From: an uncultured Gemmatimonadales bacterium
Lineage (GTDB): Bacteria > Gemmatimonadota > Gemmatimonadetes > Gemmatimonadales > GWC2-71-9
Length of the DNA: 64,000 nt
Assembly: GCA_963771275.1 (NCBI GenBank)
Contig: CAVYSW010000003.1
Location: 832,001-896,000 of the forward strand
Reading direction: 5' to 3'
Shown: positions 1 to 64,000 of the stretch, piece after piece
How positions within the stretch are numbered: position 1 is the stretch's first letter
Layout of the letters: each line of letters begins with the position of its first letter
Made by a program: the position numbers and the translations under genes
The notes under the pieces: model-generated
Told to the model about the DNA's origin: nothing
The model's input: the letters and a program-made list of their open reading frames with translations, nothing else
Database searches by the model: none

Positions 1-454
1 GCGCCGTCCCGACGCCGACGCCCAGCACATCGGCGGCCTCGGCGATGCTCAGCTCCTGGTAGAACACGAGGTGCAACAGCTCGCGTTGGCGCGCCGGTAG
101 CGCGCTCAGCGCCGCAACCAGCCGGGCATTCGCATCCGCCTGCGCGGCCGCCGTGGCCGGGTCCGGCCCCGGGGCGAGACCGTTGCCGTGGCCGTGGAGC
201 CGCGACAGCGACAGGAACCGGCCCAGGGCGCGCCGCCGCCGCTCCTCGGCCGCGGTCCGCCGGATCACGCCGTACAGCCAGGTGCGGAACTGGGCGCGTT
301 CGGCAAACCGGGCGCGGCCGTCGAGGATCTTGAGATAGGTCGTCTGCAACACGTCCTCCGCCGTCGGGCGGTCCCAGCGGCAGCACGCCAGGGCCCAGCC
401 GAATGCCGCGCGATGGTGCCGCGCGAGTTCCGTTTCCAGCTCGCTCGAGGTCAA
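1..454 (-). CDS. ECF-type RNA polymerase sigma-70 factor (runs off the window edge)
   Basis: Manual translation of the minus strand from TTG at 454: AEDVLQTTYLKIL...FRTWLYGVIRR (region 2) and LSALPARQRELLHLVFYQELSIAEAADVLG (region 4). Confidence 0.85.
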   Translation of the reverse strand, partial: MTSSELETELARHHRAAFGWALACCRWDRPTAEDVLQTTYLKILDGRARFAERAQFRTWLYGVIRRTAAEERRRRALGRFLSLSRLHGHGNGLAPGPDPATAAAQADANARLVAALSALPARQRELLHLVFYQELSIAEAADVLGVGVGTA

Positions 455-1354
455 CCGGCGCGATCGCCTTCCGAGATGAGTGACTCCAGCAACCGGAACA
501 TATGACACGGCGGCCCGGCTGATCGAGGTGACGGCCGCCGAGCGCGGCGCCACCGCGCGGCATTGAGCCCCGTGTCTGGCGGTCGCCTTGAAGCCGCGCC
601 TCTCGCGGGTTCCCCCATTCGGCTCGTCATCGAGCGCGCGCGCTGCGAGGGGGGGGTCGGCGGCTCGACCGAGGCTGGCCGGTGAGCCATGCGGATCGCA
701 GCTCGGGCAGTGACGAGCCCCTGAACAGGGAATTGAGGACGAAAGTCGGGTGGTGGTCGGGAGACTGTGGCCGAGTCGCTCGGCACGCAATCGACGGGAT
801 AGGAGGCTGGGGGACAGGGGGCAAGGGACAGGGAAGACGAGCAGCCGCAGGGGCTTAGGCGTGATGGGACCAACTCGAATCCCTCCCTGTCGCCCTCGTC
901 GGCCCGGCCCGCGCCGCCGAGTGATGGAATCCCGACTAAAGGATACCCTACTTCTGGTAGCAATTGCGCGCCGCAGGCTGATGCCACAGGATAGGTGAGG
1001 GGAGTAGGGGGGTCGCGTAATCCCTTACGACGACGATGTGGTGGAGGACGGGTGTTCCGTCTAACGCACGGGAGGCAGGTGAGGGCGGGCGAATGAAGTC
1101 GCAACCGCGGGTTGGAGTTAGGCGGTCCTGGCCGGCCGAGTCGCGAGACGAATCACCGACTTGGCGGCTGTCTATCGCTCCGGCGCTCTATGGCGTTACG
1201 CACCACGGTTGCCGGTCTAATCCCGCGCCGTTCCCACTGGCGCATGTGGTTGAAGTATTGAAGGGAAGGGCGGTTTGGGTCCACTCGGCCATCGCGCCGG
1301 GGACGAGGGAAATGCTGAAACGCAATCTCTTATTGCCAGCGGGAACGTCCCGCA

Positions 1355-1373
1355 GGCTAATACCTAGTTAGGC
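1355..1373 (+). other. Putative integron attI site (GGCTAATACCTA-GTTAGGC)
   Basis: GTTAGGC at 1367-1373 has no upstream attC arm. GTTAGGCCGCACAT is the exact reverse complement of ATGTGCGGCCTAAC (2086-2099) ending the first cassette. Confidence 0.65.
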
Positions 1374-1393
1374 CGCACATGGGGAGTTAACAC

Positions 1394-2074
1394 ATGGCGA
1401 AGTTGTACCAGCTATTCGTCGGCTGCCCGTTCCGCAAGGCGATTCGCAAGAACTACGATAAGCTTAAGATCGAGCTCGAGAAGGAAACGCCCCTCCACGT
1501 CATTCTCGCGGACACGGGCGCGATCACATCAACCGACTACCTCCTCGAACACATCACCGGCCTAATTACGGAGTCCGACTGCTGCGTGTTCGACGCCAGT
1601 GGCGGTAACCCAAATGTGTCGCTCGAGGTAGGAATCGCGCACGCCGTGCCCGCGGACTTCATCCTCACGTTCAACACAAGGAAGCCCCGCACCAGGGAGG
1701 AGAGGAGCGCCCAGACGGCGGCGGAGCGAGAGGGTGAGGTTCGTCCCATTATCGCCGACCTACAAGGTCGAAACCGTATTGAATACAAGACGTATTCCGT
1801 GCTCAAGCAGCAGCTCCTGACTAGGTACCTCACCGCCCGCCCGTTCATGCAGCGCTGGCGCTCCTTCAAAGCGGAGTATGCAGCATTCGTCGAGGCCTCA
1901 GTGCTTGTCTTCGACGATCTTCGCCGCTCGGGCCGCACGTTGCGCACTCGTGTCGCTCCTCGCCTTTCGGGCACCGGCATTGGCGTGGACGACCTCCTGG
2001 GTGCCCTCTCTGACCATAAGCTCATCGATGTTAGACGTGGCAGGCGAGGCGGCGTGTACTACCCGAAGAAGTAG
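1394..2074 (+). CDS. Cassette protein: nucleoside 2-deoxyribosyltransferase/TIR-like domain plus C-terminal winged-helix-like segment
   Basis: LFVGCPF, ITESDCCVFDASGGNPNVSLEVGIAHA and IIADLQGRNRIEY motifs; GGAG RBS. Confidence 0.65.
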   Translation: MAKLYQLFVGCPFRKAIRKNYDKLKIELEKETPLHVILADTGAITSTDYLLEHITGLITESDCCVFDASGGNPNVSLEVGIAHAVPADFILTFNTRKPRTREERSAQTAAEREGEVRPIIADLQGRNRIEYKTYSVLKQQLLTRYLTARPFMQRWRSFKAEYAAFVEASVLVFDDLRRSGRTLRTRVAPRLSGTGIGVDDLLGALSDHKLIDVRRGRRGGVYYPKK

Positions 2075-2092
2075 TGTCCGGAGCCATGTGCG

Positions 2093-2234
2093 GCCTAACC
2101 GGCGCTTGAAGCTGACCGGCGCTCCCGCCGGGCATAGGAATGAGTGGCTGGTGGGTTCTCAGGACCAGGTCATTGACCAGACGTACTGGCTGGTGCACTT
2201 TCGCGCCGGCAGCTTAAGCGCAAGTCCGTTAGGC
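2093..2234 (+). repeat. attC site (intact, subfamily A)
   Basis: R'' GCCTAAC 2093-2099, L'' CTTGAAGC, L' GCTTAAG, R' GTTAGGC 2228-2234. Confidence 0.92.
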
Positions 2235-2265
2235 GCCACTGCCACAGTTCAGCTTAGGGCTTCGA

Positions 2266-2778
2266 ATGCCACATCTCCGCTGGGGTTTGGGCCTTCTCCT
2301 TGCGATCGCCTGTGCGCCCTCTCCCGCTCCCCTGGGGAAGGTCGTCATTCGGAATCTCCAGAGCGGAACCGTGTGCGGACCACCGTCGGCACCGCGCATC
2401 TGCCAGATTACATCCACCATCGACGTAACTGGTCAGGGCTCGTGCGTGTTCAACCGCACCACGATCCCCTGCACCTGGTTTGGGTATTCGTTCGACTACG
2501 ATCTTCCGTCCTCTACGGCAACGCTCCAGTGCGAATGGCAGTCGGACGTCGGCCGCAGAATGGGAAACCCAGACCAAGCACTCGCGGAGAATGCATCACA
2601 CGGTCAGTACGAATTGACCCTGCGCAATGACACTCACCATTACATCAATCCGCAGTATCGTGGCTTGTCGGCGGCCGACAGTGGCGGTAGCGTGGAGAGT
2701 CTCAGGCAATCATGCGGGTATGCCGGTGAGCAACTGTTTGAGGTTGCCTTTGAGTTTCGATACCCGATGCGCCCCTAG
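2266..2778 (+). CDS. Cassette protein: putative Cys-rich lipoprotein
   Basis: Signal peptide with lipobox-like LLLAIAC; fills the cassette. Confidence 0.65.
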   Translation: MPHLRWGLGLLLAIACAPSPAPLGKVVIRNLQSGTVCGPPSAPRICQITSTIDVTGQGSCVFNRTTIPCTWFGYSFDYDLPSSTATLQCEWQSDVGRRMGNPDQALAENASHGQYELTLRNDTHHYINPQYRGLSAADSGGSVESLRQSCGYAGEQLFEVAFEFRYPMRP

Positions 2779-2808
2779 CGCACCAGCCTTGTGCTGACCG
2801 CCAGTGGC

Positions 2809-3377
2809 GCCTAACCAGCGGAGGAGCGGGCCGTGCACCAGGAGCATGCGGACGTAGGTGTTGCCCTGCTTGGTGATCGCGCCAGCCGCCGCACGGCACC
2901 GCGGAGTGCTCCGCGGCGTGAGGCCGAGGTAGGCGGCGAAGTCGCGGCCCGAGCGGAAGCGGTGGATGTCGCCGACGAACGCCACCAGCGCGGTGGCGGT
3001 GAGGACGCCACGCCGGGCACGGTGCGCAGGAGTTGGGCGTCGGGCATCTGCTCGGCCAAGCGGGTGAGCTCGGTGCGGACGACCTCGGCCTTCGCCTCGA
3101 GCCCTCGATTTCTTCCAGCACGATCTGGAGCGCGGGTCGGAGCAGTGCGGGAACGGTGTCGGTCTCCAGGGCTGCGTACACCCGCGGCCGCACATGGTGG
3201 GCACCCACCGGGATGACGCACCGAACTCCCGCAGGTGGCCCCGCACGGCGTTGATCCGAGCGGTGCGGGTCTGGAGATAGCCTTGCCGGAGCGGTGACGA
3301 CGACATACAGCTGACGAGGGCGCTTATCTTGCGGCTGCGCCGCAGCGCCCTCGCCGCTGATGCGCAGGTCGTTAGGC
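2809..3377 (+). repeat. attC site split by an IS110 remnant
   Basis: R'' GCCTAAC 2809-2815; remaining arm ~3306-3377 ends GCTGATGCGCAGGTC-GTTAGGC. Confidence 0.75.
2816..3305 (-). pseudogene. IS110/IS1111-family transposase remnant (frameshifted, N-terminal DEDD domain missing)
   Basis: Motifs across frames: RTARINAVRGHLREFG, LLRTVPGV, GDIHRFRSGRDFAAYLGLTP, ITKQGNTYVRMLLVHG. Confidence 0.85.
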
Positions 3378-3421
3378 GGCAGCGAAAAGGTCGGCAACGT
3401 ATTCTCGAGACCGTCGGGTCC

Positions 3422-4060
3422 TTGCTCATCATCATTGGATGGGGCCTCCTTGATCGGCTCGGGGCCCTGCGCATGCTGCGTCAGCGAATGCATCGCGTCA
3501 TCGACTTCGGCAATAGGCTGAAGACGTACTGGGATAGCGCCGGGAACGATCAACAGACCTATCTCGAACTCGTGCGCGATTCAGCGTTGATCCAGTCAGA
3601 GCTCGGTGGGTTCGGCGTCGTTGATTGGAAACCGCATGGTGCGAACTACATCATGCACGACTATCAACTGGTCGTGAATGGTCTTGGCGAGATCCAGCAC
3701 TGGTTGCCACAGCGAGCTCTCTTCTCAACGGTGGATCCGGCAAAGGACTATGCCGACGCGATTCGGGATGCGCTTCTGAGATTCGTCGGCGTACTCGAAC
3801 AACGCGAGCATCGAGTCCTTGCCGACATTCGGAATCCTCTGATTCTCTTCCGGGAAGGGATAAGAGCCCTTATAACGATCCCGGTCTGGATAGCAGGATC
3901 TCTTGGATTGATAACGCAGGACACAGTCGGAAGGGTCCGGACTGGCGCCGTTGCGCGCGTGCTCGGTGGGATAGTCGCAACCATCGGCTTCGTCTCGGCG
4001 ATCATCGGCGCTGTCACTGGCTGGCGTGCCTTCCTCGACATCATTCGCAGCTGGTTCTAA
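3422..4060 (+). CDS. Cassette protein: hypothetical membrane protein (start uncertain)
   Basis: Open frame filling the cassette; hydrophobic segments at both ends (e.g. VLGGIVATIGFVSAIIGAVTGW). Confidence 0.65.
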   Translation: MLIIIGWGLLDRLGALRMLRQRMHRVIDFGNRLKTYWDSAGNDQQTYLELVRDSALIQSELGGFGVVDWKPHGANYIMHDYQLVVNGLGEIQHWLPQRALFSTVDPAKDYADAIRDALLRFVGVLEQREHRVLADIRNPLILFREGIRALITIPVWIAGSLGLITQDTVGRVRTGAVARVLGGIVATIGFVSAIIGAVTGWRAFLDIIRSWF

Positions 4061-4075
4061 GTCGAATGTGCTGCC

Positions 4076-5373
<1,298 letters not shown>

Positions 5374-5407
5374 GCAGCACGCCGGTGAAGATCCAGAACC
5401 GCGCCTG

Positions 5408-6208
5408 ATGCGCCCGCTCATCGGGAGGCTTGGCGTGAATCCTCCACTCTGGTCGGTGCCCGGTCTGGCGACGGTCCTCGCGATTGCCGCGTTCTCACTA
5501 TGCGTTGGCTACGGTACCTACTGCTGGGTTCAGGTTCTGAGGAACCGACTCCCCGGCGTTCGTTGGTGGGAGGGCATAGGTCTAGAGGGCAGGGGGTTGA
5601 GTGATCTCGGCCACCAATACCTGCGTCGCTTCTACCGCTCGTTGGCCATCGGAGTCATGGTGCTGTTTGTGCGGGCCTTGGTCCCTGCGGGATCCCCGAT
5701 GCCCCCCAGCGATCTCCCACAAGGCCCGCCCCGCCCCATCGAAGAAGCGGTTTGGGAGGCTGTGTTGGCAGCCTATGCGACGCACGCGTTCCCGTCCGTC
5801 GCGGACAGCGTCCGTGCCAAGCTCCCCGCTCCCGTCGGGGGAGCGCCGTCTCCTGCGCCAGTCATCTTGCTCGCGCGCCGGGATAGTAGTGAGGCCCCGT
5901 ATCACCGTCCGTGGCTGGAGTCGCTAGCGGCTCGATCCTTGGTGACGTCGGTGTGCCGGGCATTGGGTGCAGGTTATTGCTCGGAAAGTGAGGTCAAGAC
6001 CTACCTTGAATTGCACGATCCTCAGTTCGTCGCCCCGGATACGGCGGTCGTCACCGTGTACGAACAGGGTGTCGACTGGAGTTCCTGCGGACATTGGCAC
6101 CGCAGCATCGGCGGCGATCTCACCGTGGAGTTTCGCCTAGCCCACGTTGCAGGCCGCTGGACGATCATCTCGCGCCATGTCCTGGACGCCAGTACGATTT
6201 CTTGTTGA
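5408..6208 (+). CDS. Cassette protein: hypothetical, two N-terminal TM segments plus soluble domain
   Basis: ORF fills the cassette; hydrophobic stretches near residues 20-42 and 78-92. Confidence 0.65.
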   Translation: MRPLIGRLGVNPPLWSVPGLATVLAIAAFSLCVGYGTYCWVQVLRNRLPGVRWWEGIGLEGRGLSDLGHQYLRRFYRSLAIGVMVLFVRALVPAGSPMPPSDLPQGPPRPIEEAVWEAVLAAYATHAFPSVADSVRAKLPAPVGGAPSPAPVILLARRDSSEAPYHRPWLESLAARSLVTSVCRALGAGYCSESEVKTYLELHDPQFVAPDTAVVTVYEQGVDWSSCGHWHRSIGGDLTVEFRLAHVAGRWTIISRHVLDASTISC

Positions 6209-6355
6209 TGGCGTGCTGCCTAACCGGCGCTTGAAGCTGGCCGGCCCTGTACGTTCACGAAGGAAGAGGTCTTTGCTCGCGTGGTGAGTTCCTGGGTGCG
6301 TTCATCGACACACGTTGCTGCTGGCGAGAAATGGCCGGCAGCTTAAGCGCAGATC

Positions 6356-7777
6356 TGTCAGATGACAAGACATCGCTCTGTCCGGGAGATGACAAGACAT
6401 CGCTCCCGTATGGTGGTCGGTCGGAACGGAGCCACCCCGGGGAGGGGAAGAAGGGGAGGCCAGGGTCGGTCCGCCACGTTAGCGCAGCCGGTAGTCATGG
6501 GTGTCGATAAGCTGTCCGTCGAGGTACACGAGGAGCCGCTGCTCGCTGACATCCACCGTGGCGCGGACGTATTCGTACACGGCGGCCACGGGGACGGGAA
6601 AGCGTTCGCCGAAGATATCCAGCACGCGGTCGCTCCGAATGAACCGCATGAAGTGGTAGCGGCCGCGCTCGGGCTTCGGCAACGGATGCCTCGGAGGCGA
6701 AGCCGTGTCTGGGAAGCGCAGGAGCGCGCCACTCGCGCGCAGCACCGCCAGGGGAGTACGGCCGTGCAATTTGCTGTACCGGTAGCGCGCATTGTGATGC
6801 TCCTCAAAGCGCCGGCTCTCGCGAGACAGGGCACCGGCGTCCTCCAAGGGAACCCGGCGGCGAAACCGGTGCTCATAGAGGTCGTTGAATTTCTCCACCA
6901 CCCCATTCCGCCACGGCTCCGCGATCGGGATGAAAAGCGGCTCCACCCCCTGGGGCAAACACAGACGGATCAGCGGCCCCATGCCGCGGGGGTGACGCCG
7001 GCTCCCGAAGAAGACCAACTCGTTGTCGACCTGCCCGTAGCGCGGCACCCCCAGGCGGCCCCAGGTGGCCCAGATCGCATTGATGGTGGCCTGGGCATCC
7101 CGCTGCAACGCGGGCTCCACCGCACAGCGCCCGGTGGCCAACTCCACGGTGTTCAGGCTGTAGAAGCGCAGCGGCGGCTTCCCGTAGCGGGGCCCGACAA
7201 AGTCCATCTGCTGGACGCTGCCGACCGCGGTGCCATCCGGTGCCGGATACTTCTTGCCCTTCGGCTGGTACGGCTCGGCATCGGGGGCCACCGCGCCGTG
7301 GCGTGCCAGGATGCGCGCGATCGTGCGCGCCGTCGGCACCTCGGGGGTCTGCAACGCCTCCAGCTCCCAGAGGATGGCCTGCGCGCCATGGAACGCCCCC
7401 TCGCGCTGGAGCTGCCCTCGCATCGCCAGCACCAGCGCCTCCACGGCGGGCGTGCACTGCCTCGGGCTCCGGTGCGGGCGGCGGGACCGATCGCGAAACC
7501 AGGTCGGATCGTCGGGGTCCGCTCGGGTCAGCCACTTCCGCACCCACCAGGGGGAGCGGTGGAGGGACGCGGCAATGGCACTGACACTCTCGCCTGCCTG
7601 GTACCGCTCGAAGGCTTGCTGGCGCTCCTGCTCGAAATCTGGCTCCATGCGCTCCCCGCAGCTCGCGGCCGGAACGCATGGTGCACCGCACTGCCCAAAA
7701 ACCAAGCCTCTCGCGTGAGTCCCAGAAGCGATGTACTGTCACTTCCCGGCGAGGGCGATGTCTTGTCATCCATCACA
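6356..7777 (-). mobile_element. IS481-like DDE insertion sequence with TGT...ACA ends and repeated end motifs
   Basis: GATC at 6352-6355 and 7778-7781; GATGACAAGACATCGC at 6361 and 6388 with inverted copies at 7755-7770 and (degenerate) 7728-7743. Confidence 0.88.
6479..7648 (-). CDS. IS481-like transposase (HTH plus rve/DDE)
   Basis: DRSRRPHRSP, QQMDFVG, QVDNE and PWRNGVVEKFN motifs. Confidence 0.9.
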   Translation of the reverse strand: MEPDFEQERQQAFERYQAGESVSAIAASLHRSPWWVRKWLTRADPDDPTWFRDRSRRPHRSPRQCTPAVEALVLAMRGQLQREGAFHGAQAILWELEALQTPEVPTARTIARILARHGAVAPDAEPYQPKGKKYPAPDGTAVGSVQQMDFVGPRYGKPPLRFYSLNTVELATGRCAVEPALQRDAQATINAIWATWGRLGVPRYGQVDNELVFFGSRRHPRGMGPLIRLCLPQGVEPLFIPIAEPWRNGVVEKFNDLYEHRFRRRVPLEDAGALSRESRRFEEHHNARYRYSKLHGRTPLAVLRASGALLRFPDTASPPRHPLPKPERGRYHFMRFIRSDRVLDIFGERFPVPVAAVYEYVRATVDVSEQRLLVYLDGQLIDTHDYRLR

Positions 7778-7847
7778 GATCCGTTAGACCGCGCTCACTA
7801 CCATCCCCGCGCGTGAAGAGCGCCTTCTATGGATCCACGGTCGTTCC

Positions 7848-8453
7848 TTGAATCAGGCCGCTGCTGATCTAGTCGAAGCCGCCAACGCTGAGCTTGTTCG
7901 CGCTTGGAGCGGACCGGAGGTCACTTGCATAGCAACCGTGCAGGGTGACGGGTCCTCAGACCGGCTGTGGCTGTTCCGGATCCGATCAGGGGACCAGAAG
8001 GTCGCCACGGAATTCGCAAAGCGGCTCCGGTCCCACATCGACCACCTGAAGCCACTGAGACTGAAACGCCAGGTCAACCTGCCGACACCACTTGTCGCCA
8101 AGCCATACGGAGCTGGCCACAGGCTTGATCTTGGACTGCACGTGGTCAACGATATCTGGAACGGCTCGTTGATGCTCTTCTTCTATTACGAGGGGCGGTT
8201 CTACAATCCTCCACACCTACAGCTGCCTGACATGCATCGATTCGCGGACGTCGCCGCGGCCCTCTGGCGTTCGGCCGCCTGCGATTGCCATGGTGCCACC
8301 CACTGCCCGGATGGCTGTTGGGAATGTTTCGACCTTCGGTGCAGCCGCTGCGAGGGAACTGGATGGAGGGACTATAGCCTCTGGCTACGCCGCGGCCCAC
8401 GCATCGATTACAGTAGCGGTTGGCCGCTGGCAATGGTTGAGAACGCGGTCTAG
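7848..8453 (+). CDS. Cassette protein: hypothetical with Cys-rich putative zinc-binding C-terminus
   Basis: CDCHGATHCPDGCWECFDLRCSRCEGTGW; stop codon lies in an R''-like GGTCTA. Confidence 0.6.
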   Translation: MNQAAADLVEAANAELVRAWSGPEVTCIATVQGDGSSDRLWLFRIRSGDQKVATEFAKRLRSHIDHLKPLRLKRQVNLPTPLVAKPYGAGHRLDLGLHVVNDIWNGSLMLFFYYEGRFYNPPHLQLPDMHRFADVAAALWRSAACDCHGATHCPDGCWECFDLRCSRCEGTGWRDYSLWLRRGPRIDYSSGWPLAMVENAV

Positions 8454-8539
8454 CTGCCGGGCGGCGTAGGCTGTGACTGGCGATTGGCGGGCAGACTTCG
8501 GCATGAACGACGCCGGACCCCGGATGCGAAGGAGAGGAG

Positions 8540-8716
8540 ATGCCAGCGGTACTGAACGAGATTCTCGACGTGTTCTACGCGAAGCTCTCAGAGTCGGATT
8601 CGCTCGATGAGCAGACGATCAAGGCGCTGCGCACACTCTTCGCGTCGGGTAGGAACCTCAGGGCGGACGACTTGGTTGAGATCCTCTCAGCCGCAGCGAG
8701 GGACCCTCGACCATGA
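8540..8716 (+). CDS. 58-aa protein translationally coupled to the ATPase (absent from the ORF track)
   Basis: AAGGAGAGGAG RBS; MPAVLNEILDVFYAKLSESDSLDEQTIKALRTLFASGRNLRADDLVEILSAAARDPRP; ATGA overlap at 8713-8716. Confidence 0.72.
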   Translation: MPAVLNEILDVFYAKLSESDSLDEQTIKALRTLFASGRNLRADDLVEILSAAARDPRP

Positions 8717-11166
8717 TCCAGATCGAGTCGGTCCGTATACGGGAGCTGCGGGGAATCCGGGATCTGGAGATCGCGCCGAACCGGAAGAACTTCCTCGTCT
8801 CGGGGCCGAACGGTTCCGGCAAGAGCGGTGTCGTCGACGCGATTCAGTTCGCCCTGACGGGCGAGATGGCGCGCCTTAGCGGCAAGGGCACCGGCGGGCT
8901 GAGCGTGCAGCGTCACGGGCCGCATGTTGAGCGCAGGGACGACCCGGCCGCCGCGCAAGTGTCACTGCGCTTCTACGTGCCGGAAAAGAACAAGTCCGCT
9001 GTGCTGACCCGAAGCGTCAAGACGGCAAAGACCTTTGGGCTGGAGCCCGACGATCCGGAAATCAGAGCGATAATTGAAGAGGTCGCGCAGCACCCGGCAG
9101 TTACCCTGTCGCGGCGCGAGATCATCAAGTACATCCTTGTCGAAGCCGGGCAACGGTCCAAGGAGATTCAGGCGCTCCTGAAGCTCGAAGAGATCGGCGA
9201 GACGCGGGGTGTGCTGAAGACCGTCAGCAACAAGCTATCCATTGCCTCCAAAGCGGCGCAGCGCGATGTGGAAAGCGCGGATGACGCGTTCCGGCGTCTT
9301 CTGGACGTGAGGGCCCTTTCGAAAGAAGACATCCTCGCGGCTGTCAACGCGAAGCGCAGGACGCTTGGTCTGACCGAGATAGCTGACCTTGCCGCCGACA
9401 CGAACTTGAGCGCGGGTGTCCTGGAAGGCACCGCACAAGCGGGCTTTCACAAGGAGTCCGTGCTTCGGGATGCGGAAGCTCTCCGCACAGTGGTGGCTGG
9501 TTTGCCCACGCTGGGCAAGAAGGAGGCCGAGAGCGTAGTTCGTGATCTGACCGCGCTGGAAGGCGACCCGGCACTGTTTGAAGCGATTACGCGCCGTGCC
9601 TTTGTCGCGCGCGGCCTCGCGCTTGTCGGGGATGCGCACTGTCCGCTGTGCGACAAGGATTGGGAAAACGAGGACGCCTTGAGGGCGCATCTGCAAGAGA
9701 AGCTTGCCCGGGCGGATAGGGCCGAGGCGGTGCAAGAGCGGCTGCTGGGAAACGGTGCTGCGATAGCCGGCCAGGCACGCCGGGTTGCCGGACTGGCCGA
9801 GGCGGTCGAGCTGGTAGCGAAGACGGACGGCCCGGATGGGTTGTACCAAGATCTCGGAGACTGGTCGGCGGCGTTGCGCGCCTTTGCATCGGAGCTGGAC
9901 TCGGTCGAGAAGATCCGCGGGCACCGCAAGCGGCTTGAAAACGGCTGGACTGCAGCGCCTACATCCTTGAACGAGCGCTTGGATGCGCTGAAGACGGCCG
10001 TTCAGGCCAAACCAGACCAGAGCGCAATGGTTGCCGCCCAGACTTTCCTGACGCGGGCGCAGGACCGGCTTACGGCATGTCAAAGCGCGCGGCGCCAGGC
10101 GAAACGCGCCGCGGCGGCGGTCGAAGCTGGGAGGGCCGTCTACAACACGTATTGCGAGGTAGCGGACGCGTATCTGAGCGCCCTGTACGAAGCGGTGGAA
10201 AACGATTTCGGCTCGTACTACCGCGACATCAACCCGGACGATGAAGGCGGCTTCAAAGCGAAACTCGCACCGGCGGAGAGCGGGCTTGATCTTGAGGTGG
10301 CGTTCTACGACAAGGGCATGTTCCCGCCTGGCGCGTATCACAGCGAGGGACACCAAGATGGCATGGGGGTGTGTCTATACCTCGCGCTGATGCAACGCTT
10401 GCTCGGCACTCGCTTCGGGTTCGCGGTTCTCGATGACGTGGTGATGTCGGTTGATCAGGGGCACCGGAAGGAGTTCTGCAGGTTGCTGAAGACGCGCTTT
10501 CCCGACACACAATTCATCATCACCACGCACGACAAGGTGTGGGCGAAGCAAATGCAGACCGAGGGACTTGTTGAGGCAAAGGCCGGTGTCGTCTTCCACA
10601 GCTGGAGCGTCCAGACTGGTCCGATCGTAGAACAGGCTGCCGGCGTTTGGGAGCAGATTGAAGCCGATGTCGCGAAGGGCGAGTTGGATGTTGCGGCGGG
10701 TCGGTTGCGCCGCCACATGGAATACATTGCCTGGGACCTCGCCGATCAGCTCGTGGCAAGGCCTCCTTTCCGCGGAGACCTCGGCTACGAGCTCGGCGAC
10801 CTGCTGCCAGCCGTTATCGGGCGGTACGGGGAGCTCCTGGGGCGGGCCGCCAGGGCGGCGAACGCGTGGAGCAACGACGACGAAAAGGCGAAGGTGGAGG
10901 CCCTGAAGACAGCGTGGTCGGAAGCTCTCGCCAGGCACGGCGGCGAGGCGTGGGTCGTCAACAAGGCCGTCCACTGCAATGCGTGGGCGGATTTCACCAA
11001 AGGGGAATTCCGGCAGGTAATCGAAGCGTTCAAGGGCCTGCTCGCACAGCTTTCCTGCTCGAAGCCAGCCTGCGAGTCATGGTGTTACGTGACGCCGCGG
11101 AAGGCCGATCCGGAGTCGCTGCGTTGCCGTTGTGGAGCGGTGAATGTCAATCTCAGAGCGAAGTAG
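8713..11166 (+). CDS. Rad50/SMC-like ABC ATPase with zinc hook and RloC-like (HEPN-like) C-terminus
   Basis: Walker A GPNGSGKS, CPLC hook, HSEGH signature, VLDD Walker B, TTHD; tail with RLRRHME, NKAVH and CxxxxC...CxCG. Confidence 0.8.
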   Translation: MIQIESVRIRELRGIRDLEIAPNRKNFLVSGPNGSGKSGVVDAIQFALTGEMARLSGKGTGGLSVQRHGPHVERRDDPAAAQVSLRFYVPEKNKSAVLTRSVKTAKTFGLEPDDPEIRAIIEEVAQHPAVTLSRREIIKYILVEAGQRSKEIQALLKLEEIGETRGVLKTVSNKLSIASKAAQRDVESADDAFRRLLDVRALSKEDILAAVNAKRRTLGLTEIADLAADTNLSAGVLEGTAQAGFHKESVLRDAEALRTVVAGLPTLGKKEAESVVRDLTALEGDPALFEAITRRAFVARGLALVGDAHCPLCDKDWENEDALRAHLQEKLARADRAEAVQERLLGNGAAIAGQARRVAGLAEAVELVAKTDGPDGLYQDLGDWSAALRAFASELDSVEKIRGHRKRLENGWTAAPTSLNERLDALKTAVQAKPDQSAMVAAQTFLTRAQDRLTACQSARRQAKRAAAAVEAGRAVYNTYCEVADAYLSALYEAVENDFGSYYRDINPDDEGGFKAKLAPAESGLDLEVAFYDKGMFPPGAYHSEGHQDGMGVCLYLALMQRLLGTRFGFAVLDDVVMSVDQGHRKEFCRLLKTRFPDTQFIITTHDKVWAKQMQTEGLVEAKAGVVFHSWSVQTGPIVEQAAGVWEQIEADVAKGELDVAAGRLRRHMEYIAWDLADQLVARPPFRGDLGYELGDLLPAVIGRYGELLGRAARAANAWSNDDEKAKVEALKTAWSEALARHGGEAWVVNKAVHCNAWADFTKGEFRQVIEAFKGLLAQLSCSKPACESWCYVTPRKADPESLRCRCGAVNVNLRAK

Positions 11167-11230
11167 AGGTGCTGCTGCGCCATCAGCGACTGGCCTCATG
11201 TCGATTGGATGAGTCGTGGAAATCACCGCA

Positions 11231-11360
11231 GTCTAACCCGGCCGCAAAGTTGACGAGCCGGATGGATGACTGAGATGATTGAGCGCACGGACAGATCAGG
11301 CACGCTCCGCCCTCCGTATGCCAGGCGAGGAAAGGCCCGCAACTTACGGCCTCGGCAGGC
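11231..11360 (+). repeat. Degenerate attC site
   Basis: GTCTAAC-CCGGCCGCAAAGTTG pairs with CAACTTACGGCC; R' reads GGCAGGC instead of GTTAGGC. Confidence 0.6.
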
Positions 11361-11423
11361 CGTATTGACGTCCCCAATGCTTGCGCCCTTCTCGTCGACC
11401 CCTTTGCTAGATCCGGCATCCTG

Positions 11424-13706
11424 ATGATCAGCTTCTTCAAGCGCCTGCTCGGCCTCGGTGAGGACGCGCCACGCGCGGCCGCGCCGTCGACGTCGTCGAA
11501 CGTGCGGCCTGCCCAGTCGTCGCCGCGGGTCCAGGACACTGGCCGGCGGGGCACCCAGGAGGAAGCGGGTGGTGAAGTGGTGAACCGATACTTCGAGCTC
11601 TCCGCTGAGATCGAGATGGGGAAGCGCGACCGAGATTATGCTCGCGCCGTCCGCGCCGCCCGGGCAACGTACTCGATCCTCCCAGCAGTCGTTCGGCAGT
11701 GGAAGCGCGAGTACGGCCGGTTTGACATCAACACGTCACACGCCGTCCATACGGCGCCCAAACTCATGGCCGTGATGGAGGACCGAGATGGTATCCGAGA
11801 GCTCCGCGCCGTGCTTGAGTCGGTGGAGGAGCTTCGTGACTGGCTGCCGTCCGCCGCGGAGGCGGAGGCCAACGTCGAGGTCGTGCCCCATATCGTGGCG
11901 CTCGTGGAGGCCGAGCCTGGGATCCTTCAGTCGTCCCTCAAGTCACGGCTCCCTGGAGCCGGCAACGCCGAGGCCGAGGCCGGATCCGCGATCTCGAACC
12001 TCGCCGCTTGGCTGGAGAAGGCCGGGCGCATTCAGCGAGTGAAGAGGGGCTTGAGCTACCGGCTCTATCCGGCCGGCTACCGCATCTCGACGGCGGCGGA
12101 ATCATCATCACCAACTTCTTCTTCGTCGAGGAGCGCCTCCTCGACTTGGCCATCATCAGCGTCCTCTTCCTCATCCTCTTCCCTCCTCGCCTCGGCTCGC
12201 CCGCCGCGCGCCCGGAACCGGCGCCCGGCGGCGAAGGCGCGCCTGCTCGATCTCGACTGGCTGCCCGTCGTGCGGCTCCCTCGGGCGCCGTTGCGGTGGG
12301 AGGAACGGGATCAACGTGAGACGGACGCCCAGAGCAGCGCAGCCAAGAAGACCAAGGCGTCCCGGAGCGGGAGATTCGAGGTGCGGGGCGAGGGTTGGGC
12401 GCTGGCTTCCGAGGAAAAGCTCGCCCCGGCCGACCGACCCGACCCCGCGTATAGGGACGTCTTCCCAACGGGCCGCTACACCCACTGGCTCGACCCGAGG
12501 GGAAGGCGGGAGGGCTTCGAATACGCCGCCTCCGTCTTGCGCGTGACGGACCGCGAGGGCCAGGTGGTGGCAGAGCGGGGCCTCGCGCACGACGTCTATC
12601 GGTCGGACGTCAACGCCGACGGGACCGGGATTCTCTTCCTCTCGCGCGAGGGGATGCTGCACGGCTACACCGAGGCGCTCGCGCCCTTCATCGAGGAGTC
12701 GCTGGCAGACCTCCCCGAGTACCGCGCCCAGGCCGACCGGTTCGGCATCGGCCCGCACGAGCTCAAGAACCACTCGCGGACCGTCGCCATCTCCTCCGAC
12801 CGGAGCCGCTACCTCGTCACCGTGGTGGACGAGGCGTGGTGTCTCGACACCGCGACCGGTCAAGTGGTGTGGGGCTTCCGGATGCCGTCCAAGGAAGGGT
12901 GGACCCGGGTCGTCGCCGACCGCTCGGAGCGCACGGGAACGAGCGCCGAGGTCGAGGCGGCGCTCCAGTTGATGCAGCTCGAGCTCCCGGTCACCCCCGA
13001 CAACATCACAAAGCAGTACCGGGTGCTCGCGATGCGGTTGCACCCTGACCGGAACCCGGGCGACCCGAAGGCGACCGCCCGGTTCCAGGAGCTGGGCGCC
13101 GCGATGGAGCTGCTGACGGGGTCCGATCTCTCCGGTCTCTCCGGCCGCGAGGTCGAGCGGGTGACGTACGAGCAGGTGCTCTCCACCTCCCGCGTCTCCG
13201 TGCCGGACGGACGCGGCGGGGCGGCTGACATGGAGTTCACCATTAGCATGGGCGTGAGCGAGAGCTTCGCCTCGGATTGGATCTACGCCGCCAACCTCGG
13301 GAAGGACGGTCGAGGGTTTCTCGCCGGGTACTCCGGCAAGGTGGTCGTAGTCTCCACCCGAGGGATCCCGGAGCGCGTCTACGACATCGGTTCGGTGCCG
13401 CGGCACATCGCCGACGCCGGGGAGCACCTCTATATCCTGACGGACACTCGGCTCTATGTCCTGGCCGGCGACCGCCTCGAGGCACTCGTCGACGTGTACG
13501 GGGCGAGCGACGTCGTGGTCGGCGACCGCGGCTTCGCGCTGCTCGAGTCGAAGGCGGTGACGTGGTACAACCCGGACGGCCGGCGCGTGGGCTCTGTTGA
13601 GACCAAGGATCCGCTCCGTCGCGTCCTTTCGACGAGCGGCGGGCTCGTAGTCGAGACACGACAGCACCGCGCGCGTGTCATTGGCGCGCCATCGTGGTGG
13701 GCGTGA
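11424..13706 (+). CDS. Large J-domain (DnaJ-like) protein with beta-propeller-like regions
   Basis: ITKQYRVLAMRLHPDRNPGDPKATARFQELGAAMELL (HPD); Ser-rich linker; beta-rich repeats on both sides. Confidence 0.8.
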   Translation: MISFFKRLLGLGEDAPRAAAPSTSSNVRPAQSSPRVQDTGRRGTQEEAGGEVVNRYFELSAEIEMGKRDRDYARAVRAARATYSILPAVVRQWKREYGRFDINTSHAVHTAPKLMAVMEDRDGIRELRAVLESVEELRDWLPSAAEAEANVEVVPHIVALVEAEPGILQSSLKSRLPGAGNAEAEAGSAISNLAAWLEKAGRIQRVKRGLSYRLYPAGYRISTAAESSSPTSSSSRSASSTWPSSASSSSSSSLLASARPPRARNRRPAAKARLLDLDWLPVVRLPRAPLRWEERDQRETDAQSSAAKKTKASRSGRFEVRGEGWALASEEKLAPADRPDPAYRDVFPTGRYTHWLDPRGRREGFEYAASVLRVTDREGQVVAERGLAHDVYRSDVNADGTGILFLSREGMLHGYTEALAPFIEESLADLPEYRAQADRFGIGPHELKNHSRTVAISSDRSRYLVTVVDEAWCLDTATGQVVWGFRMPSKEGWTRVVADRSERTGTSAEVEAALQLMQLELPVTPDNITKQYRVLAMRLHPDRNPGDPKATARFQELGAAMELLTGSDLSGLSGREVERVTYEQVLSTSRVSVPDGRGGAADMEFTISMGVSESFASDWIYAANLGKDGRGFLAGYSGKVVVVSTRGIPERVYDIGSVPRHIADAGEHLYILTDTRLYVLAGDRLEALVDVYGASDVVVGDRGFALLESKAVTWYNPDGRRVGSVETKDPLRRVLSTSGGLVVETRQHRARVIGAPSWWA

Positions 13707-13887
13707 CGCGCTTGGGATGTGTCCGGCTCCAAAGGAGCACACCAGTAGGTGTGTCGGATGCGTCCCGCCTGCACCAGGCCTCGCTCTTGGAGTTGCTGAC
13801 CATCGTAGGGTGGGTTGCGGACACTGCGGCACGGTCCTACCAACAGCCACGGCAGGTGTGCCGAGCCGCGGGAGTACCTAACGCGCG

Positions 13888-14029
13888 GTCTAACAAGCGG
13901 TTGGACGCTGCCGGGCGCTCGATAGGCCGAGCGCCCGCGCTACGACTGGCGCCCTCGCGGCCGATAAGGAATCATGTGTTTGTGTGGTGTAGGCGACACG
14001 CCGGCAGCTTAAGCGCAAGTCCGTTAGGC
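13888..14029 (+). repeat. attC site
   Basis: R'' GTCTAAC 13888-13894; ...CCGGCAGCTTAAGCGCAAGTCC-GTTAGGC 14023-14029. Confidence 0.88.
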
Positions 14030-14053
14030 GCATTCGCCGCCCGCCCCTGCTAA

Positions 14054-14579
<526 letters not shown>

Positions 14580-14682
14580 CCCGACCATATGAAAGCGCGG
14601 AGCTGCCCTCGGGCGGCTCCTAGGAGTTCCGGAGCAATGCCGCGAGGGCCACGTTCCCGTGGTCTCGCATAGGAGGCTCCGC

Positions 14683-15741
14683 ATGCGCTGGGTCGGGCTG
14701 GATCTTCACAAGCGGTACATCACGGCGTGCGCGCTCAACGATGCCGGCCAGATCGTTGGCGAACATCGGCGACTGCCGCCGGACATGGACGCGCTCGTCG
14801 CATGGATCGCGGCCCTGGGCGACGCCGTGACCGTGGCGATGGAAGCGACGCTGTATTGGGCGTGGCTCCACGAGCGGTTGAGCGCCGCAGGGATCGCGGC
14901 CGTGGCCGCGCATCCCTACCAGGTGAAGCTCATCTGGCAGGCGCGTTGCAAGACCGACCCCATCGATGCGCGCAAACTCGCCGAGTTACTCCGCACCAAC
15001 CTGCTGCCCGTGATCTGGGTGCCGGATGCCACGGTCCGGGCGCGCCGGCACCTGCTGCGGGGCCGAGCCTACTTGGTGCGGGTGCGCACGCAGCTGAAGA
15101 ATCGCATTCACGGGCATCTCACGACCGAGAACTGTCGGACCACCGTGACGGATCTCTACGGGCGCGCGGGGCGGGCGTGGCTCGCGACCGTGGCCCTCTC
15201 CCCGGCGGGGCGCGTCCAGGTGGATCTGCTGCTCGAGTTGGTGGATGCCCTCGACGTCCGGATTCACAGTCTCGACGATCGGGTGAAGCGCCTGGTGCAG
15301 GGCGATCCCGTGGCGCAGCGGCTGCAGACCTGGCCGGGCATCGGGACCTTCGGGGCAGCGCTCCTACTCGCCGAGATCGGGACGATTCACCGGTTCCACT
15401 CGGCGCACGAGCTGGCGGCCTATGCGGGACTCACGCCGAGCACACAGAGCTCCGGGGACAAGACGCGGCACGGCTCGGTGGGGCGGGCGGGGAGCCCCTG
15501 GCTCAAGTGGATCCTGATCGAGATCGTGCAGCGCCTGAAGCTGGCGCCGGGGCCGGTGGGGCAGCAGTATCAGAAGCTGCTGCGCTCCAAAGGCAAGGCG
15601 AAGGCCACGGTGGCGGCGGCACGGAAGCTGTGCTGCGATCTCTATTGGTGTCTCAGGGAGGCGTGGAGCTACGACGCGTGGCTCCGGCAGCATGAAAAGC
15701 TGGAGGTGCGCCCGAGGCAAACGCTGGGCTCGGCGGCGTAG
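14683..15741 (+). CDS. IS110/IS1111-family recombinase
   Basis: VGLDLHK, AMEAT, KTDPIDA, WPGIG, YAGLTPSTQSSG, VAAARKL; AGGAGG RBS. Confidence 0.95.
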   Translation: MRWVGLDLHKRYITACALNDAGQIVGEHRRLPPDMDALVAWIAALGDAVTVAMEATLYWAWLHERLSAAGIAAVAAHPYQVKLIWQARCKTDPIDARKLAELLRTNLLPVIWVPDATVRARRHLLRGRAYLVRVRTQLKNRIHGHLTTENCRTTVTDLYGRAGRAWLATVALSPAGRVQVDLLLELVDALDVRIHSLDDRVKRLVQGDPVAQRLQTWPGIGTFGAALLLAEIGTIHRFHSAHELAAYAGLTPSTQSSGDKTRHGSVGRAGSPWLKWILIEIVQRLKLAPGPVGQQYQKLLRSKGKAKATVAAARKLCCDLYWCLREAWSYDAWLRQHEKLEVRPRQTLGSAA

Positions 15742-15920
15742 GGCAGCCGTCCCCCCGGTAACCCGAATGGGCCACCTCCTTCGAACGAATGCTCCTGGAC
15801 CGCCGCGTCCGCAGAGGCGCGTGAAGCCAGCTTCGAGCTGCGCTCGACGGTGAAGGAGCTGTGGCGATTCGTGGGGCGCAGGACGCGGCCGCCCCGGCGG
15901 TCATGGGGAAGGTACGTCGG
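15742..15920 (+). ncRNA. Putative seek/bridge RNA in the IS1111 right end
   Basis: TAACCCG (15759-15765) matches the target and CAGAGGCG (15812-15819) matches the donor end; CTCCTTC/GAAGGAG stem. Confidence 0.65.
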
Positions 15921-16087
15921 TTTGACAACCGCGCTTTCAGAGGCGCGCTTGAAGCTGACCGGCGCGCCGCCGGGCGGTAGATATGAGGGGCTGGTGGGCT
16001 CCAGGAGCAGATCATTGACCAGACGTCTCGCCTGGTGCACGTTCGCGCCGGCAGCTTAAGCGCAGAGTCGTTAGACCGCGTCACCCT

Positions 16088-17293
16088 ATGTCCCACGCTC
16101 CGATGCCACCTTGGGTCTCCCCAGTCATCACGCTCCCGCTCGCGCTCGCGATCGCCTGCGGAACAGAGCTGTCACCCACGGTCAAGCGCTCGACGGCCGT
16201 CCAAGATTCGAGCGGAGTGCAGGTTGTCACTCACCAACTTGACTTCTATCGGCCCATTCGGCGCCTTGATGGCGACGTTCTGGAGATCGGTTCGGAGGTC
16301 GCGAACGATCCCAACTACGAGTTCTTTCACATAACGGACGTCGAGCTATTACAGGACGCGATGGTCATAAGCCAGGGTAACGGCGAGATTCGGGTCTTCA
16401 CCCCGGAAGGCAGGTTTCGGCAGCAGATCGGTCACCTAGGCGCCGGCCCCGGGGAGTTTAGATCGGTCGACTGGATGGCGGCGGTTGGAGACACTCTCGT
16501 GGTGTCTGACCCAGTCCAACATCGTGTATCTCTCTTCACGACCGCAGGTCAATTCTTGGAAAGCTGGATGCTGAACACCGTCCCACTCAAGCCCAATTAC
16601 GGGGCGGCGTGGGCTGTCGGTGCCATGGGCACCGGGCGCTTGCTGTTGAGAACCCGGGAATGGGGCGGGCACGATGTCGGCACGACGATCCGTAGGACTA
16701 CCAACGCCATTCTCTGGTCGCCTCGCTTCCGGACGACGCTCGCGGTCGGAGCGTTCCCTGGAAACGAGGTCCTCGCCCAAAGCATGGGGCTCCCACCGTT
16801 TCGGCGCACTCTGCTCCTGGGCGTCCTGGGTGCCAGTCGTACCATCGCAGTGGATACGGAGCATCCTGAGGTGCGTGTCTTCGTCGGTGACCGGCTCCTG
16901 CAGATCATCAGACTGAGCGGCAATCAAAGCCGGGACGTGAACAAGGCCACCGTCGACGACCTCGTTGCGGACCAGATGACATTCATACCGGATCGCGAGA
17001 CTCAACGACGAGTCGCGGCAAACACGCGCGGGTCTGTGACGCACACCTCTACACCCGCGCTCGGAGACCTTGTCGTAGGGACGGACTCGAGCATTTGGAT
17101 TTCTAGCTACGCTGTTGCCTCGCGTGGTCCCTTCTTTTGGATTGTCATGGACCGTGACGGTGCGATGGAAACCACCGTGGAAGTCCCAGAGTACCATGTT
17201 GTGGCCGCGGTGAACGACCGGTTCGTTGCCACGATTCACCGATCTCACGACACCGATGTGGAGACTGTGCGCCTCTTCACTCGGAGGGACTGA
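16088..17293 (+). CDS. Cassette protein: 6-bladed beta-propeller lipoprotein
   Basis: LALAIAC lipobox, DSSGVQVV, GHLGAGPGEF. Confidence 0.8.
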   Translation: MSHAPMPPWVSPVITLPLALAIACGTELSPTVKRSTAVQDSSGVQVVTHQLDFYRPIRRLDGDVLEIGSEVANDPNYEFFHITDVELLQDAMVISQGNGEIRVFTPEGRFRQQIGHLGAGPGEFRSVDWMAAVGDTLVVSDPVQHRVSLFTTAGQFLESWMLNTVPLKPNYGAAWAVGAMGTGRLLLRTREWGGHDVGTTIRRTTNAILWSPRFRTTLAVGAFPGNEVLAQSMGLPPFRRTLLLGVLGASRTIAVDTEHPEVRVFVGDRLLQIIRLSGNQSRDVNKATVDDLVADQMTFIPDRETQRRVAANTRGSVTHTSTPALGDLVVGTDSSIWISSYAVASRGPFFWIVMDRDGAMETTVEVPEYHVVAAVNDRFVATIHRSHDTDVETVRLFTRRD

Positions 17294-17309
17294 GCATTTT
17301 CTGGACGCG

Positions 17310-17451
17310 GTCTAACCGGCGCGCTTGAAGCTGACCGGCGCGCCGCCGGGCGTAGCGATGAGCGCATGGCACTTTCCCGGACCAGGTCATTGACCAGACG
17401 AATTGGCTGGTGCACTTTCGCGCCGGCAGCTTAAGCGCAGAGTCGTTAGAC
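17310..17451 (+). repeat. attC site (subfamily A; 2 extra nt after R'')
   Basis: GTCTAAC 17310-17316 ... GTTAGAC 17445-17451. Confidence 0.9.
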
Positions 17452-17778
17452 GGCCACAGCCACCCTCTTGCGTTCGATGGCCTTCGCGATGTCCCGCGGC
17501 TTGGCTCCGAGGGACAAGAGCGAGCGCAACAGCAGGTCCAGCGACACCGACGGGTCCCCAGCTTCCATCTTCGCGACGCGGGACTGGCTCGAACCCAGCT
17601 GCTTTGCCAATGCAACCTGTGTGAGGCGCGCCGCCCGCCGCCGCGCCCGCAATGACTCGCTCAGGGCCACCCGAAGCTCCACCAGAGCAGCCTCCTCCGC
17701 GTTCAGGCCGAGGAACTCCGTGGCCGAGCCAACGCGCCACCCCTTCGCTTCAAGGCGCTTCCGCTTCGTCTGCTTCAT
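17446..17778 (-). CDS. XRE/HigA-type HTH antitoxin
   Basis: LTQVALAKQLGSSQSRVAKMEAGDPSVSLDLL. Confidence 0.85.
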   Translation of the reverse strand: MKQTKRKRLEAKGWRVGSATEFLGLNAEEAALVELRVALSESLRARRRAARLTQVALAKQLGSSQSRVAKMEAGDPSVSLDLLLRSLLSLGAKPRDIAKAIERKRVAVAV

Positions 17779-18128
17779 ACTCCCTCCTCGCTCTCGGCAG
17801 CGCGATCGTAGGCCCGGAGCCGCCGCCGACAGACGTCGATCACGTGGCGCGGCGTCAGCGCCGTCTTCTTGCTGAACACGTCCGCGATCACGATCGCGTC
17901 CCGGTCCACCCGATAGACCAGACGCCACGTGGTGTCCGCATCGCGCACGCGCAGTTCATGGCAATGGGGCCCAATCGCCGGCATCGGCCGCGACTGCGGC
18001 AGCGTCAACATGTGACCCCCCTGCACTTGCCGGAGTAACACGCCCGCCTCGACGCGAGCCGCTGCCGAGAATGGCGGGGTCTTGACCTCCCCATGGAGCC
18101 AGACCAGCGGCTTGTCGCCCAAGGCCAT
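17775..18128 (-). CDS. RelE/HigB (Gp49-like) toxin
   Basis: KPLVWLHGEVKTPPFS...CHELRV...WRLVYR...FSKKT. Confidence 0.85.
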   Translation of the reverse strand: MALGDKPLVWLHGEVKTPPFSAAARVEAGVLLRQVQGGHMLTLPQSRPMPAIGPHCHELRVRDADTTWRLVYRVDRDAIVIADVFSKKTALTPRHVIDVCRRRLRAYDRAAESEEGV

Positions 18129-18135
18129 GAGGAAG

Positions 18136-18157
18136 TATATGTCATATGCGACATATA
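18136..18157. promoter_or_regulatory. Palindromic operator upstream of the TA operon
   Basis: TATATGTC-N6-GACATATA perfect inverted repeat just before the toxin ATG. Confidence 0.65.
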
Positions 18158-18294
18158 GGCAAGTGGCCGTCTCTAACCGGCGCTTGAAGCTGCCCGGCGC
18201 CTGCGCCGGGCCTAGGATTGAGCGCCTGGGACTCTCCGGGACCAGGTCATTGACCAGACGCGCCTCGCCTGGTGCACTCTCGCGCCGGCAGCTT

Positions 18295-19370
18295 TCTGTG
18301 AAGCGGTGCCCCGCGTCAAGCCCCCCCCCGAGCTTGCCATCGCTCCCTTCCTCCGTTGTCCCGCCCGTCTCGAGGTGCTGCTCAGCCTTCTGTGCGCGCT
18401 CGTCGTTGAGGCTCGTCGGCCTCGGCGCATCGGGGTGGTACGAAGGAGCGGACGGCGCCAACTAAGCGACGGCCTCGTGCGGCGGCCATACGCTGCCGCG
18501 CTCTCGACCTGGTGCGACCGCAGGATCCGCCAGGCGGCCTCGACCAGCAGGTAGCGGACCCGCCGATTCCCCGCCTTGGTGATCGGCCCCACGCGGCGCG
18601 GTTCGTTCGAGCTGCGCTCCCCGGGCACCACCCCCAGATAGGCCTCGAACTGGTGCGCCGCGGCAAACCGGGTGATGTCATCGATCGTCGCGTTGAGCGG
18701 CGTGAGCAGGGTGACCAGCGGGGCCAGCTCGGCGGCCAGCGTCGGCGACACCGGGAGCGCCTCGAGCTGCGCCCCCCACCCGCTCGGCCGCGCTGCTCGG
18801 CACCCGCAGGCCGTCGCGGCGCACCAGCGCCTTGGCGAGGGCGACGGAGCGCGTGCGGGTGCGCACCAACGCCTCCCGCACCGCCAGCTCCGCCCGCACA
18901 GGGCGCCGCGGCTCCGCGAGGCGGTGGGCCCGCCGATAGGTGCCCGCCTGACAGGCCTCCATCAACGTCCGCGCGTCCCGCTTGTCCGTCTTCACCCGCC
19001 GCGAGCGGGTGGCGTACATCGGCGCGTCGTTCGGATCCGCCACGATCACCGCGTGCCCCAACGATTCCAGATGCCGCGCCACCCACTCACTCTCCGTGCT
19101 CGCCTCCAGCAGCACCCGCGCCGGCGGCCGATCGGCCAAGACGGCAGTGAATCGCTCGCGGCTCGTCACGATCCGCCGGTCGGCGATCGTCCCGTCCGCG
19201 TGCCCGATGCAGAGCTGGCTCTCGCGTTTGTGCAGATCAAGCCCTATCGTATCCATTGGTAGCTGGCCTCCCGGTTGCGCCCCGTCGCAAGACGGTGAGC
19301 GCGTGAAAAGCGTGTGGGGCAAGCTTGCCACCACGGAACCGTGGAGGTCAGCTACCGCTTCATACCAACT
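18295..19370 (-). mobile_element. IS1111-group element with decayed transposase
   Basis: Subterminal inverted repeats TGAAGCGGT 18299-18307 and ACCGCTTCA 19354-19362. Confidence 0.85.
18463..19256 (-). pseudogene. IS110/IS1111 transposase pseudogene
   Basis: MDTIGLDLHK, LLEAST, KTDKRDA, then frameshift and deletions; YLGVVPGERSS and ITKAGNRRVRYLLVEAAW in another frame. Confidence 0.85.
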
Positions 19371-19393
19371 AAGCGCATGTCCGTCAGGCTGCG

Positions 19394-20597
19394 ATGAGAA
19401 GACGGCTCCGTTTTCCGATATGCTTCGCCGCCTGGCTTTGTTCGCAGGCGCTCGCTGTGAGCGCATGTCGCGTTCAGAGACCCACAGCAACGCCCCAAGC
19501 CTACGACAGTGCTGGCGTGCACGTCGTCGAACTCTCACTACGCGATCCATCGCGATGGGCCTTGTCTCCCGAGCCAGTTCTGGATCTGTCGACCTCCGAT
19601 GACGCGACTCGCGAGTTCTTTCACGTAACCGCTGGCATCTTTCTCTCGGACAGCGCGATCGCCATCGTCAACGCGGGCACCTACCAGGTACGAGTCTTCG
19701 CCCCGGGTGGCGCACTTGAGATCGAGTTTGGCCGGGCGGGCGACGGCCCAGGCGAGTTCCGAGGGCCGTACCGCATCTTCGAGGTGCTCGGGAGCTGGCC
19801 TCGCGGTACACGATATCTTCCGAGCAACCCTGTCGCTCTTTGACCGCACCGGCCACCTCCTCATTACGGCATCTCTGCCCCACGTGGCCGTCTGGTCCAC
19901 GGTGCTTGGTTGGCTCCAAGAGGATCGAGTGCTCCTTGGTTACTGGACCGTGGCACCGCTACTTCAGGAATTCCAACAACAGTTCACGCAATACCTCTCC
20001 TACTCTTGGACGAATGGGATCGTGGACTCTCTCGCACGCATCCCCTCAGGTACGATTGGCTTCATCGGGGGCCTCGAGCCATGGGGCGTCATAGGCGGCG
20101 CCCTCTTCGAGGCACAAGCGCACGCGGCGACCGTCGCCGGTCTGGCCATCCTCGGAGACGGAGCGGTACCCGAGCTTCGCTTGGTCGACAGACAGGGGGT
20201 CCTAAAGCGCATTCTGCGTTGGCACCACGACCCCAAACCGGTCAGGGCCGGAGACCTGGAAGCGTATCGGGCCGCGAGGCTCGGTGAGCGCCCCGATCCG
20301 GCCGACCGAGCCATGATGAAGAAGCAGTTGGCCGCTACGCCTGTGTCTCAACAGTTTCCGGCCTTCGCTGACATTAGGTCCGACCGCGACGGTCGAATCT
20401 GGATACAGAGCTATGTGCAACCGGGAGCGCGGACCCAGGTCTGGCACGTGGTTCGCCTCGACGGCAACCTGATTGCAGCCGTGGAGCTACCCCTTCGGAC
20501 GCAACTGCTAGATGCTGTATCGGATAAGGTGCTAGTTGTCGAACCTGATGAGTTCGACGTGGAGCATGTTCGGGTGTATCGAATACGTCAAAGGTAG
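19394..20597 (+). pseudogene. 6-bladed beta-propeller lipoprotein, frameshifted near 19790
   Basis: LAVSAC, DSAGVHVV, GRAGDGPGEF in frame 19394; continuation in ORF 19707-20597; paralogous to 16088-17293. Confidence 0.75.
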
Positions 20598-20611
20598 GGG
20601 CCCATCGCAGC

Positions 20612-20752
20612 CTCTAACCGGCGCTTACGCTGCCCCGCCCAGTACGTTCACGAAGGAACAACAGGTTGGCCGCGTGGTGAATTCGCAGGTACGTTCACGT
20701 CACGTTGCTGCTGCGAGTTGGGGTCGGCAGCTTAAGCGCAGGTCCACTAGCC
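20612..20752 (+). repeat. attC site (subfamily B), degenerate R'
   Basis: CTCTAAC 20612-20618 ... GCTTAAGCGCAGGTCC-ACTAGCC. Confidence 0.8.
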
Positions 20753-20813
20753 AGGCGCTGCTCCCTTCCGTCGCCCCACTTGCGGGTAGTACGCCAATGG
20801 CGTACCTTTCCCC

Positions 20814-21132
20814 ATGCGCTTCGTCGAGACCCCCGTCTTTCACGCAGACGATCCAGCGGCTCCTGACGGACGACGAGTACCGGCGCTTGCAGCTCGCCCT
20901 CCTGCTGCGCCCAGAACAGGGCGCGCTGATCCCCGGGTCCGGCGGGCTCCGGAAGATGCGTTGGGCCGCCAGCAGCACCGGCAAGCGCGGGGGCCTTCGG
21001 GTCATCTACTACTGGACCGCCGGGAGGGACGTCGCTTACATGCTGTTCGCGTATCGGAAGAACGTCCAAGAGGACCTGACCCCGGCACAATTGCGCGTGC
21101 TCCGGCGGCTCGTGCAGGAGGAACTGGAATGA
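20814..21132 (+). pseudogene. RelE/HigB-2-like toxin with a 1-nt insertion near 20838
   Basis: MRFVETPVF joins TQTIQRLLTDDEY...GSGGLRKMRW...GKRGGLRVIYY only if one T is removed (span 319 nt). Confidence 0.8.
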
Positions 21133-21419
21133 GGAAGCAGGACTTCGACCAACTGGTGCTGAGCATCAAGCAGGCCGGGCGGATCCGGCGCGGCCAGGCG
21201 CGCCCGGCGCGGGTCACCGTGTTCAAGCCCGCGGACGTCCGCGCGGTGCGCGCGCGCCTCGGGCTCTCCCAGCCAGAATTCGCGCTGCTGATCGGGGTGA
21301 GTTTGGCGACCCTCCGCAACTGGGAACAGGGACGCCGGGTCCCCGAAGGCCCCGCCCGGGCTCTCTTGCGGGTCGCGGCCGCAAATCCCCACGCCGTGGC
21401 GGCAGCCCTTGGAGCATGA
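21129..21419 (+). CDS. HigA/NadS-like HTH antitoxin
   Basis: LGLSQPEFALLIGVSLATLRNWEQGRRVPEGPARALL. Confidence 0.88.
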   Translation: MRKQDFDQLVLSIKQAGRIRRGQARPARVTVFKPADVRAVRARLGLSQPEFALLIGVSLATLRNWEQGRRVPEGPARALLRVAAANPHAVAAALGA

Positions 21420-21428
21420 ACACGCGCT

Positions 21429-21574
21429 GGCTAACCGGCGCTTGAAGCTGCCCGTCCGGGTACGTTCACGAAGGAAAAGGTCTTTGCTCGCGTGGTGAAT
21501 TCCTGGGTACGTTCATTGACACACGTTGCTGCTGGTGAGCTAGGGCCGGCAGCTTAAGCGCAGAGTCGTGAGGC
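21429..21574 (+). repeat. Last attC site (subfamily B), degenerate R'
   Basis: GGCTAAC 21429-21435 ... GCTTAAGCGCAGAGTC-GTGAGGC. Confidence 0.85.
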
Positions 21575-21650
21575 GGCGCATGTTGATGGCGCTCGTCCTC
21601 ACTCGAACTGCGGCGACGTTGCCAACCCAAGTGAGTGTGACGAGGTCTCC

Positions 21651-22136
21651 ATGACCACAAAGAAGGGCACGCAGAAGTCCGCCAAGAGCACCACTGCGAC
21701 CGGCGTGAAGTCCATGGGATTCACGGACGAGGAACGAGCTGCGATGAAGGAGCGTGCCCAAGAGCTGAAGGCGGAAGCGCGCCGCGGCTCGCGCGCCGAC
21801 CAGGCGGACGGGGAAAGCGCCGCGCTCGCGAAGATCGCCGAGATGCAGGAACCGGATCGCGCCGTGGCCCAGCGGCTCCATGCTCTCATCAAAGCCAGCG
21901 TGCCCGCCCTCTCGTCGAGAACCTGGTATGGGATGCCCGCCTACGCCAAGGACGGCAAGGTCGTCTGCTTCTTCCAAAGCGCGCAGAAGTTCAAGTCGAG
22001 GTACGCGACGTTCGGCTTCACCGACGAGGCGAACCTCGACGACGGCGCCATGTGGCCGACCTCCTTCGCGCTGACGGCGCTGACTGCCGCCGAGGCGGCA
22101 AGGATCGCCGCGCTCGTGAAGCAGGCGGTGAGCTGA
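21651..22136 (+). CDS. DUF1801/YdhG-like protein
   Basis: [32 protein letters not shown]. Confidence 0.8.
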
Positions 22137-22172
22137 GGACTGCCGGCCCCCCGGCCGCTTCTCGGATTCAAG

Positions 22173-23240
22173 ATGGCCCTTCTCGACGAGTTTGGCTGGG
22201 ACAGTGATTGGGCGTCAGCGCTCGCCGAAGTGGAGCATAGCGCGATTTCCCAGTGCGGGCGCGTTACCGCGCAATATCGAGGTCGTTGGACCGTTCAGCT
22301 CGAATCCGGTCCGGCCGGCGCGCGCATCACATCCGCGTCCTTTCATGCACCGATGCCGGTGACCGGTGACTGGGTGCTCGTCGAGCCAGGTCCGAGCCCC
22401 GACGATCCGGTCTCGATCCTCGACGTGCTTCCACGGCGGTCCGCCGTATCTCGGGGCGCAGCGGGGACCGGAACGACCGAACAGGTCCTGGCCGCCAATA
22501 TCGACGTGGCGTGGATCGTTCATGGTCTAGACGCGCCGCTCAGTCTCCGCCGTATCGAGCGCTACCTGGCTGTGACCTGGGAGAGCGGCGCCGTACCTGA
22601 AGTCGTCCTCACCAAGGCAGATCTCGACTCGGACGTAGCAGGTACGGTGGCGGCCGTCGAGTCAGTCGCCATGGGGACCGCCCTGCACGTCGTGAGTATT
22701 GAGCAGCCCGAGAGCCTCCGTGCCCTCCGCGGCAGCCTCAGGGCCGGACGTACGGTCGCGCTGCTCGGCCCGTCCGGAGCCGGGAAGTCGACGTTGATCA
22801 ACGCCCTCGCCGAAGTACCCCTGGCTGCGACCGCCCCGGTTCGCGAGACCGATCGTAGAGGGCGTCACACCACCGCGCGTCGCGAGCTGTTCCGTATGCC
22901 AGGCGGTGCCCTCTTGCTCGACACGCCTGGACTGCGCGAGCTGCGCGTCTGGGATCTGGCGGAGGGCCTGCGGCAGGCGTTCCCGGAGATCGAGGACCTC
23001 GCGGCGGCGTGTCGTTTCCGCGACTGCCGGCATGACGTGGAGCCGGGCTGTGCCGTCTTGGCCGCCGTCGCGGCGGGCACGCTGGACCCGGAACGGTTGG
23101 CGAGTTTCCGGAAGCTACGTGCCGAATCGGCGTACGCGGAGCGTAAGTCGGATCCGCTGGCCCGCGCATCAGCCGTCGCGAAGCACAAGACAGCGCTCAA
23201 GACGGTGAAGTACCACCCGAAGTATCGTCAGCAGGAATGA
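22173..23240 (+). CDS. rsgA: Ribosome small subunit-dependent GTPase A
   Basis: TKAD, GPSGAGKST, GRHTT, DTPG, CRFRDCRHDVEPGC. Confidence 0.92.
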   Translation: MALLDEFGWDSDWASALAEVEHSAISQCGRVTAQYRGRWTVQLESGPAGARITSASFHAPMPVTGDWVLVEPGPSPDDPVSILDVLPRRSAVSRGAAGTGTTEQVLAANIDVAWIVHGLDAPLSLRRIERYLAVTWESGAVPEVVLTKADLDSDVAGTVAAVESVAMGTALHVVSIEQPESLRALRGSLRAGRTVALLGPSGAGKSTLINALAEVPLAATAPVRETDRRGRHTTARRELFRMPGGALLLDTPGLRELRVWDLAEGLRQAFPEIEDLAAACRFRDCRHDVEPGCAVLAAVAAGTLDPERLASFRKLRAESAYAERKSDPLARASAVAKHKTALKTVKYHPKYRQQE

Positions 23241-23344
23241 AGCCGGTCCGACGTTTCGTTCACGCGCGTCGATCCCCTGCCGGCACCACGGGCGCATGAG
23301 CGTGATGGCGACCCAGTGAAGCCCAATCCGTCGGAGGGATCTCC

Positions 23345-24118
23345 ATGCCCGGGGCTATGAGGTGGTGGACCTGCTCCGTTCTGCTTCCCGCTCTGCTGGC
23401 GACGCTCGCTTCTCCCTCGCTCGCCCAGGCTCCCCGCGTCGAGCTTGATCACGTGTTCATCGTGGTCAAGCCTGGAGCGGGCGACGAGCTCAGGGCGCTG
23501 CGTTCCGCGGGCCTGACCGTCGCAGCCGACACGGCCCGCCATGAGGAGCAGGGAACGGCATCAGTCGCCGTGCTGTTCGAGAACGCATACCTCGAGCTGA
23601 TTTGGGTCGACAGCGCGGTCTCCGTGGCGCCGGACCATGCGGCCACTGCGCACTGGTTTCGCAGGGCCGCGGCGTGGCGAACGACCGGTCAGAGTCCTTT
23701 CGGCTTGGGATTGCGCCGGATGCCCGGTGACACGGCGGCGCTGCCCGTTCCGGTTGAGCGGGAACTCGCGCCGTGGCTCGGGCCGGGCGCCGCCTACGAG
23801 CTGCTCCATCAGCCTGCCGATTCGCTGGCGACAGACTTCTTCGTGGTTCCGGCCAGGGCCTCTCTACCAGCGTGGATCGCGCGGGAACGCGACCGTGCTC
23901 CTGAGCAGCTCCAGCATCCCGGTGGCGGTCGCCGGATCACCCTCGTGAGAGTGTACGGTCCGGCAGCGCAGGAGCCCATCGCCTTCGGCCGGCTTCGGCC
24001 TCGGCCGATCGAGATGCTCCGTGCCGCGGAGCCCGTGCTCGAGGTCCATCTGGATAACGACGTTCGCGGCCAGCGTGTGGATCTCCGCCCGCGTCTCCCG
24101 TTGATCATCGTACGTTGA
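23345..24118 (+). CDS. Secreted VOC/glyoxalase-like protein
   Basis: Signal peptide; ELDHVFI, HEEQGT, FENAYLELIW. Confidence 0.7.
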   Translation: MPGAMRWWTCSVLLPALLATLASPSLAQAPRVELDHVFIVVKPGAGDELRALRSAGLTVAADTARHEEQGTASVAVLFENAYLELIWVDSAVSVAPDHAATAHWFRRAAAWRTTGQSPFGLGLRRMPGDTAALPVPVERELAPWLGPGAAYELLHQPADSLATDFFVVPARASLPAWIARERDRAPEQLQHPGGGRRITLVRVYGPAAQEPIAFGRLRPRPIEMLRAAEPVLEVHLDNDVRGQRVDLRPRLPLIIVR

Positions 24119-24213
24119 CGCCACGGCAAATGGAGATGCCTCACCGAAGGCCGCGCACCAACCGACCTTCCGATGTAGCTTAACGGTTTCCCCGACCATC
24201 GAGCGCTGACACG

Positions 24214-24672
24214 ATGAGCCTCTATCTCTGGCTGAAGGCGGTTCACGTACTCGCAGTCGCCATCTGGCTCGGCGCCGCGGTGACGGTCTCCGGCGTGGCC
24301 GGTCTCATGACACGCACTTCTGATCTGCACCGCATGGGCGCCTTGGCATCGGTGTGCGATTTTGCCAGCACACGACTCATTGCGCCTGCGGGAGGGATCA
24401 CCTTCCTGTTCGGCATCGTTGCGGTCTTCGTGGGTCATTTCGGTATGTCGCTTTGGGTGTGGTGGGGTGTGGTCGGCGCCCTGTTGGTACTCTCCGTGGG
24501 CGGAGCGATCCTCGGGCGAGGGTTCCGTCGGCTGGCGCGGCTATTGGAAGCACCGGCGGGGCGCGAGGCAGAGATTGGCGCCCTCGTGGGTCGGCTGCGA
24601 GCGGTTGGTGTCGGCGCGCTCGTGGTTCTTGTGTCGACGGTGCTCGTGATGGTGCTCAAGCCGACACTCTAG
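24214..24672 (+). CDS. DUF2269-like membrane protein
   Basis: LKAVHVLAVAIWLG...MVLKP; four TM segments. Confidence 0.75.
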   Translation: MSLYLWLKAVHVLAVAIWLGAAVTVSGVAGLMTRTSDLHRMGALASVCDFASTRLIAPAGGITFLFGIVAVFVGHFGMSLWVWWGVVGALLVLSVGGAILGRGFRRLARLLEAPAGREAEIGALVGRLRAVGVGALVVLVSTVLVMVLKPTL

Positions 24673-24686
24673 AGCCGCGCGGCCGC

Positions 24687-25256
24687 TTGTTCTCCGGTCT
24701 GCACACCTGTCCCTGGTGGCTCGCGTACACGTTCGATAACCCGCTGCGCCGCCTCGTGCACGACCCCGCAGCCCTGTTCCGCGGACTCGTGGCGCCGGGC
24801 CAAACCGTCGTCGACATCGGCTGCGGCCTGGGGTACTTCAGCCTCGCGCTCGCCGAGCTCGTCGGCTCGACCGGCCAGGTCGTCGCCCTGGACGTTCAGC
24901 CGGAGACGGTACGGCGCGCGCGACGGCGCGCGGAGCGCCGGGGCGTGGCGGATCGGATCGACTTTCGCGTCTGCGAACCGCGTCGACTGGGGTTCACCGG
25001 CCTGGCCGACTTCGTCTTGGCCTTCTGGATGGTCCATGAGCTGGCGGATCCGCGGGCGTTCTTCACGGAAGTCCGGTCGTTCATCCAGCCTGCCGGTCAC
25101 TGCTTCATCGCCGAGCCCAGGGGACACGTCTCCCCCGGGCGGTTCGCGGCCACGGTCGACCTCGCCCGTGCGAGCGGATTCGCGGTGGCCGACGGCCCGC
25201 GGGTGCGGTTCAGCCGATCGGTGGTATGCACGCCGCTGGTCCCGAGGAGCCGCTGA
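24687..25256 (+). CDS. Class I SAM-dependent methyltransferase (start uncertain)
   Basis: CPWW, VVDIGCGLG, ALDVQ. Confidence 0.8.
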   Translation: MFSGLHTCPWWLAYTFDNPLRRLVHDPAALFRGLVAPGQTVVDIGCGLGYFSLALAELVGSTGQVVALDVQPETVRRARRRAERRGVADRIDFRVCEPRRLGFTGLADFVLAFWMVHELADPRAFFTEVRSFIQPAGHCFIAEPRGHVSPGRFAATVDLARASGFAVADGPRVRFSRSVVCTPLVPRSR

Positions 25257-25345
25257 CGGCGTCCTGATCTGAAACACGTCACCGCGGACGAAACCCTTCG
25301 GGCAGTCTGAGCGTCCAACGGAATGACCCCCAGACGGGTGTTCCA

Positions 25346-27883
25346 GTGACGCCACTCCTCGGCATCCTCTTGGCGCTTCAGGGCCAGGGGCCTCCCCCTG
25401 ATCCTCCCTCGGCGAGCGCCACCGCGGTGCCCGCCACGCGCGCCGCCGCACCGCCCATCATCGACGGGCGGGACGGTGACGCCGTCTGGCGCGCCGCGCC
25501 GGTGATCACCCAGTTCCTCGAGGCCCGGCCCAGCGAAGGCGCGGCCCCGAAGCTCGCGACCGAGGCGCGGGTCGCCTACGACGCGCGCAACCTCTACGTC
25601 TTCGTGCGCGCCTTCGACCCGCATCCCGACAGCATCGTGGCGCTGCTGTCGCGCCGCGACGATCAGACCGCGTCGGATCAGATCATCCTGCTGCTCGATT
25701 CCTACCACGACCGCCGTACGGGATACGAGTTCGCGGTGAATCCGGCCGGCGTCAAGGCGGACTATGCCATCTACAACGACGGGAACGAGGACGTCGCGTG
25801 GGACGCGATCTGGGACGTGGCGACCAGCATCGACTCGGTCGGGTGGATCGCCGAGTACCGCATCCCGCTGTCGCAGCTGCGCTACTCGGCCAAGGGGGAC
25901 GGCACCTTCGGCATCCTCATCTGGCGGGTGATTCAGCGCCACACCGCGACCGTGACGTGGCCGCTCTACCGCTCGTCCAGGTCCGGCTTCGTGTCCCAAT
26001 TCGGCGAGCTGACCGGGCTCGTGGACTTGGGGAGCCCGAGCAACGCGGAGATCACGCCGTACCTGGTGACCAAGAACGTGCAGGGCCCCGCGTCCGCCGA
26101 CTTCTCGCGCAGCCAGAAGCTCACCGGGGGCGGCGACCTCAAGTACCGCGTCGCTTCCAACCTGCTGCTCAACGCGACCGTCAACCCCGACTTCGGGCAG
26201 GTCGAAGCCGATCCCTCCGTCCTCAACCTCGGCGCCTTCGAGACCTTCTTCTCCGAGCGGCGGCCGTTCTTCGTGGAGGGCAAAGGCCTGTTCAGCTTCC
26301 CCGTGAACTGCGTCGTGGTGGTGGACTGCAACACCGGTGAAGGGCTGTTCTACTCACGCCGGATCGGCCGCGCCCCGCAACTTGCCGGCATCTACGAGGA
26401 CGAGGTCTCCGCGACCTCCACGCCCATCCTCGGCGCCGGGAAGGTGACCGGCCGGCTGCCAGGCGGCTTCTCCGTGGGGGTGCTCGACGCGGTGACGGGT
26501 CACGTTTCGGACTCCGCGGGGACTACCCTCGAACCCGCGACGAACTACGCCGTGATCCGCGGCAATCAGGACTACCATCACGGCGACGGCAGCGTTGGGT
26601 TCATCCTGACTGGCGTGAACCGGTGGCTCGATACCGCCGGCACGCCGTACCTCCATGGAAGCGCGTACGCCGGGGGGATCGACGCGCGGCGGCGGTTCGC
26701 CGGCCGGTTCGAGGTATCCGGATCGTTCGACGTGAGCCGGGTGGCCGGCTCGCCCGCGGCGATCGCCCGAACCCAGCGGACGACGGTCCACCTCTACCAG
26801 CGACCGGACGGCCCCCTGACGTTCGATGCGACGCGCACCTCGCTCACCGGCACGAACCTCGAGCTGCGCTTCGCCAAGGTCGGCGGCAAGCGGCTCCACT
26901 TCGAGACCGCCTACCAGCGGCGCTCGCCGGGCTTCGAGGTCAACGACCTCGGCTTCCTGCAGCAGGCCGACCAGCAGGCGTGGACCACGTGGGCCGCGCT
27001 GGCGTTCCTCACGCCCAACCGCGTGTTTCAGCAGCTCAGATGGAACTTCAACAACTGGGAGTACTGGAGCGCCGCCGGCCTCCCGACCGAGCGTGCATTC
27101 AACACCAACGTGCACACCCAGTTCACGAACCGCTGGTGGCTCCACCTGGGAGGCACGCTCGGGCAGCTCGGCGCCACCTACTGCGATCGCTGCGCGCGCG
27201 GCGGTCCCGCGATTCGGCAGGATCCGTACATCGCGCCCTGGGGCGGCATCTCGGGCGACGACCGCAAGGCGCTCGTCCCCTCCTTCTGGTTCAATTACTT
27301 CCGGGGTGATCAGGGTCGCTCGTCATCCATCAGCCTGTCGCCCGAGCTGGACCTCAAGGTCGCCAGCCGGTTCACGACGTCGCTCAGTGTGGACTACCGG
27401 CGGAACCGCAATGACAGCCAGTACTACGGGACCTTCACCGATTCCCTGGGGGCGCAGCACTACACCTTCGCGCACCTCGAGCAGAAGACGCTGAGCCTCA
27501 CGTGGCGGCTCGACTACACCTTCACGCCGACCGCGTCGCTCCAGATCTACGCCTCCCCCTTCGTGTCGAAGGGCACGTACAGCGACGTGCGCGAGCTGAG
27601 CGAGCCGCGCGCCGACGCGTACGCGGCGCGCTACCAGCCGTACGGCGATCGGTTCGTCACCCGCAAGCCCGGCGGGTTCAACGTGCAGGAGTTTCGCTCG
27701 AACGTCGTGTTTCGGTGGGAGTACCGGCGCGGCTCGACGCTGTTTCTGGTCTGGAGTCAGGGGCGGGAGGATTTCACGAAGCGCGAGGGGAGGGACTCGT
27801 TCGCCGGCGACTTCGCCAATCTGTTCGATCAGCGGCGGAACGATACGTTTCTCGTGAAGGTGTCGTACTGGCTGTCGCCGTGA
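25346..27883 (+). CDS. CBM9-like plus DUF5916 outer-membrane protein
   Basis: PIIDG, YDARNLYV, TVNPDFGQVEAD, ERRPFFVEG, C-terminal KVSYW. Confidence 0.82.
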   Translation: MTPLLGILLALQGQGPPPDPPSASATAVPATRAAAPPIIDGRDGDAVWRAAPVITQFLEARPSEGAAPKLATEARVAYDARNLYVFVRAFDPHPDSIVALLSRRDDQTASDQIILLLDSYHDRRTGYEFAVNPAGVKADYAIYNDGNEDVAWDAIWDVATSIDSVGWIAEYRIPLSQLRYSAKGDGTFGILIWRVIQRHTATVTWPLYRSSRSGFVSQFGELTGLVDLGSPSNAEITPYLVTKNVQGPASADFSRSQKLTGGGDLKYRVASNLLLNATVNPDFGQVEADPSVLNLGAFETFFSERRPFFVEGKGLFSFPVNCVVVVDCNTGEGLFYSRRIGRAPQLAGIYEDEVSATSTPILGAGKVTGRLPGGFSVGVLDAVTGHVSDSAGTTLEPATNYAVIRGNQDYHHGDGSVGFILTGVNRWLDTAGTPYLHGSAYAGGIDARRRFAGRFEVSGSFDVSRVAGSPAAIARTQRTTVHLYQRPDGPLTFDATRTSLTGTNLELRFAKVGGKRLHFETAYQRRSPGFEVNDLGFLQQADQQAWTTWAALAFLTPNRVFQQLRWNFNNWEYWSAAGLPTERAFNTNVHTQFTNRWWLHLGGTLGQLGATYCDRCARGGPAIRQDPYIAPWGGISGDDRKALVPSFWFNYFRGDQGRSSSISLSPELDLKVASRFTTSLSVDYRRNRNDSQYYGTFTDSLGAQHYTFAHLEQKTLSLTWRLDYTFTPTASLQIYASPFVSKGTYSDVRELSEPRADAYAARYQPYGDRFVTRKPGGFNVQEFRSNVVFRWEYRRGSTLFLVWSQGREDFTKREGRDSFAGDFANLFDQRRNDTFLVKVSYWLSP

Positions 27884-28345
27884 GCGCGGGCTCCCCGTCG
27901 TCCACGACTCGGCTCTACCGCCCTGCGAGCCGAGCAGCCCGCGCACGCCGGGATCGTCGCCGTCACCGGCATCCCGTTCTACTCGATCTGCGCCCACCAC
28001 TTCCTGCCATTCTTCGGCACGGCCGACGTCGGCTACATTCCCGGCGAGCGCCTCGTCGGCCTGTCCAAGCTGGCCCGAGTCGTCGACTTCCATGCCCGCC
28101 GGCCGCAGCTCCAGGAGCGGTTGACGGAGCAAGTCGCGGCCCTGCTCGAAGAACGGCTCGCACCGGCCGGCGTCATCGTGTCGGTTGAGGCGCGTCATCT
28201 CTGCATGGAGATGCGCGGCGTGTCGCGGCCCGGGGTGACCACGACGACCACGGCCGTCCGCGGAACGCTCAAGGACGAGCGCCTGCAACGACAGTTCTTC
28301 GCGCGCCGGCGCGGCGGCGCGGGATCATCGACCTGGGAGACGTGA
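27884..28345 (+). pseudogene. folE: GTP cyclohydrolase I, N-terminally truncated
   Basis: FYSICAHHFLPFFG, GLSKLAR, PQLQERLT, HLCMEMRGV; no canonical in-frame start before these motifs. Confidence 0.75.
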
Positions 28346-29529
28346 CCATGCCGCACTATCGGTACCTGATCATCGGCGGCGGCATGACGGCCGACGCCGC
28401 CGTCCGGGGCGTCCGCGAGCTGGACGCCAACGGCTCCCTTGGGCTGATCGGCGCCGAGACCGAGCCGCCCTACGCGCGGCCCCCGCTTTCGAAGGCCTTG
28501 TGGAAAGGCACGCCGCTCGAGAGCGTGTGGCGGAAGACGGGCGAGGTGGATGTGGATCTCCATCTCGGGCGCCGCGCGACGGCCCTCGATCTCCGCGGCA
28601 AGCGGGTGCGTGACGACGGCGGCACGGACTACACGTTCGACAAACTGCTGCTCGCCACCGGAGGGACGCCGCGGCGCCTGCCGTTCGGCGGAGATCAGCT
28701 GATCTACTTCCGCACGCTCGACGACTACCGCCGGCTGCGCGCCCTGGCCGAACCGGGCAAGAGCTTCGCGGTGATCGGCGGTGGATTCATCGGCTCCGAG
28801 ATCGCGGCGGCGCTGGTGATGCAGGGCTGCACGGTCACGATGCTCTTTCCCGAGGACGGGATCGGCGCGCGCCTGTTTCCGGCGGATCTGGCGCGTTTCC
28901 TGGTCGGCTACTTCCGTGAGAAGGGCGTGGACGTGCGGCCCGGGGAGAGGGTCACGGGCGTGAGCCGGAGCCGCTCGCAGGTCGTCCTCCAAACGCAAGG
29001 CGGACTCCACCTTTCGGTGGACGCCGTGGTGGCCGGCATCGGGATCGTGCCCGACACGGACCTCGCCACGGCGGCCGGCCTGCAGGTGGAGGACGGCGTC
29101 GTTGTGGACGAGCACCTGCGGACGGCGCATCCCGACGTCTTCGCGGCCGGCGACGTCGCCCGCTTCATCGCCCCCGCGCTGGGCACGAGCCTCCGCGTGG
29201 AGCACGAGGACAACGCGCTCACGATGGGGCGCGCGGCCGGCCGGGCGATGGCCGGTGAGGCTTCATCCTACGCGCACCTGCCGTTCTTCTATTCGGACCT
29301 GTTCGAGCTGGGCTACGAGGCCGTCGGCGAGATGGACCCGCGCGGTGAGACGGTGACGGACTGGAAGGAGCCGTTCCGCGAGGGCGTGCTCTACTACCTA
29401 TCCGCCGGCCGAGTGCGCGGTGTGCTGTTGTGGAATAGCTGGGGCCAGGTGGACGCCGCGCGTGCACTGATCGCCGACCGCGGTCCTTTCCGCGCCGCGG
29501 ATCTCGTGGGTCGGCTGCCGTCGCAATGA
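28342..29529 (+). CDS. FAD/NAD-dependent oxidoreductase (ferredoxin reductase-like)
   Basis: IIGGG, PYARPPLSK, LLLATG, VIGGGFIG, FAAGD. Confidence 0.88.
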   Translation: MTMPHYRYLIIGGGMTADAAVRGVRELDANGSLGLIGAETEPPYARPPLSKALWKGTPLESVWRKTGEVDVDLHLGRRATALDLRGKRVRDDGGTDYTFDKLLLATGGTPRRLPFGGDQLIYFRTLDDYRRLRALAEPGKSFAVIGGGFIGSEIAAALVMQGCTVTMLFPEDGIGARLFPADLARFLVGYFREKGVDVRPGERVTGVSRSRSQVVLQTQGGLHLSVDAVVAGIGIVPDTDLATAAGLQVEDGVVVDEHLRTAHPDVFAAGDVARFIAPALGTSLRVEHEDNALTMGRAAGRAMAGEASSYAHLPFFYSDLFELGYEAVGEMDPRGETVTDWKEPFREGVLYYLSAGRVRGVLLWNSWGQVDAARALIADRGPFRAADLVGRLPSQ

Positions 29530-29586
29530 CCGCCTTGCCGTCTGAGACGCCCCGCCCCATGGCTGAGCACCCCTTCTCCCGCTCTG

Positions 29587-29841
29587 CTAGCTCCGATTCA
29601 GTCGCCCCTGCATGCCCATCAGGCGGTAGCTGTCGCGGAGCCAGGCCTGGACCTGGCCGTCGAGCTGGCCGGGCTCGGTGACGCGAAGCCGGTGGGACCA
29701 CCAGCCAGGCACCTTCTCCTCGACCCGCACGAAGCGGTTTGACGTGAGCGGCCGGGGCCACGAATGCCACATGTTCCGTGTGACCAGCTTGGCGCCGCAT
29801 TTTGGGCAGGTCCACAGCGGGACCCGGGATTTTGCGCTCAT
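29587..29841 (-). pseudogene. Short DUF5655-like gene, apparently internally deleted
   Basis: WTCPKCG...NMWHS joined directly to a C-terminal ...QLDGQVQAWLRDSY. Confidence 0.5.
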
Positions 29842-30107
29842 CGCGCGGTCGCCCGCTCCGCGGCCTCGGCGGACGTCACCACCGGAAGCACCTCGAACGC
29901 GACGAGGTCCGCCCAGCTCTGGAGCCACGCGTCGAGCAGCCGCCGGTCTTCAGTCTCCATGACCTGATAGCAGCGCGTGAGGTCCTGCGTGACCCAGCTC
30001 GCCACGTAGCGGAGCCCGTCCGTCAGGAGCCGCCCGCGCTCACCGACACGACGGTAGACGGGCGCCGCATCACCGCCGCGGAAGGTCTCGATGACCATGT
30101 AGAGCAC
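29838..30107 (-). CDS. DUF3303-like protein
   Basis: YMVIETF...GLRYVASWV...CYQVME...FEVLPV. Confidence 0.75.
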   Translation of the reverse strand: MLYMVIETFRGGDAAPVYRRVGERGRLLTDGLRYVASWVTQDLTRCYQVMETEDRRLLDAWLQSWADLVAFEVLPVVTSAEAAERATAR

Positions 30108-30139
30108 GCGTCCTCCGTCGGCCCGGGTCGAGGCCGCCG

Positions 30140-31494
30140 CTATGGCGATTTCGGCCGGCTGAAGAACTCCCGTTGCAGCTTGAGCAGGATCGGGATCGAG
30201 ACCAGGACCGAAATCAGGTTGGGAATCGCCATCAGGCCGTTCAGCGTGTCGGCGATGTCCCACACCAGATGCAGCGAGCCGGTGGCGCCGAGGTAGATGA
30301 ACACCAGCCAGGCCAGGCGGTACGGCAGCGCGCTGCGCGTCCCCAGCAGGTAGACGATGCCCGTCTCGCCGTAGTAGCTCCAGCCGATGATGGTCGAGAA
30401 CGCGAACAGCACGAGGCCGGTCGTCACGACGATGTCACCCCAGGTCCCGGGCAGGCCGGTCTCGAAGGCGCGCGCGGACAGCGCGGCGCCCGTCAAGCCA
30501 CTGCTCCACACCCCGGTCACCATGATCACGAGGCCCGTGACGGTGCAGATCAGAATCGTGTCGACGAACACCTCGAAGATGCCGTACATGCCCTGACGCA
30601 CCGGGTGATCCGTCATGGCCGCCGAGTGCACCATCGGGAGCACTGCCCAAGCCCGGCCTCGTTGGAGAACAGGCCGCGCGCCACGCCGTAGCGCATCGCG
30701 AGCATGATCGTGCTGCCGGCGAATCCGCCGACCGCGGCCGTGCCGGAGAAGGCGCCGTCGATCACGAGCCGCAAGGCGTGGGGCAGCTCCTCCAGTCGCA
30801 GGACGAGGATGAGGATGCCGCCGCCCAGGTAGAACAACGCCATGAAGGGAACGAGATATTGCGTCACGTCCGCGATCCGCGTGATGCCGCCCAGGATCAC
30901 GACGCCGGTGATCACGACCAGCACCACGCCGACAATGGCCGGCGAGATGTGAAAGGTGGCCCGCAGGCTCTCGGCCACCGAGTTGGCCTGCACCATATTG
31001 CCGATCCCGAACGCCGCGAGGGCGGTGAGCAGCGCGAAGATCGCGCCGAGCCACGGCGCGCGGAGCCCCTTCTTGAGCGTGTACATCGCGCCGCCGCGCA
31101 TCGTGCCCGACGCATCCGGCTCGCGATAGTGGAGCGCGATCACGATCTCGGAGAACTTGGTGGCCATGCCGACCAGCCCGGAGACCCAGAGCCAGAACAA
31201 CGCGCCGGGGCCGCCGAGGAAGATGGCCGTGGCCACGCCGGCGATGTTGCCCACCCCGACGGTGGAAGCGAGCGCGGTCGCGACCGCCTGAAACGGGGAC
31301 ACGCTGCCGGCGCCGGTACCCCGCTGGGTGAGCTTCCCCAGCACCTCCTTGAGCGCGGTGCCGAGGCGCCGGACCTGCACACCGCGGGTCAGGATGGTGA
31401 GCAACACGCCCGTGCCGATCAGCAGGATGAGCATGGGCGGGCCCCAAACGAGGCCATTCAGCGTGGTATTCCAGCGGGCGAGGAGATCCGTCAT
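30140..31494 (-). pseudogene. Alanine/glycine:cation symporter, frameshifted near 30645
   Basis: VGVGNIAGVA, GGPGALFW, RGLFSNEAGLG; then DTILICTVT and NGLMAIPNL in another frame. Confidence 0.85.
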
Positions 31495-31650
31495 CTCGGC
31501 TCCGTGAGGCAAGAACGGCGCTGGGCTGGGGCGAGGGGGTGCACGAGCGGGTGGAGTATATCGCGAGGGTTCGGGGACTGCCAGACACGATCATCGCGCT
31601 TGACGTCCGATTCGGGCACCGGCACCTTGCCGCCCAACGGAGGACCGACG

Positions 31651-31842
31651 TCAGCGGGGGTCGAAGATGTCCTCGATCCTCCGGCCGAACAGCCGCGCGA
31701 TCTTGAACGCGAGCGAGAGGCTCGGCTCGTATTTCTCCGTCTCGACCGCGTTCACGGTCTGCCGCGACACGTCGAGGCGTTGCGCCAGTTCCGCCTGCGT
31801 CCAGTTGCGCTCCGCGCGCAGCACGCGCAGCGAGTTCTTCAT
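31651..31842 (-). CDS. Small XRE-family HTH regulator
   Basis: [42 protein letters not shown]. Confidence 0.9.
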
Positions 31843-32255
31843 CGGTAACGACGCCAGGCCAGCCCCAACCCGGCGATGTAGAACAACGGCAGATAGGCCC
31901 ACACGTGCCGGTAGCTCCAGTCCTCGACCGGAAGGTCGACCGCCAACTGCAGCAGGCCGAGGGTCATGAGGAGCAGGATGGCCAGCGGGTAGGCGAACAC
32001 CAGCGCCTCGAGGTGAACCCGGCGATGCAACTCGTCCAGATGCCCGATCCCGCGGATCACGGCGCGGAGGAACAACGCGGCTGGGATCACCGGGATCAGC
32101 GCCACGAGGAACCGAATCCACGCGGCAAGCTGGAGGCGCTGCTGCAGGTCGTGGTCGAGAAAGGCGCGGGTACCGAGGAAGGTCACCACCCAGACGATGG
32201 TCACCAGGAGGTCGTACCGCGCGTGGCGCTGGTGTGCAGCATCTGGAGTAGTCAT
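31839..32255 (-). CDS. Membrane protein coupled to the XRE regulator
   Basis: Four TM segments, [12 protein letters not shown] motif, ATGA overlap. Confidence 0.8.
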
Positions 32256-32297
32256 GGCATCCTCGAGAAAGAAGCTCGTTGGTAGAACGAGTCGAAG

Positions 32298-32334
32298 GTA
32301 AAGCTTGCTTGTCTTGATGTCAAGTATACTTGTC
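32298..32334. promoter_or_regulatory. Tandem imperfect palindromes, likely XRE operators
   Basis: GTAAAG-N4-CTTGTC (32298-32313) and GTCAAG-N4-CTTGTC (32319-32334), 21 bp apart. Confidence 0.55.
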
Positions 32335-32491
32335 TAAGCGTGCCCCGCATGATATCATCCGTCATGCCAGCGCAGGAGCCGGCGCCGTCCGGGCGTTCCC
32401 GTCCCGAGCAGCGGGATCGCAGTAGCTCGACCAATGCGCGGGACGCCAGGCGTCGCGCATCCACGTCCGTGGAGGCTCGCTGACCCGAATC

Positions 32492-33703
32492 GTGGTGGTG
32501 GGGGCCGGTGCCGCCGGCACCATGGCGGCCATCGCCGCCGCGTCCGCCGGAGCGGACACCGTCCTGCTCGAGCGCACCGCCGACGGCGGCCGGAAGATCC
32601 TCATCTCGGGCGGCGGCCGGTGCAACATCCTGCCGGCGCAGCTCGACGAGTCCCGCTTCGTCACCGACTCATCGGCGGCCACGCTACGGAAGATCATTCG
32701 CTCGTGGCCTCTCGCCGAGCAGATCGCGTTCTTCGAGCGGGAGCTCAAGCTCCCGCTCGTCGAAGAGAGGGAATCGGGCAAGCTCTTCCCCGCCTCTCAT
32801 CGGGCCCGTGACGTGCGCGACGGGCTGCTGGTGCTGGCCGGCCGGCGCGGGGCGCGGTTCTGCCCCAACACGATGGTGACCGGCGCCTCGCCGACCCCGC
32901 GAGGGTGGCAGGTCGAGCTCGCGTCTGGCACGCCGCTGGAGGCGGACGCCCTGATCTTCGCGACCGGCGGGCTGTCGGTGCCCCGGACGGGAAGCGACGG
33001 GCACGGGTTGAAGATCGCCGAGCAGCTCGGCCATACGCTGCACCCCACGTACGCCGCGCTCACACCGCTCACGGCGACGCCGCCGCCGTTCGGCCACCTG
33101 GCCGGCATCTCGCTCCCCGTCACCATCACGGCCCGCGATGGGCGCCGCACGGCGACGGCGACGGGCGGGTTCCTCTTCACCCATCAGGGCTACAGCGGAC
33201 CGGCGGTGCTCGACGTGTCCCACGTCGCCGCGCGCGCGGACCCCGCATCCCCGGCCGAAATCCGCGTGCGCTGGACCGGGCTCGACGAGAGTGGGTGGGA
33301 GGCGGCGTTGCGTCCCGAAGGAGTCCGCACCGTGCTGGGGGCGCTCCGGGCCCGACTGCCCGAACGCCTGGCGCTGGCGCTGCTGGGCGTGGCGGGGGTG
33401 GATCCCGCGAGCCCGTTGGCACAGTTGCGGCGGGCCGAACGCTTCCGGCTCGTGGAAACGCTGGTGCGCGGTGTGCTGCCCTGGTCGGGGCACGAGGGGT
33501 ACAAGAAGGCGGAAGTGACGGGCGGGGGCGTGAGCCTCGCGGAGATCGACCCACGGACCATGGAGAGCCGACGACACCGCGGCCTGTTTCTCTGCGGAGA
33601 GATGCTCGACGCCTTTGGCCCGATCGGGGGATACAACTTCCTGTGGGCCTGGGTGACGGGCCGCGCGGCGGGACTGGGTGCGGCACGACAGCCCGCCCGA
33701 TGA
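32492..33703 (+). CDS. HI0933/BaiN-family flavoprotein
   Basis: GAGAAG, GRKILISGGGRCN, ATGGLS, AEVTGGGV, GPIGGYNF. Confidence 0.9.
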   Translation: MVVGAGAAGTMAAIAAASAGADTVLLERTADGGRKILISGGGRCNILPAQLDESRFVTDSSAATLRKIIRSWPLAEQIAFFERELKLPLVEERESGKLFPASHRARDVRDGLLVLAGRRGARFCPNTMVTGASPTPRGWQVELASGTPLEADALIFATGGLSVPRTGSDGHGLKIAEQLGHTLHPTYAALTPLTATPPPFGHLAGISLPVTITARDGRRTATATGGFLFTHQGYSGPAVLDVSHVAARADPASPAEIRVRWTGLDESGWEAALRPEGVRTVLGALRARLPERLALALLGVAGVDPASPLAQLRRAERFRLVETLVRGVLPWSGHEGYKKAEVTGGGVSLAEIDPRTMESRRHRGLFLCGEMLDAFGPIGGYNFLWAWVTGRAAGLGAARQPAR

Positions 33704-34039
33704 GCGCCGCCCCGCCTCCGGCGGCGCCGTTTGCGTCCGCCCCCGGGCTGTGCTACGATGCAATGAGGCGAACGACCATGCGTATCGACGTCCGGATCCC
33801 GTCCCACGCGGTCACGGCGTTCTCATTCCGCGGTTGCGTTCCGCACCTGCCGGCCCCCGGCTGCTGGCCCGAGCGGGGAGGGAAGGTCCCGCGGCTGTGC
33901 TTCCCCGCCCTCGACATCCTCGGGGGCCAGCGTGCCGACACCCCGCAGATTCCCACCCCGGGATCGAACCTCGACCATGGAGCACGGCGCCGCTGGTAGC
34001 GACCGCAGCCGTTTCGCACCGTCCTCAGCTCGTGAGTCC

Positions 34040-34888
34040 ATGATGCGCCCACTTCGCTTTTCGCGGATCACGGCGGGCATGCTGCTCGCGCTCGCGATGC
34101 CCCTCTCACGACTGCCGGCGCAGGGTATGACGTACGAGGTCTACGCCGTGCGGTACGGCACGCTCGCCGGGTTTCCGGTGAACGGCCTGGTGGCGGGCGC
34201 GGACAGCACCCGCGTCATGGACATCGCGATGATGGTCTGGGTGCTGAAGGGCGCGGGACGCGTCGTCCTGGTGGACGCCGGGTTTCACCGCCAGAAGTTC
34301 CTCGATGAGTGGAAGCCCGCGGATTTCACACGACCCTCCGACGCCCTCGCGCCCCTGGGGATCGCGCCGCGCGACGTGACCGACATCATCGTGACCCACA
34401 TTCACTGGGACCACATGGACGGGCTCGATCTCTTCCCCAACGCGCGGGTGTGGATTCAGCGCGCCGAGTACGAGTACTACGTCGGCGACGATGGGAGTGC
34501 CCGACATCGCGCCATCGACCCCGACGATGCGAAGATGCTGGCGGACCTCAAGGCCGCCGGCCGCGTCGAGCTGGTGGACGGGGACGGGCGCGAGGTCATG
34601 CCGGGTGTGACCGCCTACACCGGCGGCCGCCACACCTACGCGTCACAGTACCTGGGGGTGCGGACGGCGGCGGGCACGGTCGTGGTCGCGTCCGACAACT
34701 GCTATCTCTACGAGAACCTCGAGAAGCACGCGGCGATTGCACAGACGCTGGACGCCGCCTCCAACCTCGCCGCGCTCGACCGGATGGCGTGGATCGCCAG
34801 CAGTCCCCGCCTCATCGTGCCGGGACACGACCCGGCCGTGTTCGAGCGGTTCCCCAGGCCCGGGAAGGGCATCGCGAAGATCGAATAA
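34040..34888 (+). CDS. Secreted metallo-beta-lactamase-fold hydrolase (AHL lactonase-like)
   Basis: THIHWDH, GRHT, ASD, PGHD; signal peptide. Confidence 0.82.
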   Translation: MMRPLRFSRITAGMLLALAMPLSRLPAQGMTYEVYAVRYGTLAGFPVNGLVAGADSTRVMDIAMMVWVLKGAGRVVLVDAGFHRQKFLDEWKPADFTRPSDALAPLGIAPRDVTDIIVTHIHWDHMDGLDLFPNARVWIQRAEYEYYVGDDGSARHRAIDPDDAKMLADLKAAGRVELVDGDGREVMPGVTAYTGGRHTYASQYLGVRTAAGTVVVASDNCYLYENLEKHAAIAQTLDAASNLAALDRMAWIASSPRLIVPGHDPAVFERFPRPGKGIAKIE

Positions 34889-35034
34889 GGCGGCGGGATG
34901 GCCCGTTCACGGGCAGGACGGGCCGAGTTGGGGCTTGAGCGGCATTCGAGGCAGCGCTGCGACGAGACCGCTGCCGCCCCGGGCCGGTGTGCCAAACGCT
35001 GGCGGCCCCGCCCAAATCTCCGTATCATGCTCCC

Positions 35035-35379
35035 ATGCGCCGCCCCAGTCGCGCGCTCCATTGGACCTACCTCCTACTCGCCAGCCTGCAGCTCTCGCTG
35101 CCGGCGGCGGCGACCTTGGCGGACGCCCGCCTCGAGGCCGCGACCGCCAGTCTGCCGGCCCACGTCGAGCACGTCCGCCACGGCTGCGCGCGGGTCCACC
35201 CGACTGATTGTGCGCTTTGTCAGTTCCTCGCGCTCAACTACCTGGGTGGCGGCCCGGTTGCGGTCGCGATCGCCGTCGAGGACCAGGTATCCGCGGTCTC
35301 ACACGATGCCGTGCTGCCTCACGCCGCAGCCGCGCCGCGGCTCCCCCATCAGCGCGCTCCGCCCCTAACGCTCCTCTAG
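35035..35379 (+). CDS. DUF2946/CruR-like leader protein (CXXC plus C-terminal RAPP)
   Basis: Signal-like N-terminus, His-rich segment, DCALC, HQRAPP near the end; directly upstream of a TonB receptor. Confidence 0.72.
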   Translation: MRRPSRALHWTYLLLASLQLSLPAAATLADARLEAATASLPAHVEHVRHGCARVHPTDCALCQFLALNYLGGGPVAVAIAVEDQVSAVSHDAVLPHAAAAPRLPHQRAPPLTLL

Positions 35380-35507
35380 CACCCACATCAGTGATCCTCC
35401 CCGCCGTCCGGCGGGGCCACTCGGACTCGTGCGCCAGCGCGCACCGCCTCGGCTTACGCCCGAGCGCGGAGCGGGTGACGCACGCACACGTGGTGAGGAG
35501 CGTTTCC

Positions 35508-37775
35508 ATGCGTCGTCTGCACCCTTGGGTGGACTTGCCGCTCGTGCTGTTTTCGCTGACCATCATCACCCCCCCGGCCGCGGCCGCCCCTGCGGCCCCC
35601 TCCGTCACCGGCCGAGTGACGACGCCCGACGGGGCCCCGTTGGCGGGCGCGACTGTCGAGGTCCTCGATCTCGGCCGGTCCGTCCAGACCGACCCGGACG
35701 GCCGCTACGTCCTCCGCCAGATGCCGTCCGGCAGCTTCAGCGTGTCGTTCCGGGCGATCGGCTACGCCCCGGAGCTCCGTCGCGTGACTGTGGGATCGGC
35801 CGATCTCACGATCGACGTAACGCTCAAGCCGTCGGCCATCGAGCTGCCGGCCGTGCAGGTCACGGCGAGCGCCAATGCCACCAGCGCGCTCGAGTCCCCC
35901 CAGCCAACCACCGTGCTGGACGCCGATGCGATCCGGCGCGCGGAGGCGCCCAGCTTGGGCGAGACGCTCGAAGGCGTCGCGGGCGTGCACAGCCTCGGCA
36001 CCGGGGTGGGAATCGGGAAGCCGGTGATCCGCGGCCTCACCTCCAACCGGGTCCTCGTGCTGGACGACGGGCAACGCCTCGAGACGCAGCAATGGGGCGA
36101 TGAGCACGGACCGCAGATCGAGGCCGCCGGCGCCGAGCGCATCGAGATCATCCGCGGGCCGGCGAGCGTGTTGTATGGCTCTGACGCGCTGGGCGGCGTG
36201 ATCAACGTCATTCCGCCGGGCCTGCCGGACGCCATCGGCCGCTCGCCGTTCATGCACGGGAGCCTGAGCGGCGGGTTCTCGACCGACAACCGCCAGCCCG
36301 ACGGGACGATGTCCCTCGAAGCGGCCAGCGGTGGCTTCGGATTCCGCGCGTCCGGAACGGGGCGCACCAGTGAGAACGTCCGGACTCCCACCTACGAGCT
36401 GTGGAACAGCGGGAATCGCGCCCTCAACGGCAGCGCCGAGCTGGGCTACCGCGGGCCCTTCGGCGTGGTGACCGGGCGCTACACGTACCGCGACGAGCGC
36501 ATCGAGCTCACCGACGAAGACCCCGCCGCGACCCCATTCCAGCGCATCGGCGAGCACCGCGCGCGTGTCGACCTGCTGCTGCCGGTCGGCGCGTGGCGCC
36601 TCGAGGCCAACGCGGGCTACGAGCGGAACCGGCGGCGCGAGTTCGAGGAAGCCGGCGCCACCACGGTGACACTCGGGCTGCTGTCCACCAGCTACACCGG
36701 GGAAGTGCATGTCCACCACCCGACCGTCGGCCCGTTCGCCGGCATCCTCGGCGTCGCAGGGCAGCACACCGGGTTCGACAAGTTCGGAGCGGAGACGTTG
36801 ATTCCCGGCACGCGGGCCGGCAACGTGGGCGCGTTCGCGTTCGAGCAGGCCGACCTGGGCCGCTGGCAGCTGTCGTTCGGCGCGCGCTACGACTACCGCC
36901 ACCTCGAGGTCTCCGACGACGCCGGCCTCGGCGTAGCCGCGCAGACCCGCAGCTGGAATTCGCTCACCGGCAACCTCGGTATCCTCTACCACGTGGCGCA
37001 GCCGGTGGCGCTGGTGCTCAACGTGGGACGCGGGTTCCGCGCCCCCTCGAGCTTCGACCTGTTCTCGAACGGCGTCCACGAGGGCACCCTGGCGTTCGAG
37101 CGTGGCGACCCGGCCCTCAAGACCGAGAAGTCGCTCAACACGGACCTCGCCCTGCGGATCCTCTCCGCCACCACGGTGTTGGAGATCGGCGGCTTCGCCA
37201 ACGTGATTCAGGACTACATCTTCACGGTGCCCACTACCGACGTGGACTCGGCCTCCGGCTTCCAGATCTTCGATGTCGCGCAGGGGAACGCGTTGCTCAC
37301 CGGCGTGGAGTCGAGCATCGAGTTCCACGCCACCCCGTTTCTTCACCTGCACGGCACCGCCGACTACGTTCGCGGTCAGAACACGACGACCCACGAGCCG
37401 CTGCCGTCCATGCCGCCGCTGCGGGCGACCTACGGCGCGCGCCTGGAAGGCGACCTCGGCCATGGGTTGCGCGACGCCTACTTCTCGGTGGGCGGAGAAA
37501 CCAACGCGCGTCAGAGCCGGCTCGACCCCAACGAGGCGGGCTTCTTCGCCGCGGCGTTCGACGGCGCGGGCTATCAGTCACGGGGCTACACCTTGTTGAA
37601 CCTGGCGGCCGGATGCGCGCTCCCGACCGGTCCGGGGTGGGCGATGCGGCTCGACGTCACGCTGCGGAACGTCTTGAACACGGCGTACGCGGACTTCCTG
37701 AGCCGGATCAAAACGAACGCGCTGAACCCCGGTCAGGGGCGCAATCTGCTCGCCCGGGTGACGATGGAGTTCTGA
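35508..37775 (+). CDS. TonB-dependent receptor
   Basis: KPVIRGL, QQWGDEHG, RIEIIRGPASVLYGSDALGGVIN, terminal F. Confidence 0.92.
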   Translation: MRRLHPWVDLPLVLFSLTIITPPAAAAPAAPSVTGRVTTPDGAPLAGATVEVLDLGRSVQTDPDGRYVLRQMPSGSFSVSFRAIGYAPELRRVTVGSADLTIDVTLKPSAIELPAVQVTASANATSALESPQPTTVLDADAIRRAEAPSLGETLEGVAGVHSLGTGVGIGKPVIRGLTSNRVLVLDDGQRLETQQWGDEHGPQIEAAGAERIEIIRGPASVLYGSDALGGVINVIPPGLPDAIGRSPFMHGSLSGGFSTDNRQPDGTMSLEAASGGFGFRASGTGRTSENVRTPTYELWNSGNRALNGSAELGYRGPFGVVTGRYTYRDERIELTDEDPAATPFQRIGEHRARVDLLLPVGAWRLEANAGYERNRRREFEEAGATTVTLGLLSTSYTGEVHVHHPTVGPFAGILGVAGQHTGFDKFGAETLIPGTRAGNVGAFAFEQADLGRWQLSFGARYDYRHLEVSDDAGLGVAAQTRSWNSLTGNLGILYHVAQPVALVLNVGRGFRAPSSFDLFSNGVHEGTLAFERGDPALKTEKSLNTDLALRILSATTVLEIGGFANVIQDYIFTVPTTDVDSASGFQIFDVAQGNALLTGVESSIEFHATPFLHLHGTADYVRGQNTTTHEPLPSMPPLRATYGARLEGDLGHGLRDAYFSVGGETNARQSRLDPNEAGFFAAAFDGAGYQSRGYTLLNLAAGCALPTGPGWAMRLDVTLRNVLNTAYADFLSRIKTNALNPGQGRNLLARVTMEF

Positions 37776-38070
37776 TTCAGATCGTGGCGCGGTGCCCGAT
37801 GGGCGTTCCCGGGCACCGCCCCTGGCGCGCCGGGCGCCTGGCGGACCACCACCCCGGGGGGAGTTCGCCGTCAGAAGCTCGTCGACCAGTGGGAAGCCTG
37901 CGGCGTTCACGCGCCCGTCGGACGCGCTGGCCCCCCGGGGACTGCGCCGGGCGACGTGACTGCCACGATCATGACTCTCGTGCCCTCGGATCACACAAAC
38001 GGGCCCGCCGACTTCCCAGCCCTGGCCTCGTGGGCTTGTCGCGCATGTCATATTATGGTATGATAATGGT

Positions 38071-38334
38071 ATGACAAAACGTAAGGTCGCGGTCACGGTG
38101 TCGCCCGAGGCGCTCGCGGCCGCCGAGCGGCTGCGCAAGCGCACGGGCGAGAGCCGGAGCGCCGTCTTCGAGCGGGCACTCCAGCAACTGGCGGACGACG
38201 AGCTCCGCGCCGAGCAGAGTCGCCGATACGTCGCGGGGTACCGGCGCGCCCCCGAGACGAGGCGCGACATCGACGCGGCGCTCGCGACGGCTGTCGTCGC
38301 ACTCGGCACGGAGCCCGCGGATGCGGAGGGGTGA
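38071..38334 (+). CDS. RHH-type antitoxin
   Basis: KVAVTVS...SRSAVFERAL; overlaps toxin; upstream ATGGTATGA repeats at 38055 and 38066. Confidence 0.75.
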   Translation: MTKRKVAVTVSPEALAAAERLRKRTGESRSAVFERALQQLADDELRAEQSRRYVAGYRRAPETRRDIDAALATAVVALGTEPADAEG

Positions 38335-38647
38335 GGTCTGGTGGGCTGAGCTTCCTGCGCCGGTGGGACGCCGTCCAGTCGTGCTGATCTCGCGCGATGA
38401 AGCGTACTCGGTGCGGGAGCTCGTCACGATCGCCCCCGTTACCACGCGCGCGCGCGATATTCCCGTCGAGATCCCCGTGGGGCGCGACGAAGGCCTCCCG
38501 AGAAGGTCGGTGGTCAACGCCGACACGATCACCACGATCCCGAAGCGCGCACTCGTCGACTACGCTGGCGTGCTGGACGGTGCGAAGCTCACCCAGTTGG
38601 ACGCGGCCATCCGGTTCGCGCTGGGGCTGAAGCGGGGATACCGCTGA
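38321..38647 (+). CDS. MazF/PemK-family toxin
   Basis: MRRGEVWWA...GRRPVVLISRD...IAPVTT. Confidence 0.9.
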   Translation: MRRGEVWWAELPAPVGRRPVVLISRDEAYSVRELVTIAPVTTRARDIPVEIPVGRDEGLPRRSVVNADTITTIPKRALVDYAGVLDGAKLTQLDAAIRFALGLKRGYR

Positions 38648-38668
38648 AGCCACTGGCGCGCCGGGCCC

Positions 38669-39730
38669 CTAGCGGGGCACCACCCCAACGTTCGCGATCG
38701 TCTCGCCCGCAGTCATCGACGGCACGCCACGCACAAACAGCACGATCCCGGCGACTGGCGCCCGCGCCTCGAACACCGTGCGACCCACGTAGTCCGTGAC
38801 GTAGCCCAGCATCATCCCCTCGGCGACGTACGTGCCGCGATCGACCAGCGGGTAGAAGATCCCGGTCGCCTCGCTGGCCACCGACACCACTCGCTCGATC
38901 CATACCGGATGCTCGACCGGCCGCGCGTGGCGGTCGAGCATGCCGAAATACCCCATCACGTTGAGGCAGCCGGTGATCAGCACTTCGACGTCCGCCGGCG
39001 CCACCGTGCCCACGCGGCCCGCCTCGACGGTGATCGCGGGCTTGCCGCGCGTCGCGGCGGTGTTGTCGAGGTAGCGGGAAGCGTTGGCGTCCTTGGGGCG
39101 GTCGGTCGAGATGATGACGTGGTCGAGGCCGAACGCCAGCACCATGGCGCGCGACACCGAGTCCTGCGCCGGCCGGCCGGTGGGCGACCAGTAGCTGTAC
39201 GGGCGAAGGTCCTCGTCCAGGTCCCCGCCGTGGAGGTCGATCAGGTAGTCGCTCTGCTCGACGACCTGCCGGGTGATGAGATACGAGGCGCGCTCCGTCT
39301 GGGTACCGTCGGGATTCCCCGGGTAGAAGCGGTTCATGTTCTTGCCATCCACCGGGTTCACGTGCGGCACCATCTGCTGAAACGACGCGATGTTGACGAG
39401 TGGCACGATGATCACCGTGCCGGCGAGCGCCGCCGGATCGAGCCGCCCGGCCACCCGCTCGAGCGCGACGATCGACGCGTACTCGGTGCCGTGCAGGCCC
39501 GCGACGAGCGCCAGCACCGGGCCGGGCTTCGCGCCGTTCACGACGACGACCGGGATGCTCATTCCCGAGTCCACACCCGGCGGCACGACGATGGCACCCG
39601 TGGCCACCGCGCCGCGCGCGGCGGTCGCGGAGCCGACGGTCACGCTGGCGTGCGGATCGCCACCGCGCTGCTGCGCGGCGGCGGGGACGGTGAGACCGGC
39701 GAGCATCAGGAGGAGAGAGACCGGCCGCAT
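38669..39730 (-). CDS. Succinylglutamate desuccinylase/aspartoacylase (M14) family protein
   Basis: AGLHGTE, NMNRFYPG, IDLHGG, ITVEAG. Confidence 0.88.
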   Translation of the reverse strand: MRPVSLLLMLAGLTVPAAAQQRGGDPHASVTVGSATAARGAVATGAIVVPPGVDSGMSIPVVVVNGAKPGPVLALVAGLHGTEYASIVALERVAGRLDPAALAGTVIIVPLVNIASFQQMVPHVNPVDGKNMNRFYPGNPDGTQTERASYLITRQVVEQSDYLIDLHGGDLDEDLRPYSYWSPTGRPAQDSVSRAMVLAFGLDHVIISTDRPKDANASRYLDNTAATRGKPAITVEAGRVGTVAPADVEVLITGCLNVMGYFGMLDRHARPVEHPVWIERVVSVASEATGIFYPLVDRGTYVAEGMMLGYVTDYVGRTVFEARAPVAGIVLFVRGVPSMTAGETIANVGVVPR

Positions 39731-39782
39731 GGTGCACACTCCGCTATGGGGTGGGCGAAGGTGCGGCCCGCCCGCCGCCGCG

Positions 39783-41939
39783 TCAAGGCGGCGGCTTGGT
39801 AACGGCGATCGGGCGGTGGGCGGTAAAGGACTGACCGGTCAGCAGGTCCGTCACGGTGATGAACACGCGATAGGAGCCGGCTTTCAGGCCCGGCAGCTCA
39901 AGGCGCACATGCTCGACCACGGCGCCGTCGCCACGGGGCACGCGACCCACGTCCCACTCGACCCGGTTCTCATGCCGACCCTCGATGAGCGCGCGCAGAC
40001 CTTGAATGAGCACGATCTCGTGGCGCTCATTGGCCAGCTCGGCCCGGATGCGATAGCGCGCGACGCCGGTGGAGTCGGTCCGCAACCCGTAGATCTCCCA
40101 CAGCACGCCGATCGGGGCGTCGGTGCGAAAGAGCGATGTGTGCGAAACGACCGGGGCGAGCGCGGCGCGATCGTCTCCCGCCGCGTCCTCCGCGTCGAAC
40201 CGATCCACGAGCAACAGGTCCGAGAGCGCGAGGGTGCTGTCGAACTTGCGCACATCCACGCGCTGCCGGCGCTGCGCCGCGACGTTCCAAGCCACGGCTT
40301 CGAGGCTCACAACGTAGCTCCCCGGCTCGAGCGGGACCCGGGCGTCGAGCAGCGTATCCGCATCGGTCAAGGCCCGCGTCTGCCGCAGGGCGGCCCGCGG
40401 CTCCCAGAGATCGCCGGTCACCACGAACACCCCGGTTTCGATCTGCGGGGCATCCGTGGCCCTCCGCAGCTCTTCCGTGGGAAGACCGCCGTACACCTCG
40501 AGTACGGCTCCCCCGGTGCTGTCGCGGAACACCGCAGCCTGGAAGGGGATGCCGGCCACGAACCGCGGGTACTCCGGCGCGTACACCTCCGGAACACGCT
40601 CCCGCACGTTGCGGAGGTACTCCTCGCTCATGTCCTCGTTGCGGGCCCAGCGGTAGGTGCGCTGGCGGGTGAAGACGAGATCCGGCGAACCGGCTCCATA
40701 GTCCCAGAACTCAAGAAGGCCACTCCCACGGACGACCCGGATCTGGATGGGACGCCCGTAGCGGAGCCACGCGGCTCCGCGGTCCGTCCAGCGCCCCGCG
40801 ATGCCGGACTGCGGTGTCCCGTAGGCGACATCCACGTACGCCAGGCGGGCCAGATGCTCTGCCAGCCGTTCGTTGCCGGGCGTGAGAAACAGGGGGTCGC
40901 GGGCCCGCCAGAACACGTCACCCAGGAGCGCCCGCTTCTCCTCATTGAGAGCCAGGAACGTCACGGAATCGTGAGATCGCAGCAGCTGGGCGGGCTCGAG
41001 CAGGTCATGGCGCAGGGCCGGAGTGGCGCGTTCCAGGGCGAGGGTGAAGGCCGAGTCCGCTCCCTCCTGGCGACCCGTCAGGTGGTACCCGAGGCCGAGG
41101 TAGAGGAGCACGTTGGGGTCATCGGGCCGGCGCCGCGCGAGCTGCTCCACCACCTCGGTGTATTCCTCCCAGCTATCGGCGGCTACCAGGTGCCGCATGA
41201 GCCGGAAGGCGGCGTCCGTCCGCATCGGATCGAGGCGCAATGCCTCCTTGAAGTGCAGGACCATGGACGCGTGATCGGCCTCATAGATGTCGAGGGGCTG
41301 CCAATTAGCCATCAGCTCATCGAACACGTCCGGGCAGTAGTAGTTGTACAACAGCAGATTGGCCCGCGGTAAGGAGGAGAATCGGCCCCACGCCAGCTCG
41401 GCGCTCTGCGGCCACAGGATCTGCGAGCAGCTCCCGATGCTGAAGTCGGAGTTGAGCTCTCCGAGGTGCTCGGCGTCCTCCCACCACGTCTCGTAGGCCA
41501 GCGCCATCTGGTAGTGCATCTCGGCGAGATCCTCGGGGGGAAGCACGAGGCCAGCGGTGCCCGCCCGGCCCTCCGCCATGCGCATCAGCCGCACGGCATC
41601 GGGCCGGAACCCCTGCTTGCGCAACAGCATGCCCATCTCGAGCAGCGGGCGGGGGTCGTCGTCCCGCATGCGCATGGCTTGCTCCAGGTACTTCTTGGCC
41701 TCGACGCGCTGGCGCCACCCGGTGCTGCGCTCGGTAGTCGAGCGCGCGAGTGCCTTGCCAAGGGCGAACACGAGGGGGAAGCTGTCGTGGTGGGCTTTGA
41801 CGTCGGCGCGCAGGCGGGCGAGGACGACCGCGGCGCCGGAGTCCGATTGTGCGCGCGCGGCAGGCAGAACGCAGAGCCCCAGGGCCAACGGCAGCCCGAC
41901 GACCACCAGTCCGAGCAGTGATCTCAGCACGGCCAGCAC
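39783..41939 (-). CDS. GWxTD-domain/TPR protein
   Basis: FWRARDP, NERLAEHLARL, GRWTDRGAAWLRYGRP. Confidence 0.8.
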   Translation of the reverse strand: MLAVLRSLLGLVVVGLPLALGLCVLPAARAQSDSGAAVVLARLRADVKAHHDSFPLVFALGKALARSTTERSTGWRQRVEAKKYLEQAMRMRDDDPRPLLEMGMLLRKQGFRPDAVRLMRMAEGRAGTAGLVLPPEDLAEMHYQMALAYETWWEDAEHLGELNSDFSIGSCSQILWPQSAELAWGRFSSLPRANLLLYNYYCPDVFDELMANWQPLDIYEADHASMVLHFKEALRLDPMRTDAAFRLMRHLVAADSWEEYTEVVEQLARRRPDDPNVLLYLGLGYHLTGRQEGADSAFTLALERATPALRHDLLEPAQLLRSHDSVTFLALNEEKRALLGDVFWRARDPLFLTPGNERLAEHLARLAYVDVAYGTPQSGIAGRWTDRGAAWLRYGRPIQIRVVRGSGLLEFWDYGAGSPDLVFTRQRTYRWARNEDMSEEYLRNVRERVPEVYAPEYPRFVAGIPFQAAVFRDSTGGAVLEVYGGLPTEELRRATDAPQIETGVFVVTGDLWEPRAALRQTRALTDADTLLDARVPLEPGSYVVSLEAVAWNVAAQRRQRVDVRKFDSTLALSDLLLVDRFDAEDAAGDDRAALAPVVSHTSLFRTDAPIGVLWEIYGLRTDSTGVARYRIRAELANERHEIVLIQGLRALIEGRHENRVEWDVGRVPRGDGAVVEHVRLELPGLKAGSYRVFITVTDLLTGQSFTAHRPIAVTKPPP

Positions 41940-42349
41940 CTCGCGTCGGCGCTCTGCGGTGCGTCTCCCACGTTGAGACTAGCATGAGCCGTGCCTGACC
42001 CAGCGCTGCCATCTAAGGCATAGGCGGTCAAGAGCTTACGTCGTTCTGCGTGCTCCAGGATCGGCGCGGCGGTGTCCTCCACAGAGGACTGTGGCTTGTC
42101 CCGTTTGGTCCTCGTCGCGTCACGGTCCGTGGCCGGTTTCCGGTCGGCGGTGAGGCAGGCGCCTATCCCGGTGCCCAGGTCGTGGCGCCCGCCAGCAGCT
42201 ACGTGTAGCTTCGCGCTCTCGGTCTCGTTCCCTTCGCAGCCGGAGACTCCCATGAGACGCTACCCCGATAGTCGTCATCGCCGTTCTTCGCGCTCACCGC
42301 CTGCGCCGGCGGCCAGCCGCGCCTCACGCCTGGAGAGGGCTACGTCGAG

Positions 42350-43198
42350 ATGCCGGGCGGGCGGGTGTGGTACCGGGTGGTGGGCACGGGCCCCGGCACG
42401 CCGCTCGTGCTGCTCCACGGCGGACCCGGCGCGCCGAGCTACTACCTCGATCCGCTCGCGGCCTTGGGCGACGACCGCCCGGTCGTGTTCTACGATCAGC
42501 TCGGCGCCGGCCGCTCGGACCGCATCACCGACACGACGCTCATGACGGTGGCGCACTACGTGGCGGAGCTGGACAGCCTGCGCCGTGCCCTCAAGCTCGG
42601 GCAGTTCCATCTGCTCGGGCACTCGTGGGGCACGATGCTCGGCGCCGAGTACGCGCTCGCGCACCCCGATGCCGTGAAGAGCCTCATCCTCGCGAGCCCG
42701 GCCCTCAGCACGGCGCGCTGGCTGGCCGACGCCGACACCCTGCTCGCCACCCTGCCCGATTCGTTGCAGCGGATCATCGCCCGGCACGAGGCGGACGGCA
42801 CGTTCGACGCCCCGGAGTACCAGGACGCCGTGATGGCGTTCTATCATCAGTATCTCTCGCGCCGCGATCCGTGGACGCCGGAGACCGACACCACATTCGC
42901 GCAGCTCGGCATGGCGGTGTACGGCTACATGTGGGGGCCGAGCGAGTTCACCGCGACCGGGACGCTCAAGGAGTTCGACGTGACGGACTCGGTGGGGATG
43001 ATCCGCGTGCCCACGTTGTTCACGACGGGCGAATACGACGAGGCGCGGCCGGTGACCGTGCGGTACTACGCAAGCCTGATCCCGGGCGCCGAGGTCATCG
43101 TCATCCCGCGCGCGGCACACCTCACGATGCAGGATAGTCCAGAAGAGAACATCCGGATTGTGCGGCAGTTCCTGCGAAGGGTGGACGCGACAAAGTAG
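42350..43198 (+). CDS. Proline iminopeptidase-family alpha/beta hydrolase (signal region from ~42252 appears frameshifted)
   Basis: LLHGGPG, YDQLGAGRS, GHSWG, GEYDE. Confidence 0.85.
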   Translation: MPGGRVWYRVVGTGPGTPLVLLHGGPGAPSYYLDPLAALGDDRPVVFYDQLGAGRSDRITDTTLMTVAHYVAELDSLRRALKLGQFHLLGHSWGTMLGAEYALAHPDAVKSLILASPALSTARWLADADTLLATLPDSLQRIIARHEADGTFDAPEYQDAVMAFYHQYLSRRDPWTPETDTTFAQLGMAVYGYMWGPSEFTATGTLKEFDVTDSVGMIRVPTLFTTGEYDEARPVTVRYYASLIPGAEVIVIPRAAHLTMQDSPEENIRIVRQFLRRVDATK

Positions 43199-43270
43199 GC
43201 GCCCGCGGCGTCGCAGCATGCCGCTGAAGCGGCCACTCGGCGCGACCTGCCCGTGAGACGGGCGGCGCGC

Positions 43271-44926
43271 CTACCCCAGCGCGATCTCCAGCTTCGTCAC
43301 CGACGCGGGCGGGAACGTGTACAGGAGCGGTGCACCACGAACGGCGACGTCCGCCTGACGTGGCGTGATCGCGTCCGGCCGCTCGAACGTGTTGACGTCG
43401 TGCGGGTCACGCGCGGTGAGACTGGTGGCGCGCACCGTCCGCACCGTCGCGCCGCGCACGGCGATCTCCGTCTCGCGCGGCTCCGTGAGGTGCGGGTTCG
43501 TCACCGTGAGCGTGAGCCGCCGGTCCGCCAGCGAGGCCGAGCCGTTCAGGCCCCAGATCTCCCGCGCGGCCTTCTCCGCGTTGGTCCAGCGCACCCTGGC
43601 GGCTGAGAAGACAGCGCGCACGGCCTGCGCGGCCTGATGGGGCGCGTACATCGCGAACACGTGATAGCTCGGCGTCCGGACGAACCGGTCGCCGTCGGCC
43701 AGGAACAGCGAGTGGATACAGTTCACCAGCTGGGCGAGGTTGGCCATCGCCACCTTGTCGGCGTGCCGGTTGAACGTGTCGAGCGTGAGCGCCGCGACCA
43801 GCGCGTCACGGATGGTGGACTGCTGGCCGAACAGATGCTCCGGCGCCACGTTGGTCGTCATCTTGTGCCACGCGCCCCACTCGTCCACCACGAGCGTGAC
43901 CCGGTGCTCCCTATCCACCTCGCGCATCACCTGCCAGTGGTCGGTGATCAGCCCCTCCATGCGGTCGGCGCTCGCCAGCAGATCGTACCAGTCGGTGTCG
44001 GAGTACTTCACGGCCTCGCCGCCGGCGCTGCAGTAGTGGTGCAGCGCCCAGCCCCACATTGAGCCCACGGCATTCCGCTCCCGGAGCGCGCGGAAGAAGC
44101 GGCGCGTCCAGTCCACGTCGCCGCCGCTCGGACCGGCGCCGATGAACGACAGCGGCTGCCCGTAGCTCGGCACCGCCCACGTCGAGAAGCGCCGGAACTC
44201 GGCGGCGTATTCCTCCGGGGTGAAGTCGCCGCCGCAGCCCCACGACTCGTTGCCCACGCCCCAGTAGCGGATGCCGAGCGGCTCCTTCTCCCCACCGGCC
44301 ACGCGCACGTCGGACCACGTCGTGCTCCCCGCCGGCGAGTTGCAGTACTCGATCCACTGGTGGAACACGCTGGCGGGGAGCGTGCGGACGTTGGCCGCGA
44401 GGTAGGGCTCGGCGCCGATCAGCCGGCAGAACCGCGCGAACTCGTTCGTCCCGAACGCGTTCGGGTCGAACCGCTGGGGGATGTTCCCCAGGTCGCGGAT
44501 CTCGCGGCTGTCGGCCCAGGTGTTGGTGCGGCGGGGCCGTCGCTCGCGCGGGCCGACGCCGTCCCGCCAGTCGTACCAGTCGGCAAAGCAGCCGCCCGGC
44601 CAGCGCATCACGGCGGGGCGGATCGCCCGCAGGGCGTCGACCAGCTCGCGGCGGATGCCGCCGACGTTGGGTATCGGCGAGTCCTCACCCACCCACACGC
44701 CGTCGTAGATCACCCCACCCAGGTGCTCGATGAAGTGGCCGTAGATCTCGGGCGCGATCGTGCCGATCGGCTCGCCCGGCAGCACCTCGATGCGCGCGTC
44801 GGCGGTACCCGGGCCGGTGCGCCGGTGCGGAATCGGCCACCTGCCCAGGCCAGCCGGCGCGCCCACGGTCGCGAGGCCGCCCGCGGCCAGGACGCGGAGC
44901 ACGTCACGCCGATCCCAGGATCGCAT
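43271..44926 (-). CDS. GH51 alpha-L-arabinofuranosidase with Tat signal
   Basis: DRRDVL, YGHFIEHLG, RWPGGCFAD, GVGNESWGCGG, VDEWG. Confidence 0.9.
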   Translation of the reverse strand: MRSWDRRDVLRVLAAGGLATVGAPAGLGRWPIPHRRTGPGTADARIEVLPGEPIGTIAPEIYGHFIEHLGGVIYDGVWVGEDSPIPNVGGIRRELVDALRAIRPAVMRWPGGCFADWYDWRDGVGPRERRPRRTNTWADSREIRDLGNIPQRFDPNAFGTNEFARFCRLIGAEPYLAANVRTLPASVFHQWIEYCNSPAGSTTWSDVRVAGGEKEPLGIRYWGVGNESWGCGGDFTPEEYAAEFRRFSTWAVPSYGQPLSFIGAGPSGGDVDWTRRFFRALRERNAVGSMWGWALHHYCSAGGEAVKYSDTDWYDLLASADRMEGLITDHWQVMREVDREHRVTLVVDEWGAWHKMTTNVAPEHLFGQQSTIRDALVAALTLDTFNRHADKVAMANLAQLVNCIHSLFLADGDRFVRTPSYHVFAMYAPHQAAQAVRAVFSAARVRWTNAEKAAREIWGLNGSASLADRRLTLTVTNPHLTEPRETEIAVRGATVRTVRATSLTARDPHDVNTFERPDAITPRQADVAVRGAPLLYTFPPASVTKLEIALG

Positions 44927-44937
44927 GCGCTCCTCCC

Positions 44938-46701
44938 TCACCCTCGGAAGTAGAGGTAGGCGAGCAGGATCAGGAGCAGCACGGCCCCGGAGCTGATCAC
45001 GTCGCCGCGCGACCAGCTGCCGCGCGATTCGCGGCGGTGCGTGTCGGTGATGGTGCCGTACGTCAGGCCCGCGATCCGCTCGTAGGCCGGAGCCGCCGTG
45101 AGGTAGCTGACACCCACCATGACGGCGACCGACACGAGGAAGATGAACAGGCTGTAGTACTGGAAGTAGACGTTGTTGACGATCCAGAGGAACGACCCGG
45201 GCGCGTAGCCATCGGCGAAGCCTGGGAGGTGGAGGCTCACCGGCGTGTCCACCGCGAGGCGGAACACGCCGAGCACGAACCCCACCACGAGCGCCGCGAG
45301 ACACCCCTTGGCGTTCAGCCGTTTGTGGAACACGCCGAGGAAGAACACCGTGAAGATCGGCGGCGCGAGATAAGCCTGCACGCCCTGGAGATACTCGTAC
45401 AGTCCCCGCGCCCCTTGAATCACGGGAATCCAGGCCAGCCCGATCAGCACCATGACGGTCGTCGCGACTCGCCCGATCCACACCAGTTGATGCTGGCTCG
45501 CACCGGGCCGGATCTTCTGATAGAAGTCCATCGTGAACAGCGTGGAGCTGGCATTGAACACGCCCGCGAGCGAGCTCATCAGCGCGGCGAGCAGTCCCGC
45601 GACCACGATGCCGCGGAGGCCCACCGGCAGGACGTACTTGACCATCATAGGAAACGCGGCCTGCGCCACGAGCGGGACGGCATTGCCGTCCGGTCCCACC
45701 ATGGACTGCAGCGCCGGCACCTTGCCCGACTTGGCGAGCGCCAGCGCGATCATGCCGGGGATGATGAAGATGAACACCGGCAGGAGCTTCAAGGCCGACG
45801 CGAAGATGCTGCCGCGCCGGGCCTCACGCTCATTCGGCGCGCCGAGCGCGCGCTGCACGATGTACTGGTCGGTGCACCAGTACCACAGGCCGATGATCGG
45901 GGCGCAGAACAGCATGCCCAGCCACGGGTAGTTGGTGTTGAAGTACCACGCGACCCGGCCCGCTTCCTTGACCGGCGCCCAGGTGCCCGCCATCCCCGCG
46001 GGGACGAGCGGCTTCCAGAGGTTGAACATGTCGGGGTCGAGCACGGCACGCAGCTCGCTCCAGCCGCCCAGCTTGGCCAGGCCAAACAACGTCAGCACGG
46101 CGGACCCGACGACGAGAATCAGGGTCTGCAGCGCCTCGGTGTACGCCACCGCGCGCATGCCGCCGAGCACCGTGTAGAGGCCGGTGAGCAGCACAACGGC
46201 CATCGAGCCGATCCAGAAGGCGTTGAGCGTGACCGACCCGATGCGCAGCATCATCTCGGGCAGCAGCGTGGCGAACACGATGCCGCCGGCGAAGATCCCG
46301 ACGGCGATCTTGGTGAGGACATAGGCCACCAGCGAGATGATCGACAGCACCCAGCGCGCCGTGGGCGAGAACCGCTTCTCGAGGAACTCCGGCATGGTGT
46401 AGACCATGGACCGGGCGTAGAACGGCACGAACACCCACCCGAGCACCAGCAGGCACCACGCGTGCAGCTCATAGTGCGCCAGGGCCACGCCGCTCGTGGC
46501 GCCCGCGCCGGCGAGCCCCACCAGGTGCTCGGACCCGATGTTGGACGCGAAGATCGACGCGCCGACGATGAACCAGCCGAGGTTGCGGCTGGCGAGGAAG
46601 TAGTCGGCGGCGGTGTCCTTGTTGCGTTTGAACACCCACCAGGCCAGCCCCATGAGGCCGACGAAGTACGCGAGGATGATGAGCCAGTCGAGCGCCGCCA
46701 T
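44938..46701 (-). CDS. Sodium:solute (sugar) symporter
   Basis: ASNIGSEHLVGLAG, WYWCTDQYIVQRAL, LAALMSSL. Confidence 0.92.
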   Translation of the reverse strand: MAALDWLIILAYFVGLMGLAWWVFKRNKDTAADYFLASRNLGWFIVGASIFASNIGSEHLVGLAGAGATSGVALAHYELHAWCLLVLGWVFVPFYARSMVYTMPEFLEKRFSPTARWVLSIISLVAYVLTKIAVGIFAGGIVFATLLPEMMLRIGSVTLNAFWIGSMAVVLLTGLYTVLGGMRAVAYTEALQTLILVVGSAVLTLFGLAKLGGWSELRAVLDPDMFNLWKPLVPAGMAGTWAPVKEAGRVAWYFNTNYPWLGMLFCAPIIGLWYWCTDQYIVQRALGAPNEREARRGSIFASALKLLPVFIFIIPGMIALALAKSGKVPALQSMVGPDGNAVPLVAQAAFPMMVKYVLPVGLRGIVVAGLLAALMSSLAGVFNASSTLFTMDFYQKIRPGASQHQLVWIGRVATTVMVLIGLAWIPVIQGARGLYEYLQGVQAYLAPPIFTVFFLGVFHKRLNAKGCLAALVVGFVLGVFRLAVDTPVSLHLPGFADGYAPGSFLWIVNNVYFQYYSLFIFLVSVAVMVGVSYLTAAPAYERIAGLTYGTITDTHRRESRGSWSRGDVISSGAVLLLILLAYLYFRG

Positions 46702-46889
46702 GATGCTCCTCGATGGTCGTGGAGTCGCGCCGCTGCACCGGGCGCCGGGCCGGGTAGAGAGCCTACACGCAAGCCTCTCCGTGTCAATCGAGGCGGGGCG
46801 CTTCCCCGGCCGTCAGCCCGTGCTGTCGGCTTGCGGGAGGGACGCGCGGCATGGCACCTTTGCCCCGACGCCGGAGGGAGAACGTCGAC

Positions 46890-48023
46890 ATGACACGGTT
46901 CGCCAAGGACCAGATTGGCTACGCGCTCGCCCGGAAGACGCCGCTGGCGCGGGCCGAGGCGATCGAGTTCCTGAAGACGCTGGACATCCGGATGAGCGTG
47001 GGACACTGGTCGGCGGGCGAGTTCTTCGACCGGTTCGCCCCGTTGGGCTATCACTCCGACGATCCCACGTTCACGAGCGACTTCGCAGCGCAGTGCCGCC
47101 GCACCAAGGCGGCCGGGATCGACGCGATCGAGATCCACCAGCACGTGTTCGAGAAGACGCTGAACGGCGAGATCGACTGGCCGGCGGTCGAGCGGGCCAA
47201 AGGGGGCTACCTCGCCGAATTGGGGATGACGATCCCCGCGTGCAACATCAACACGTGGACCAACCCCAAGTTCCGCCTCGGGGGACCGTGCAATCCGGAC
47301 CCGGGCGTACGGCGCGCCGCGCTGGACGAGATCCTGAAGGCGGTGGAGATCTGCCAGGCGCTGGAGATCCCCGTGCTCAGCGTCTGGCCGGGATCCGACG
47401 GCGCCGACTACCACTTCCAGATCGACTACCGCCAGTCGCTCGAGTGGTTCACCGAGGCCCTGGTGGCAGCCAACACGGCCTGCCTCGCGGCCGGCATCAG
47501 GCTCGCGATCGAGCCCAAGCCCTACGAGCCGCGCGAGCTGTACATGATCATCCCGACCGCGGCATCAGCGGTCCTCGTGGCGCAGCGCGTCAACGCGACG
47601 TGCGGCGGAACGAATTGCGGGCTCACCGTGGATTACGGGCACCAGAAGATGGAGGGGACCACCGCGTCGACCGCGTGCGATCTCGCCGCGTACGCCCGCG
47701 TGCCGATCCACAAGTTCGACATCAACGACGCGCGGCAGGGGCGGAACGACCAGGACTGCATCTTCGGGACGATCTCCATCCCCGAGGCGGTGGAGTACCT
47801 GTTCACCACATTCCTGCGCGGCTACCGCGGCTACTACAGCCAGGACCAGTTCACCTACCGGGACGACCCGACGCGCGCGATGGAGCGGAGCATGGTGAAT
47901 TTCGCCAACCTGGCGCTCAAGGCGGTGCGGGTCTACGCGAAGCGCGACGAGCTCGACCGCGCGCGGACCGCGGGCACCGGCCCGGACGTGCTCGATCTCG
48001 TGAGCCCGATCCTGCTGGGGTAG
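46890..48023 (+). CDS. Xylose isomerase-like TIM-barrel sugar isomerase
   Basis: VWPGSDG, AIEPKPYEPR, DYGH, FDIND, NDQD. Confidence 0.8.
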   Translation: MTRFAKDQIGYALARKTPLARAEAIEFLKTLDIRMSVGHWSAGEFFDRFAPLGYHSDDPTFTSDFAAQCRRTKAAGIDAIEIHQHVFEKTLNGEIDWPAVERAKGGYLAELGMTIPACNINTWTNPKFRLGGPCNPDPGVRRAALDEILKAVEICQALEIPVLSVWPGSDGADYHFQIDYRQSLEWFTEALVAANTACLAAGIRLAIEPKPYEPRELYMIIPTAASAVLVAQRVNATCGGTNCGLTVDYGHQKMEGTTASTACDLAAYARVPIHKFDINDARQGRNDQDCIFGTISIPEAVEYLFTTFLRGYRGYYSQDQFTYRDDPTRAMERSMVNFANLALKAVRVYAKRDELDRARTAGTGPDVLDLVSPILLG

Positions 48024-48026
48024 TAC

Positions 48027-49721
48027 ATGACCCGCGCGTTCACGATCGGGGTCGATTTCGGGACCAGCTCGGTGCGGGCGGTCGTGGTCGACTGCGCCGA
48101 CGGCCGGACCCTGGGGACGGACGCGTTCGACTATCCCTCCGGCGAGCGTGGCGTGCTGCTGGACCCGCGGGATCCGCACCTGGCGCGGCAGCACCCGGGC
48201 GACTACGTGGCCGGCCTCGAGGCGTCGGTACGGGGCGCGCTCGCCGCCGCTCAAGCCGAGCGCGGGTTCTCGCGCGAGCGGGTGATCGGGATCGGCGTGG
48301 ACACCACCGGCTCGACCCCGATCCCCGTGGACGCCGCCGGCCGGCCGCTCGCGCTCGATCCGCGGTGGCGCGGCAACCTCGCCGCGCAGGCGTGGCTCTG
48401 GAAGGATCACACCGGCGCCGAAGAGGCGGCCGCGATCACGGAAACGGCGCGCCGCCACGCCCCCCAGTACCTGGCGCCGATCGGCGGGACGTACTCGTCG
48501 GAGTGGTTCTGGTCCAAGATCTGGCACTGTCTCAAGGTGGCGCCCGACGTGTTCGCGGCGGCCGACAGCTGGGTGGAGCTGGCCGACTACGTGCCCGCGC
48601 TGCTGGCCGGCGTGACGAGCGCCCGCGCGATCGCGCGCTGCGTGTGCGCCGCGGGGCACAAGGCGATGTACTCGGAGGCGTGGGGCGGGCTTCCCTCCGC
48701 GGAGTTTCTGGCACGGCTGGACCCGCGCCTGGCAGAGCTGCGCGGGCGGCTGTACGACAAGGCGCATCCGGCCGATCGGCCGGCGGGGCAGCTCGCCGCG
48801 CCGTGGGCGGCCGCGTTCGGCGTGCGCGTCGGAATCCCGGTGGCCATGGGCGGGTTCGACGCGCACTACGGCGCGGTGGGGGCCGGCGTGCGGCCGGGCA
48901 CGTTCGTCAAGATCATCGGGACCTCCACCTGCGACTGCGCGGTCGCGCCGATGGGCGTCGTGGTGCGCGACATCCCGGGTATCTGCGGGATCGTCGACGG
49001 CTCCATCATGCCGGGCTGCCACGGCATCGAGGCCGGCCAGTCCGCCGTGGGGGATCTGCTCGCCTGGTGGGTGGAAGCAGTCTGTCAGGGGGACGAGGCG
49101 CTCCACACGAGACTCTCCGCGGACGCCGCGCGGCTCCGGCCGGGCGAGAGCGGGCTCGTGGCGCTCGACTGGAACAACGGCAACCGCACGATCCTGGTGG
49201 ACCCGCGGCTCACGGGACTGCTCGTCGGGCAGACGCTGCACACGTCCCGCGCGGAGGTGTACCGCGCGCTGATCGAGGCCACCGCCTTCGGCGCGCGCAC
49301 CATCGTCGAGCGGCTCGAGGAGTACGGCGTGCCAATCGAGCGCGTGGTGTGCTGCGGTGGGATTGCCGAGAAGAACGACCTGTTCATGCAGGTGTACGCC
49401 GACGTGCTCGGCCACCCCATGCTGCTCGCGGGCTCCGCCCAGACGCCCGCCCTGGGCGCGGCGATCTCGGCGGCGGTGGCGGCCGGCACCGCCGCAGGCG
49501 GCTACGACGGGTTCGAAGCCGCGCAGCGCCACATGACGTCGCTCCAGGAGCGACGCTTTACCCCCGACACCGGCGCGCAGGCGGTGTACGACGAGCTGTA
49601 CGGGTTGTACCGCGAGCTGCACGACGCGTTCGGCGGCGTGCCGCGCGCGGGCGCGGACCTCGCGACGTTCATGAAGCGCCTCCTGGCCGTGCGTGAGCGC
49701 GCGGCAGGCGCCGGGCACTGA
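48027..49721 (+). CDS. araB: Ribulokinase
   Basis: GVDFGT, VDTTGSTP, LWKDHT, YSSEWFWSK, CAAGHKAM, LDWNNGNR. Confidence 0.92.
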   Translation: MTRAFTIGVDFGTSSVRAVVVDCADGRTLGTDAFDYPSGERGVLLDPRDPHLARQHPGDYVAGLEASVRGALAAAQAERGFSRERVIGIGVDTTGSTPIPVDAAGRPLALDPRWRGNLAAQAWLWKDHTGAEEAAAITETARRHAPQYLAPIGGTYSSEWFWSKIWHCLKVAPDVFAAADSWVELADYVPALLAGVTSARAIARCVCAAGHKAMYSEAWGGLPSAEFLARLDPRLAELRGRLYDKAHPADRPAGQLAAPWAAAFGVRVGIPVAMGGFDAHYGAVGAGVRPGTFVKIIGTSTCDCAVAPMGVVVRDIPGICGIVDGSIMPGCHGIEAGQSAVGDLLAWWVEAVCQGDEALHTRLSADAARLRPGESGLVALDWNNGNRTILVDPRLTGLLVGQTLHTSRAEVYRALIEATAFGARTIVERLEEYGVPIERVVCCGGIAEKNDLFMQVYADVLGHPMLLAGSAQTPALGAAISAAVAAGTAAGGYDGFEAAQRHMTSLQERRFTPDTGAQAVYDELYGLYRELHDAFGGVPRAGADLATFMKRLLAVRERAAGAGH

Positions 49722-49743
49722 AGGAAAGGACGGGCGGATCGCG

Positions 49744-50448
49744 ATGATGCGGATTGCCGTGGAGCTGCGCGAGGCCGTCTACCGGGCGAACATGGAGCTC
49801 GTGGAACGCGGCCTCGTGCTCGGCACGTTTGGCAACGCCTCCGCCGTGGACCGCGCGGCCGGCGTCTTCCTCATCAAGCCGAGCGGGGTGCCCTACGATC
49901 AGCTCACGCCGGCGCACGTGGTGGCGGTTTCGCTCGAGACGGGCGAGGTCAGGGACGGCGACTACCAGCCGTCTTCGGACGCGCCAACGCATCGGGAGCT
50001 GTACCGGGCGTTCGCCTGCGGGGGCATCGCGCACACGCACTCGGAATGCGCGACCGCCCTCGCCCAGGCGCGGACGCCCGTGCGCTGCCTCGGGACCACG
50101 CACGCCGACTACTTCCGCGGTGACGTGCCGGTCACGCGGCCGCTCACGCGGGCGGAGGTGGAGGGCGATTACGAGCGCAACACGGGCCTGGTGATCGTCG
50201 AGACGTTCCGCGCGCTGGGACGCTCGGCGGCGGAGGTGCCGGGTGTGCTCGTGGCCAATCACGGCCCGTTCACGTGGGGGAGCGACGCCGACGCGGCCGT
50301 CGAGCACGCGCACGTGCTCGAGTACCTCGCGCGGGTCCAGCTGTGGATGCGCCTGGTGGCGCCCGAGGCACCCGCGCCGGATGCGTTCCTGGTGGACAAG
50401 CACTATCTGCGGAAACACGGCCCCGATGCCTACTACGGGCAGCCGTAG
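49744..50448 (+). CDS. araD: L-ribulose-5-phosphate 4-epimerase
   Basis: TFGNAS, IKPSG, PSSDAPTH, HTHS, GTTHADYF, RKHGPDAYYGQ. Confidence 0.92.
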   Translation: MMRIAVELREAVYRANMELVERGLVLGTFGNASAVDRAAGVFLIKPSGVPYDQLTPAHVVAVSLETGEVRDGDYQPSSDAPTHRELYRAFACGGIAHTHSECATALAQARTPVRCLGTTHADYFRGDVPVTRPLTRAEVEGDYERNTGLVIVETFRALGRSAAEVPGVLVANHGPFTWGSDADAAVEHAHVLEYLARVQLWMRLVAPEAPAPDAFLVDKHYLRKHGPDAYYGQP

Positions 50449-51115
50449 GCCGCCGCCCCGCTCGTCTCTACCTCGGGCCGTTCTCTGGGATCTGGACGGC
50501 ACCCTCATCGACTCGCGGGACCAGCACTGGCGCTCCTGGCGCGCGGCGCTCGCCGCCGAGGGGATCACCGTCACCGAAGCGCAGTTCGCCACCACGTTCG
50601 GCCAGCGCAACGACGCCATCCTCACCGCGTGGCTGGGCCGCGCCGCCGCCCCCGAGCTGATCGCGCGGATCGGCGACGACAAGGAGCGCCGGTTCCGCAA
50701 GCTGGTGGAGCGGGAAGGCGCCGTGCTGCTGCCGGGCGCGACGGAGTGCGTGCGGCGCCTGGGGGAGGCCGGATGGCTCCAGGCCATTGCCTCCTCGGCG
50801 CCACGCCTGAACGTCGAGGTGGAGCACGCAGCGCTCGGCATCGAGGGGCGGTTCGCCGCGCTGGTGAGCGCCGAGGATGTGCACGCCGGAAAACCCGACC
50901 CAGCCGTGTTTCTCGTCGCGGCCACGCGGCTGGGCGTGCCGGCCGCCCGCTGCGTGGTCGTCGAGGATGCGGCGCCCGGCATCGAGGCCGCGCGGCGCGC
51001 GGGGATGCGCAGCATCGGCGTGGGCCCGGGGGTCGGCTCCGCAGCCGACGTCAGCGTGGCGTCACTCACAGAGCTCGCGCCGGATGCGTTCGAGAGGCTG
51101 ATCGAGAGTCGCTAA
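50426..51115 (+). CDS. HAD-family phosphatase (start uncertain)
   Basis: WDLDGTLID, ASS, GKPDP, VEDA. Confidence 0.85.
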   Translation: MPTTGSRRPPPRSSLPRAVLWDLDGTLIDSRDQHWRSWRAALAAEGITVTEAQFATTFGQRNDAILTAWLGRAAAPELIARIGDDKERRFRKLVEREGAVLLPGATECVRRLGEAGWLQAIASSAPRLNVEVEHAALGIEGRFAALVSAEDVHAGKPDPAVFLVAATRLGVPAARCVVVEDAAPGIEAARRAGMRSIGVGPGVGSAADVSVASLTELAPDAFERLIESR

Positions 51116-51180
51116 CGCGGAACTCGGCCACCAAGCGGTGCAGCGGCTCTGAGGTGAGAGGAGGCCGCTTCAGCGGCATC

Positions 51181-52806
51181 CTACAGACGACGCCGCGCGC
51201 CTGCTATTCTCGCCTCGGTCGGATCCCCACCCAGCCCCAACGCCTGTGCCTCGCACACCCCGTAGACCCGCGCGAGCTTTGCGTAGATCGCGACGTGCGC
51301 CGGGACCGGCCGGATGCGCGTCGCGGCCACGGGCTCCGCGAATCCCAAAACGACGTCCTCCCAGCTAGTTGGCTGGCCGTCGGCCATCCGGTCCGCGTGG
51401 TACGCGCGGAGCGCCGCGCCGAGGCAGGCTGAGTTGCCGACCTCGAGCTGGTACACGTCCGCATCGTGCGCGTCGGCCATCACCTGGAGGATGGCCCGGT
51501 TCCGCGCGGCGCCGCCGGTGGCATGGATCTGGTCCACGTCCACCCCCATCCAGCGGGAGTGGAGCAGCAGCGTCAGCATCTGCGCCTCCACCACGGCGCG
51601 CACGTTGGCCGGCCCGTCCGCGGGGTCGAGGTTGTAGCGGCGCACGCCTTCCTGCAGCACGGTCGGCGTGATCTCCGGCTCGAACCACGGCAGCATGATC
51701 GCGCCGCCGTTCCCGGGAGCAGTCGCCTCGAGACAGCGCGAGAACCCCGCCCAATCCAGACCGTACGCGTCCCGCACGCGCTCGCGCGCCAGCGAGCCGT
51801 TTCGGCAGCAGACCAAGCTCATGTAGTCGCCGGTGGGTGCGCCGAACAGGTGGCCCGTGCCGCTCGGGTCCACCCGCGGCTCGTGCAGCAGGCCGAACAG
51901 CGTGTCGCTCGTGCCAAGCGAGATGGCGATGCGCCCCTCGCGCACGATCCCGGTGCCGATCAGCGAGCACGGGTTGTCGCCGGACCACGCCACCACGCGG
52001 GCCGCTGGGAACCCGTACCGCTCGGTCCAGTAGCGGGCGAGCGAGCCCACCACGGTCCACGAGGGCGCGACCTGCGGCAGCCGGCGCAGCAGGTCCGGCG
52101 CCGTCGCCGCGAGCGCAGCCGGAGCCCACTCGCGCCGCGCGATGTCCATCAAGTTCATGCCTGAGCCATCGCCCGGCTCGATCGGCGCGTGACGGCCGGC
52201 GAGCAACGACGCCAGGAAGCTGCTGACCAGGTGAATGCGGTCGGTACGGGCGTAGCCAGCGGGATCACGCTCGGCGTACTTCCGGATCTGCGGGCCGGTG
52301 AAGCGCTCGAACCCCCGGGATCCGGTGAGGCGGGCCATGGCGTCCCCGCCCCCCACCTCCAGTGTGATTGCCGCGCATTGTGCAGCGGTGCTCGCGTCCA
52401 TCCAGATCGGCGCGTCCGCGCGCGACAGCATGCCCGACACCTGCTGCGCGAGCGGCTGCGCCGGGTCGAGGCCGGCGAGGGTCGCGGTCGCGGTTGCGTC
52501 GAGATACACGCTGCCGTGCTGCTGCGCGGACCCCGAGATCGCCCGCACGTTCCGGAGATCGAACCCGCCTTCCCGCGCGATCACCGCCATCATGCGATCG
52601 AGCGCTTCGGCCCACATCAACGGCGACGATGTCGCGACCAGCGGATCGTCCCCGGGTAGGATGCCGTGCCGCGTGCCGTAGTGCGGCAGCTCCGTGTCGA
52701 ACTCGAACGCGTGCTGGAACGCCACGCGCCGTCGCGCGCCGTCCACCTCGATCGCGATCGCCGTGAGGCTCTGGGTGCTCAAGTCGAAACCGAGGTAGAT
52801 CGCCAA
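51181..52806 (-). CDS. D-xylulokinase, eukaryote-like FGGY subfamily
   Basis: YLGFDLSTQ, SGSAQQHGSVY, ERFTGPQIRK, LVSSFLASLL, SLGTSDT, NGSLARE. Confidence 0.82.
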   Translation of the reverse strand: MAIYLGFDLSTQSLTAIAIEVDGARRRVAFQHAFEFDTELPHYGTRHGILPGDDPLVATSSPLMWAEALDRMMAVIAREGGFDLRNVRAISGSAQQHGSVYLDATATATLAGLDPAQPLAQQVSGMLSRADAPIWMDASTAAQCAAITLEVGGGDAMARLTGSRGFERFTGPQIRKYAERDPAGYARTDRIHLVSSFLASLLAGRHAPIEPGDGSGMNLMDIARREWAPAALAATAPDLLRRLPQVAPSWTVVGSLARYWTERYGFPAARVVAWSGDNPCSLIGTGIVREGRIAISLGTSDTLFGLLHEPRVDPSGTGHLFGAPTGDYMSLVCCRNGSLARERVRDAYGLDWAGFSRCLEATAPGNGGAIMLPWFEPEITPTVLQEGVRRYNLDPADGPANVRAVVEAQMLTLLLHSRWMGVDVDQIHATGGAARNRAILQVMADAHDADVYQLEVGNSACLGAALRAYHADRMADGQPTSWEDVVLGFAEPVAATRIRPVPAHVAIYAKLARVYGVCEAQALGLGGDPTEARIAGARRRL

Positions 52807-52899
52807 CTGACGCTCCTCGTTCGAGCGCGGACGCCCTAAGCATAGCGGACTTGGGCGTCGCGCTCTATGCTATCAGTCCCTCGAACGGCGGATGGTGCT

Positions 52900-54672
52900 G
52901 TGAGCGATTCCCTCTCGCGCCGCGATTGGCTCAAGGTGATGGGCGCCGCCGGCGCCGGCTCGATCCTGGTACCGGGCGCGGCCCAGCCGGCCCCGGCGCA
53001 AGAGCCCCGCGTGCTGCCGCTCACCTCCACCAGCGAGGTGTTCGTGCCGGGCCGCGGACGCGGGTTCATGAAGTTCAGCTTCGATTTCCCCGAGCCGTCC
53101 GTCGAGCTGGACGGGCTGCGCTACGGATGCCTCGTGTTCACCCGCGAGAACGTGTATGGGCTCGACCGCGAACGGATGACGGTCGAGGCCAACGCGGACG
53201 GGCTCACAATGAGCGCCTCGGGGCTGGTGTGGGCCGGCGGGCAGGAGCGGGCCGCGGGAACGCTGGTGGCGCGGTTCCGGAGAAGCGGCAGCACCGTTGA
53301 GTGGGACGTCACGGCCGAAATGGCGCAGCCGATCAAGGCGGTCACCACCGTGATCCGCGGCCTCCCGCGCGGCCGCCTCTCGGCCGGGGGTGGCGAGCCG
53401 TTCGATCCCGAGGACAACGAGGTCCTCTACGGCTATCCGTTCAGCGGCGGCGACCTGTTCGGCGCCAACACCGCGTGGGGCCTCACGACCCCGCTCGTTG
53501 CACTGCAGCGCGGCGACACGGATTTCCATTTCATCGCGTCACTCGACGACCGGGTGCGCACCAAGCGGTTCTACTTTCAGCCGGGCCCGGCGGGCTACCG
53601 CGTGGAGGCGGTGCACGAGGTCGAGGGCTGGCTCGACCAGACCCGCGTCGTGGTCCCGACGTGGCGCCTCGGCCGCACGGCCACGCTGGACGCGGCCGCG
53701 GCGCTGCACTATGCCCACCTCGAGCTCGCCTACGGGATTCCCGCCTGGGAGACCCGCGACGACGTCCCGGCATGGCTCCGCGACGTGGCCCTGGTGATCA
53801 CGCTGCACGGCGAGCACTACACGGGCTACGTGTTCAACGACTACGCCCGCATGCAGGAGATCCTGCGCTGGGTCGCGACCCGGATTCCGGCGGGCCGCGT
53901 GCTGGTGTTCCTCTCCTCCTGGGACGGCCGCTACTACTGGGACTACCCGCTCTATCGCGCGTCCGAGCGGATGGGCGGCGAGGCCGGGTTCCGCCGACTC
54001 ATGAAGGAAAGCCAACAGCTCGGCTTCAAAATGATGCCGATGTTCGGCGCGAACGCCGCCAACCGGCGCCAAGCCGTCTTCCAGCGCGTGGCGGACGCGG
54101 CCACGCGCAAGGTGGACGGCGACGTCATGGATCTCAATTGGGTGGACTGGGACAACGACCGCCATCAGGAGGGCTGGCTCGCCTACATGAACCTGGGCGT
54201 CGATTCCTGGCGGCAGCACCTCACCGAGCGGATCGCCGACGCGATCGACCGGTACGGGGTGGACGCCTATTTCCTCGACATCATCGGCGGGTGGGTGAAC
54301 AACACCGAGGCCGACATGCACGAGGGGGCGCGCCGGCTGGTGGCGGACCTGCGCCAGCGCTACCCGCACGTCCTCGCCTGCGGGGAGATGCTGTACGACG
54401 CGCTGCTCGGCTTCATTCCGCTCTACCAGGCGTCGAACTCACGCTACCACCGGAAGTACGCCCGGTTCTTCAGCCACCTGAGTCACCCCGCGCCGGGCCG
54501 CGGGAGCAGCGGGGTCCACGAGTCCGGATTCGGGCGGTGGGATCCCGAGAGCCTGCTGCTCCGCCCCGGCACCATCCCCACGCTGAACGTGGTGGACGAC
54601 ACGTTCACCACCTACCGTGAGGCGATGGCGGCGGTGATCGCGCGGGCGAGGTCGCAGGCCGGCCTTCCCTGA
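52900..54672 (+). CDS. Tat-exported putative glycoside hydrolase (family unassigned)
   Basis: SRRDWLK Tat motif; aromatic-rich region WDGRYYWDYP, YGVDAYFLD; sugar-cluster context. Confidence 0.55.
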   Translation: MSDSLSRRDWLKVMGAAGAGSILVPGAAQPAPAQEPRVLPLTSTSEVFVPGRGRGFMKFSFDFPEPSVELDGLRYGCLVFTRENVYGLDRERMTVEANADGLTMSASGLVWAGGQERAAGTLVARFRRSGSTVEWDVTAEMAQPIKAVTTVIRGLPRGRLSAGGGEPFDPEDNEVLYGYPFSGGDLFGANTAWGLTTPLVALQRGDTDFHFIASLDDRVRTKRFYFQPGPAGYRVEAVHEVEGWLDQTRVVVPTWRLGRTATLDAAAALHYAHLELAYGIPAWETRDDVPAWLRDVALVITLHGEHYTGYVFNDYARMQEILRWVATRIPAGRVLVFLSSWDGRYYWDYPLYRASERMGGEAGFRRLMKESQQLGFKMMPMFGANAANRRQAVFQRVADAATRKVDGDVMDLNWVDWDNDRHQEGWLAYMNLGVDSWRQHLTERIADAIDRYGVDAYFLDIIGGWVNNTEADMHEGARRLVADLRQRYPHVLACGEMLYDALLGFIPLYQASNSRYHRKYARFFSHLSHPAPGRGSSGVHESGFGRWDPESLLLRPGTIPTLNVVDDTFTTYREAMAAVIARARSQAGLP

Positions 54673-54710
54673 GGGGGTCCGTCCTTCCCTAGCGTTCCGG
54701 GCGACATATC

Positions 54711-56651
54711 TTGTCAGGCGTGTCGGCGGCCCTCCCAGCGGACCTGCTCGACGCCCTCGCAGGGCGATTCGCGGTCGAGCGCGAGCTCGGTCGCGGCGGC
54801 ATGGCGACCGTCTTCCTGGCCCACGACCGCAGCCTCGATCGTCGCGTGGCCATCAAGGTGCTGGCCCCGGAGCTGTCGGCGGCGTTGGGCCCGGACCGGT
54901 TCTCCCGCGAGATCCGCCTCACGGCGCGGCTCGTGCACCCCAACATCGTCCCGCTGTTCGATTCGGGCGAGGCCAGCTCCTGCCTCTACTACGTCATGCC
55001 GTTCATCGACGGTCAAACCTTGAGGAGCCTGGTCGTGAACGGCGCGAGACCGGCGGACGAGGTGGCGCACATCGTCACCGACCTCGCCGAGGCACTGGCA
55101 TACGCGCACGGCATGGGGATCGTGCACCGCGACCTGAAGCCGGAGAACGTGTTCTGGTATGGCGGGCGCGCGCTGCTCGCCGATTTCGGGATCGCGACCA
55201 CCACGAGCACCACGCTCGCCGGAGGCCCGCTGACCGGCACCGGCACGATCGTCGGCACCGTGGCGTACATGAGCCCGGAGCAGGCGTCCGGCGCCCGGGA
55301 CATCGACGGACGGTCCGACCTCTACAGCCTGGGCTGCGTGGCGTTCGAGCTGCTCACGGGCCAGCCCCCGTTCACAGGCGACACGCCCATGGCCCTGCTG
55401 GCCGCCCACCTCACCGCTCCGGTGCCCTCGGTGCGGGCGCTCAAGCCCGAAGTGCCGCGCCGCATGGCGACGGTCGTCGAACAGCTGCTCTCGAAACAGC
55501 CCGCGGAGCGCCCGCCCACCGCCGCCGCGTTCCTCGAGCTGGTGCGCACGGATCCGGGGCTCGCGCCCATGGCGCGGCCTGCGACACCGGCCGCCGCAGC
55601 TGCGTCAACCGGCGCCATGAGCCGCGCGGCGCCCGAGATCCGCGATCTCCTGGTGAAGGCCCGCACGCTCCTCAACCGCGCGATGCAGGGCGGTGACGCG
55701 GCCCGCGCCAAGCTGGACATGGCGCGCGTGTACTTGGAGAAGGCGCTGACGCTGGCGCCCGACGATGCGCTCGCGCTGGTCCTGCTGTCGGACGTGATCT
55801 TGGTGCTCGGCGTCCGCGGGTACACCGACTTCGCGGAAGCGACCGAGCGGGCACACGAGCTCCGGATGCGGGCGCTTGCGACGGACGACATGGTGGGTGA
55901 AGTGCACATCTCCCTCGGTGTGGACTTCCTCTATTGGCAGGACGATTTCGAGACCGCCGGAATCGAGCTACAGCGCGGCGTGGAGATGTCTCCCGACTCG
56001 ACGGAGGGCCGGCGCCTCTACGGCGCGTGGCTCAAGATCGCCGGCCGGACCGCGGAGGCGCTCGAGGAGATGCGGGCGGCGGTCCGGCTCGAGCCGCAGG
56101 CGCCGTTCATGCACGTGGGTCTGGCCGACGTCCTCATGACCATGGGTCGCTATCACGAGGCCATCGGCCCGTTGCGGGACGCGCTGCGATTGCTCCCCCG
56201 TTACGAGGCGGCGCTCGAGCGGCTGGAGATGAGCTGCCACCGCGCCGGGCGGCACGAGGAGGCGCTCGACGCGCGCCGCATGCTGCTCGGCATCCGCGGA
56301 GAGACCGAGCGCATGGAGCAGTTGGCGGCCGACGCGGTTGCCGACGGCTGGCTGGTGGCGCGCGAGCGCGATCTCCGGCGTGAGCTCGACGCCCTGCTCC
56401 CGCGAGCGGAGCAGGAGGACCCATTCCGCGATCTCGGGGGCAGCCGCCAGCTGGCCGACAAGATCGTGATCGTCCTGGCGGAGCTGGGGGAGTGGTCGCA
56501 GGCGATGGACTGGATCGAGCGGGGCTACCATCGCCGCCCTGGACGCCTGCGACGCGTCCTGACCGATCTCCCCTACGACCACCACGGCCTGGCGAGCGAT
56601 CCGCGCTACGTGCGGCTGCTGCGGACGGCCGGGCTCGAGGATCTGCTGTAG
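54711..56651 (+). CDS. Hanks-type Ser/Thr kinase with TPR-like C-terminus
   Basis: LGRGGMATV, VAIK, HRDLKPEN, DFG, YMSPEQ. Confidence 0.92.
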   Translation: MSGVSAALPADLLDALAGRFAVERELGRGGMATVFLAHDRSLDRRVAIKVLAPELSAALGPDRFSREIRLTARLVHPNIVPLFDSGEASSCLYYVMPFIDGQTLRSLVVNGARPADEVAHIVTDLAEALAYAHGMGIVHRDLKPENVFWYGGRALLADFGIATTTSTTLAGGPLTGTGTIVGTVAYMSPEQASGARDIDGRSDLYSLGCVAFELLTGQPPFTGDTPMALLAAHLTAPVPSVRALKPEVPRRMATVVEQLLSKQPAERPPTAAAFLELVRTDPGLAPMARPATPAAAAASTGAMSRAAPEIRDLLVKARTLLNRAMQGGDAARAKLDMARVYLEKALTLAPDDALALVLLSDVILVLGVRGYTDFAEATERAHELRMRALATDDMVGEVHISLGVDFLYWQDDFETAGIELQRGVEMSPDSTEGRRLYGAWLKIAGRTAEALEEMRAAVRLEPQAPFMHVGLADVLMTMGRYHEAIGPLRDALRLLPRYEAALERLEMSCHRAGRHEEALDARRMLLGIRGETERMEQLAADAVADGWLVARERDLRRELDALLPRAEQEDPFRDLGGSRQLADKIVIVLAELGEWSQAMDWIERGYHRRPGRLRRVLTDLPYDHHGLASDPRYVRLLRTAGLEDLL

Positions 56652-56716
56652 AGGAGTGAAAAAGGGAAACGTGAGAAGGCCACTCTTCACTCGCCGAACC
56701 CCCACCGGAGGCTGAC

Positions 56717-57199
56717 ATGAGCAAGCGAGCCCAAGCCCTCGCTGAACGCCTGGAACAGGGAGCCGCGGCCCTCGCCGCCTTTGCCGAGAGCATGACCGAC
56801 GCCGAATGGCGGTCCGGCGGGAAGCGCATCGACAAGCGCCCGTTCGGGGTCATCGTGCATCACGTCGCGAGCATGTATCCGATCGAGATCGACGTGGCGC
56901 GCGGCGCGGGGGCCGGCAAGCCCATCGCCGTCACGTGGGACGCCGTCAACGACATCAACGCGAAGCACGCCAAGCAGCACGCGAACGTCACCAAGCGTGA
57001 GGCCATCGACCTCCTGCGGAAGAACAGCGCGGCCGCGGCTGCGGCCCTTCGGGAGTTCTCCGACGAGCAGCTGGACACCGCGGTCCCGAACGGCCTCAGT
57101 TTCAACGCACCCCTGACCACGCAGTTCTGGATCGAGGACCACGCCGTGCGGCACAGCTACCACCACCTGGCGCGCATGCAGGAAGCGCTCGGTCGCTGA
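56717..57199 (+). CDS. DinB-family protein
   Basis: VIVHHVA...HSYHH; GGAGG RBS. Confidence 0.7.
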   Translation: MSKRAQALAERLEQGAAALAAFAESMTDAEWRSGGKRIDKRPFGVIVHHVASMYPIEIDVARGAGAGKPIAVTWDAVNDINAKHAKQHANVTKREAIDLLRKNSAAAAAALREFSDEQLDTAVPNGLSFNAPLTTQFWIEDHAVRHSYHHLARMQEALGR

Positions 57200-57534
57200 C
57201 ACGCCATGCAACGCCATCGGCCGTGGCTCCTGCTCGCCGCCGCCGCGCCGCGTCTGCTTCCGGCACAGCGGGGCACGCCGTCCCCGGACCTCGACAGTTG
57301 GCGGACAGTCAGTTCCCGCCGAGTAGCTGCCTTGGCGGCGTCCTACGAAACGTCGCCTGCTTCCGTCTCGCCCGTCTCTGCGCTCGTAGGAGGCCGCTGA
57401 AGCGGCTACTCGGCCACGATCTGTCGCGTGAGAGCGACCCAAGGCCTCCACCTGGCCATCGTCACCCTCCGCACGCAGTTTAGGGATGAGACGTAGGCAT
57501 CAGTAGTCGTCCCCCCACGTACGAGGGTCGCTCG

Positions 57535-59442
57535 ATGCAGCGCCGAGATTTCCTCACCGCCACGGCGGTCGCAGCCGCACTTCCCCTGAGGGCGCACCGC
57601 GCCGGCCGTGCGCCGCTCGCCGCCGACGAGCCGCGCATCAAGGTGCAGCCGTTCGATCTGTCCCACGTGCGCCTCCGGCCCGGGCCGTTCCTCGACGCCA
57701 CGCTGGTGAACCGCCGGTTCATCATGGGGCAGGACCCCGACCGGCTGCTCCACACGTTCCGCCTCACCGCCGGCCTGCCGACGAACGCCGAGCCGCTCGG
57801 CGGCTGGGAGGCCCCTGAAAACGAGCTGCGCGGCCACTACACCGGCCACTACCTGTCCGCCTGCGCGATGCTCGCGGCGAGTCTGGGCGACGACGAGGTG
57901 AAGACGCGCGGCAACTTGATGGTGACCGAGCTGGCGAAGTGCCAGCAGGCCATCGGTAACGGCTACCTGAGCGCGTTCCCGATGGAGCTGCTCGACCGGC
58001 TGCGCGAGGGACGCCGCGTCTGGGCTCCGTGGTACACGCTGCACAAGATCATGGCCGGCCTGCTCGACATGCACACCCTCGGCGGCAACGCGCAGGCGCT
58101 CGACGTGCTCAAGGGCATGGCCGCGTGGACCCGCGGCTGGAGCCAGCCGCTGAGCGAGGCGGCCATGGCGCGGGTGCTCGAGGTCGAGTACGGCGGCATG
58201 AACGAGCTGCTCTACAACCTCTCGGCGGTTACCGGCGACCGCGGCTACCGCTGGACGGCGCGCCGGTTCGATCACGAGCGGTTCTTCGCGCCGCTGGCCG
58301 ATGGGCGGGACGAGCTCAAGGGGCTGCACGCCAACACGCAGATCCCCAAGATCATCGGCGCCGCGCGGCGCTACGAGCTGACCGGCGAAGTCCGCTACCG
58401 TCGCGTCGCCGAGTACTTCTGGCGCGAGGTGACGGGCCGCCGGTCGTACTGCACGGGTGGCACCAGCAACGGCGAGGGCTGGGGCGCGGACCCCGGCGTG
58501 CTCTCGACCCAGCTCTCCGGCTACACCGAGGAGAGCTGCGTCACCTACAACATGCTGAAGCTCACGCGCCACGTGTTCGGCTGGACGGCCGATCCCGCCT
58601 GCGCCGACTATTACGAGCGGGCGCTGTTCAACGGGATGCTCGGCACGCAGCACCCGGCCGACGGCAACAAGCTCTACTACCTGCCGCTCGCCTCGGGCTT
58701 CTGGAAGCTGTTCGGCACGCCGGAGCACGACTATTGGTGCTGCACCGGGAGCGGCTCCGAGTCGTTCGCCAAGTTCGGGGACAGCATCTACTTCCACGAC
58801 GACCAGGGGATCTACGTCAACCTGTTCATCGCCTCCGAGGTGGATTGGCCCGAGCAGGGGATTCACCTGGTGCAGGACACGCGTTTCCCGGAAGAGGGGA
58901 GGGTCACCCTCACCGTGCATGCGTCGGGATCGCATCGCATGCCGCTCCGCATTCGCGTGCCGTCGTGGGCCGGCCGCGGCGCCATGGCGACGCTCAACGG
59001 GCGGGCGCTGGAGGGATTCGCCGCGCCGGGCGGCTACTACGTGCTCGACCGCTCGTGGAAGGACGGCGACAGACTGGAGCTCTCGTTCCCGATGAGCCTC
59101 CACGCGGCTCCTATGCCGGACGACGACTCGGTCCAGGCGATCATGGTTGGACCGCTCGTGCTGGCGGGCAAACTCGGCACGGAGGGCCTCACGCCCGCGG
59201 TCGTGCGCGCCGAGCCCACGAAGCCGCGGACCATCCCCGAGTACCACGCGGATCCCGTGCCCGCCCCGGCGCTCAAGCCCATGGGCAATGCGCTCTCCGA
59301 CTGGATCACTCCGGTGCCGGGCCGGCCGCTCGAGTTCCGCACCCGGGGGCAGGAGCGGGATGTGACGCTCGTGCCGCTGTCCGGCGTGTTCGACGAGCGG
59401 TACGCGGTGTACTGGCAGGTGACGCGCGAGGCCGTTCCCTGA
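57535..59442 (+). CDS. GH127/GH146 beta-L-arabinofuranosidase-like enzyme with Tat signal
   Basis: RRDFL, GGWE, GHYLSA, EYGGMNE, HANTQIPK, ESCVTYNMLKL, WCCTGSG. Confidence 0.88.
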   Translation: MQRRDFLTATAVAAALPLRAHRAGRAPLAADEPRIKVQPFDLSHVRLRPGPFLDATLVNRRFIMGQDPDRLLHTFRLTAGLPTNAEPLGGWEAPENELRGHYTGHYLSACAMLAASLGDDEVKTRGNLMVTELAKCQQAIGNGYLSAFPMELLDRLREGRRVWAPWYTLHKIMAGLLDMHTLGGNAQALDVLKGMAAWTRGWSQPLSEAAMARVLEVEYGGMNELLYNLSAVTGDRGYRWTARRFDHERFFAPLADGRDELKGLHANTQIPKIIGAARRYELTGEVRYRRVAEYFWREVTGRRSYCTGGTSNGEGWGADPGVLSTQLSGYTEESCVTYNMLKLTRHVFGWTADPACADYYERALFNGMLGTQHPADGNKLYYLPLASGFWKLFGTPEHDYWCCTGSGSESFAKFGDSIYFHDDQGIYVNLFIASEVDWPEQGIHLVQDTRFPEEGRVTLTVHASGSHRMPLRIRVPSWAGRGAMATLNGRALEGFAAPGGYYVLDRSWKDGDRLELSFPMSLHAAPMPDDDSVQAIMVGPLVLAGKLGTEGLTPAVVRAEPTKPRTIPEYHADPVPAPALKPMGNALSDWITPVPGRPLEFRTRGQERDVTLVPLSGVFDERYAVYWQVTREAVP

Positions 59443-59453
59443 CGCGCCTCGGT

Positions 59454-60131
59454 GTGGTGATCGTCGGCGTCGACGCGTCCCCGCCGCCGCCGCTGTGCTT
59501 TGGCCTGCCGGGCGCGCCCGACTTCCGCGGGTTCGAGGTGGACCTGCTCGGCGCCATCGCCGCAAGGCTGGGAGCGACCATGTGCTACAGGAGCGCTCCG
59601 TGGCGCGAAATCCTCGCTGAGCTGCAGGCGGGGCGGCTCGACATGATCTGCACGGCGGCGACCATCACGGCGGAGCGCCGTCGGATCGTCGAGTTCAGCG
59701 ACCCGTATCTCGAGACGACGTTGGCGCTCGTCGCCCGCGGCGATCGCCCCATTGCGCAGGCGGACGACCTGCGGGGCAAGACCATCGGGGTCCGCGTGGC
59801 CACTGTGGCGGAGAATTTCGTCCGCGAGCGATGCCATCCGGGCGTCGTTCTCACGTTCGACCTCAATGTGGACGCGTACCAGGCGCTCCGAGACGGGCGC
59901 GTCGAGGCCGTGGTCGACGATTGGCCGATCGCGGACCACTTCACGCGCTCGGTGGACGGTCTCGAGGCCGTGGTCCCGATCCCGGAGGTGGGCTTCGCCT
60001 ACGGGATCGTGTTCGCGAGGGGGAACGATGCACTGCGCGCGGCGGTGAACGCCGCGTTGGCGGAGCTCCAAGCGGACGGCACTCGGGAGCGGCTCTCCCG
60101 GCGCTGGCTCCGGGGAGGAATCACGGCATGA
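59454..60131 (+). CDS. ABC-type substrate-binding protein (family 3)
   Basis: GFEVDL, LQAGRLD, TITAERR, FSDPY, LRGKTIGV. Confidence 0.8.
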   Translation: MVIVGVDASPPPPLCFGLPGAPDFRGFEVDLLGAIAARLGATMCYRSAPWREILAELQAGRLDMICTAATITAERRRIVEFSDPYLETTLALVARGDRPIAQADDLRGKTIGVRVATVAENFVRERCHPGVVLTFDLNVDAYQALRDGRVEAVVDDWPIADHFTRSVDGLEAVVPIPEVGFAYGIVFARGNDALRAAVNAALAELQADGTRERLSRRWLRGGITA

Positions 60132-60247
60132 TCGCACGTCTCTGGCACGGCGCCGTCCCCCGCCCGAAGGCGGACGCGTATGACGACGCGTTCTTGGTGG
60201 AGCGCGAGCCGACCGTGACGCATTACGAGGTGCTGGCGGCGCCGTGA
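60128..60247 (+). pseudogene. Antibiotic biosynthesis monooxygenase-like gene with internal deletion
   Basis: MIARLWHG...KADAY joined directly to DDAFLVEREPTVTHYEV (39 aa). Confidence 0.55.
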
Positions 60248-60275
60248 ACGGGGCCGCATCGACTGCGTCGCGCTT

Positions 60276-61214
60276 TCACCGCCCTTCGATCAGTCCCTCC
60301 ATCTTCACCACCTCGAAATCCGAGCCGCTGAGGCGCTTCATCGTGTCGATGTTGGCGTCGTTCCACCGCGGGTCCGGCGCGCCGCTCACGAAGAACCCGC
60401 CCCCGTTGTCGGCGAGGAACATCCCGTACGCCTTGAGCGCGGTGAGAATGACGCGGACCTCCGGCGGAAACCCCGCGATGTCGACGCTCGCCTTGAGTCG
60501 CACCCGCATCCCCATGGGCGGCAGGTTCGGGTCCGTGCTGCTGCTGGCATAGTGCCTGGCCGGCGGCACGTACGCCCGGCGCGTGGCGGGACAGGTGAAC
60601 CGGAGCGCGTGGGTGATTGCTCCTGCAATCACCGCCTCATCGTACCGTGCGAGGCCGGGGAAGATCGGGAGGCCGGCCGCGTCGGCCGACGTCCAGCCCT
60701 CGGGCCGGAGTGCGTTCGAGGAGAGATCGAACACCGCGCCGGAGCCGGCCTGCCAGCTCGCCCCGCCGTTCACGGGATGGGCGTCGAACAACTCGTAGAG
60801 CCTCCAGGCATCCACGTCGATCACCAGGACGTGGCGGTCTCCGGTCGCACCTGCCCCGCCCTCGATCGGCGCGTCGGGCGGGATGGGATAGGGACCGGGA
60901 TCGCTCTCGTCGGCGTAGTCGAACGTGATGGGAACCCGCTGCGCGGTGCCGCGCACCGTGACGAACGGGATGCCCCACGGCGCGCCGTCGTACGTCGTGC
61001 CGAAATCGGGGTGCAGGCTCCGCGTGGCGCCGCAGGCGGCGATCAGGTTGTCGGAGTTGGGATCGACCGGATCCGCCGAGATGTCGCGATTCCACGGATT
61101 GTCGAGCGGAAACACCGTGCGCGACGGCAATGGCGGCGGCTCGGTTCCCGCGCCCGGGTCCAGCGCGTCGCGGCACGCAGTCAGGACGCCGAGGGTCACG
61201 AGGAGGGCGGGCAT
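60276..61214 (-). CDS. Hypothetical lipoprotein
   Basis: VLTAC lipobox; FPLDNPWNRDIS, GDRH, GWTSADAAGLP, YGMFLADNG. Confidence 0.75.
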   Translation of the reverse strand: MPALLVTLGVLTACRDALDPGAGTEPPPLPSRTVFPLDNPWNRDISADPVDPNSDNLIAACGATRSLHPDFGTTYDGAPWGIPFVTVRGTAQRVPITFDYADESDPGPYPIPPDAPIEGGAGATGDRHVLVIDVDAWRLYELFDAHPVNGGASWQAGSGAVFDLSSNALRPEGWTSADAAGLPIFPGLARYDEAVIAGAITHALRFTCPATRRAYVPPARHYASSSTDPNLPPMGMRVRLKASVDIAGFPPEVRVILTALKAYGMFLADNGGGFFVSGAPDPRWNDANIDTMKRLSGSDFEVVKMEGLIEGR

Positions 61215-61338
61215 CACGCGGCGCGGAATCACCGTCCCAACATGCACAATGCTCGGGTCCCGGGTCGGTGACGTCGCGCACACTGACGCGCGGGCCGGCT
61301 CGTGCCGGGGACTCGGATTCGGGGTATTCTACGATGCC

Positions 61339-62136
61339 ATGCGCGCGCCTTGTCTCGCCCTGCTGATTCCCGCGGTCGTCGCGGCTCAGACCCCTCCGGG
61401 CCTCGCGGCCGAACGGGCGGATTTCGCCCGCTGGCTCGAGACGTCGCCCACCTCACCGTTCGCGGCCATCTATCACCAGCCGCTCGCAGATCAGCTCGTG
61501 CTCGGCCCCGGCGGCGATGCCGCGCTCAGCGGCCTTCCCGCGGCCACCCTGCGTCAGGGCCGGCGGGGGCTCATGCTCGAGGCCGCCGGGACCACCCGTG
61601 CCGTCCCGCGGAACCGCGACGTGCAGTTCGGCGCATGGTACCTGCGGGTGAGCGGCGAGCGCGGGAACAGCATCGTGACCGTCTATGGGCCGACCCGGAA
61701 TTTCCGGGCACCCGGCTGGTACCGCTACGTGGCCGATCTCGTGGTGGACGGGACCATCGAGCCGCCCGCGCGGCGCGAGTCGCGCCGCATGCTGGGGCTC
61801 GATGGCGTCGAGGTCGAAGCCTCGCTTGCGGGGACGTTCGTCGCGCGGGTGGGCGGGGCACCAGTGCGCCTCACCGTCTATCGCCTGCCCGAGCCGGGGA
61901 CTGAGGAATCGGACCTCACGGTCTTCTTCCGCGACGCGACCAATGGTCAGGGAACGTATCCCGCCGGTCGGTTTCTCGCGCTCCGCCCTCTCGGCGGGCC
62001 TCGCTATCGCGTGGATTTCAACCGGGCCCGGAACCCGTTCTGCGCGTACAACGGGATCTTCCCCTGCCCACTCCCCTGGTCCGGTAACGCGATCGCCGCC
62101 CCGATCCCGGCCGGAGAACGGTACGTGACGAAATGA
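61339..62136 (+). CDS. DUF1684-family protein
   Basis: FFRDATNGQGTYPAGRFL, DFNRARNPFCAY, CPLP. Confidence 0.85.
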   Translation: MRAPCLALLIPAVVAAQTPPGLAAERADFARWLETSPTSPFAAIYHQPLADQLVLGPGGDAALSGLPAATLRQGRRGLMLEAAGTTRAVPRNRDVQFGAWYLRVSGERGNSIVTVYGPTRNFRAPGWYRYVADLVVDGTIEPPARRESRRMLGLDGVEVEASLAGTFVARVGGAPVRLTVYRLPEPGTEESDLTVFFRDATNGQGTYPAGRFLALRPLGGPRYRVDFNRARNPFCAYNGIFPCPLPWSGNAIAAPIPAGERYVTK

Positions 62137-63374
62137 CCCGGTTTCCACGTTGGGCCCTCGCGGCGGTAGTGGCCGCGGGAGCGGCGACAGGGACGGCATG
62201 TACGCGTGGCGAGGAACGCGTTCCGGCGTACCTCGACGGGCCGTGGCGTGCCGTGCTCGACCTGGCGGGCGGCCCGCTGCGATTCCGCATCGACCTCGCA
62301 AGGCAGGACGACCGCCTCGGCGGCCGGCTCTGCAACGCCGACGCGTGCAATGACTTCTCGTCGATCTTCTGGGTCGCGGGGTTTCGCGATTCCGTGATCT
62401 TCGAGATGGCCGACTACGCCGCCACGATCCGCGCGCGGGTGACCAATGACTCCCTGACGGGCTTCTACCACAACATCGGTAACCGCGGACCCCGCACGAT
62501 CCCGTTCCATGCGAGCCGCGGCACCTGGCCCGTGGAGCCGCCGCCCGCGGACCTGGTCGGACGCTGGGACGCCACCTTCAATCCGGCGGAGCAGCCGAGC
62601 CGGCGCGTCATCGAGCTGAGGCGCACCGAGCGTGGCCTCGAAGGGACGATCATCTCGAACAGCGGCGACTACGGGCTCTTCTGGGGCGCTGCTAGCGCCG
62701 ACTCGCTCAGCATGGCGCACTTCGACGGTTCGTTCGTCTATCTGCTCACCGGCCGGCTCGCAGGCGACACGCTGCGGGGCACGTTCCACGCGGGGCTCCG
62801 GAGCCAGACCCCGTTCGTGGCCGTGCGGGCGACCGGCCGGCCGTTTCTCACGCCCCCCACCGAGGTCGTCCACGCCACCGCCACCGACCGGTTCCAGTTC
62901 GCATTCCCGAGCGTGGACGGCGGCATGGTGACGAGCGACGATCCGCAGTTTCGCGGCAAGGTCGTGATCGTGGAGGTGTTCGGGACGTGGTGTCCCACCT
63001 GTCACGACGCGGCGCCGACCCTCGTGGACCTCTACCGGCGCTACCACGAGCGAGGGCTCGAGATCGTCGGTCTGGCCTATGAGGTCACCGGCGATTCGGC
63101 CACGGACGGCGCGCTCGTGCGGCGCTTCCGCGAGAAGTTCGGGATCCAGTTTCCGCTGCTCCTCGCAGGCGTGAACGACGACGCGTCGCCCGCCGCGACG
63201 CTGCCGCAGCTCTCCGGGCCGATCGCCTTTCCCACGACCGTCTTCCTCGACCGCGCGGGGCACGTGCGCTTGGTGCACGCCGGCTTCTACGGACCGGCGA
63301 CCGGCGCGGCCTACGACGGCCTGCGCCGCGAGTTCGCACAGACCGTAGAGCGGCTGCTGGCCGAAGGGCAGTAG
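62133..63374 (+). CDS. TlpA-like thioredoxin-fold lipoprotein
   Basis: GTWCPTC, AFPTTVFLDR. Confidence 0.88.
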   Translation: MTRFPRWALAAVVAAGAATGTACTRGEERVPAYLDGPWRAVLDLAGGPLRFRIDLARQDDRLGGRLCNADACNDFSSIFWVAGFRDSVIFEMADYAATIRARVTNDSLTGFYHNIGNRGPRTIPFHASRGTWPVEPPPADLVGRWDATFNPAEQPSRRVIELRRTERGLEGTIISNSGDYGLFWGAASADSLSMAHFDGSFVYLLTGRLAGDTLRGTFHAGLRSQTPFVAVRATGRPFLTPPTEVVHATATDRFQFAFPSVDGGMVTSDDPQFRGKVVIVEVFGTWCPTCHDAAPTLVDLYRRYHERGLEIVGLAYEVTGDSATDGALVRRFREKFGIQFPLLLAGVNDDASPAATLPQLSGPIAFPTTVFLDRAGHVRLVHAGFYGPATGAAYDGLRREFAQTVERLLAEGQ

Positions 63375-63496
63375 CGCCGCGCGCCTCACGGCGATCTCAC
63401 GGCCCCTTCACGTACGCCTCCCTACCCTGCCACCGTCAGGGGGCGGCAATGGCTGCGCCACGCGTGGCGGACCCGCCCTCGCGTTCCGGAGGACCA

Positions 63497-63931
63497 ATGA
63501 AGAAGGTGACCAAGAAGCAGCTCATCGCTGGGCTCAACGAGGATCTCGCCGGCGAGCTCGGCGCGATCATCCAGTATCTCACGTACGCGGCCAAGGCCAC
63601 GGGCCCTTACCGTCCGCAGCTCGCGCAGTTCTACCTCGCCGAGGTGGCCGACGAGCAGCTGCACGCCCAGTTCCTCGCGAACAAGATCGTGGCCCTGGGC
63701 GGTGAGCCGGCCACCACGCCGCGCCCCGTGCCGCCGGCCACGACGAACCGCGCCATGCTCGAAGCCGTGCTGGCCGCCGAGCGGCGGGCGGTGGCGGACT
63801 ATACCAGCCGGGCCCAGCAGGCCGAGGCGTTCGGCGACAAGGGTCTTACGGTGCAGCTCGAGGACATGGTGCGGGACGAGAGCGGCCACTCCGAGGAAAC
63901 CGAGCGGATCCTGCGAGACTGGCCGCTCTGA
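63497..63931 (+). CDS. Ferritin-like (bacterioferritin-like) protein
   Basis: ELGAIIQY, DEQLHA, AERRA, DESGH; GGAGG RBS. Confidence 0.82.
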   Translation: MKKVTKKQLIAGLNEDLAGELGAIIQYLTYAAKATGPYRPQLAQFYLAEVADEQLHAQFLANKIVALGGEPATTPRPVPPATTNRAMLEAVLAAERRAVADYTSRAQQAEAFGDKGLTVQLEDMVRDESGHSEETERILRDWPL

Positions 63932-64000
63932 AGCGGGGCGCTGACCAGAGGAGCGGGTTGCCAGATGCTCGGCCTCGCGATCTGGTGCCCGGGTTGGAGC

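Follow-up and report, generated by a model that had tools for sequence, protein, structure and literature searches.

The classic examples of a DNA-level alarm coupled to tRNA cleavage are RloC and PrrC; RloC is an anticodon nuclease that excises the wobble nucleotide, and PrrC is a tRNA-Lys anticodon nuclease that is held by the EcoprrI restriction enzyme. Both proteins carry a catalytic pattern of R-x3-E followed by a His, and its mutation abolishes RloC activity; in RloC, the triad His lies 36-52 residues after the Glu and is often preceded by Ser, and RloC itself needs no antitoxin, as described in the sections of PMC2610378 drawn on here. Portions of the same paper and of PMC3710099 describe PrrC as a protein in which an ABC ATPase is followed by a C-terminal nuclease domain of the R-x3-E...H type and which is controlled by a partner protein encoded by another gene. 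For HEPN domains, the excerpts of PMC3710099 used here document families that have the His but lack the Arg, as well as domains that are non-catalytic. In a 64,000-nucleotide stretch of DNA from an uncultured Gemmatimonadales bacterium, hereafter called the window, we identified a gene pair that is most likely a module for phage defense or a toxin module, with a distant relationship to RloC, a protein that cuts tRNA.

A conserved pair of overlapping genes

The first-pass annotation of the window had proposed a two-gene module with a strong ribosome-binding site and an ATGA overlap, all of which can be read directly from the sequence. According to the ORF listing, a gene for a 58-aa protein (positions 8540..8716) is followed by a gene for an 817-aa zinc-hook ABC ATPase with a HEPN-like tail and a zinc ribbon (8713..11166); these and all features of the module given below lie on the forward strand. 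A Shine-Dalgarno-like sequence, GAAGGAGAGGAG (8528..8539), stands immediately 5′ of the ATG of the small ORF at 8540, and the TGA stop of this ORF shares the ATGA tetranucleotide at 8713..8716 with the ATG of the ATPase gene, an arrangement that suggests translational coupling of the two. The ATPase gene is present in a single copy in its own genome.

The first-pass annotation had named conservation of the small ORF beside homologues as a check on its proposal. This expectation was borne out: a homologous small ORF was located immediately 5′ of the ATPase gene in all 69 intact homologues. The ATPase gene was broken in 8 of 80 loci, and the small ORF was present 5′ of 7 of these 8 disrupted genes. 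The same 4-nt overlap at the ATPase start was found in 62 of the 76 related loci with a small ORF. The pair is also annotated on plasmids, with 41-45% identity, where the PGAP label for the small-ORF equivalent is hypothetical protein.

Clustering of the flanks of 81 loci revealed no third conserved gene; when long calls of the small ORF were set aside, the largest flank cluster covered 5 of the 81 loci, and no LmuA/LmuC, JetA/B/D or Mre11-type neighbor was conserved among these flanks. Two ORFs of the window were rejected as candidates for a third module gene: an upstream 201-aa ORF had 0 relatives in 80 loci (best E 0.29), and a downstream DnaJ-domain ORF recurred in 2 loci only (L011 and L023).

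The ATPase head, hook and arm

Conservation was assessed over 101 rows, consisting of 100 cluster representatives with 28-66% identity to the window protein and the window protein itself. The complete ABC-ATPase motif set and the CPLC hook that had been claimed from the sequence were all located, with key residues kept in 100-101 of the 101 rows; such conservation of the head and tail motifs goes far beyond chance. The head motifs include the Walker A motif GPNGSGKS at residues 31-38 (8803..8826; K37 and S38 kept in 100 rows, the remaining row having a gap), the ABC signature-like HSEGHQD at residues 543-549 (10339..10359; S544, E545 and Q548 kept in 101 rows, G546 in 100), the Walker B and D-loop segment VLDDVV at residues 572-577 (10426..10443; D574 and D575 kept in 101) and the H-loop TTHD at residues 604-607 (10522..10533; H606 kept in 101). 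The protein matched the Pfam families SMC_N, AAA_23 and AAA_29, and the SMC_N match covered residues 4-616 with 220 profile positions only. Its PDB sequence matches were SMC and Rad50 heads, and its best PADLOC matches were mad3 (8.2e-16) and LmuB (9.9e-16), the LmuB profile aligning over residues 1-612.

Between the ATPase lobes lies a helical insertion of approximately residues 160-480 (9190..10152), presumably a coiled-coil arm, with breaks at conserved Gly/Pro positions. The CPLC zinc-hook motif occupies its center (residues 310-313, 9640..9651); C310 and C313 each occur in 100 of the 101 rows, with a gap in the remaining row, and P311 and L312 are invariant in a homologue alignment (A4). 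In a crude test of hydrophobic periodicity with 500 shuffles, the signal of residues 325-400 was reached by 10 shuffles and that of residues 160-230 by 34, and residues 230-300 and 400-480 were not distinct from shuffles. The coiled coil that the first-pass annotation read here is thus weakly supported, by a modest periodicity signal.

A HEPN-like tail with a zinc ribbon

The tail comprises 178 aa and ends in a four-Cys zinc ribbon, and its predicted model has a pLDDT of 87.9 overall. A HEPN-like helical bundle at residues 640-781 (10630..11055) carries two sets of invariant polar residues. In the first long tail helix (RLRRHMEY, residues 664-671), the R666-x3-E670 motif (10708..10722) is found in every one of the 101 rows; the RLRRHME motif pointed out earlier is present, and its R666 and E670 are conserved, but its His is not, as H668 is kept in 23 of 101 rows only and was rejected as a catalytic His. 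The proposed catalytic His motif, E745-x-W747-x2-N750-x3-H754 (10945..10974; NKAVH at residues 750-754), has N750 and H754 conserved throughout the 101 rows, W747 in 97 of them and E745 in 89. The model is of low confidence over the N750/H754 segment (pLDDT 58-59, tail residues 101-120).

We searched for the canonical HEPN motif, Rx4-6H with a polar residue after the Arg, and did not find it: position 749, before N750, is I, V, L, M or T, so that the Arg position is hydrophobic or T, in all 101 rows. Whether the tail is HEPN-like had been named as a check in the first-pass annotation, and the answer is favorable in two respects, namely the ranking of the HEPN fold for the tail, which came with a middling Z only, and the invariant R-x3-E...N-x3-H pattern. 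Sequence and structure searches with the tail returned 0 Pfam and 0 PADLOC matches, no match in the PDB with the tail profile at E<=10 and nothing in Foldseek at E<=0.001. The extra C-terminal zinc ribbon, another feature of the earlier proposal, was confirmed by the conservation of its four Cys: C787, C805 and C807 are present in all 101 rows, and C782 in 100 of them (11056..11133; CSKPAC at residues 782-787 and CRC at 805-807). Three short strands were predicted in the ribbon, at tail residues 153-155, 163-165 and 172-174, and tail residues 141-170 are modelled with a pLDDT of 92-96. Invariance of a polar R, E, N and H set across 28-66% identity is seen more typically at catalytic sites than on binding surfaces, and we regard the tail as a probable RNase domain.

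The 58-aa partner

The small protein has three predicted helices (residues 3-18, 24-35 and 42-54), and its AF2 model (pLDDT 82.6) is a compact three-helix unit. It belongs to no Pfam, NCBIfam or PADLOC family, and the partner consensus is neither markedly acidic nor disordered. A search for fused forms yielded 3 longer proteins (124-129 aa) only, which are probably long gene calls.

A small gene placed first and overlapping a toxin-like gene is the usual layout of type II toxin-antitoxin systems. The pair agrees with this type in layout and co-occurrence, and the binding that would be required of an antitoxin has weak support. Complex prediction of the partner with the ATPase gave ipSAE values of 0.57, 0.59 and 0.57, against 0.00 for the best control, with a partner pLDDT of at least 75 and with runs agreeing in at least 92% of contacts. 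In the calibration of this tool, the mark was reached by 116 of 157 solved complexes and by 2 of 215 mismatched pairs; only 18 of the 157 solved complexes score <=0.60, where both passing mismatches also fall. We read these values as weak support for a predicted binding of the partner to the ATPase.

Comparison with RloC, PrrC and other known systems

In architecture, the 817-aa protein resembles RloC. In both, a long helical insertion divides the ABC head and bears a CxxC hook at its center (CxFC at a comparable position in RloC-type proteins, CPLC here). Both also have a SEG-type signature motif and, at the C-terminus, a helical domain of nuclease type in which an R-x3-E and a His further downstream are invariant, and total length is similar (817 aa here and 747-808 aa for the RloC-type proteins compared). 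The LRRxLE motif and the head-to-tail junction are also in register. The differences lie in the tail and in the gene organization: the Glu-to-His spacing is 83 here, against the 36-52 given for RloC in PMC2610378, and the His is preceded by Val/Ile here and not by Ser. A four-Cys zinc ribbon is added here, and the 58-aa partner gene is obligate, whereas the RloC gene is described as standing alone.

Profile searches placed the protein outside the RloC family. PF13166 (AAA_13), the Pfam family of RloC, was absent among its matches at E<=0.01, and its own genome had no PF13166 match at E<=0.001, whereas such a match exists in 29 of 301 genomes of the phylum. The PDC-S06 model matched the Walker B region with E 0.024 and 11 bits, compared with 1e-262 for a true RloC-type protein, the PADLOC PrrC model reached E 0.046, likewise within the ATPase part, and neither found anything on the tail. 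A tail-only profile comparison against 92 RloC tails was not significant (P 0.11, probability 0.5%). A full-length local profile comparison against homologues annotated as wobble nucleotide-excising tRNase gave E 2.8e-4 with a probability of 41% and ran from the head into the tail, a match that is partly driven by the ABC head. It places GPI on NPI, W646 on LLW and LRRhLE on LRRILE; past the R-x3-E, its register differs from the motif pairing, with RloC SWVNAGSH falling on W719 and H754 on a later RloC His. From these comparisons, the protein is not a member of the RloC family and is RloC-like in architecture and R-x3-E only. The label RloC-like given by the first-pass annotation therefore holds for the architecture and for an R-x3-E in register with true RloC, but not for family membership (no PF13166, tail P 0.11). 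Some homologues carry a precomputed PF13166 label. The ESM Atlas returned unnamed clusters only, with a PF13166-bearing cluster at rank 20 (score 0.82), which we regard as a lead only.

The module shares with PrrC the fusion of an ABC ATPase to a C-terminal R-x3-E...H nuclease-type domain and, if the partner has the role proposed below, gating by a separately encoded protein (as described for PrrC in parts of PMC2610378 and PMC3710099). PrrC, however, has neither hook nor helical insertion, and its gene belongs to a type I restriction locus, whereas the loci compared here have no conserved restriction genes and the partner is a 58-aa protein. HEPN-MNT (HepT-MntA) and minimal HEPN toxins are also distinct: the canonical Arg is replaced here by a hydrophobic residue, the tail is longer (~140 aa) and forms a single protein with an ATPase and a zinc ribbon, and the partner, compared with that of HEPN-MNT, is not a nucleotidyltransferase.

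Rad50 has a comparable zinc hook, and an SMC-type ABC head with a long insertion is shared with Lamassu LmuB, MADS mad3 and Rad50-SbcC. LmuB and mad3 are the best PADLOC matches, at approximately E 1e-15 and on the head only. These systems lack a HEPN-like tail, and none of their partner genes is conserved here. NCBIfam scores were 15-40 bits against cut-offs of 172-1087, with the Rad50/SbcC models at 15-22 bits against cut-offs of 453.75-1087 bits. We found no membership in Rad50-Mre11/SbcCD, with scores below cut-off and no conserved nuclease neighbor in 81 loci, and none in Lamassu (LmuABC) or MADS, with head-only matches and no conserved effector gene set in the same loci.

Distribution and mobility

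The family is large and unnamed. Relatives were found in 427 species genomes and, judged by record titles, in at least 8 phyla. Among 8000 candidates scored, 910 were homologues at E<=0.001, and the best 120 of these are all 780-873 aa in length. The tail profile retrieved 864 clusters at 50% identity, and the best 150 of the 864 representatives all have the same architecture or are fragments. Existing annotation of homologues reads only "AAA family ATPase"; RefSeq/PGAP also attaches a double-strand-break-repair GO term to homologues.

The module is mobile, patchily distributed and plasmid-borne, and it occurs amid defense and mobile genes. In its own phylum, the ATPase family was found in 10 of 401 genomes, and in none of the 165 other genomes of its own taxonomic family. 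The module was present in 33 plasmid records, 8 of them conjugative, and conjugative plasmids of rhizobia and roseobacters carry it. A search of 50,697 phage records gave no match. A restriction, defense or mobility Pfam domain was found in the longest flanking ORF at 21 of 48 loci, a count obtained from 90 of 149 flank ORFs and with no background control. In the window, the neighbors include IS110 and IS481 transposase genes and BrnT and HigB-like toxin genes, and the GC content at the module region is 0.63, against ~0.70.

Proposed mechanism and alternatives

We consider it fairly probable that the module is a self-contained, horizontally mobile two-gene unit of the abortive-infection or toxin type that would work as follows. 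The first-pass annotation had likewise proposed a DNA-damage- or phage-sensing toxin with the small protein as regulator or antitoxin, roles that are drawn from analogy. On the model of RloC, the ATPase with its hook would respond to a signal at the DNA level, for instance DNA ends, damage or invading DNA. Engagement of the heads, driven by ATP, would then bring two tails together, and the invariant R666, E670, N750 and H754 would form a metal-independent RNase site that would cut tRNA or other RNA, so that translation stops. The 58-aa three-helix protein, produced in a fixed ratio through translational coupling, would bind and gate the ATPase, most likely as an antitoxin-like inhibitor and less likely as an adaptor or sensor. 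More tentatively, the pair may represent a new class of two-component abortive-infection system, in which the 58-aa three-helix protein, of no known fold, would be an antitoxin gatekeeper, the tail a remodelled HEPN RNase with its catalytic Arg moved to helix 1 (R666) and the zinc ribbon a device for substrate capture, with sensing of DNA ends or phage DNA by the arm leading to RNA cleavage.

The small-gene-first overlap, the usual type II layout, argues for an inhibitor, and we regard it as rather unlikely that the small protein is instead an activator, sensor or adaptor that, for example, recognizes a phage product or DNA and licenses the ATPase. Strict co-occurrence and coupling would nevertheless fit any obligate subunit, the partner has a compact three-helix fold and is not markedly acidic or disordered, and RloC works with no antitoxin (same sections of PMC2610378). 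The small ORF is kept by 7 of 8 broken ATPase genes and is missing from 0 of 69 intact ones, which speaks against an activator, although the evidence from this asymmetry is weak, as sequencing errors may account for some of the breaks. Also weak is the evidence from fusions, as no fused form hinting at a sensor domain was seen beyond the 3 longer proteins.

An unlikely reading of the whole module is a DNA-directed SMC-like system, either for plasmid or phage restriction of the Lamassu, Wadjet or MADS kind or for repair, in which the tail would be a non-catalytic nucleic-acid-binding or regulatory HEPN-like domain, the ribbon would bind DNA and the small protein would be a structural subunit placed on the heads, in the kleisin position. 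The mad3 and LmuB matches (residues 1-612), the SMC and Rad50 heads in the PDB and the PGAP repair term are all compatible with it, as is the absence of the canonical HEPN Arg, given the non-catalytic HEPN domains in the cited part of PMC3710099. These matches, however, are limited to the ATPase head and far under family level (15-40 bits vs 172-1087), no LmuA/LmuC, JetA/B/D or Mre11-type neighbor is conserved, and the invariant polar R, E, N and H set at 28-66% identity fits a catalytic site better. A housekeeping DNA-repair ATPase of the SbcC/RecN kind with a small accessory protein, outside any conflict, would share the ABC/SMC head, the hook and the GO annotation in RefSeq records, but is very improbable in view of its presence in 10 of 401 phylum genomes and 0 of the 165 others of its own family, its carriage on plasmids, the transposase, restriction and toxin genes in its flanks, the broken ATPase in 8 of 80 loci and the lack of a nuclease partner.

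Implications

Pfam AAA_13 and the PADLOC models for RloC and PrrC all fail to detect the family described here. It offers two handles beyond RloC, an obligate tiny partner and a zinc ribbon, and the putative site in its tail would be a naturally occurring form of the HEPN active site that lacks the canonical Arg. If active, the module would enlarge the known set of RNA-targeting defenses and, with its two proteins, would be a compact system in which to study the gating of an effector by SMC-type heads.

A small ORF and a zinc-hook ATPase form an obligate gene pair

The first-pass annotation had proposed a two-gene module, and both the ORF listing and the sequence showed this arrangement to be real: a 58-aa partner ORF (8540..8716, + strand) precedes an 817-aa ATPase ORF (8713..11166, + strand), and the TGA of the partner overlaps the ATG of the ATPase in an ATGA. 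The sequence GAAGGAGAGGAG lies immediately 5′ of the ATG at 8540. The module is present in one copy in its own genome (3.86 Mb, 11 contigs).

Co-occurrence of the small ORF at homologous loci, the check suggested with that proposal, was examined by searching every stop-to-stop ORF in 80 related loci with a profile derived from 62 upstream ORFs and the window's own. The partner ORF was found directly upstream of the ATPase gene in all 69 loci where this gene is intact and in seven of eight where it is disrupted; at the remaining three, which lie at a contig edge, its presence could not be judged. Among the 76 loci with a partner ORF, its end overlapped the ATPase start by 4 nt in 62 and by 14 nt in 10, was separated by a small gap in two, ran on for 189 nt in one (L017), and lay approximately 2.8 kb upstream, with something inserted, in one (L073). 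In L017 (3771-4187), the stop of the partner ORF is missing, and the ORF continues for about 190 nt inside the ATPase gene, which is intact and read in a different frame. The small ORF is thus a real, obligate partner gene of the ATPase. In plasmid copies at 41–45% identity, PGAP likewise calls a "hypothetical protein" of 58 or 53 aa overlapping an "AAA family ATPase."

The partner protein belongs to no known family in Pfam, NCBIfam, and PADLOC searches, and no fused forms of it were found. Its predicted fold consists of three helices (residues 3–18, 24–35, and 42–54; pLDDT 82.6), for which structure searches returned no convincing relative. The predicted complex of the partner with the full-length ATPase was classed as "weak support," with ipSAE values of 0.57, 0.59, and 0.57 against 0.00 for the best control, partner pLDDT of at least 75, and contacts agreeing by at least 92% between runs. 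Among the solved complexes in this tool's calibration, 116 of 157 reached the mark, compared with 2 of 215 mismatches, and the weak zone of ipSAE ≤0.60 held just 18 of the solved complexes together with both passing mismatches.

Domain architecture of the ATPase

The 817-aa protein matched SMC_N, AAA_23, and AAA_29 in Pfam, and AAA_13 (PF13166), the RloC/PrrC family, was absent from these matches. The SMC_N match spans residues 4–616 on a profile of 220 positions, indicating two lobes split by an insertion. As the first-pass annotation had stated, alignments placed a full ABC-ATPase motif set and a hook in the protein: Walker A at residues 31–38, HSEGHQD at 543–549, VLDDVV at 572–577, TTHD at 604–607, and CPLC at 310–313 in the middle of the insertion (about 160–480). 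A PDB sequence search returned the heads of SMC, Rad50, and PtuA, and NCBIfam yielded head-level models only, far under their cut-offs. The top PADLOC matches were mad3 (8.2e-16) and LmuB (9.9e-16, aligned over 1–612); both alignments end at residue 612 without reaching the tail at residues 640–817, and the remaining matches listed are short pieces of the ATPase region.

The claimed coiled coil fared less evenly. The arm was assessed by a hydrophobic-periodicity scan alone against 500 shuffles, which gave a modest signal at residues 325–400 (matched by 10 of 500 shuffles) and 160–230 (34 of 500) and no signal at 230–300 or 400–480. Because the periodicity is modest and patchy and the Gly/Pro breaks in the arm are conserved, we only infer a coiled-coil arm.

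A conserved tail with a zinc ribbon

Over 57 tails, W646, R666, E670, D689, A716, E745, W747, N750, H754, C782, C787, C805, and C807 were invariant. In a broader alignment of 101 rows (100 full-length representatives at 28–66% identity plus the window), R666, E670, N750, H754, C787, C805, and C807 were kept in every row and C782 in 100, while H668 was kept in 23 and the residue at position 749 was I, V, L, M, or T in every row. In the AlphaFold2 model of the tail (pLDDT 87.9, pTM 0.84), helices span tail residues 6–15, 19–41, 55–79, 83–104, 108–119, and 124–140. They are followed by a three-stranded ribbon that, together with the conservation of the four cysteines, upholds the extra C-terminal zinc ribbon noted earlier. 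N750 and H754 lie in the lowest-confidence segment of the model (pLDDT 58–59), and a Foldseek search against the PDB gave no match at E ≤0.001. The tail is a candidate RNase.

Relation to RloC and PrrC

According to PMC2610378, RloC combines ABC motifs common to PrrC with an insertion that comprises a coiled coil and a CXXC hook. Its conserved motif is Arg-X3-Glu-X36-52-His, in which a Ser often precedes the His; mutating R692, E696, or H737 abolished the activity of Geobacillus RloC. RloC/PrrC-type domains are assigned to the HEPN superfamily in PMC3710099, which also records HEPN families in which the Arg is missing and the His is retained. PMC3458546 and PMC3874168 deal with how the zinc hook and DNA-dependent ATPase regulate RloC and with its activation by DNA breaks.

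For comparison, 301 genomes from the window's phylum were searched with PF13166; 29 gave a match, and the window's own genome gave none. True RloC-type genes (PF13166 E 1e-138 to 1e-178; PADLOC PDC-S06) were found in four of the 301 (L082–L085); these are distinct from the window's family, and the L084 tail is apparently truncated. The best, L082 (747 aa), matched PDC-S06 at 1e-262, and its homologues carry the JGI name "wobble nucleotide-excising tRNase." The RloC-type proteins have hooks of the CxFC form, and their tails contain LRRILEHYF and SWVNAGSH.

A tail profile of the window's family compared with 92 RloC tails was not significant (P 0.11, probability 0.5%). When the full-length profiles were compared locally, a 227-column alignment (E 2.8e-4, probability 41%) started in the signature region and continued into the tail, with GPI/NPI, W646/LLW, and LRRhLE/LRRILE in register; beyond the last of these the register is uncertain, RloC SWVNAGSH falling on the W719 region and H754 on a later RloC His. 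Unlike RloC, the window's family is not matched by RloC family profiles, has a Glu-to-His spacing of 83, lacks the Ser preceding the His, and adds a zinc ribbon and an obligate partner gene. The label "RloC-like" therefore holds for the architecture and the in-register LRRhLE/LRRILE but not at the level of family profiles or the tail comparison: the window's family has an architecture of the same kind as RloC yet is a separate family, probably its distant kin.

Genomic surroundings

The module has a GC content of 0.63 against 0.68–0.74 across most of the window, and its neighbourhood is rich in toxin and mobile genes. Positions 1–21500 form an island with GC 0.61–0.66, below the rest of the window. 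Genes for IS110-family transposases (4213-5220, −; 14659-15741, +; 18678-19550, −) and an IS481-like transposase (6479-7705, −) are accompanied by a BrnT toxin gene (14063-14347) followed by an 83-aa ORF (14328-14579), a Gp49/HigB-like gene (17775-18461, −), and an HTH gene (20814-21419).

When all ORFs flanking the module were clustered, no additional gene proved conserved: long partner-ORF calls aside, the biggest cluster covered 5 of 81 loci. Just upstream lies a 201-aa ORF of no family (7848-8453, +) with a Cys-rich C-terminus including a CxxCxGxG-like stretch; no relative of this ORF turned up among the 80 related loci, where the best match had E 0.29. At 258 nt downstream, a 760-aa protein (11424-13706, +) carries a DnaJ (J) domain at residues 517–565; a 38%-identical relative occupies the same position in just two related loci (L011 and L023), and this gene may be a lineage-specific passenger or accessory gene. 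A gene for an OLD-family ATPase-TOPRIM protein (AAA_15 + OLD-like_TOPRIM) immediately follows the module in two Longimicrobiales loci (L008:6739-8688 and L018:6662-8695).

Distribution and mobility of the family

Of 8000 candidates scored in a word-indexed search, 910 proteins reached E ≤0.001. All of the top 120 have 780–873 aa and 60–94% identity, and the names given by their sources go no further than "AAA family ATPase," "RecF/RecN/SMC N terminal domain," or "hypothetical." Relatives were encoded in 427 of 470 candidate stretches (one genome per species). By record titles, the 80 loci kept come from Gemmatimonadota, Acidobacteriota, Alphaproteobacteria (Bradyrhizobium, Rhizobium, Aminobacter, Paracoccus, Devosia, and Bauldia), Actinomycetota (Jiangella, Blastococcus, and Mycolicibacterium), Planctomycetota, Verrucomicrobia, Spirochaetia, Dehalococcoidia, Clostridia, and others. 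The tail-only profile matched 864 cluster representatives at E ≤0.001 (666 at E ≤1e-10), and in the best 150 the tail lies at about 640–817 of an 800–850-aa protein or the match is a fragment. Within the phylum, the tail was present in 10 of 401 genomes, three of them in shortened frames; in the window's own taxonomic family, none of the other 165 genomes had it.

Relatives occurred in 33 plasmid records (21 at ≥80% coverage), classed as conjugative (8), mobilizable (2), or non-mobilizable (23), and in none of 50,697 phage records. The ATPase gene is broken in 8 of the 80 loci (L023, L028, L053, L060, L062, L063, L068, and L073) by frameshifts, stops, or loss of the N-terminal part, and seven of these retain the partner ORF; in L073, about 2.8 kb separates it from the leftover ATPase part. 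Errors in the assembly of long-read MAGs may account for some of these breaks.

Full-text searches of the main literature on RloC, PrrC, HEPN, and the zinc hook, on PDC-S06, and on Rad50-like anti-phage ABC ATPases gave no description of the family, nor did passages of a preprint on embedded defence systems. The module is a widespread, unnamed, mobile two-gene module of the RloC kind.

Follow-up and report, generated by a model that had tools for sequence, protein, structure and literature searches.

An IS1111-type element in an integron attC site of a Gemmatimonadales bacterium and the probable guide RNA in its right end

Introduction

What leads a mobile element to one exact position in an attC site, and which bases at its junctions come from the element and which from the target? 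The question is raised by a 64,000-nucleotide stretch of DNA from an uncultured Gemmatimonadales bacterium (here called the window), in which an insertion interrupts an attC of a cassette cluster. These sites consist of the imperfect inverted repeats R''/R' and L''/L', recur between cassettes and are 142 nt long in the window. A sequence-only reading had described the insertion as an IS1111-group element with guides for both the attC and the element's own ends in its right non-coding part. We examined this proposal by comparing the element with its relatives. It is very likely that the locus holds an intact IS1111-type member of the IS110 family, and that its right end most probably specifies a folded guide RNA, akin to bridge RNA/seekRNA, that directs entry into attC.

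Results

The element and its recombinase

The recombinase gene (14683–15741, plus strand) encodes 352 amino acids and has GGAGG 6 nt before its ATG. Pfam domains DEDD_Tnp_IS110 (PF01548, 1.2e-23, 84 bits) and Transposase_20 (PF02371, 3.9e-21, 75.7 bits) were detected in the order found in the IS110 family, with the RuvC-like DEDD domain N-terminal and Transposase_20 C-terminal. Alignment to IS621 (8wt6) and ISCro4 (9t56) showed that GxD, EAT, KTDxxDA and the SG of GLTPxxxxSG are all kept, residues which we take to be the catalytic D, E, D and D and the serine. The protein is 24.5% identical to annotated IS5075 and IS4321 over 89–95% of the length and roughly as distant from IS621 as from these two, and its best match in a plasmid collection is at most 42% identical; the subgroup placement therefore rests on architecture.

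The non-coding parts measure 99 nt upstream and 202 nt downstream of the gene, and the downstream one is also the longer in the IS1111 group as described in PMC11187229. Subterminal inverted repeats of 10 bp, GAAAGCGCGG (14591–14600, plus strand) and the complementary CCGCGCTTTC (15929–15938, plus strand), lie close to the two ends, and their columns covary among relatives (RD13 against LD-11, 96% complementary). The left repeat stands 7 nt from the end, the extension being ACCATAT, or 9 bp when the terminal CG is counted; the right repeat is followed by the 5-nt end AGAGG, or by 4 bp on an 11-bp reading of the repeat. Descriptions of the IS1111 group give repeats of 7–17 bp (PMC11208160) and extensions of 7 (or 6) bp to the left and 3 bp to the right of them (PMC11187229). 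Judged from its sequence, the element is an intact IS110 family member with IS1111-type architecture, in which a DEDD/serine recombinase gene stands between a short left end and a long, non-coding right one. The earlier description of an intact element is upheld by the two domains and the kept catalytic positions, and its assignment to the IS1111 group by the architecture.

The interrupted attC site

The mobile unit spans 14582–15943 (plus strand, 1362 bp), begins with its own CG, ends with CAGAGG and is present in one copy in the genome. It had been delimited as 14582–15945 (1364 bp); the element does lie there, but those limits include both copies of CG. To its left stands the R'' box GCCTAAC followed by a variable base N (C at 14581), which together form the left target (14574–14581, plus strand), so that the left end of the element begins one base past the TAAC of R''. 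To its right, the remainder of the attC (15944–16076, plus strand) runs from the CG of the target (15944–15945) through L'' (CGCTTGAAGCTGAC) to the R' box GTTAGAC (16070–16076). Intact attCs of the same type are found at 2093–2234 and 17310–17451. No integrase lies near the cluster; contig 7 of the genome encodes an integron integrase (TIGR02249, 433 bits), and 52 attC sites of this type are present genome-wide.

Rebuilt without the element, the site is 141 nt long, and the attCs of the cluster are 142 nt. Excising the element together with one CG gives GCCTAAC-CCG-CGCTTGAAGCTGAC, which occurs identically nine times elsewhere in the genome as the 5' end of an unoccupied attC, in agreement with the earlier statement that removal of the element restores the canonical spacing. 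Among the empty paralogous attCs, 16 of 17 have TAAC, three nucleotides and then the right target, and so only one of the two dinucleotides belongs to the target. Compared with these paralogues, occupied sites consist of the three nucleotides of the empty site plus the element, with no target bases duplicated.

The recombinase gene, the attC (R'' to R') and the upstream brnT/brnA-like cassette all run in the same direction. In the attC behind this cassette the element parts R'' from L''-R', and integrase-mediated excision at that site should therefore be blocked.

Relatives and the target guide

Scans for relatives yielded 40 loci in genomes and 79 in metagenomes, among which 102 elements contained the guide motif. 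The approximately 100 relatives, chiefly from Gemmatimonadota, lie at the same attC position, and 65 of 68 elements have TAAC-N directly to their left. When the empty sites were rebuilt, 29 of 48 folded end to end as attC hairpins, as compared with 3 of 48 controls. An ungapped inverted-repeat test for attC proved too strict, as it accepted no more than 2 of 48 sites and rejected the window's own; the folding test was used instead. The association of the homologues with attC, on which the sequence-only reading had staked its interpretation, is borne out by the left flanks and the folding of the rebuilt sites.

The motif TAACCCG (15759–15765, plus strand) in the right end of the element has the form TAAC-N-CG. 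Across 66 distinct insertions, the N of this motif agreed with the target base after TAAC in 58, where 22.5 matches were expected by chance (A/A 16, C/C 29, G/G 9 and T/T 4), and it differed in the other 8. The two positions had the highest mutual information of all non-trivial column pairs. On these comparative grounds TAAC-N-CG is a real target guide, as had been proposed for the left side of the target from the match at this one locus. The motif has the same sense as the target's top strand, and it would therefore base-pair with attC's bottom strand.

Junction dinucleotides and the donor motif

The left junction is CG in all 69 elements, and in all 58 distinct insertions for which both junctions are known, whereas the right junction differs from CG in 40 of these 58. 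The targets carry NG, and this dinucleotide is retained at the right junction. CG is the most frequent dinucleotide there (26 of 78 distinct right flanks), although only one of 16 neighboring three-base empty sites has it; in the window both junctions are CG. The natural insertions are thus asymmetric, with the element's own dinucleotide at the left and that of the target at the right, and the 40 informative cases out of 58 include none with the reverse arrangement. From these alignments CG (14582–14583 in the window, plus strand; assigned from the left junctions of the relatives) is best described as the element's own left-terminal dinucleotide and not as one generally common to target and donor. 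The earlier concept of a CG core is correct in that both guides end on CG, but a core shared by target and donor does not agree with the variable right junction.

The second motif, (C)AGAGG-CG or CAGAGGCG (15812–15819, plus strand), is identical to the sequence that the element's right end would form with its left-terminal CG, i.e., to the predicted circle junction. All 77 distinct right ends contain GAGGCG, an invariance that is partly by construction because the pattern used for locating right ends requires AGAGG. Since neither the motif nor the end ever varies, it is by identity and logic, and not by covariation, that the two are linked. The integrated right junction is non-CG in most insertions, and the donor motif therefore corresponds to the junction of the circle and not to the integrated one; the earlier proposal of a donor guide holds in the former sense only.

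Of 20,000 dinucleotide-preserving shuffles of 15742–15914, 0.5% contained TAACCCG, 3.0% contained AGAGGCG and 0.025% contained the two motifs at once.

Structure of the right end

The 202 nt between the recombinase gene and the right junction (15742–15943, plus strand) would comprise a candidate bridge/seek RNA, marked by its hairpins and its conservation, and then the right end of the element. The opening of about 110 nt is nearly invariant among 58 diverse relatives, and compensatory changes were observed in three hairpins. No Rfam family reached its gathering score anywhere in the window, and the sole match on 15650–16000 was weak and lay off the element (E = 2.4).

The hairpin upstream of the donor guide (15796–15811, plus strand) varies on both sides of its pairs 57–70 (UA in 35 sequences, GC in 23) and 58–69 (AU in 22, GC in 19, CG in 16). 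The next one contains CAGCTTCGAGC and occupies 15826–15843 (plus strand); its pairs 88–115 (CG 36, AU 11, UA 4) and 90–111 (GC 33, AU 14, UA 4) behave likewise. A variable 3' hairpin (15888–15901, plus strand) has two-sided changes in pair 209–222 (16 of 58 sequences) and pair 211–220 (18 of 58). In addition, CTCCTTC (15776–15782, plus strand) pairs with GAAGGAG (15852–15858, plus strand) to form a long-range helix around the donor-guide loop. Of the 77 distinct right ends, 67 have a partner strand that makes 7 or more of the 8 pairs (the mean best value of shuffled sequences being 6.6), and the central pair is T-A, C-G, G-C or G-T, or A-T among the relatives. The donor motif sits in a multi-branched loop enclosed by hairpins and the long-range helix, an arrangement that Durrant et al. 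describe for many IS1111 members (PMC11208160). A pairing of CGAAU with AUUCG in the right end was also considered and was rejected, as its one-sided changes, judged by eye, were uncompensated.

TAACCCG, CAGAGGCG, CAGCTTCGAGC (15828–15838) and TTGACA (15922–15927) all stand where the sequence-only reading had placed them. It had observed that CAGCTTCGAGC is complementary at 10 of 11 positions to GCTTGAAGCTG (15947–15957) in the target, and it had suspected a mere hairpin. The complementarity is correct and so is the suspicion: the stem shows compensatory changes, and its variation does not follow the right target. The CAGCTTCGAGC hairpin is structural and not a guide.

Search for right-side guides

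Guides for the right target and for the left end of the element were not found by covariation or complementarity scans, in which the only signals were invariant or linked to phylogeny. Mutual information of all right-end alignment columns against 60 flank positions gave only the signal of N, trivial self-matches and clade-linked signals, and when segments were slid along the target and donor top strands in search of complementarity, their scores equaled those of the shuffled-partner controls. The segment AGGCGCG (15815–15821) is complementary to CGCGCTT of the target, and both are invariant. The loop between GGC and CGGG was rejected as a right-target guide: its length varies, yet identical loops accompany different right targets.

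Circle junction and promoter

When the ends are abutted with a single CG, the joint reads TTGACA, 17 bases and GACCAT, exactly as had been predicted. TTGACA (15922–15927, plus strand) lies at a fixed distance from the end and would be the -35 hexamer of a putative promoter arising only on joining of the ends; TTGNNN was present at that distance in 63 of 77 distinct right ends, while the -10 hexamer matches TATAAT at only three of six positions. For the copy as integrated, a promoter search gave no sigma-70-like site. Contigs from four sequencing runs, compared with 14300–16200, contained neither a joint across the element nor a circle junction. Loose contig ends at 15942–15946 were discarded as element junctions, as they come from other attCs of the array.

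Discussion

The findings can be put together in the following model. The right end is probably made as an RNA that binds the recombinase. In this RNA, a single-stranded TAAC-N-CG would comprise the top-strand R'' box of attC and the next base, followed by the first two bases of the element; by pairing with the bottom strand of attC it would place the crossover one base past TAAC. AGAGG-CG, composed of the right end and the left-terminal CG, would recognize the excised circle, whose junction is predicted to be CAGAGG-CG-ACCATATG. The element enters between N and the next target dinucleotide, with target bases neither duplicated nor lost; its CG comes to stand at the left junction, and the dinucleotide of the target, usually NG, stays at the right one. 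We infer that the element forms circles, that the joining of its ends creates a promoter and that the present copy is still mobile.

The possibility exists that the recombinase finds attC, folded or double-stranded, by protein recognition as the integron integrase does, in which case TAAC-N-CG and AGAGGCG would be incidental or used otherwise, for instance in mRNA stability or protein binding. The failure of the scans to reveal right-side guides would suit this explanation, and a mostly invariant right end could be a protein-binding scaffold. A guide base that follows the target through all four nucleotides, with 58 matches among 66 insertions where 22.5 were expected, is hard to reconcile with it, as are the joint occurrence of both motifs in only 0.025% of shuffles and the RNA requirement shown experimentally for related families as described in PMC11187229 and PMC11208160; we regard it as highly improbable. 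It is also conceivable that the element works like IS621, with a CG core needed in both target and donor, exchange of both strands around it and inheritance of the core at both junctions. The window by itself looks like this, as its two junctions are CG and both guides end in CG, and the excess of CG at right junctions over the neighboring empty sites (26 of 78 against 1 of 16) points the same way. Among the 58 insertions, however, 40 right junctions and no left junction are non-CG; empty sites of the same array carry the right-junction dinucleotide (e.g., TAAC-C-AG in the array of relative L026); and random segregation of a mismatched 2-bp heteroduplex would have put about half of the changes at the left junction. 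An IS621-like exchange is hence improbable, albeit less so than recognition by protein.

A guide RNA-directed element could still have become a fixed resident, one whose sequence is whole but which its host keeps silent or which is disabled there. There is only a single copy despite nine perfect empty targets (TAACCCG-CGCTTGAAG) in the main array, and the integrated form was found without a promoter-like site. On the other hand, the open reading frame and the catalytic positions are preserved, as are the two ends, the two guides and every conserved hairpin; relatives occur as two copies in one array (L016 and L026); and low copy number is common where the promoter arises only in the circle. 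We consider loss of mobility the lesser chance, though one to be reckoned with, and continue to favor a mobile, guide RNA-directed element.

More tentatively, the element may belong to a deep-branching lineage that gained its attC targeting separately from the IS1111-attC group of Pseudomonas, that uses the same TAAC of R'' and the same attC strand but through the other guide slot and with its orientation reversed, and that integrates in a strand-asymmetric manner; we hold this to be possible but, taken as a whole, rather doubtful. If the strand-asymmetric reading is true, the crossover point is inherited from one strand only, as in one-strand transfer completed by replication, and the cut lies 5' of the dinucleotide, as opposed to 3' as described for IS621. 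The insertions are genomic evidence that the junction dinucleotide of element and target may differ and that its inheritance is asymmetric, which bears on the question of one- versus two-strand exchange. The approximately 100 relatives with 66 distinct insertions are also a large natural data set in which one guide base has been re-programmed to all four nucleotides along with the attC sequences of the hosts. The window itself contains an unrelated IS110-family element at the R' end of an attC (approximately 4217–5378, minus strand), and it was for this reason fair to call the present recombinase a second, independently programmed one.

Elements of this kind are not new, since attC-targeting IS1111 elements with seekRNAs have already been published (ISPst6, ISPa21 and ISKpn4, and also ISPa25; PMC3001079, PMC11187229); it is the lineage that is distant. 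With the present element, whose recombinase is remote from all the named members compared, attC targeting of this kind is extended to the chromosomal integrons of Gemmatimonadota. As in the IS1111-attC subgroup described in these two papers, a DEDD recombinase and a long non-coding region downstream of its gene are combined with insertion near the 5' end of attC. The non-coding region of ISKpn4, for which a seekRNA has been shown experimentally, holds the TAAC-bearing segment GATAACAAT (PMC11187229, Supplementary Table 1), and since both RNAs hold such a segment, both could base-pair with attC's bottom strand at R''. The two groups differ in that the subgroup is described as antisense to cassette transcription (PMC3001079), whereas the present elements are sense in 65 of 68 cases, and in that the TAAC segment of the subgroup is given as the first match, which pairs with the top strand (PMC11187229), whereas the present TAAC is of the left-target type that pairs with the bottom strand. 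By its guides, the present crossover would lie one base after TAAC, while the ISKpn4 guide extends three bases beyond TAAC (PMC11187229). The hosts differ as well, being chromosomal arrays of Gemmatimonadota here and Pseudomonas or class 1 integrons in the subgroup.

With IS621 of the IS110 group the element shares a recombinase that aligns to the solved chain with its catalytic positions kept and, as IS621 is described in PMC11208160, a 5'-side guide in the sense of the top strand that covers the left flank plus the dinucleotide, for target and donor alike. Unlike in IS621, the candidate RNA lies in the right end and not in the left, and its donor guide is placed in a multi-branched loop; the element has long subterminal repeats, and the target dinucleotide need not equal that of the element and is inherited at the right junction only. 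Group IIC-attC introns are likewise mobile and enter attC near its 5' end by RNA pairing (PMC3001079), as is predicted here; the two differ as to a reverse transcriptase and a ribozyme, and the present element is of the DNA recombinase type and has inverted repeats.

Organization of the element and its recombinase

The element has a single open reading frame within window positions 14582–15945, located at 14683–15741 on the plus strand, preceded by GGAGG and encoding a recombinase of 352 amino acids. The protein matched the Pfam families DEDD_Tnp_IS110 (1.2e-23) and Transposase_20 (3.9e-21) and, among solved structures, ISCro4 (E = 1e-17) and IS621 (E = 9e-16). In the alignment to these two, the GxD, EAT, and KTDxxDA motifs were kept, as was the SG of GLTPxxxxSG; these correspond to the catalytic residues. 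Non-coding parts of 99 nt and 202 nt lie upstream and downstream of the gene, respectively, and 10-bp subterminal inverted repeats are located 7 nt from the left end (GAAAGCGCGG, 14591–14600) and 5 nt from the right end (CCGCGCTTTC, 15929–15938). This layout is of the IS1111 type, as defined in PMC11187229 and PMC11208160. The element is present in one copy in its 3.86-Mb genome.

The start of the right repeat (15929–15936), CCGCGCTT, is identical to the rebuilt target (14581 + 15944–15950), from the variable base N to the fifth base of the right half. Among relatives, the subterminal repeat and the right target both vary by clade.

The disrupted attC site and the host integron

The element splits an attC site with R'' GCCTAAC at 14574–14580 and R' GTTAGAC at 16070–16076, behind a cassette carrying a BrnT-family toxin gene (14063–14347) and a small overlapping ORF. 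With the element removed, the rebuilt attC is 141 nt long, and intact attCs of 142 nt are found at 2093–2234 and 17310–17451. The sequence-only reading had proposed that removal restores canonical spacing, and real copies of this arrangement exist: the rebuilt string, GCCTAAC-CCG-CGCTTGAAGCTG, occurs at nine empty sites in the main array. Altogether 52 attC 5' ends of this type were found in the genome, of which, besides these nine, 36 read TAAC-CGG. The empty attCs with the perfect target TAACCCG-CGCTTGAAG are at contig 3 positions 3148, 3846, 6894, 7672, 8487, 13459, 21513, 22226, and 23104; the element is single-copy despite these nine perfect targets.

An intact integron integrase (contig 7:6294–7232, minus strand; 433 bits against TIGR02249) adjoins the main array, which comprises over 40 cassettes, covers contig 7:241–5705, and extends into the beginning of contig 3 (1–25000). 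The attC cluster of the window (approximately 2093–21545) has no integrase nearby and is about 810 kb away from that array. A second integrase gene (contig 3:964508–965328) matches in two overlapping pieces, 964508–964984 and 964960–965328, and is flanked at 965363 by an attC-like 5' end. In the window, TAAC-CGG is found at the six other attCs (CGGCG at one of them). Two R''-like boxes, ACCTAAC and GTCTAAC, are spaced 12 nt apart in the attC at 13876–14029, which has a 5' half unlike other sites and appears to be a rearranged or hybrid one. The unusually long gap of about 7.5 kb between attC parts at 6334–13876 contains genes for an SMC/AAA-type ATPase (8713–11166) and a DnaJ-domain protein (11424–13706); it possibly represents a large cassette or an insert of defence-like character.

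A second IS110-family element (approximately 4217–5378, minus strand; ORF 4213–5220, with both Pfam domains) is unrelated to the main element, the two recombinases sharing 27% identity in the C-terminal part only. This second element has its long non-coding part upstream of the gene and adjoins the attC at 4076–4217 on the R' side, its stop codon overlapping the GTTA of R', and an identical copy is located in the main array (contig 3:4559–5748). Two IS110-like remnants were also observed in the cassette cluster on the minus strand, one with the N-terminal DEDD domain only (18678–19550; Pfam 4e-10) and one that tblastn matched only weakly to the C-terminal domain (approximately 2833–3009; E = 2e-4).

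Relatives are associated with attC sites

A one-genome-per-species scan yielded 40 loci with relatives, mostly in Gemmatimonadales bins, and a metagenome scan added 79; 102 elements from both scans carry the motif NNN-TAAC-NNGA-NN-GGGC past the stop codon. At the left junction, TAAC-N-CG precedes AC(C/T)(A/T)TATGA, with CG in 69/69 elements and TAAC in 65/68. We also examined 48 distinct rebuilt empty sites, all with sufficient sequence downstream, for folding, defined as at least 14 pairs between the first 26 and the last 32 bases. The results showed that 29 of them (62–150 nt long) fold as attC, as against 3/48 controls with shuffled 5' parts. The proposed association of homologues with attC was thus borne out by both the flank and the fold. 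An ungapped attC test was too strict, as only 2/48 sites passed and the window's own site failed.

One complete relative (L010:2401–3970) shows a partial duplication, in tandem, of its RNA-coding end: immediately after it come second copies of the gene's last few bases, of the entire non-coding right end, and of the right terminus, and the attC right half begins only thereafter.

The target guide covaries with the target

Every string named in the sequence-only reading was found in its place. The target guide, TAACCCG at 15759–15765, has the same sense as the top strand; the left target guide of IS621 also has top-strand sense and pairs with the bottom strand (PMC11208160). Of 20,000 dinucleotide-preserving shuffles of 15742–15914, 0.025% contained both 7-mers, TAACCCG and AGAGGCG. 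Across 66 distinct insertions, the guide N matched the target base after TAAC in 58 (A/A 16, C/C 29, G/G 9, and T/T 4), with 22.5 expected from the margins, and this pair gave the top mutual information among non-trivial pairs of right-end column and flank position.

Mismatches included two loci with guide T and target C (L052 and L055) and one with guide C and target A (L042). Since near-identical elements occupy different sites, some of them mismatched, N belongs to the target and not to the element. Arrays within one host are homogeneous, and therefore the signal is due in part to adaptation of elements to the attCs of their hosts; a pairing guide would still predict this. Two copies of one relative (L016 and L026) lie about 7 kb apart in the same cassette array on one contig, one at TAAC-T (guide C, a mismatch) and the other at TAAC-C (a match), both with an AG right junction, as in the empty sites of the array. 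In contigs of two public runs (X2 and X3), the first TAAC base of the guide (15759) is G, not T, which may be a strain variant weakening the guide or an assembly difference.

The predicted donor guide and the junction dinucleotide

GAGGCG, part of the donor guide (15812–15819), was at the same place in 77/77 distinct right ends, usually in the form CAGAGGCG or TAGAGGCG, an invariance that is partly by construction because right ends were located by a pattern requiring AGAGG. The dinucleotide at the right junction was CG in 26, AG in 22, GG in 16, TG in 6, and other in 8 of 78 distinct right flanks, its second base being G in 70. Unoccupied attCs at the same loci read TAAC + 3 nt + right target in 16/17 cases, and the L026 array has empty TAAC-C-AG-CGCC and occupied TAAC-C-CG[element]AG-CGCC. 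Thus, the target has one dinucleotide, which the right junction retains, and the CG on the left is the element's. The left junction was CG in all 58 distinct insertions with both junctions known, and the right junction was non-CG in 40 of them.

Based on these counts, the mobile unit is 1362 bp (14582–15943), and AGAGG-CG fits the abutted ends of a circle, not the integrated right junction, in line with the circle junction predicted by the sequence-only reading, CAGAGG-CG-ACCATATG. Insertion here does not require a strictly shared two-base core of the kind described for IS621, and random segregation of a heteroduplex was excluded, because the target dinucleotide was at no left junction. In IS621, cleavage of the top strands takes place beside the core (PMC13626964), and for another IS110 element a preprint (10.1101/2025.10.25.684509) reports copy-out with mainly top-strand insertion. 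No excision or circle joint was seen in contigs of four public runs, two of which had the same insertion, and RNA runs were absent from the public run listing.

Structure of the right end and a possible junction promoter

An alignment of 58 diverse right ends showed compensatory changes in three hairpins (15796–15811, 15826–15843, and 15888–15901). The second contains CAGCTTCGAGC, for which a guide or a simple hairpin had been considered; its stem changes from CAGC/GCTG to CGGC/GCCG across relatives independently of the right target, and it is structural, as had been suspected. CTCCTTC (15776–15782) forms a long-range helix with GAAGGAG (15852–15858), whose central pair is T-A, C-G, G-C or G-T, or A-T by lineage; the partner had at least 7/8 pairs in 67/77 distinct right ends, a modest margin over the shuffled mean best of 6.6. 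Together, these elements place the donor motif in a multi-branched loop, as Durrant et al. (PMC11208160) note for many IS1111 members.

Covariation and complementarity scans of the right ends gave no convincing right-target guide or guide to the element's left end; AGGCGCG (15815–15821) is complementary to the target CGCGCTT, and both are invariant. No Rfam family matched the window or, within it, the stretch 15650–16000 around the right end.

Abutted ends with one CG read TTGACA-17 nt-GACCAT, as had been proposed. TTGNNN was at a fixed distance from the end in 63/77 distinct right ends (TTGACA 32, TTGCGC 19, TTGACC 11, and TTGATC 1); at the left end, the hexamer reads GAC(C/T)(A/T)T or similar, and the −10 match is weak. 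A promoter scan, whose models do not cover the promoters of this phylum, found no sigma-70-like site in the integrated copy. Because the element lies in sense orientation behind the cassette, read-through is another possible source of its transcripts.

Comparison with known systems

IS1111 elements targeting attC, namely ISPst6, ISPa21, ISKpn4, and ISPa25, are described in PMC11187229, where the seekRNAs of ISKpn4 and ISPst6 co-purify with the recombinase, the non-coding region contains GATAACAAT ... TTTGAACG (Supplementary Table 1), and the first match of the seekRNA pairs with the top strand. This group is reported to be antisense to cassette transcription (PMC3001079). In contrast, the present element is in sense orientation, its TAAC segment is of the bottom-strand-pairing type, and the crossover, judged by the guide, is one base past TAAC. 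In the plasmid collection, no protein shared more than 42% identity with its recombinase, and identity to the annotated IS5075 and IS4321 was 24.5%. A search of the openly accessible literature found no paper on this lineage. The sequence-only observation was confirmed and its interpretation of an attC-targeting recombinase was supported, with CG refined to the element's own left-terminal dinucleotide. Judged from sequence, the element is a new and distant member of the already published attC-targeting IS1111 type, to which it adds natural guide–target covariation and a junction dinucleotide that is inherited asymmetrically.
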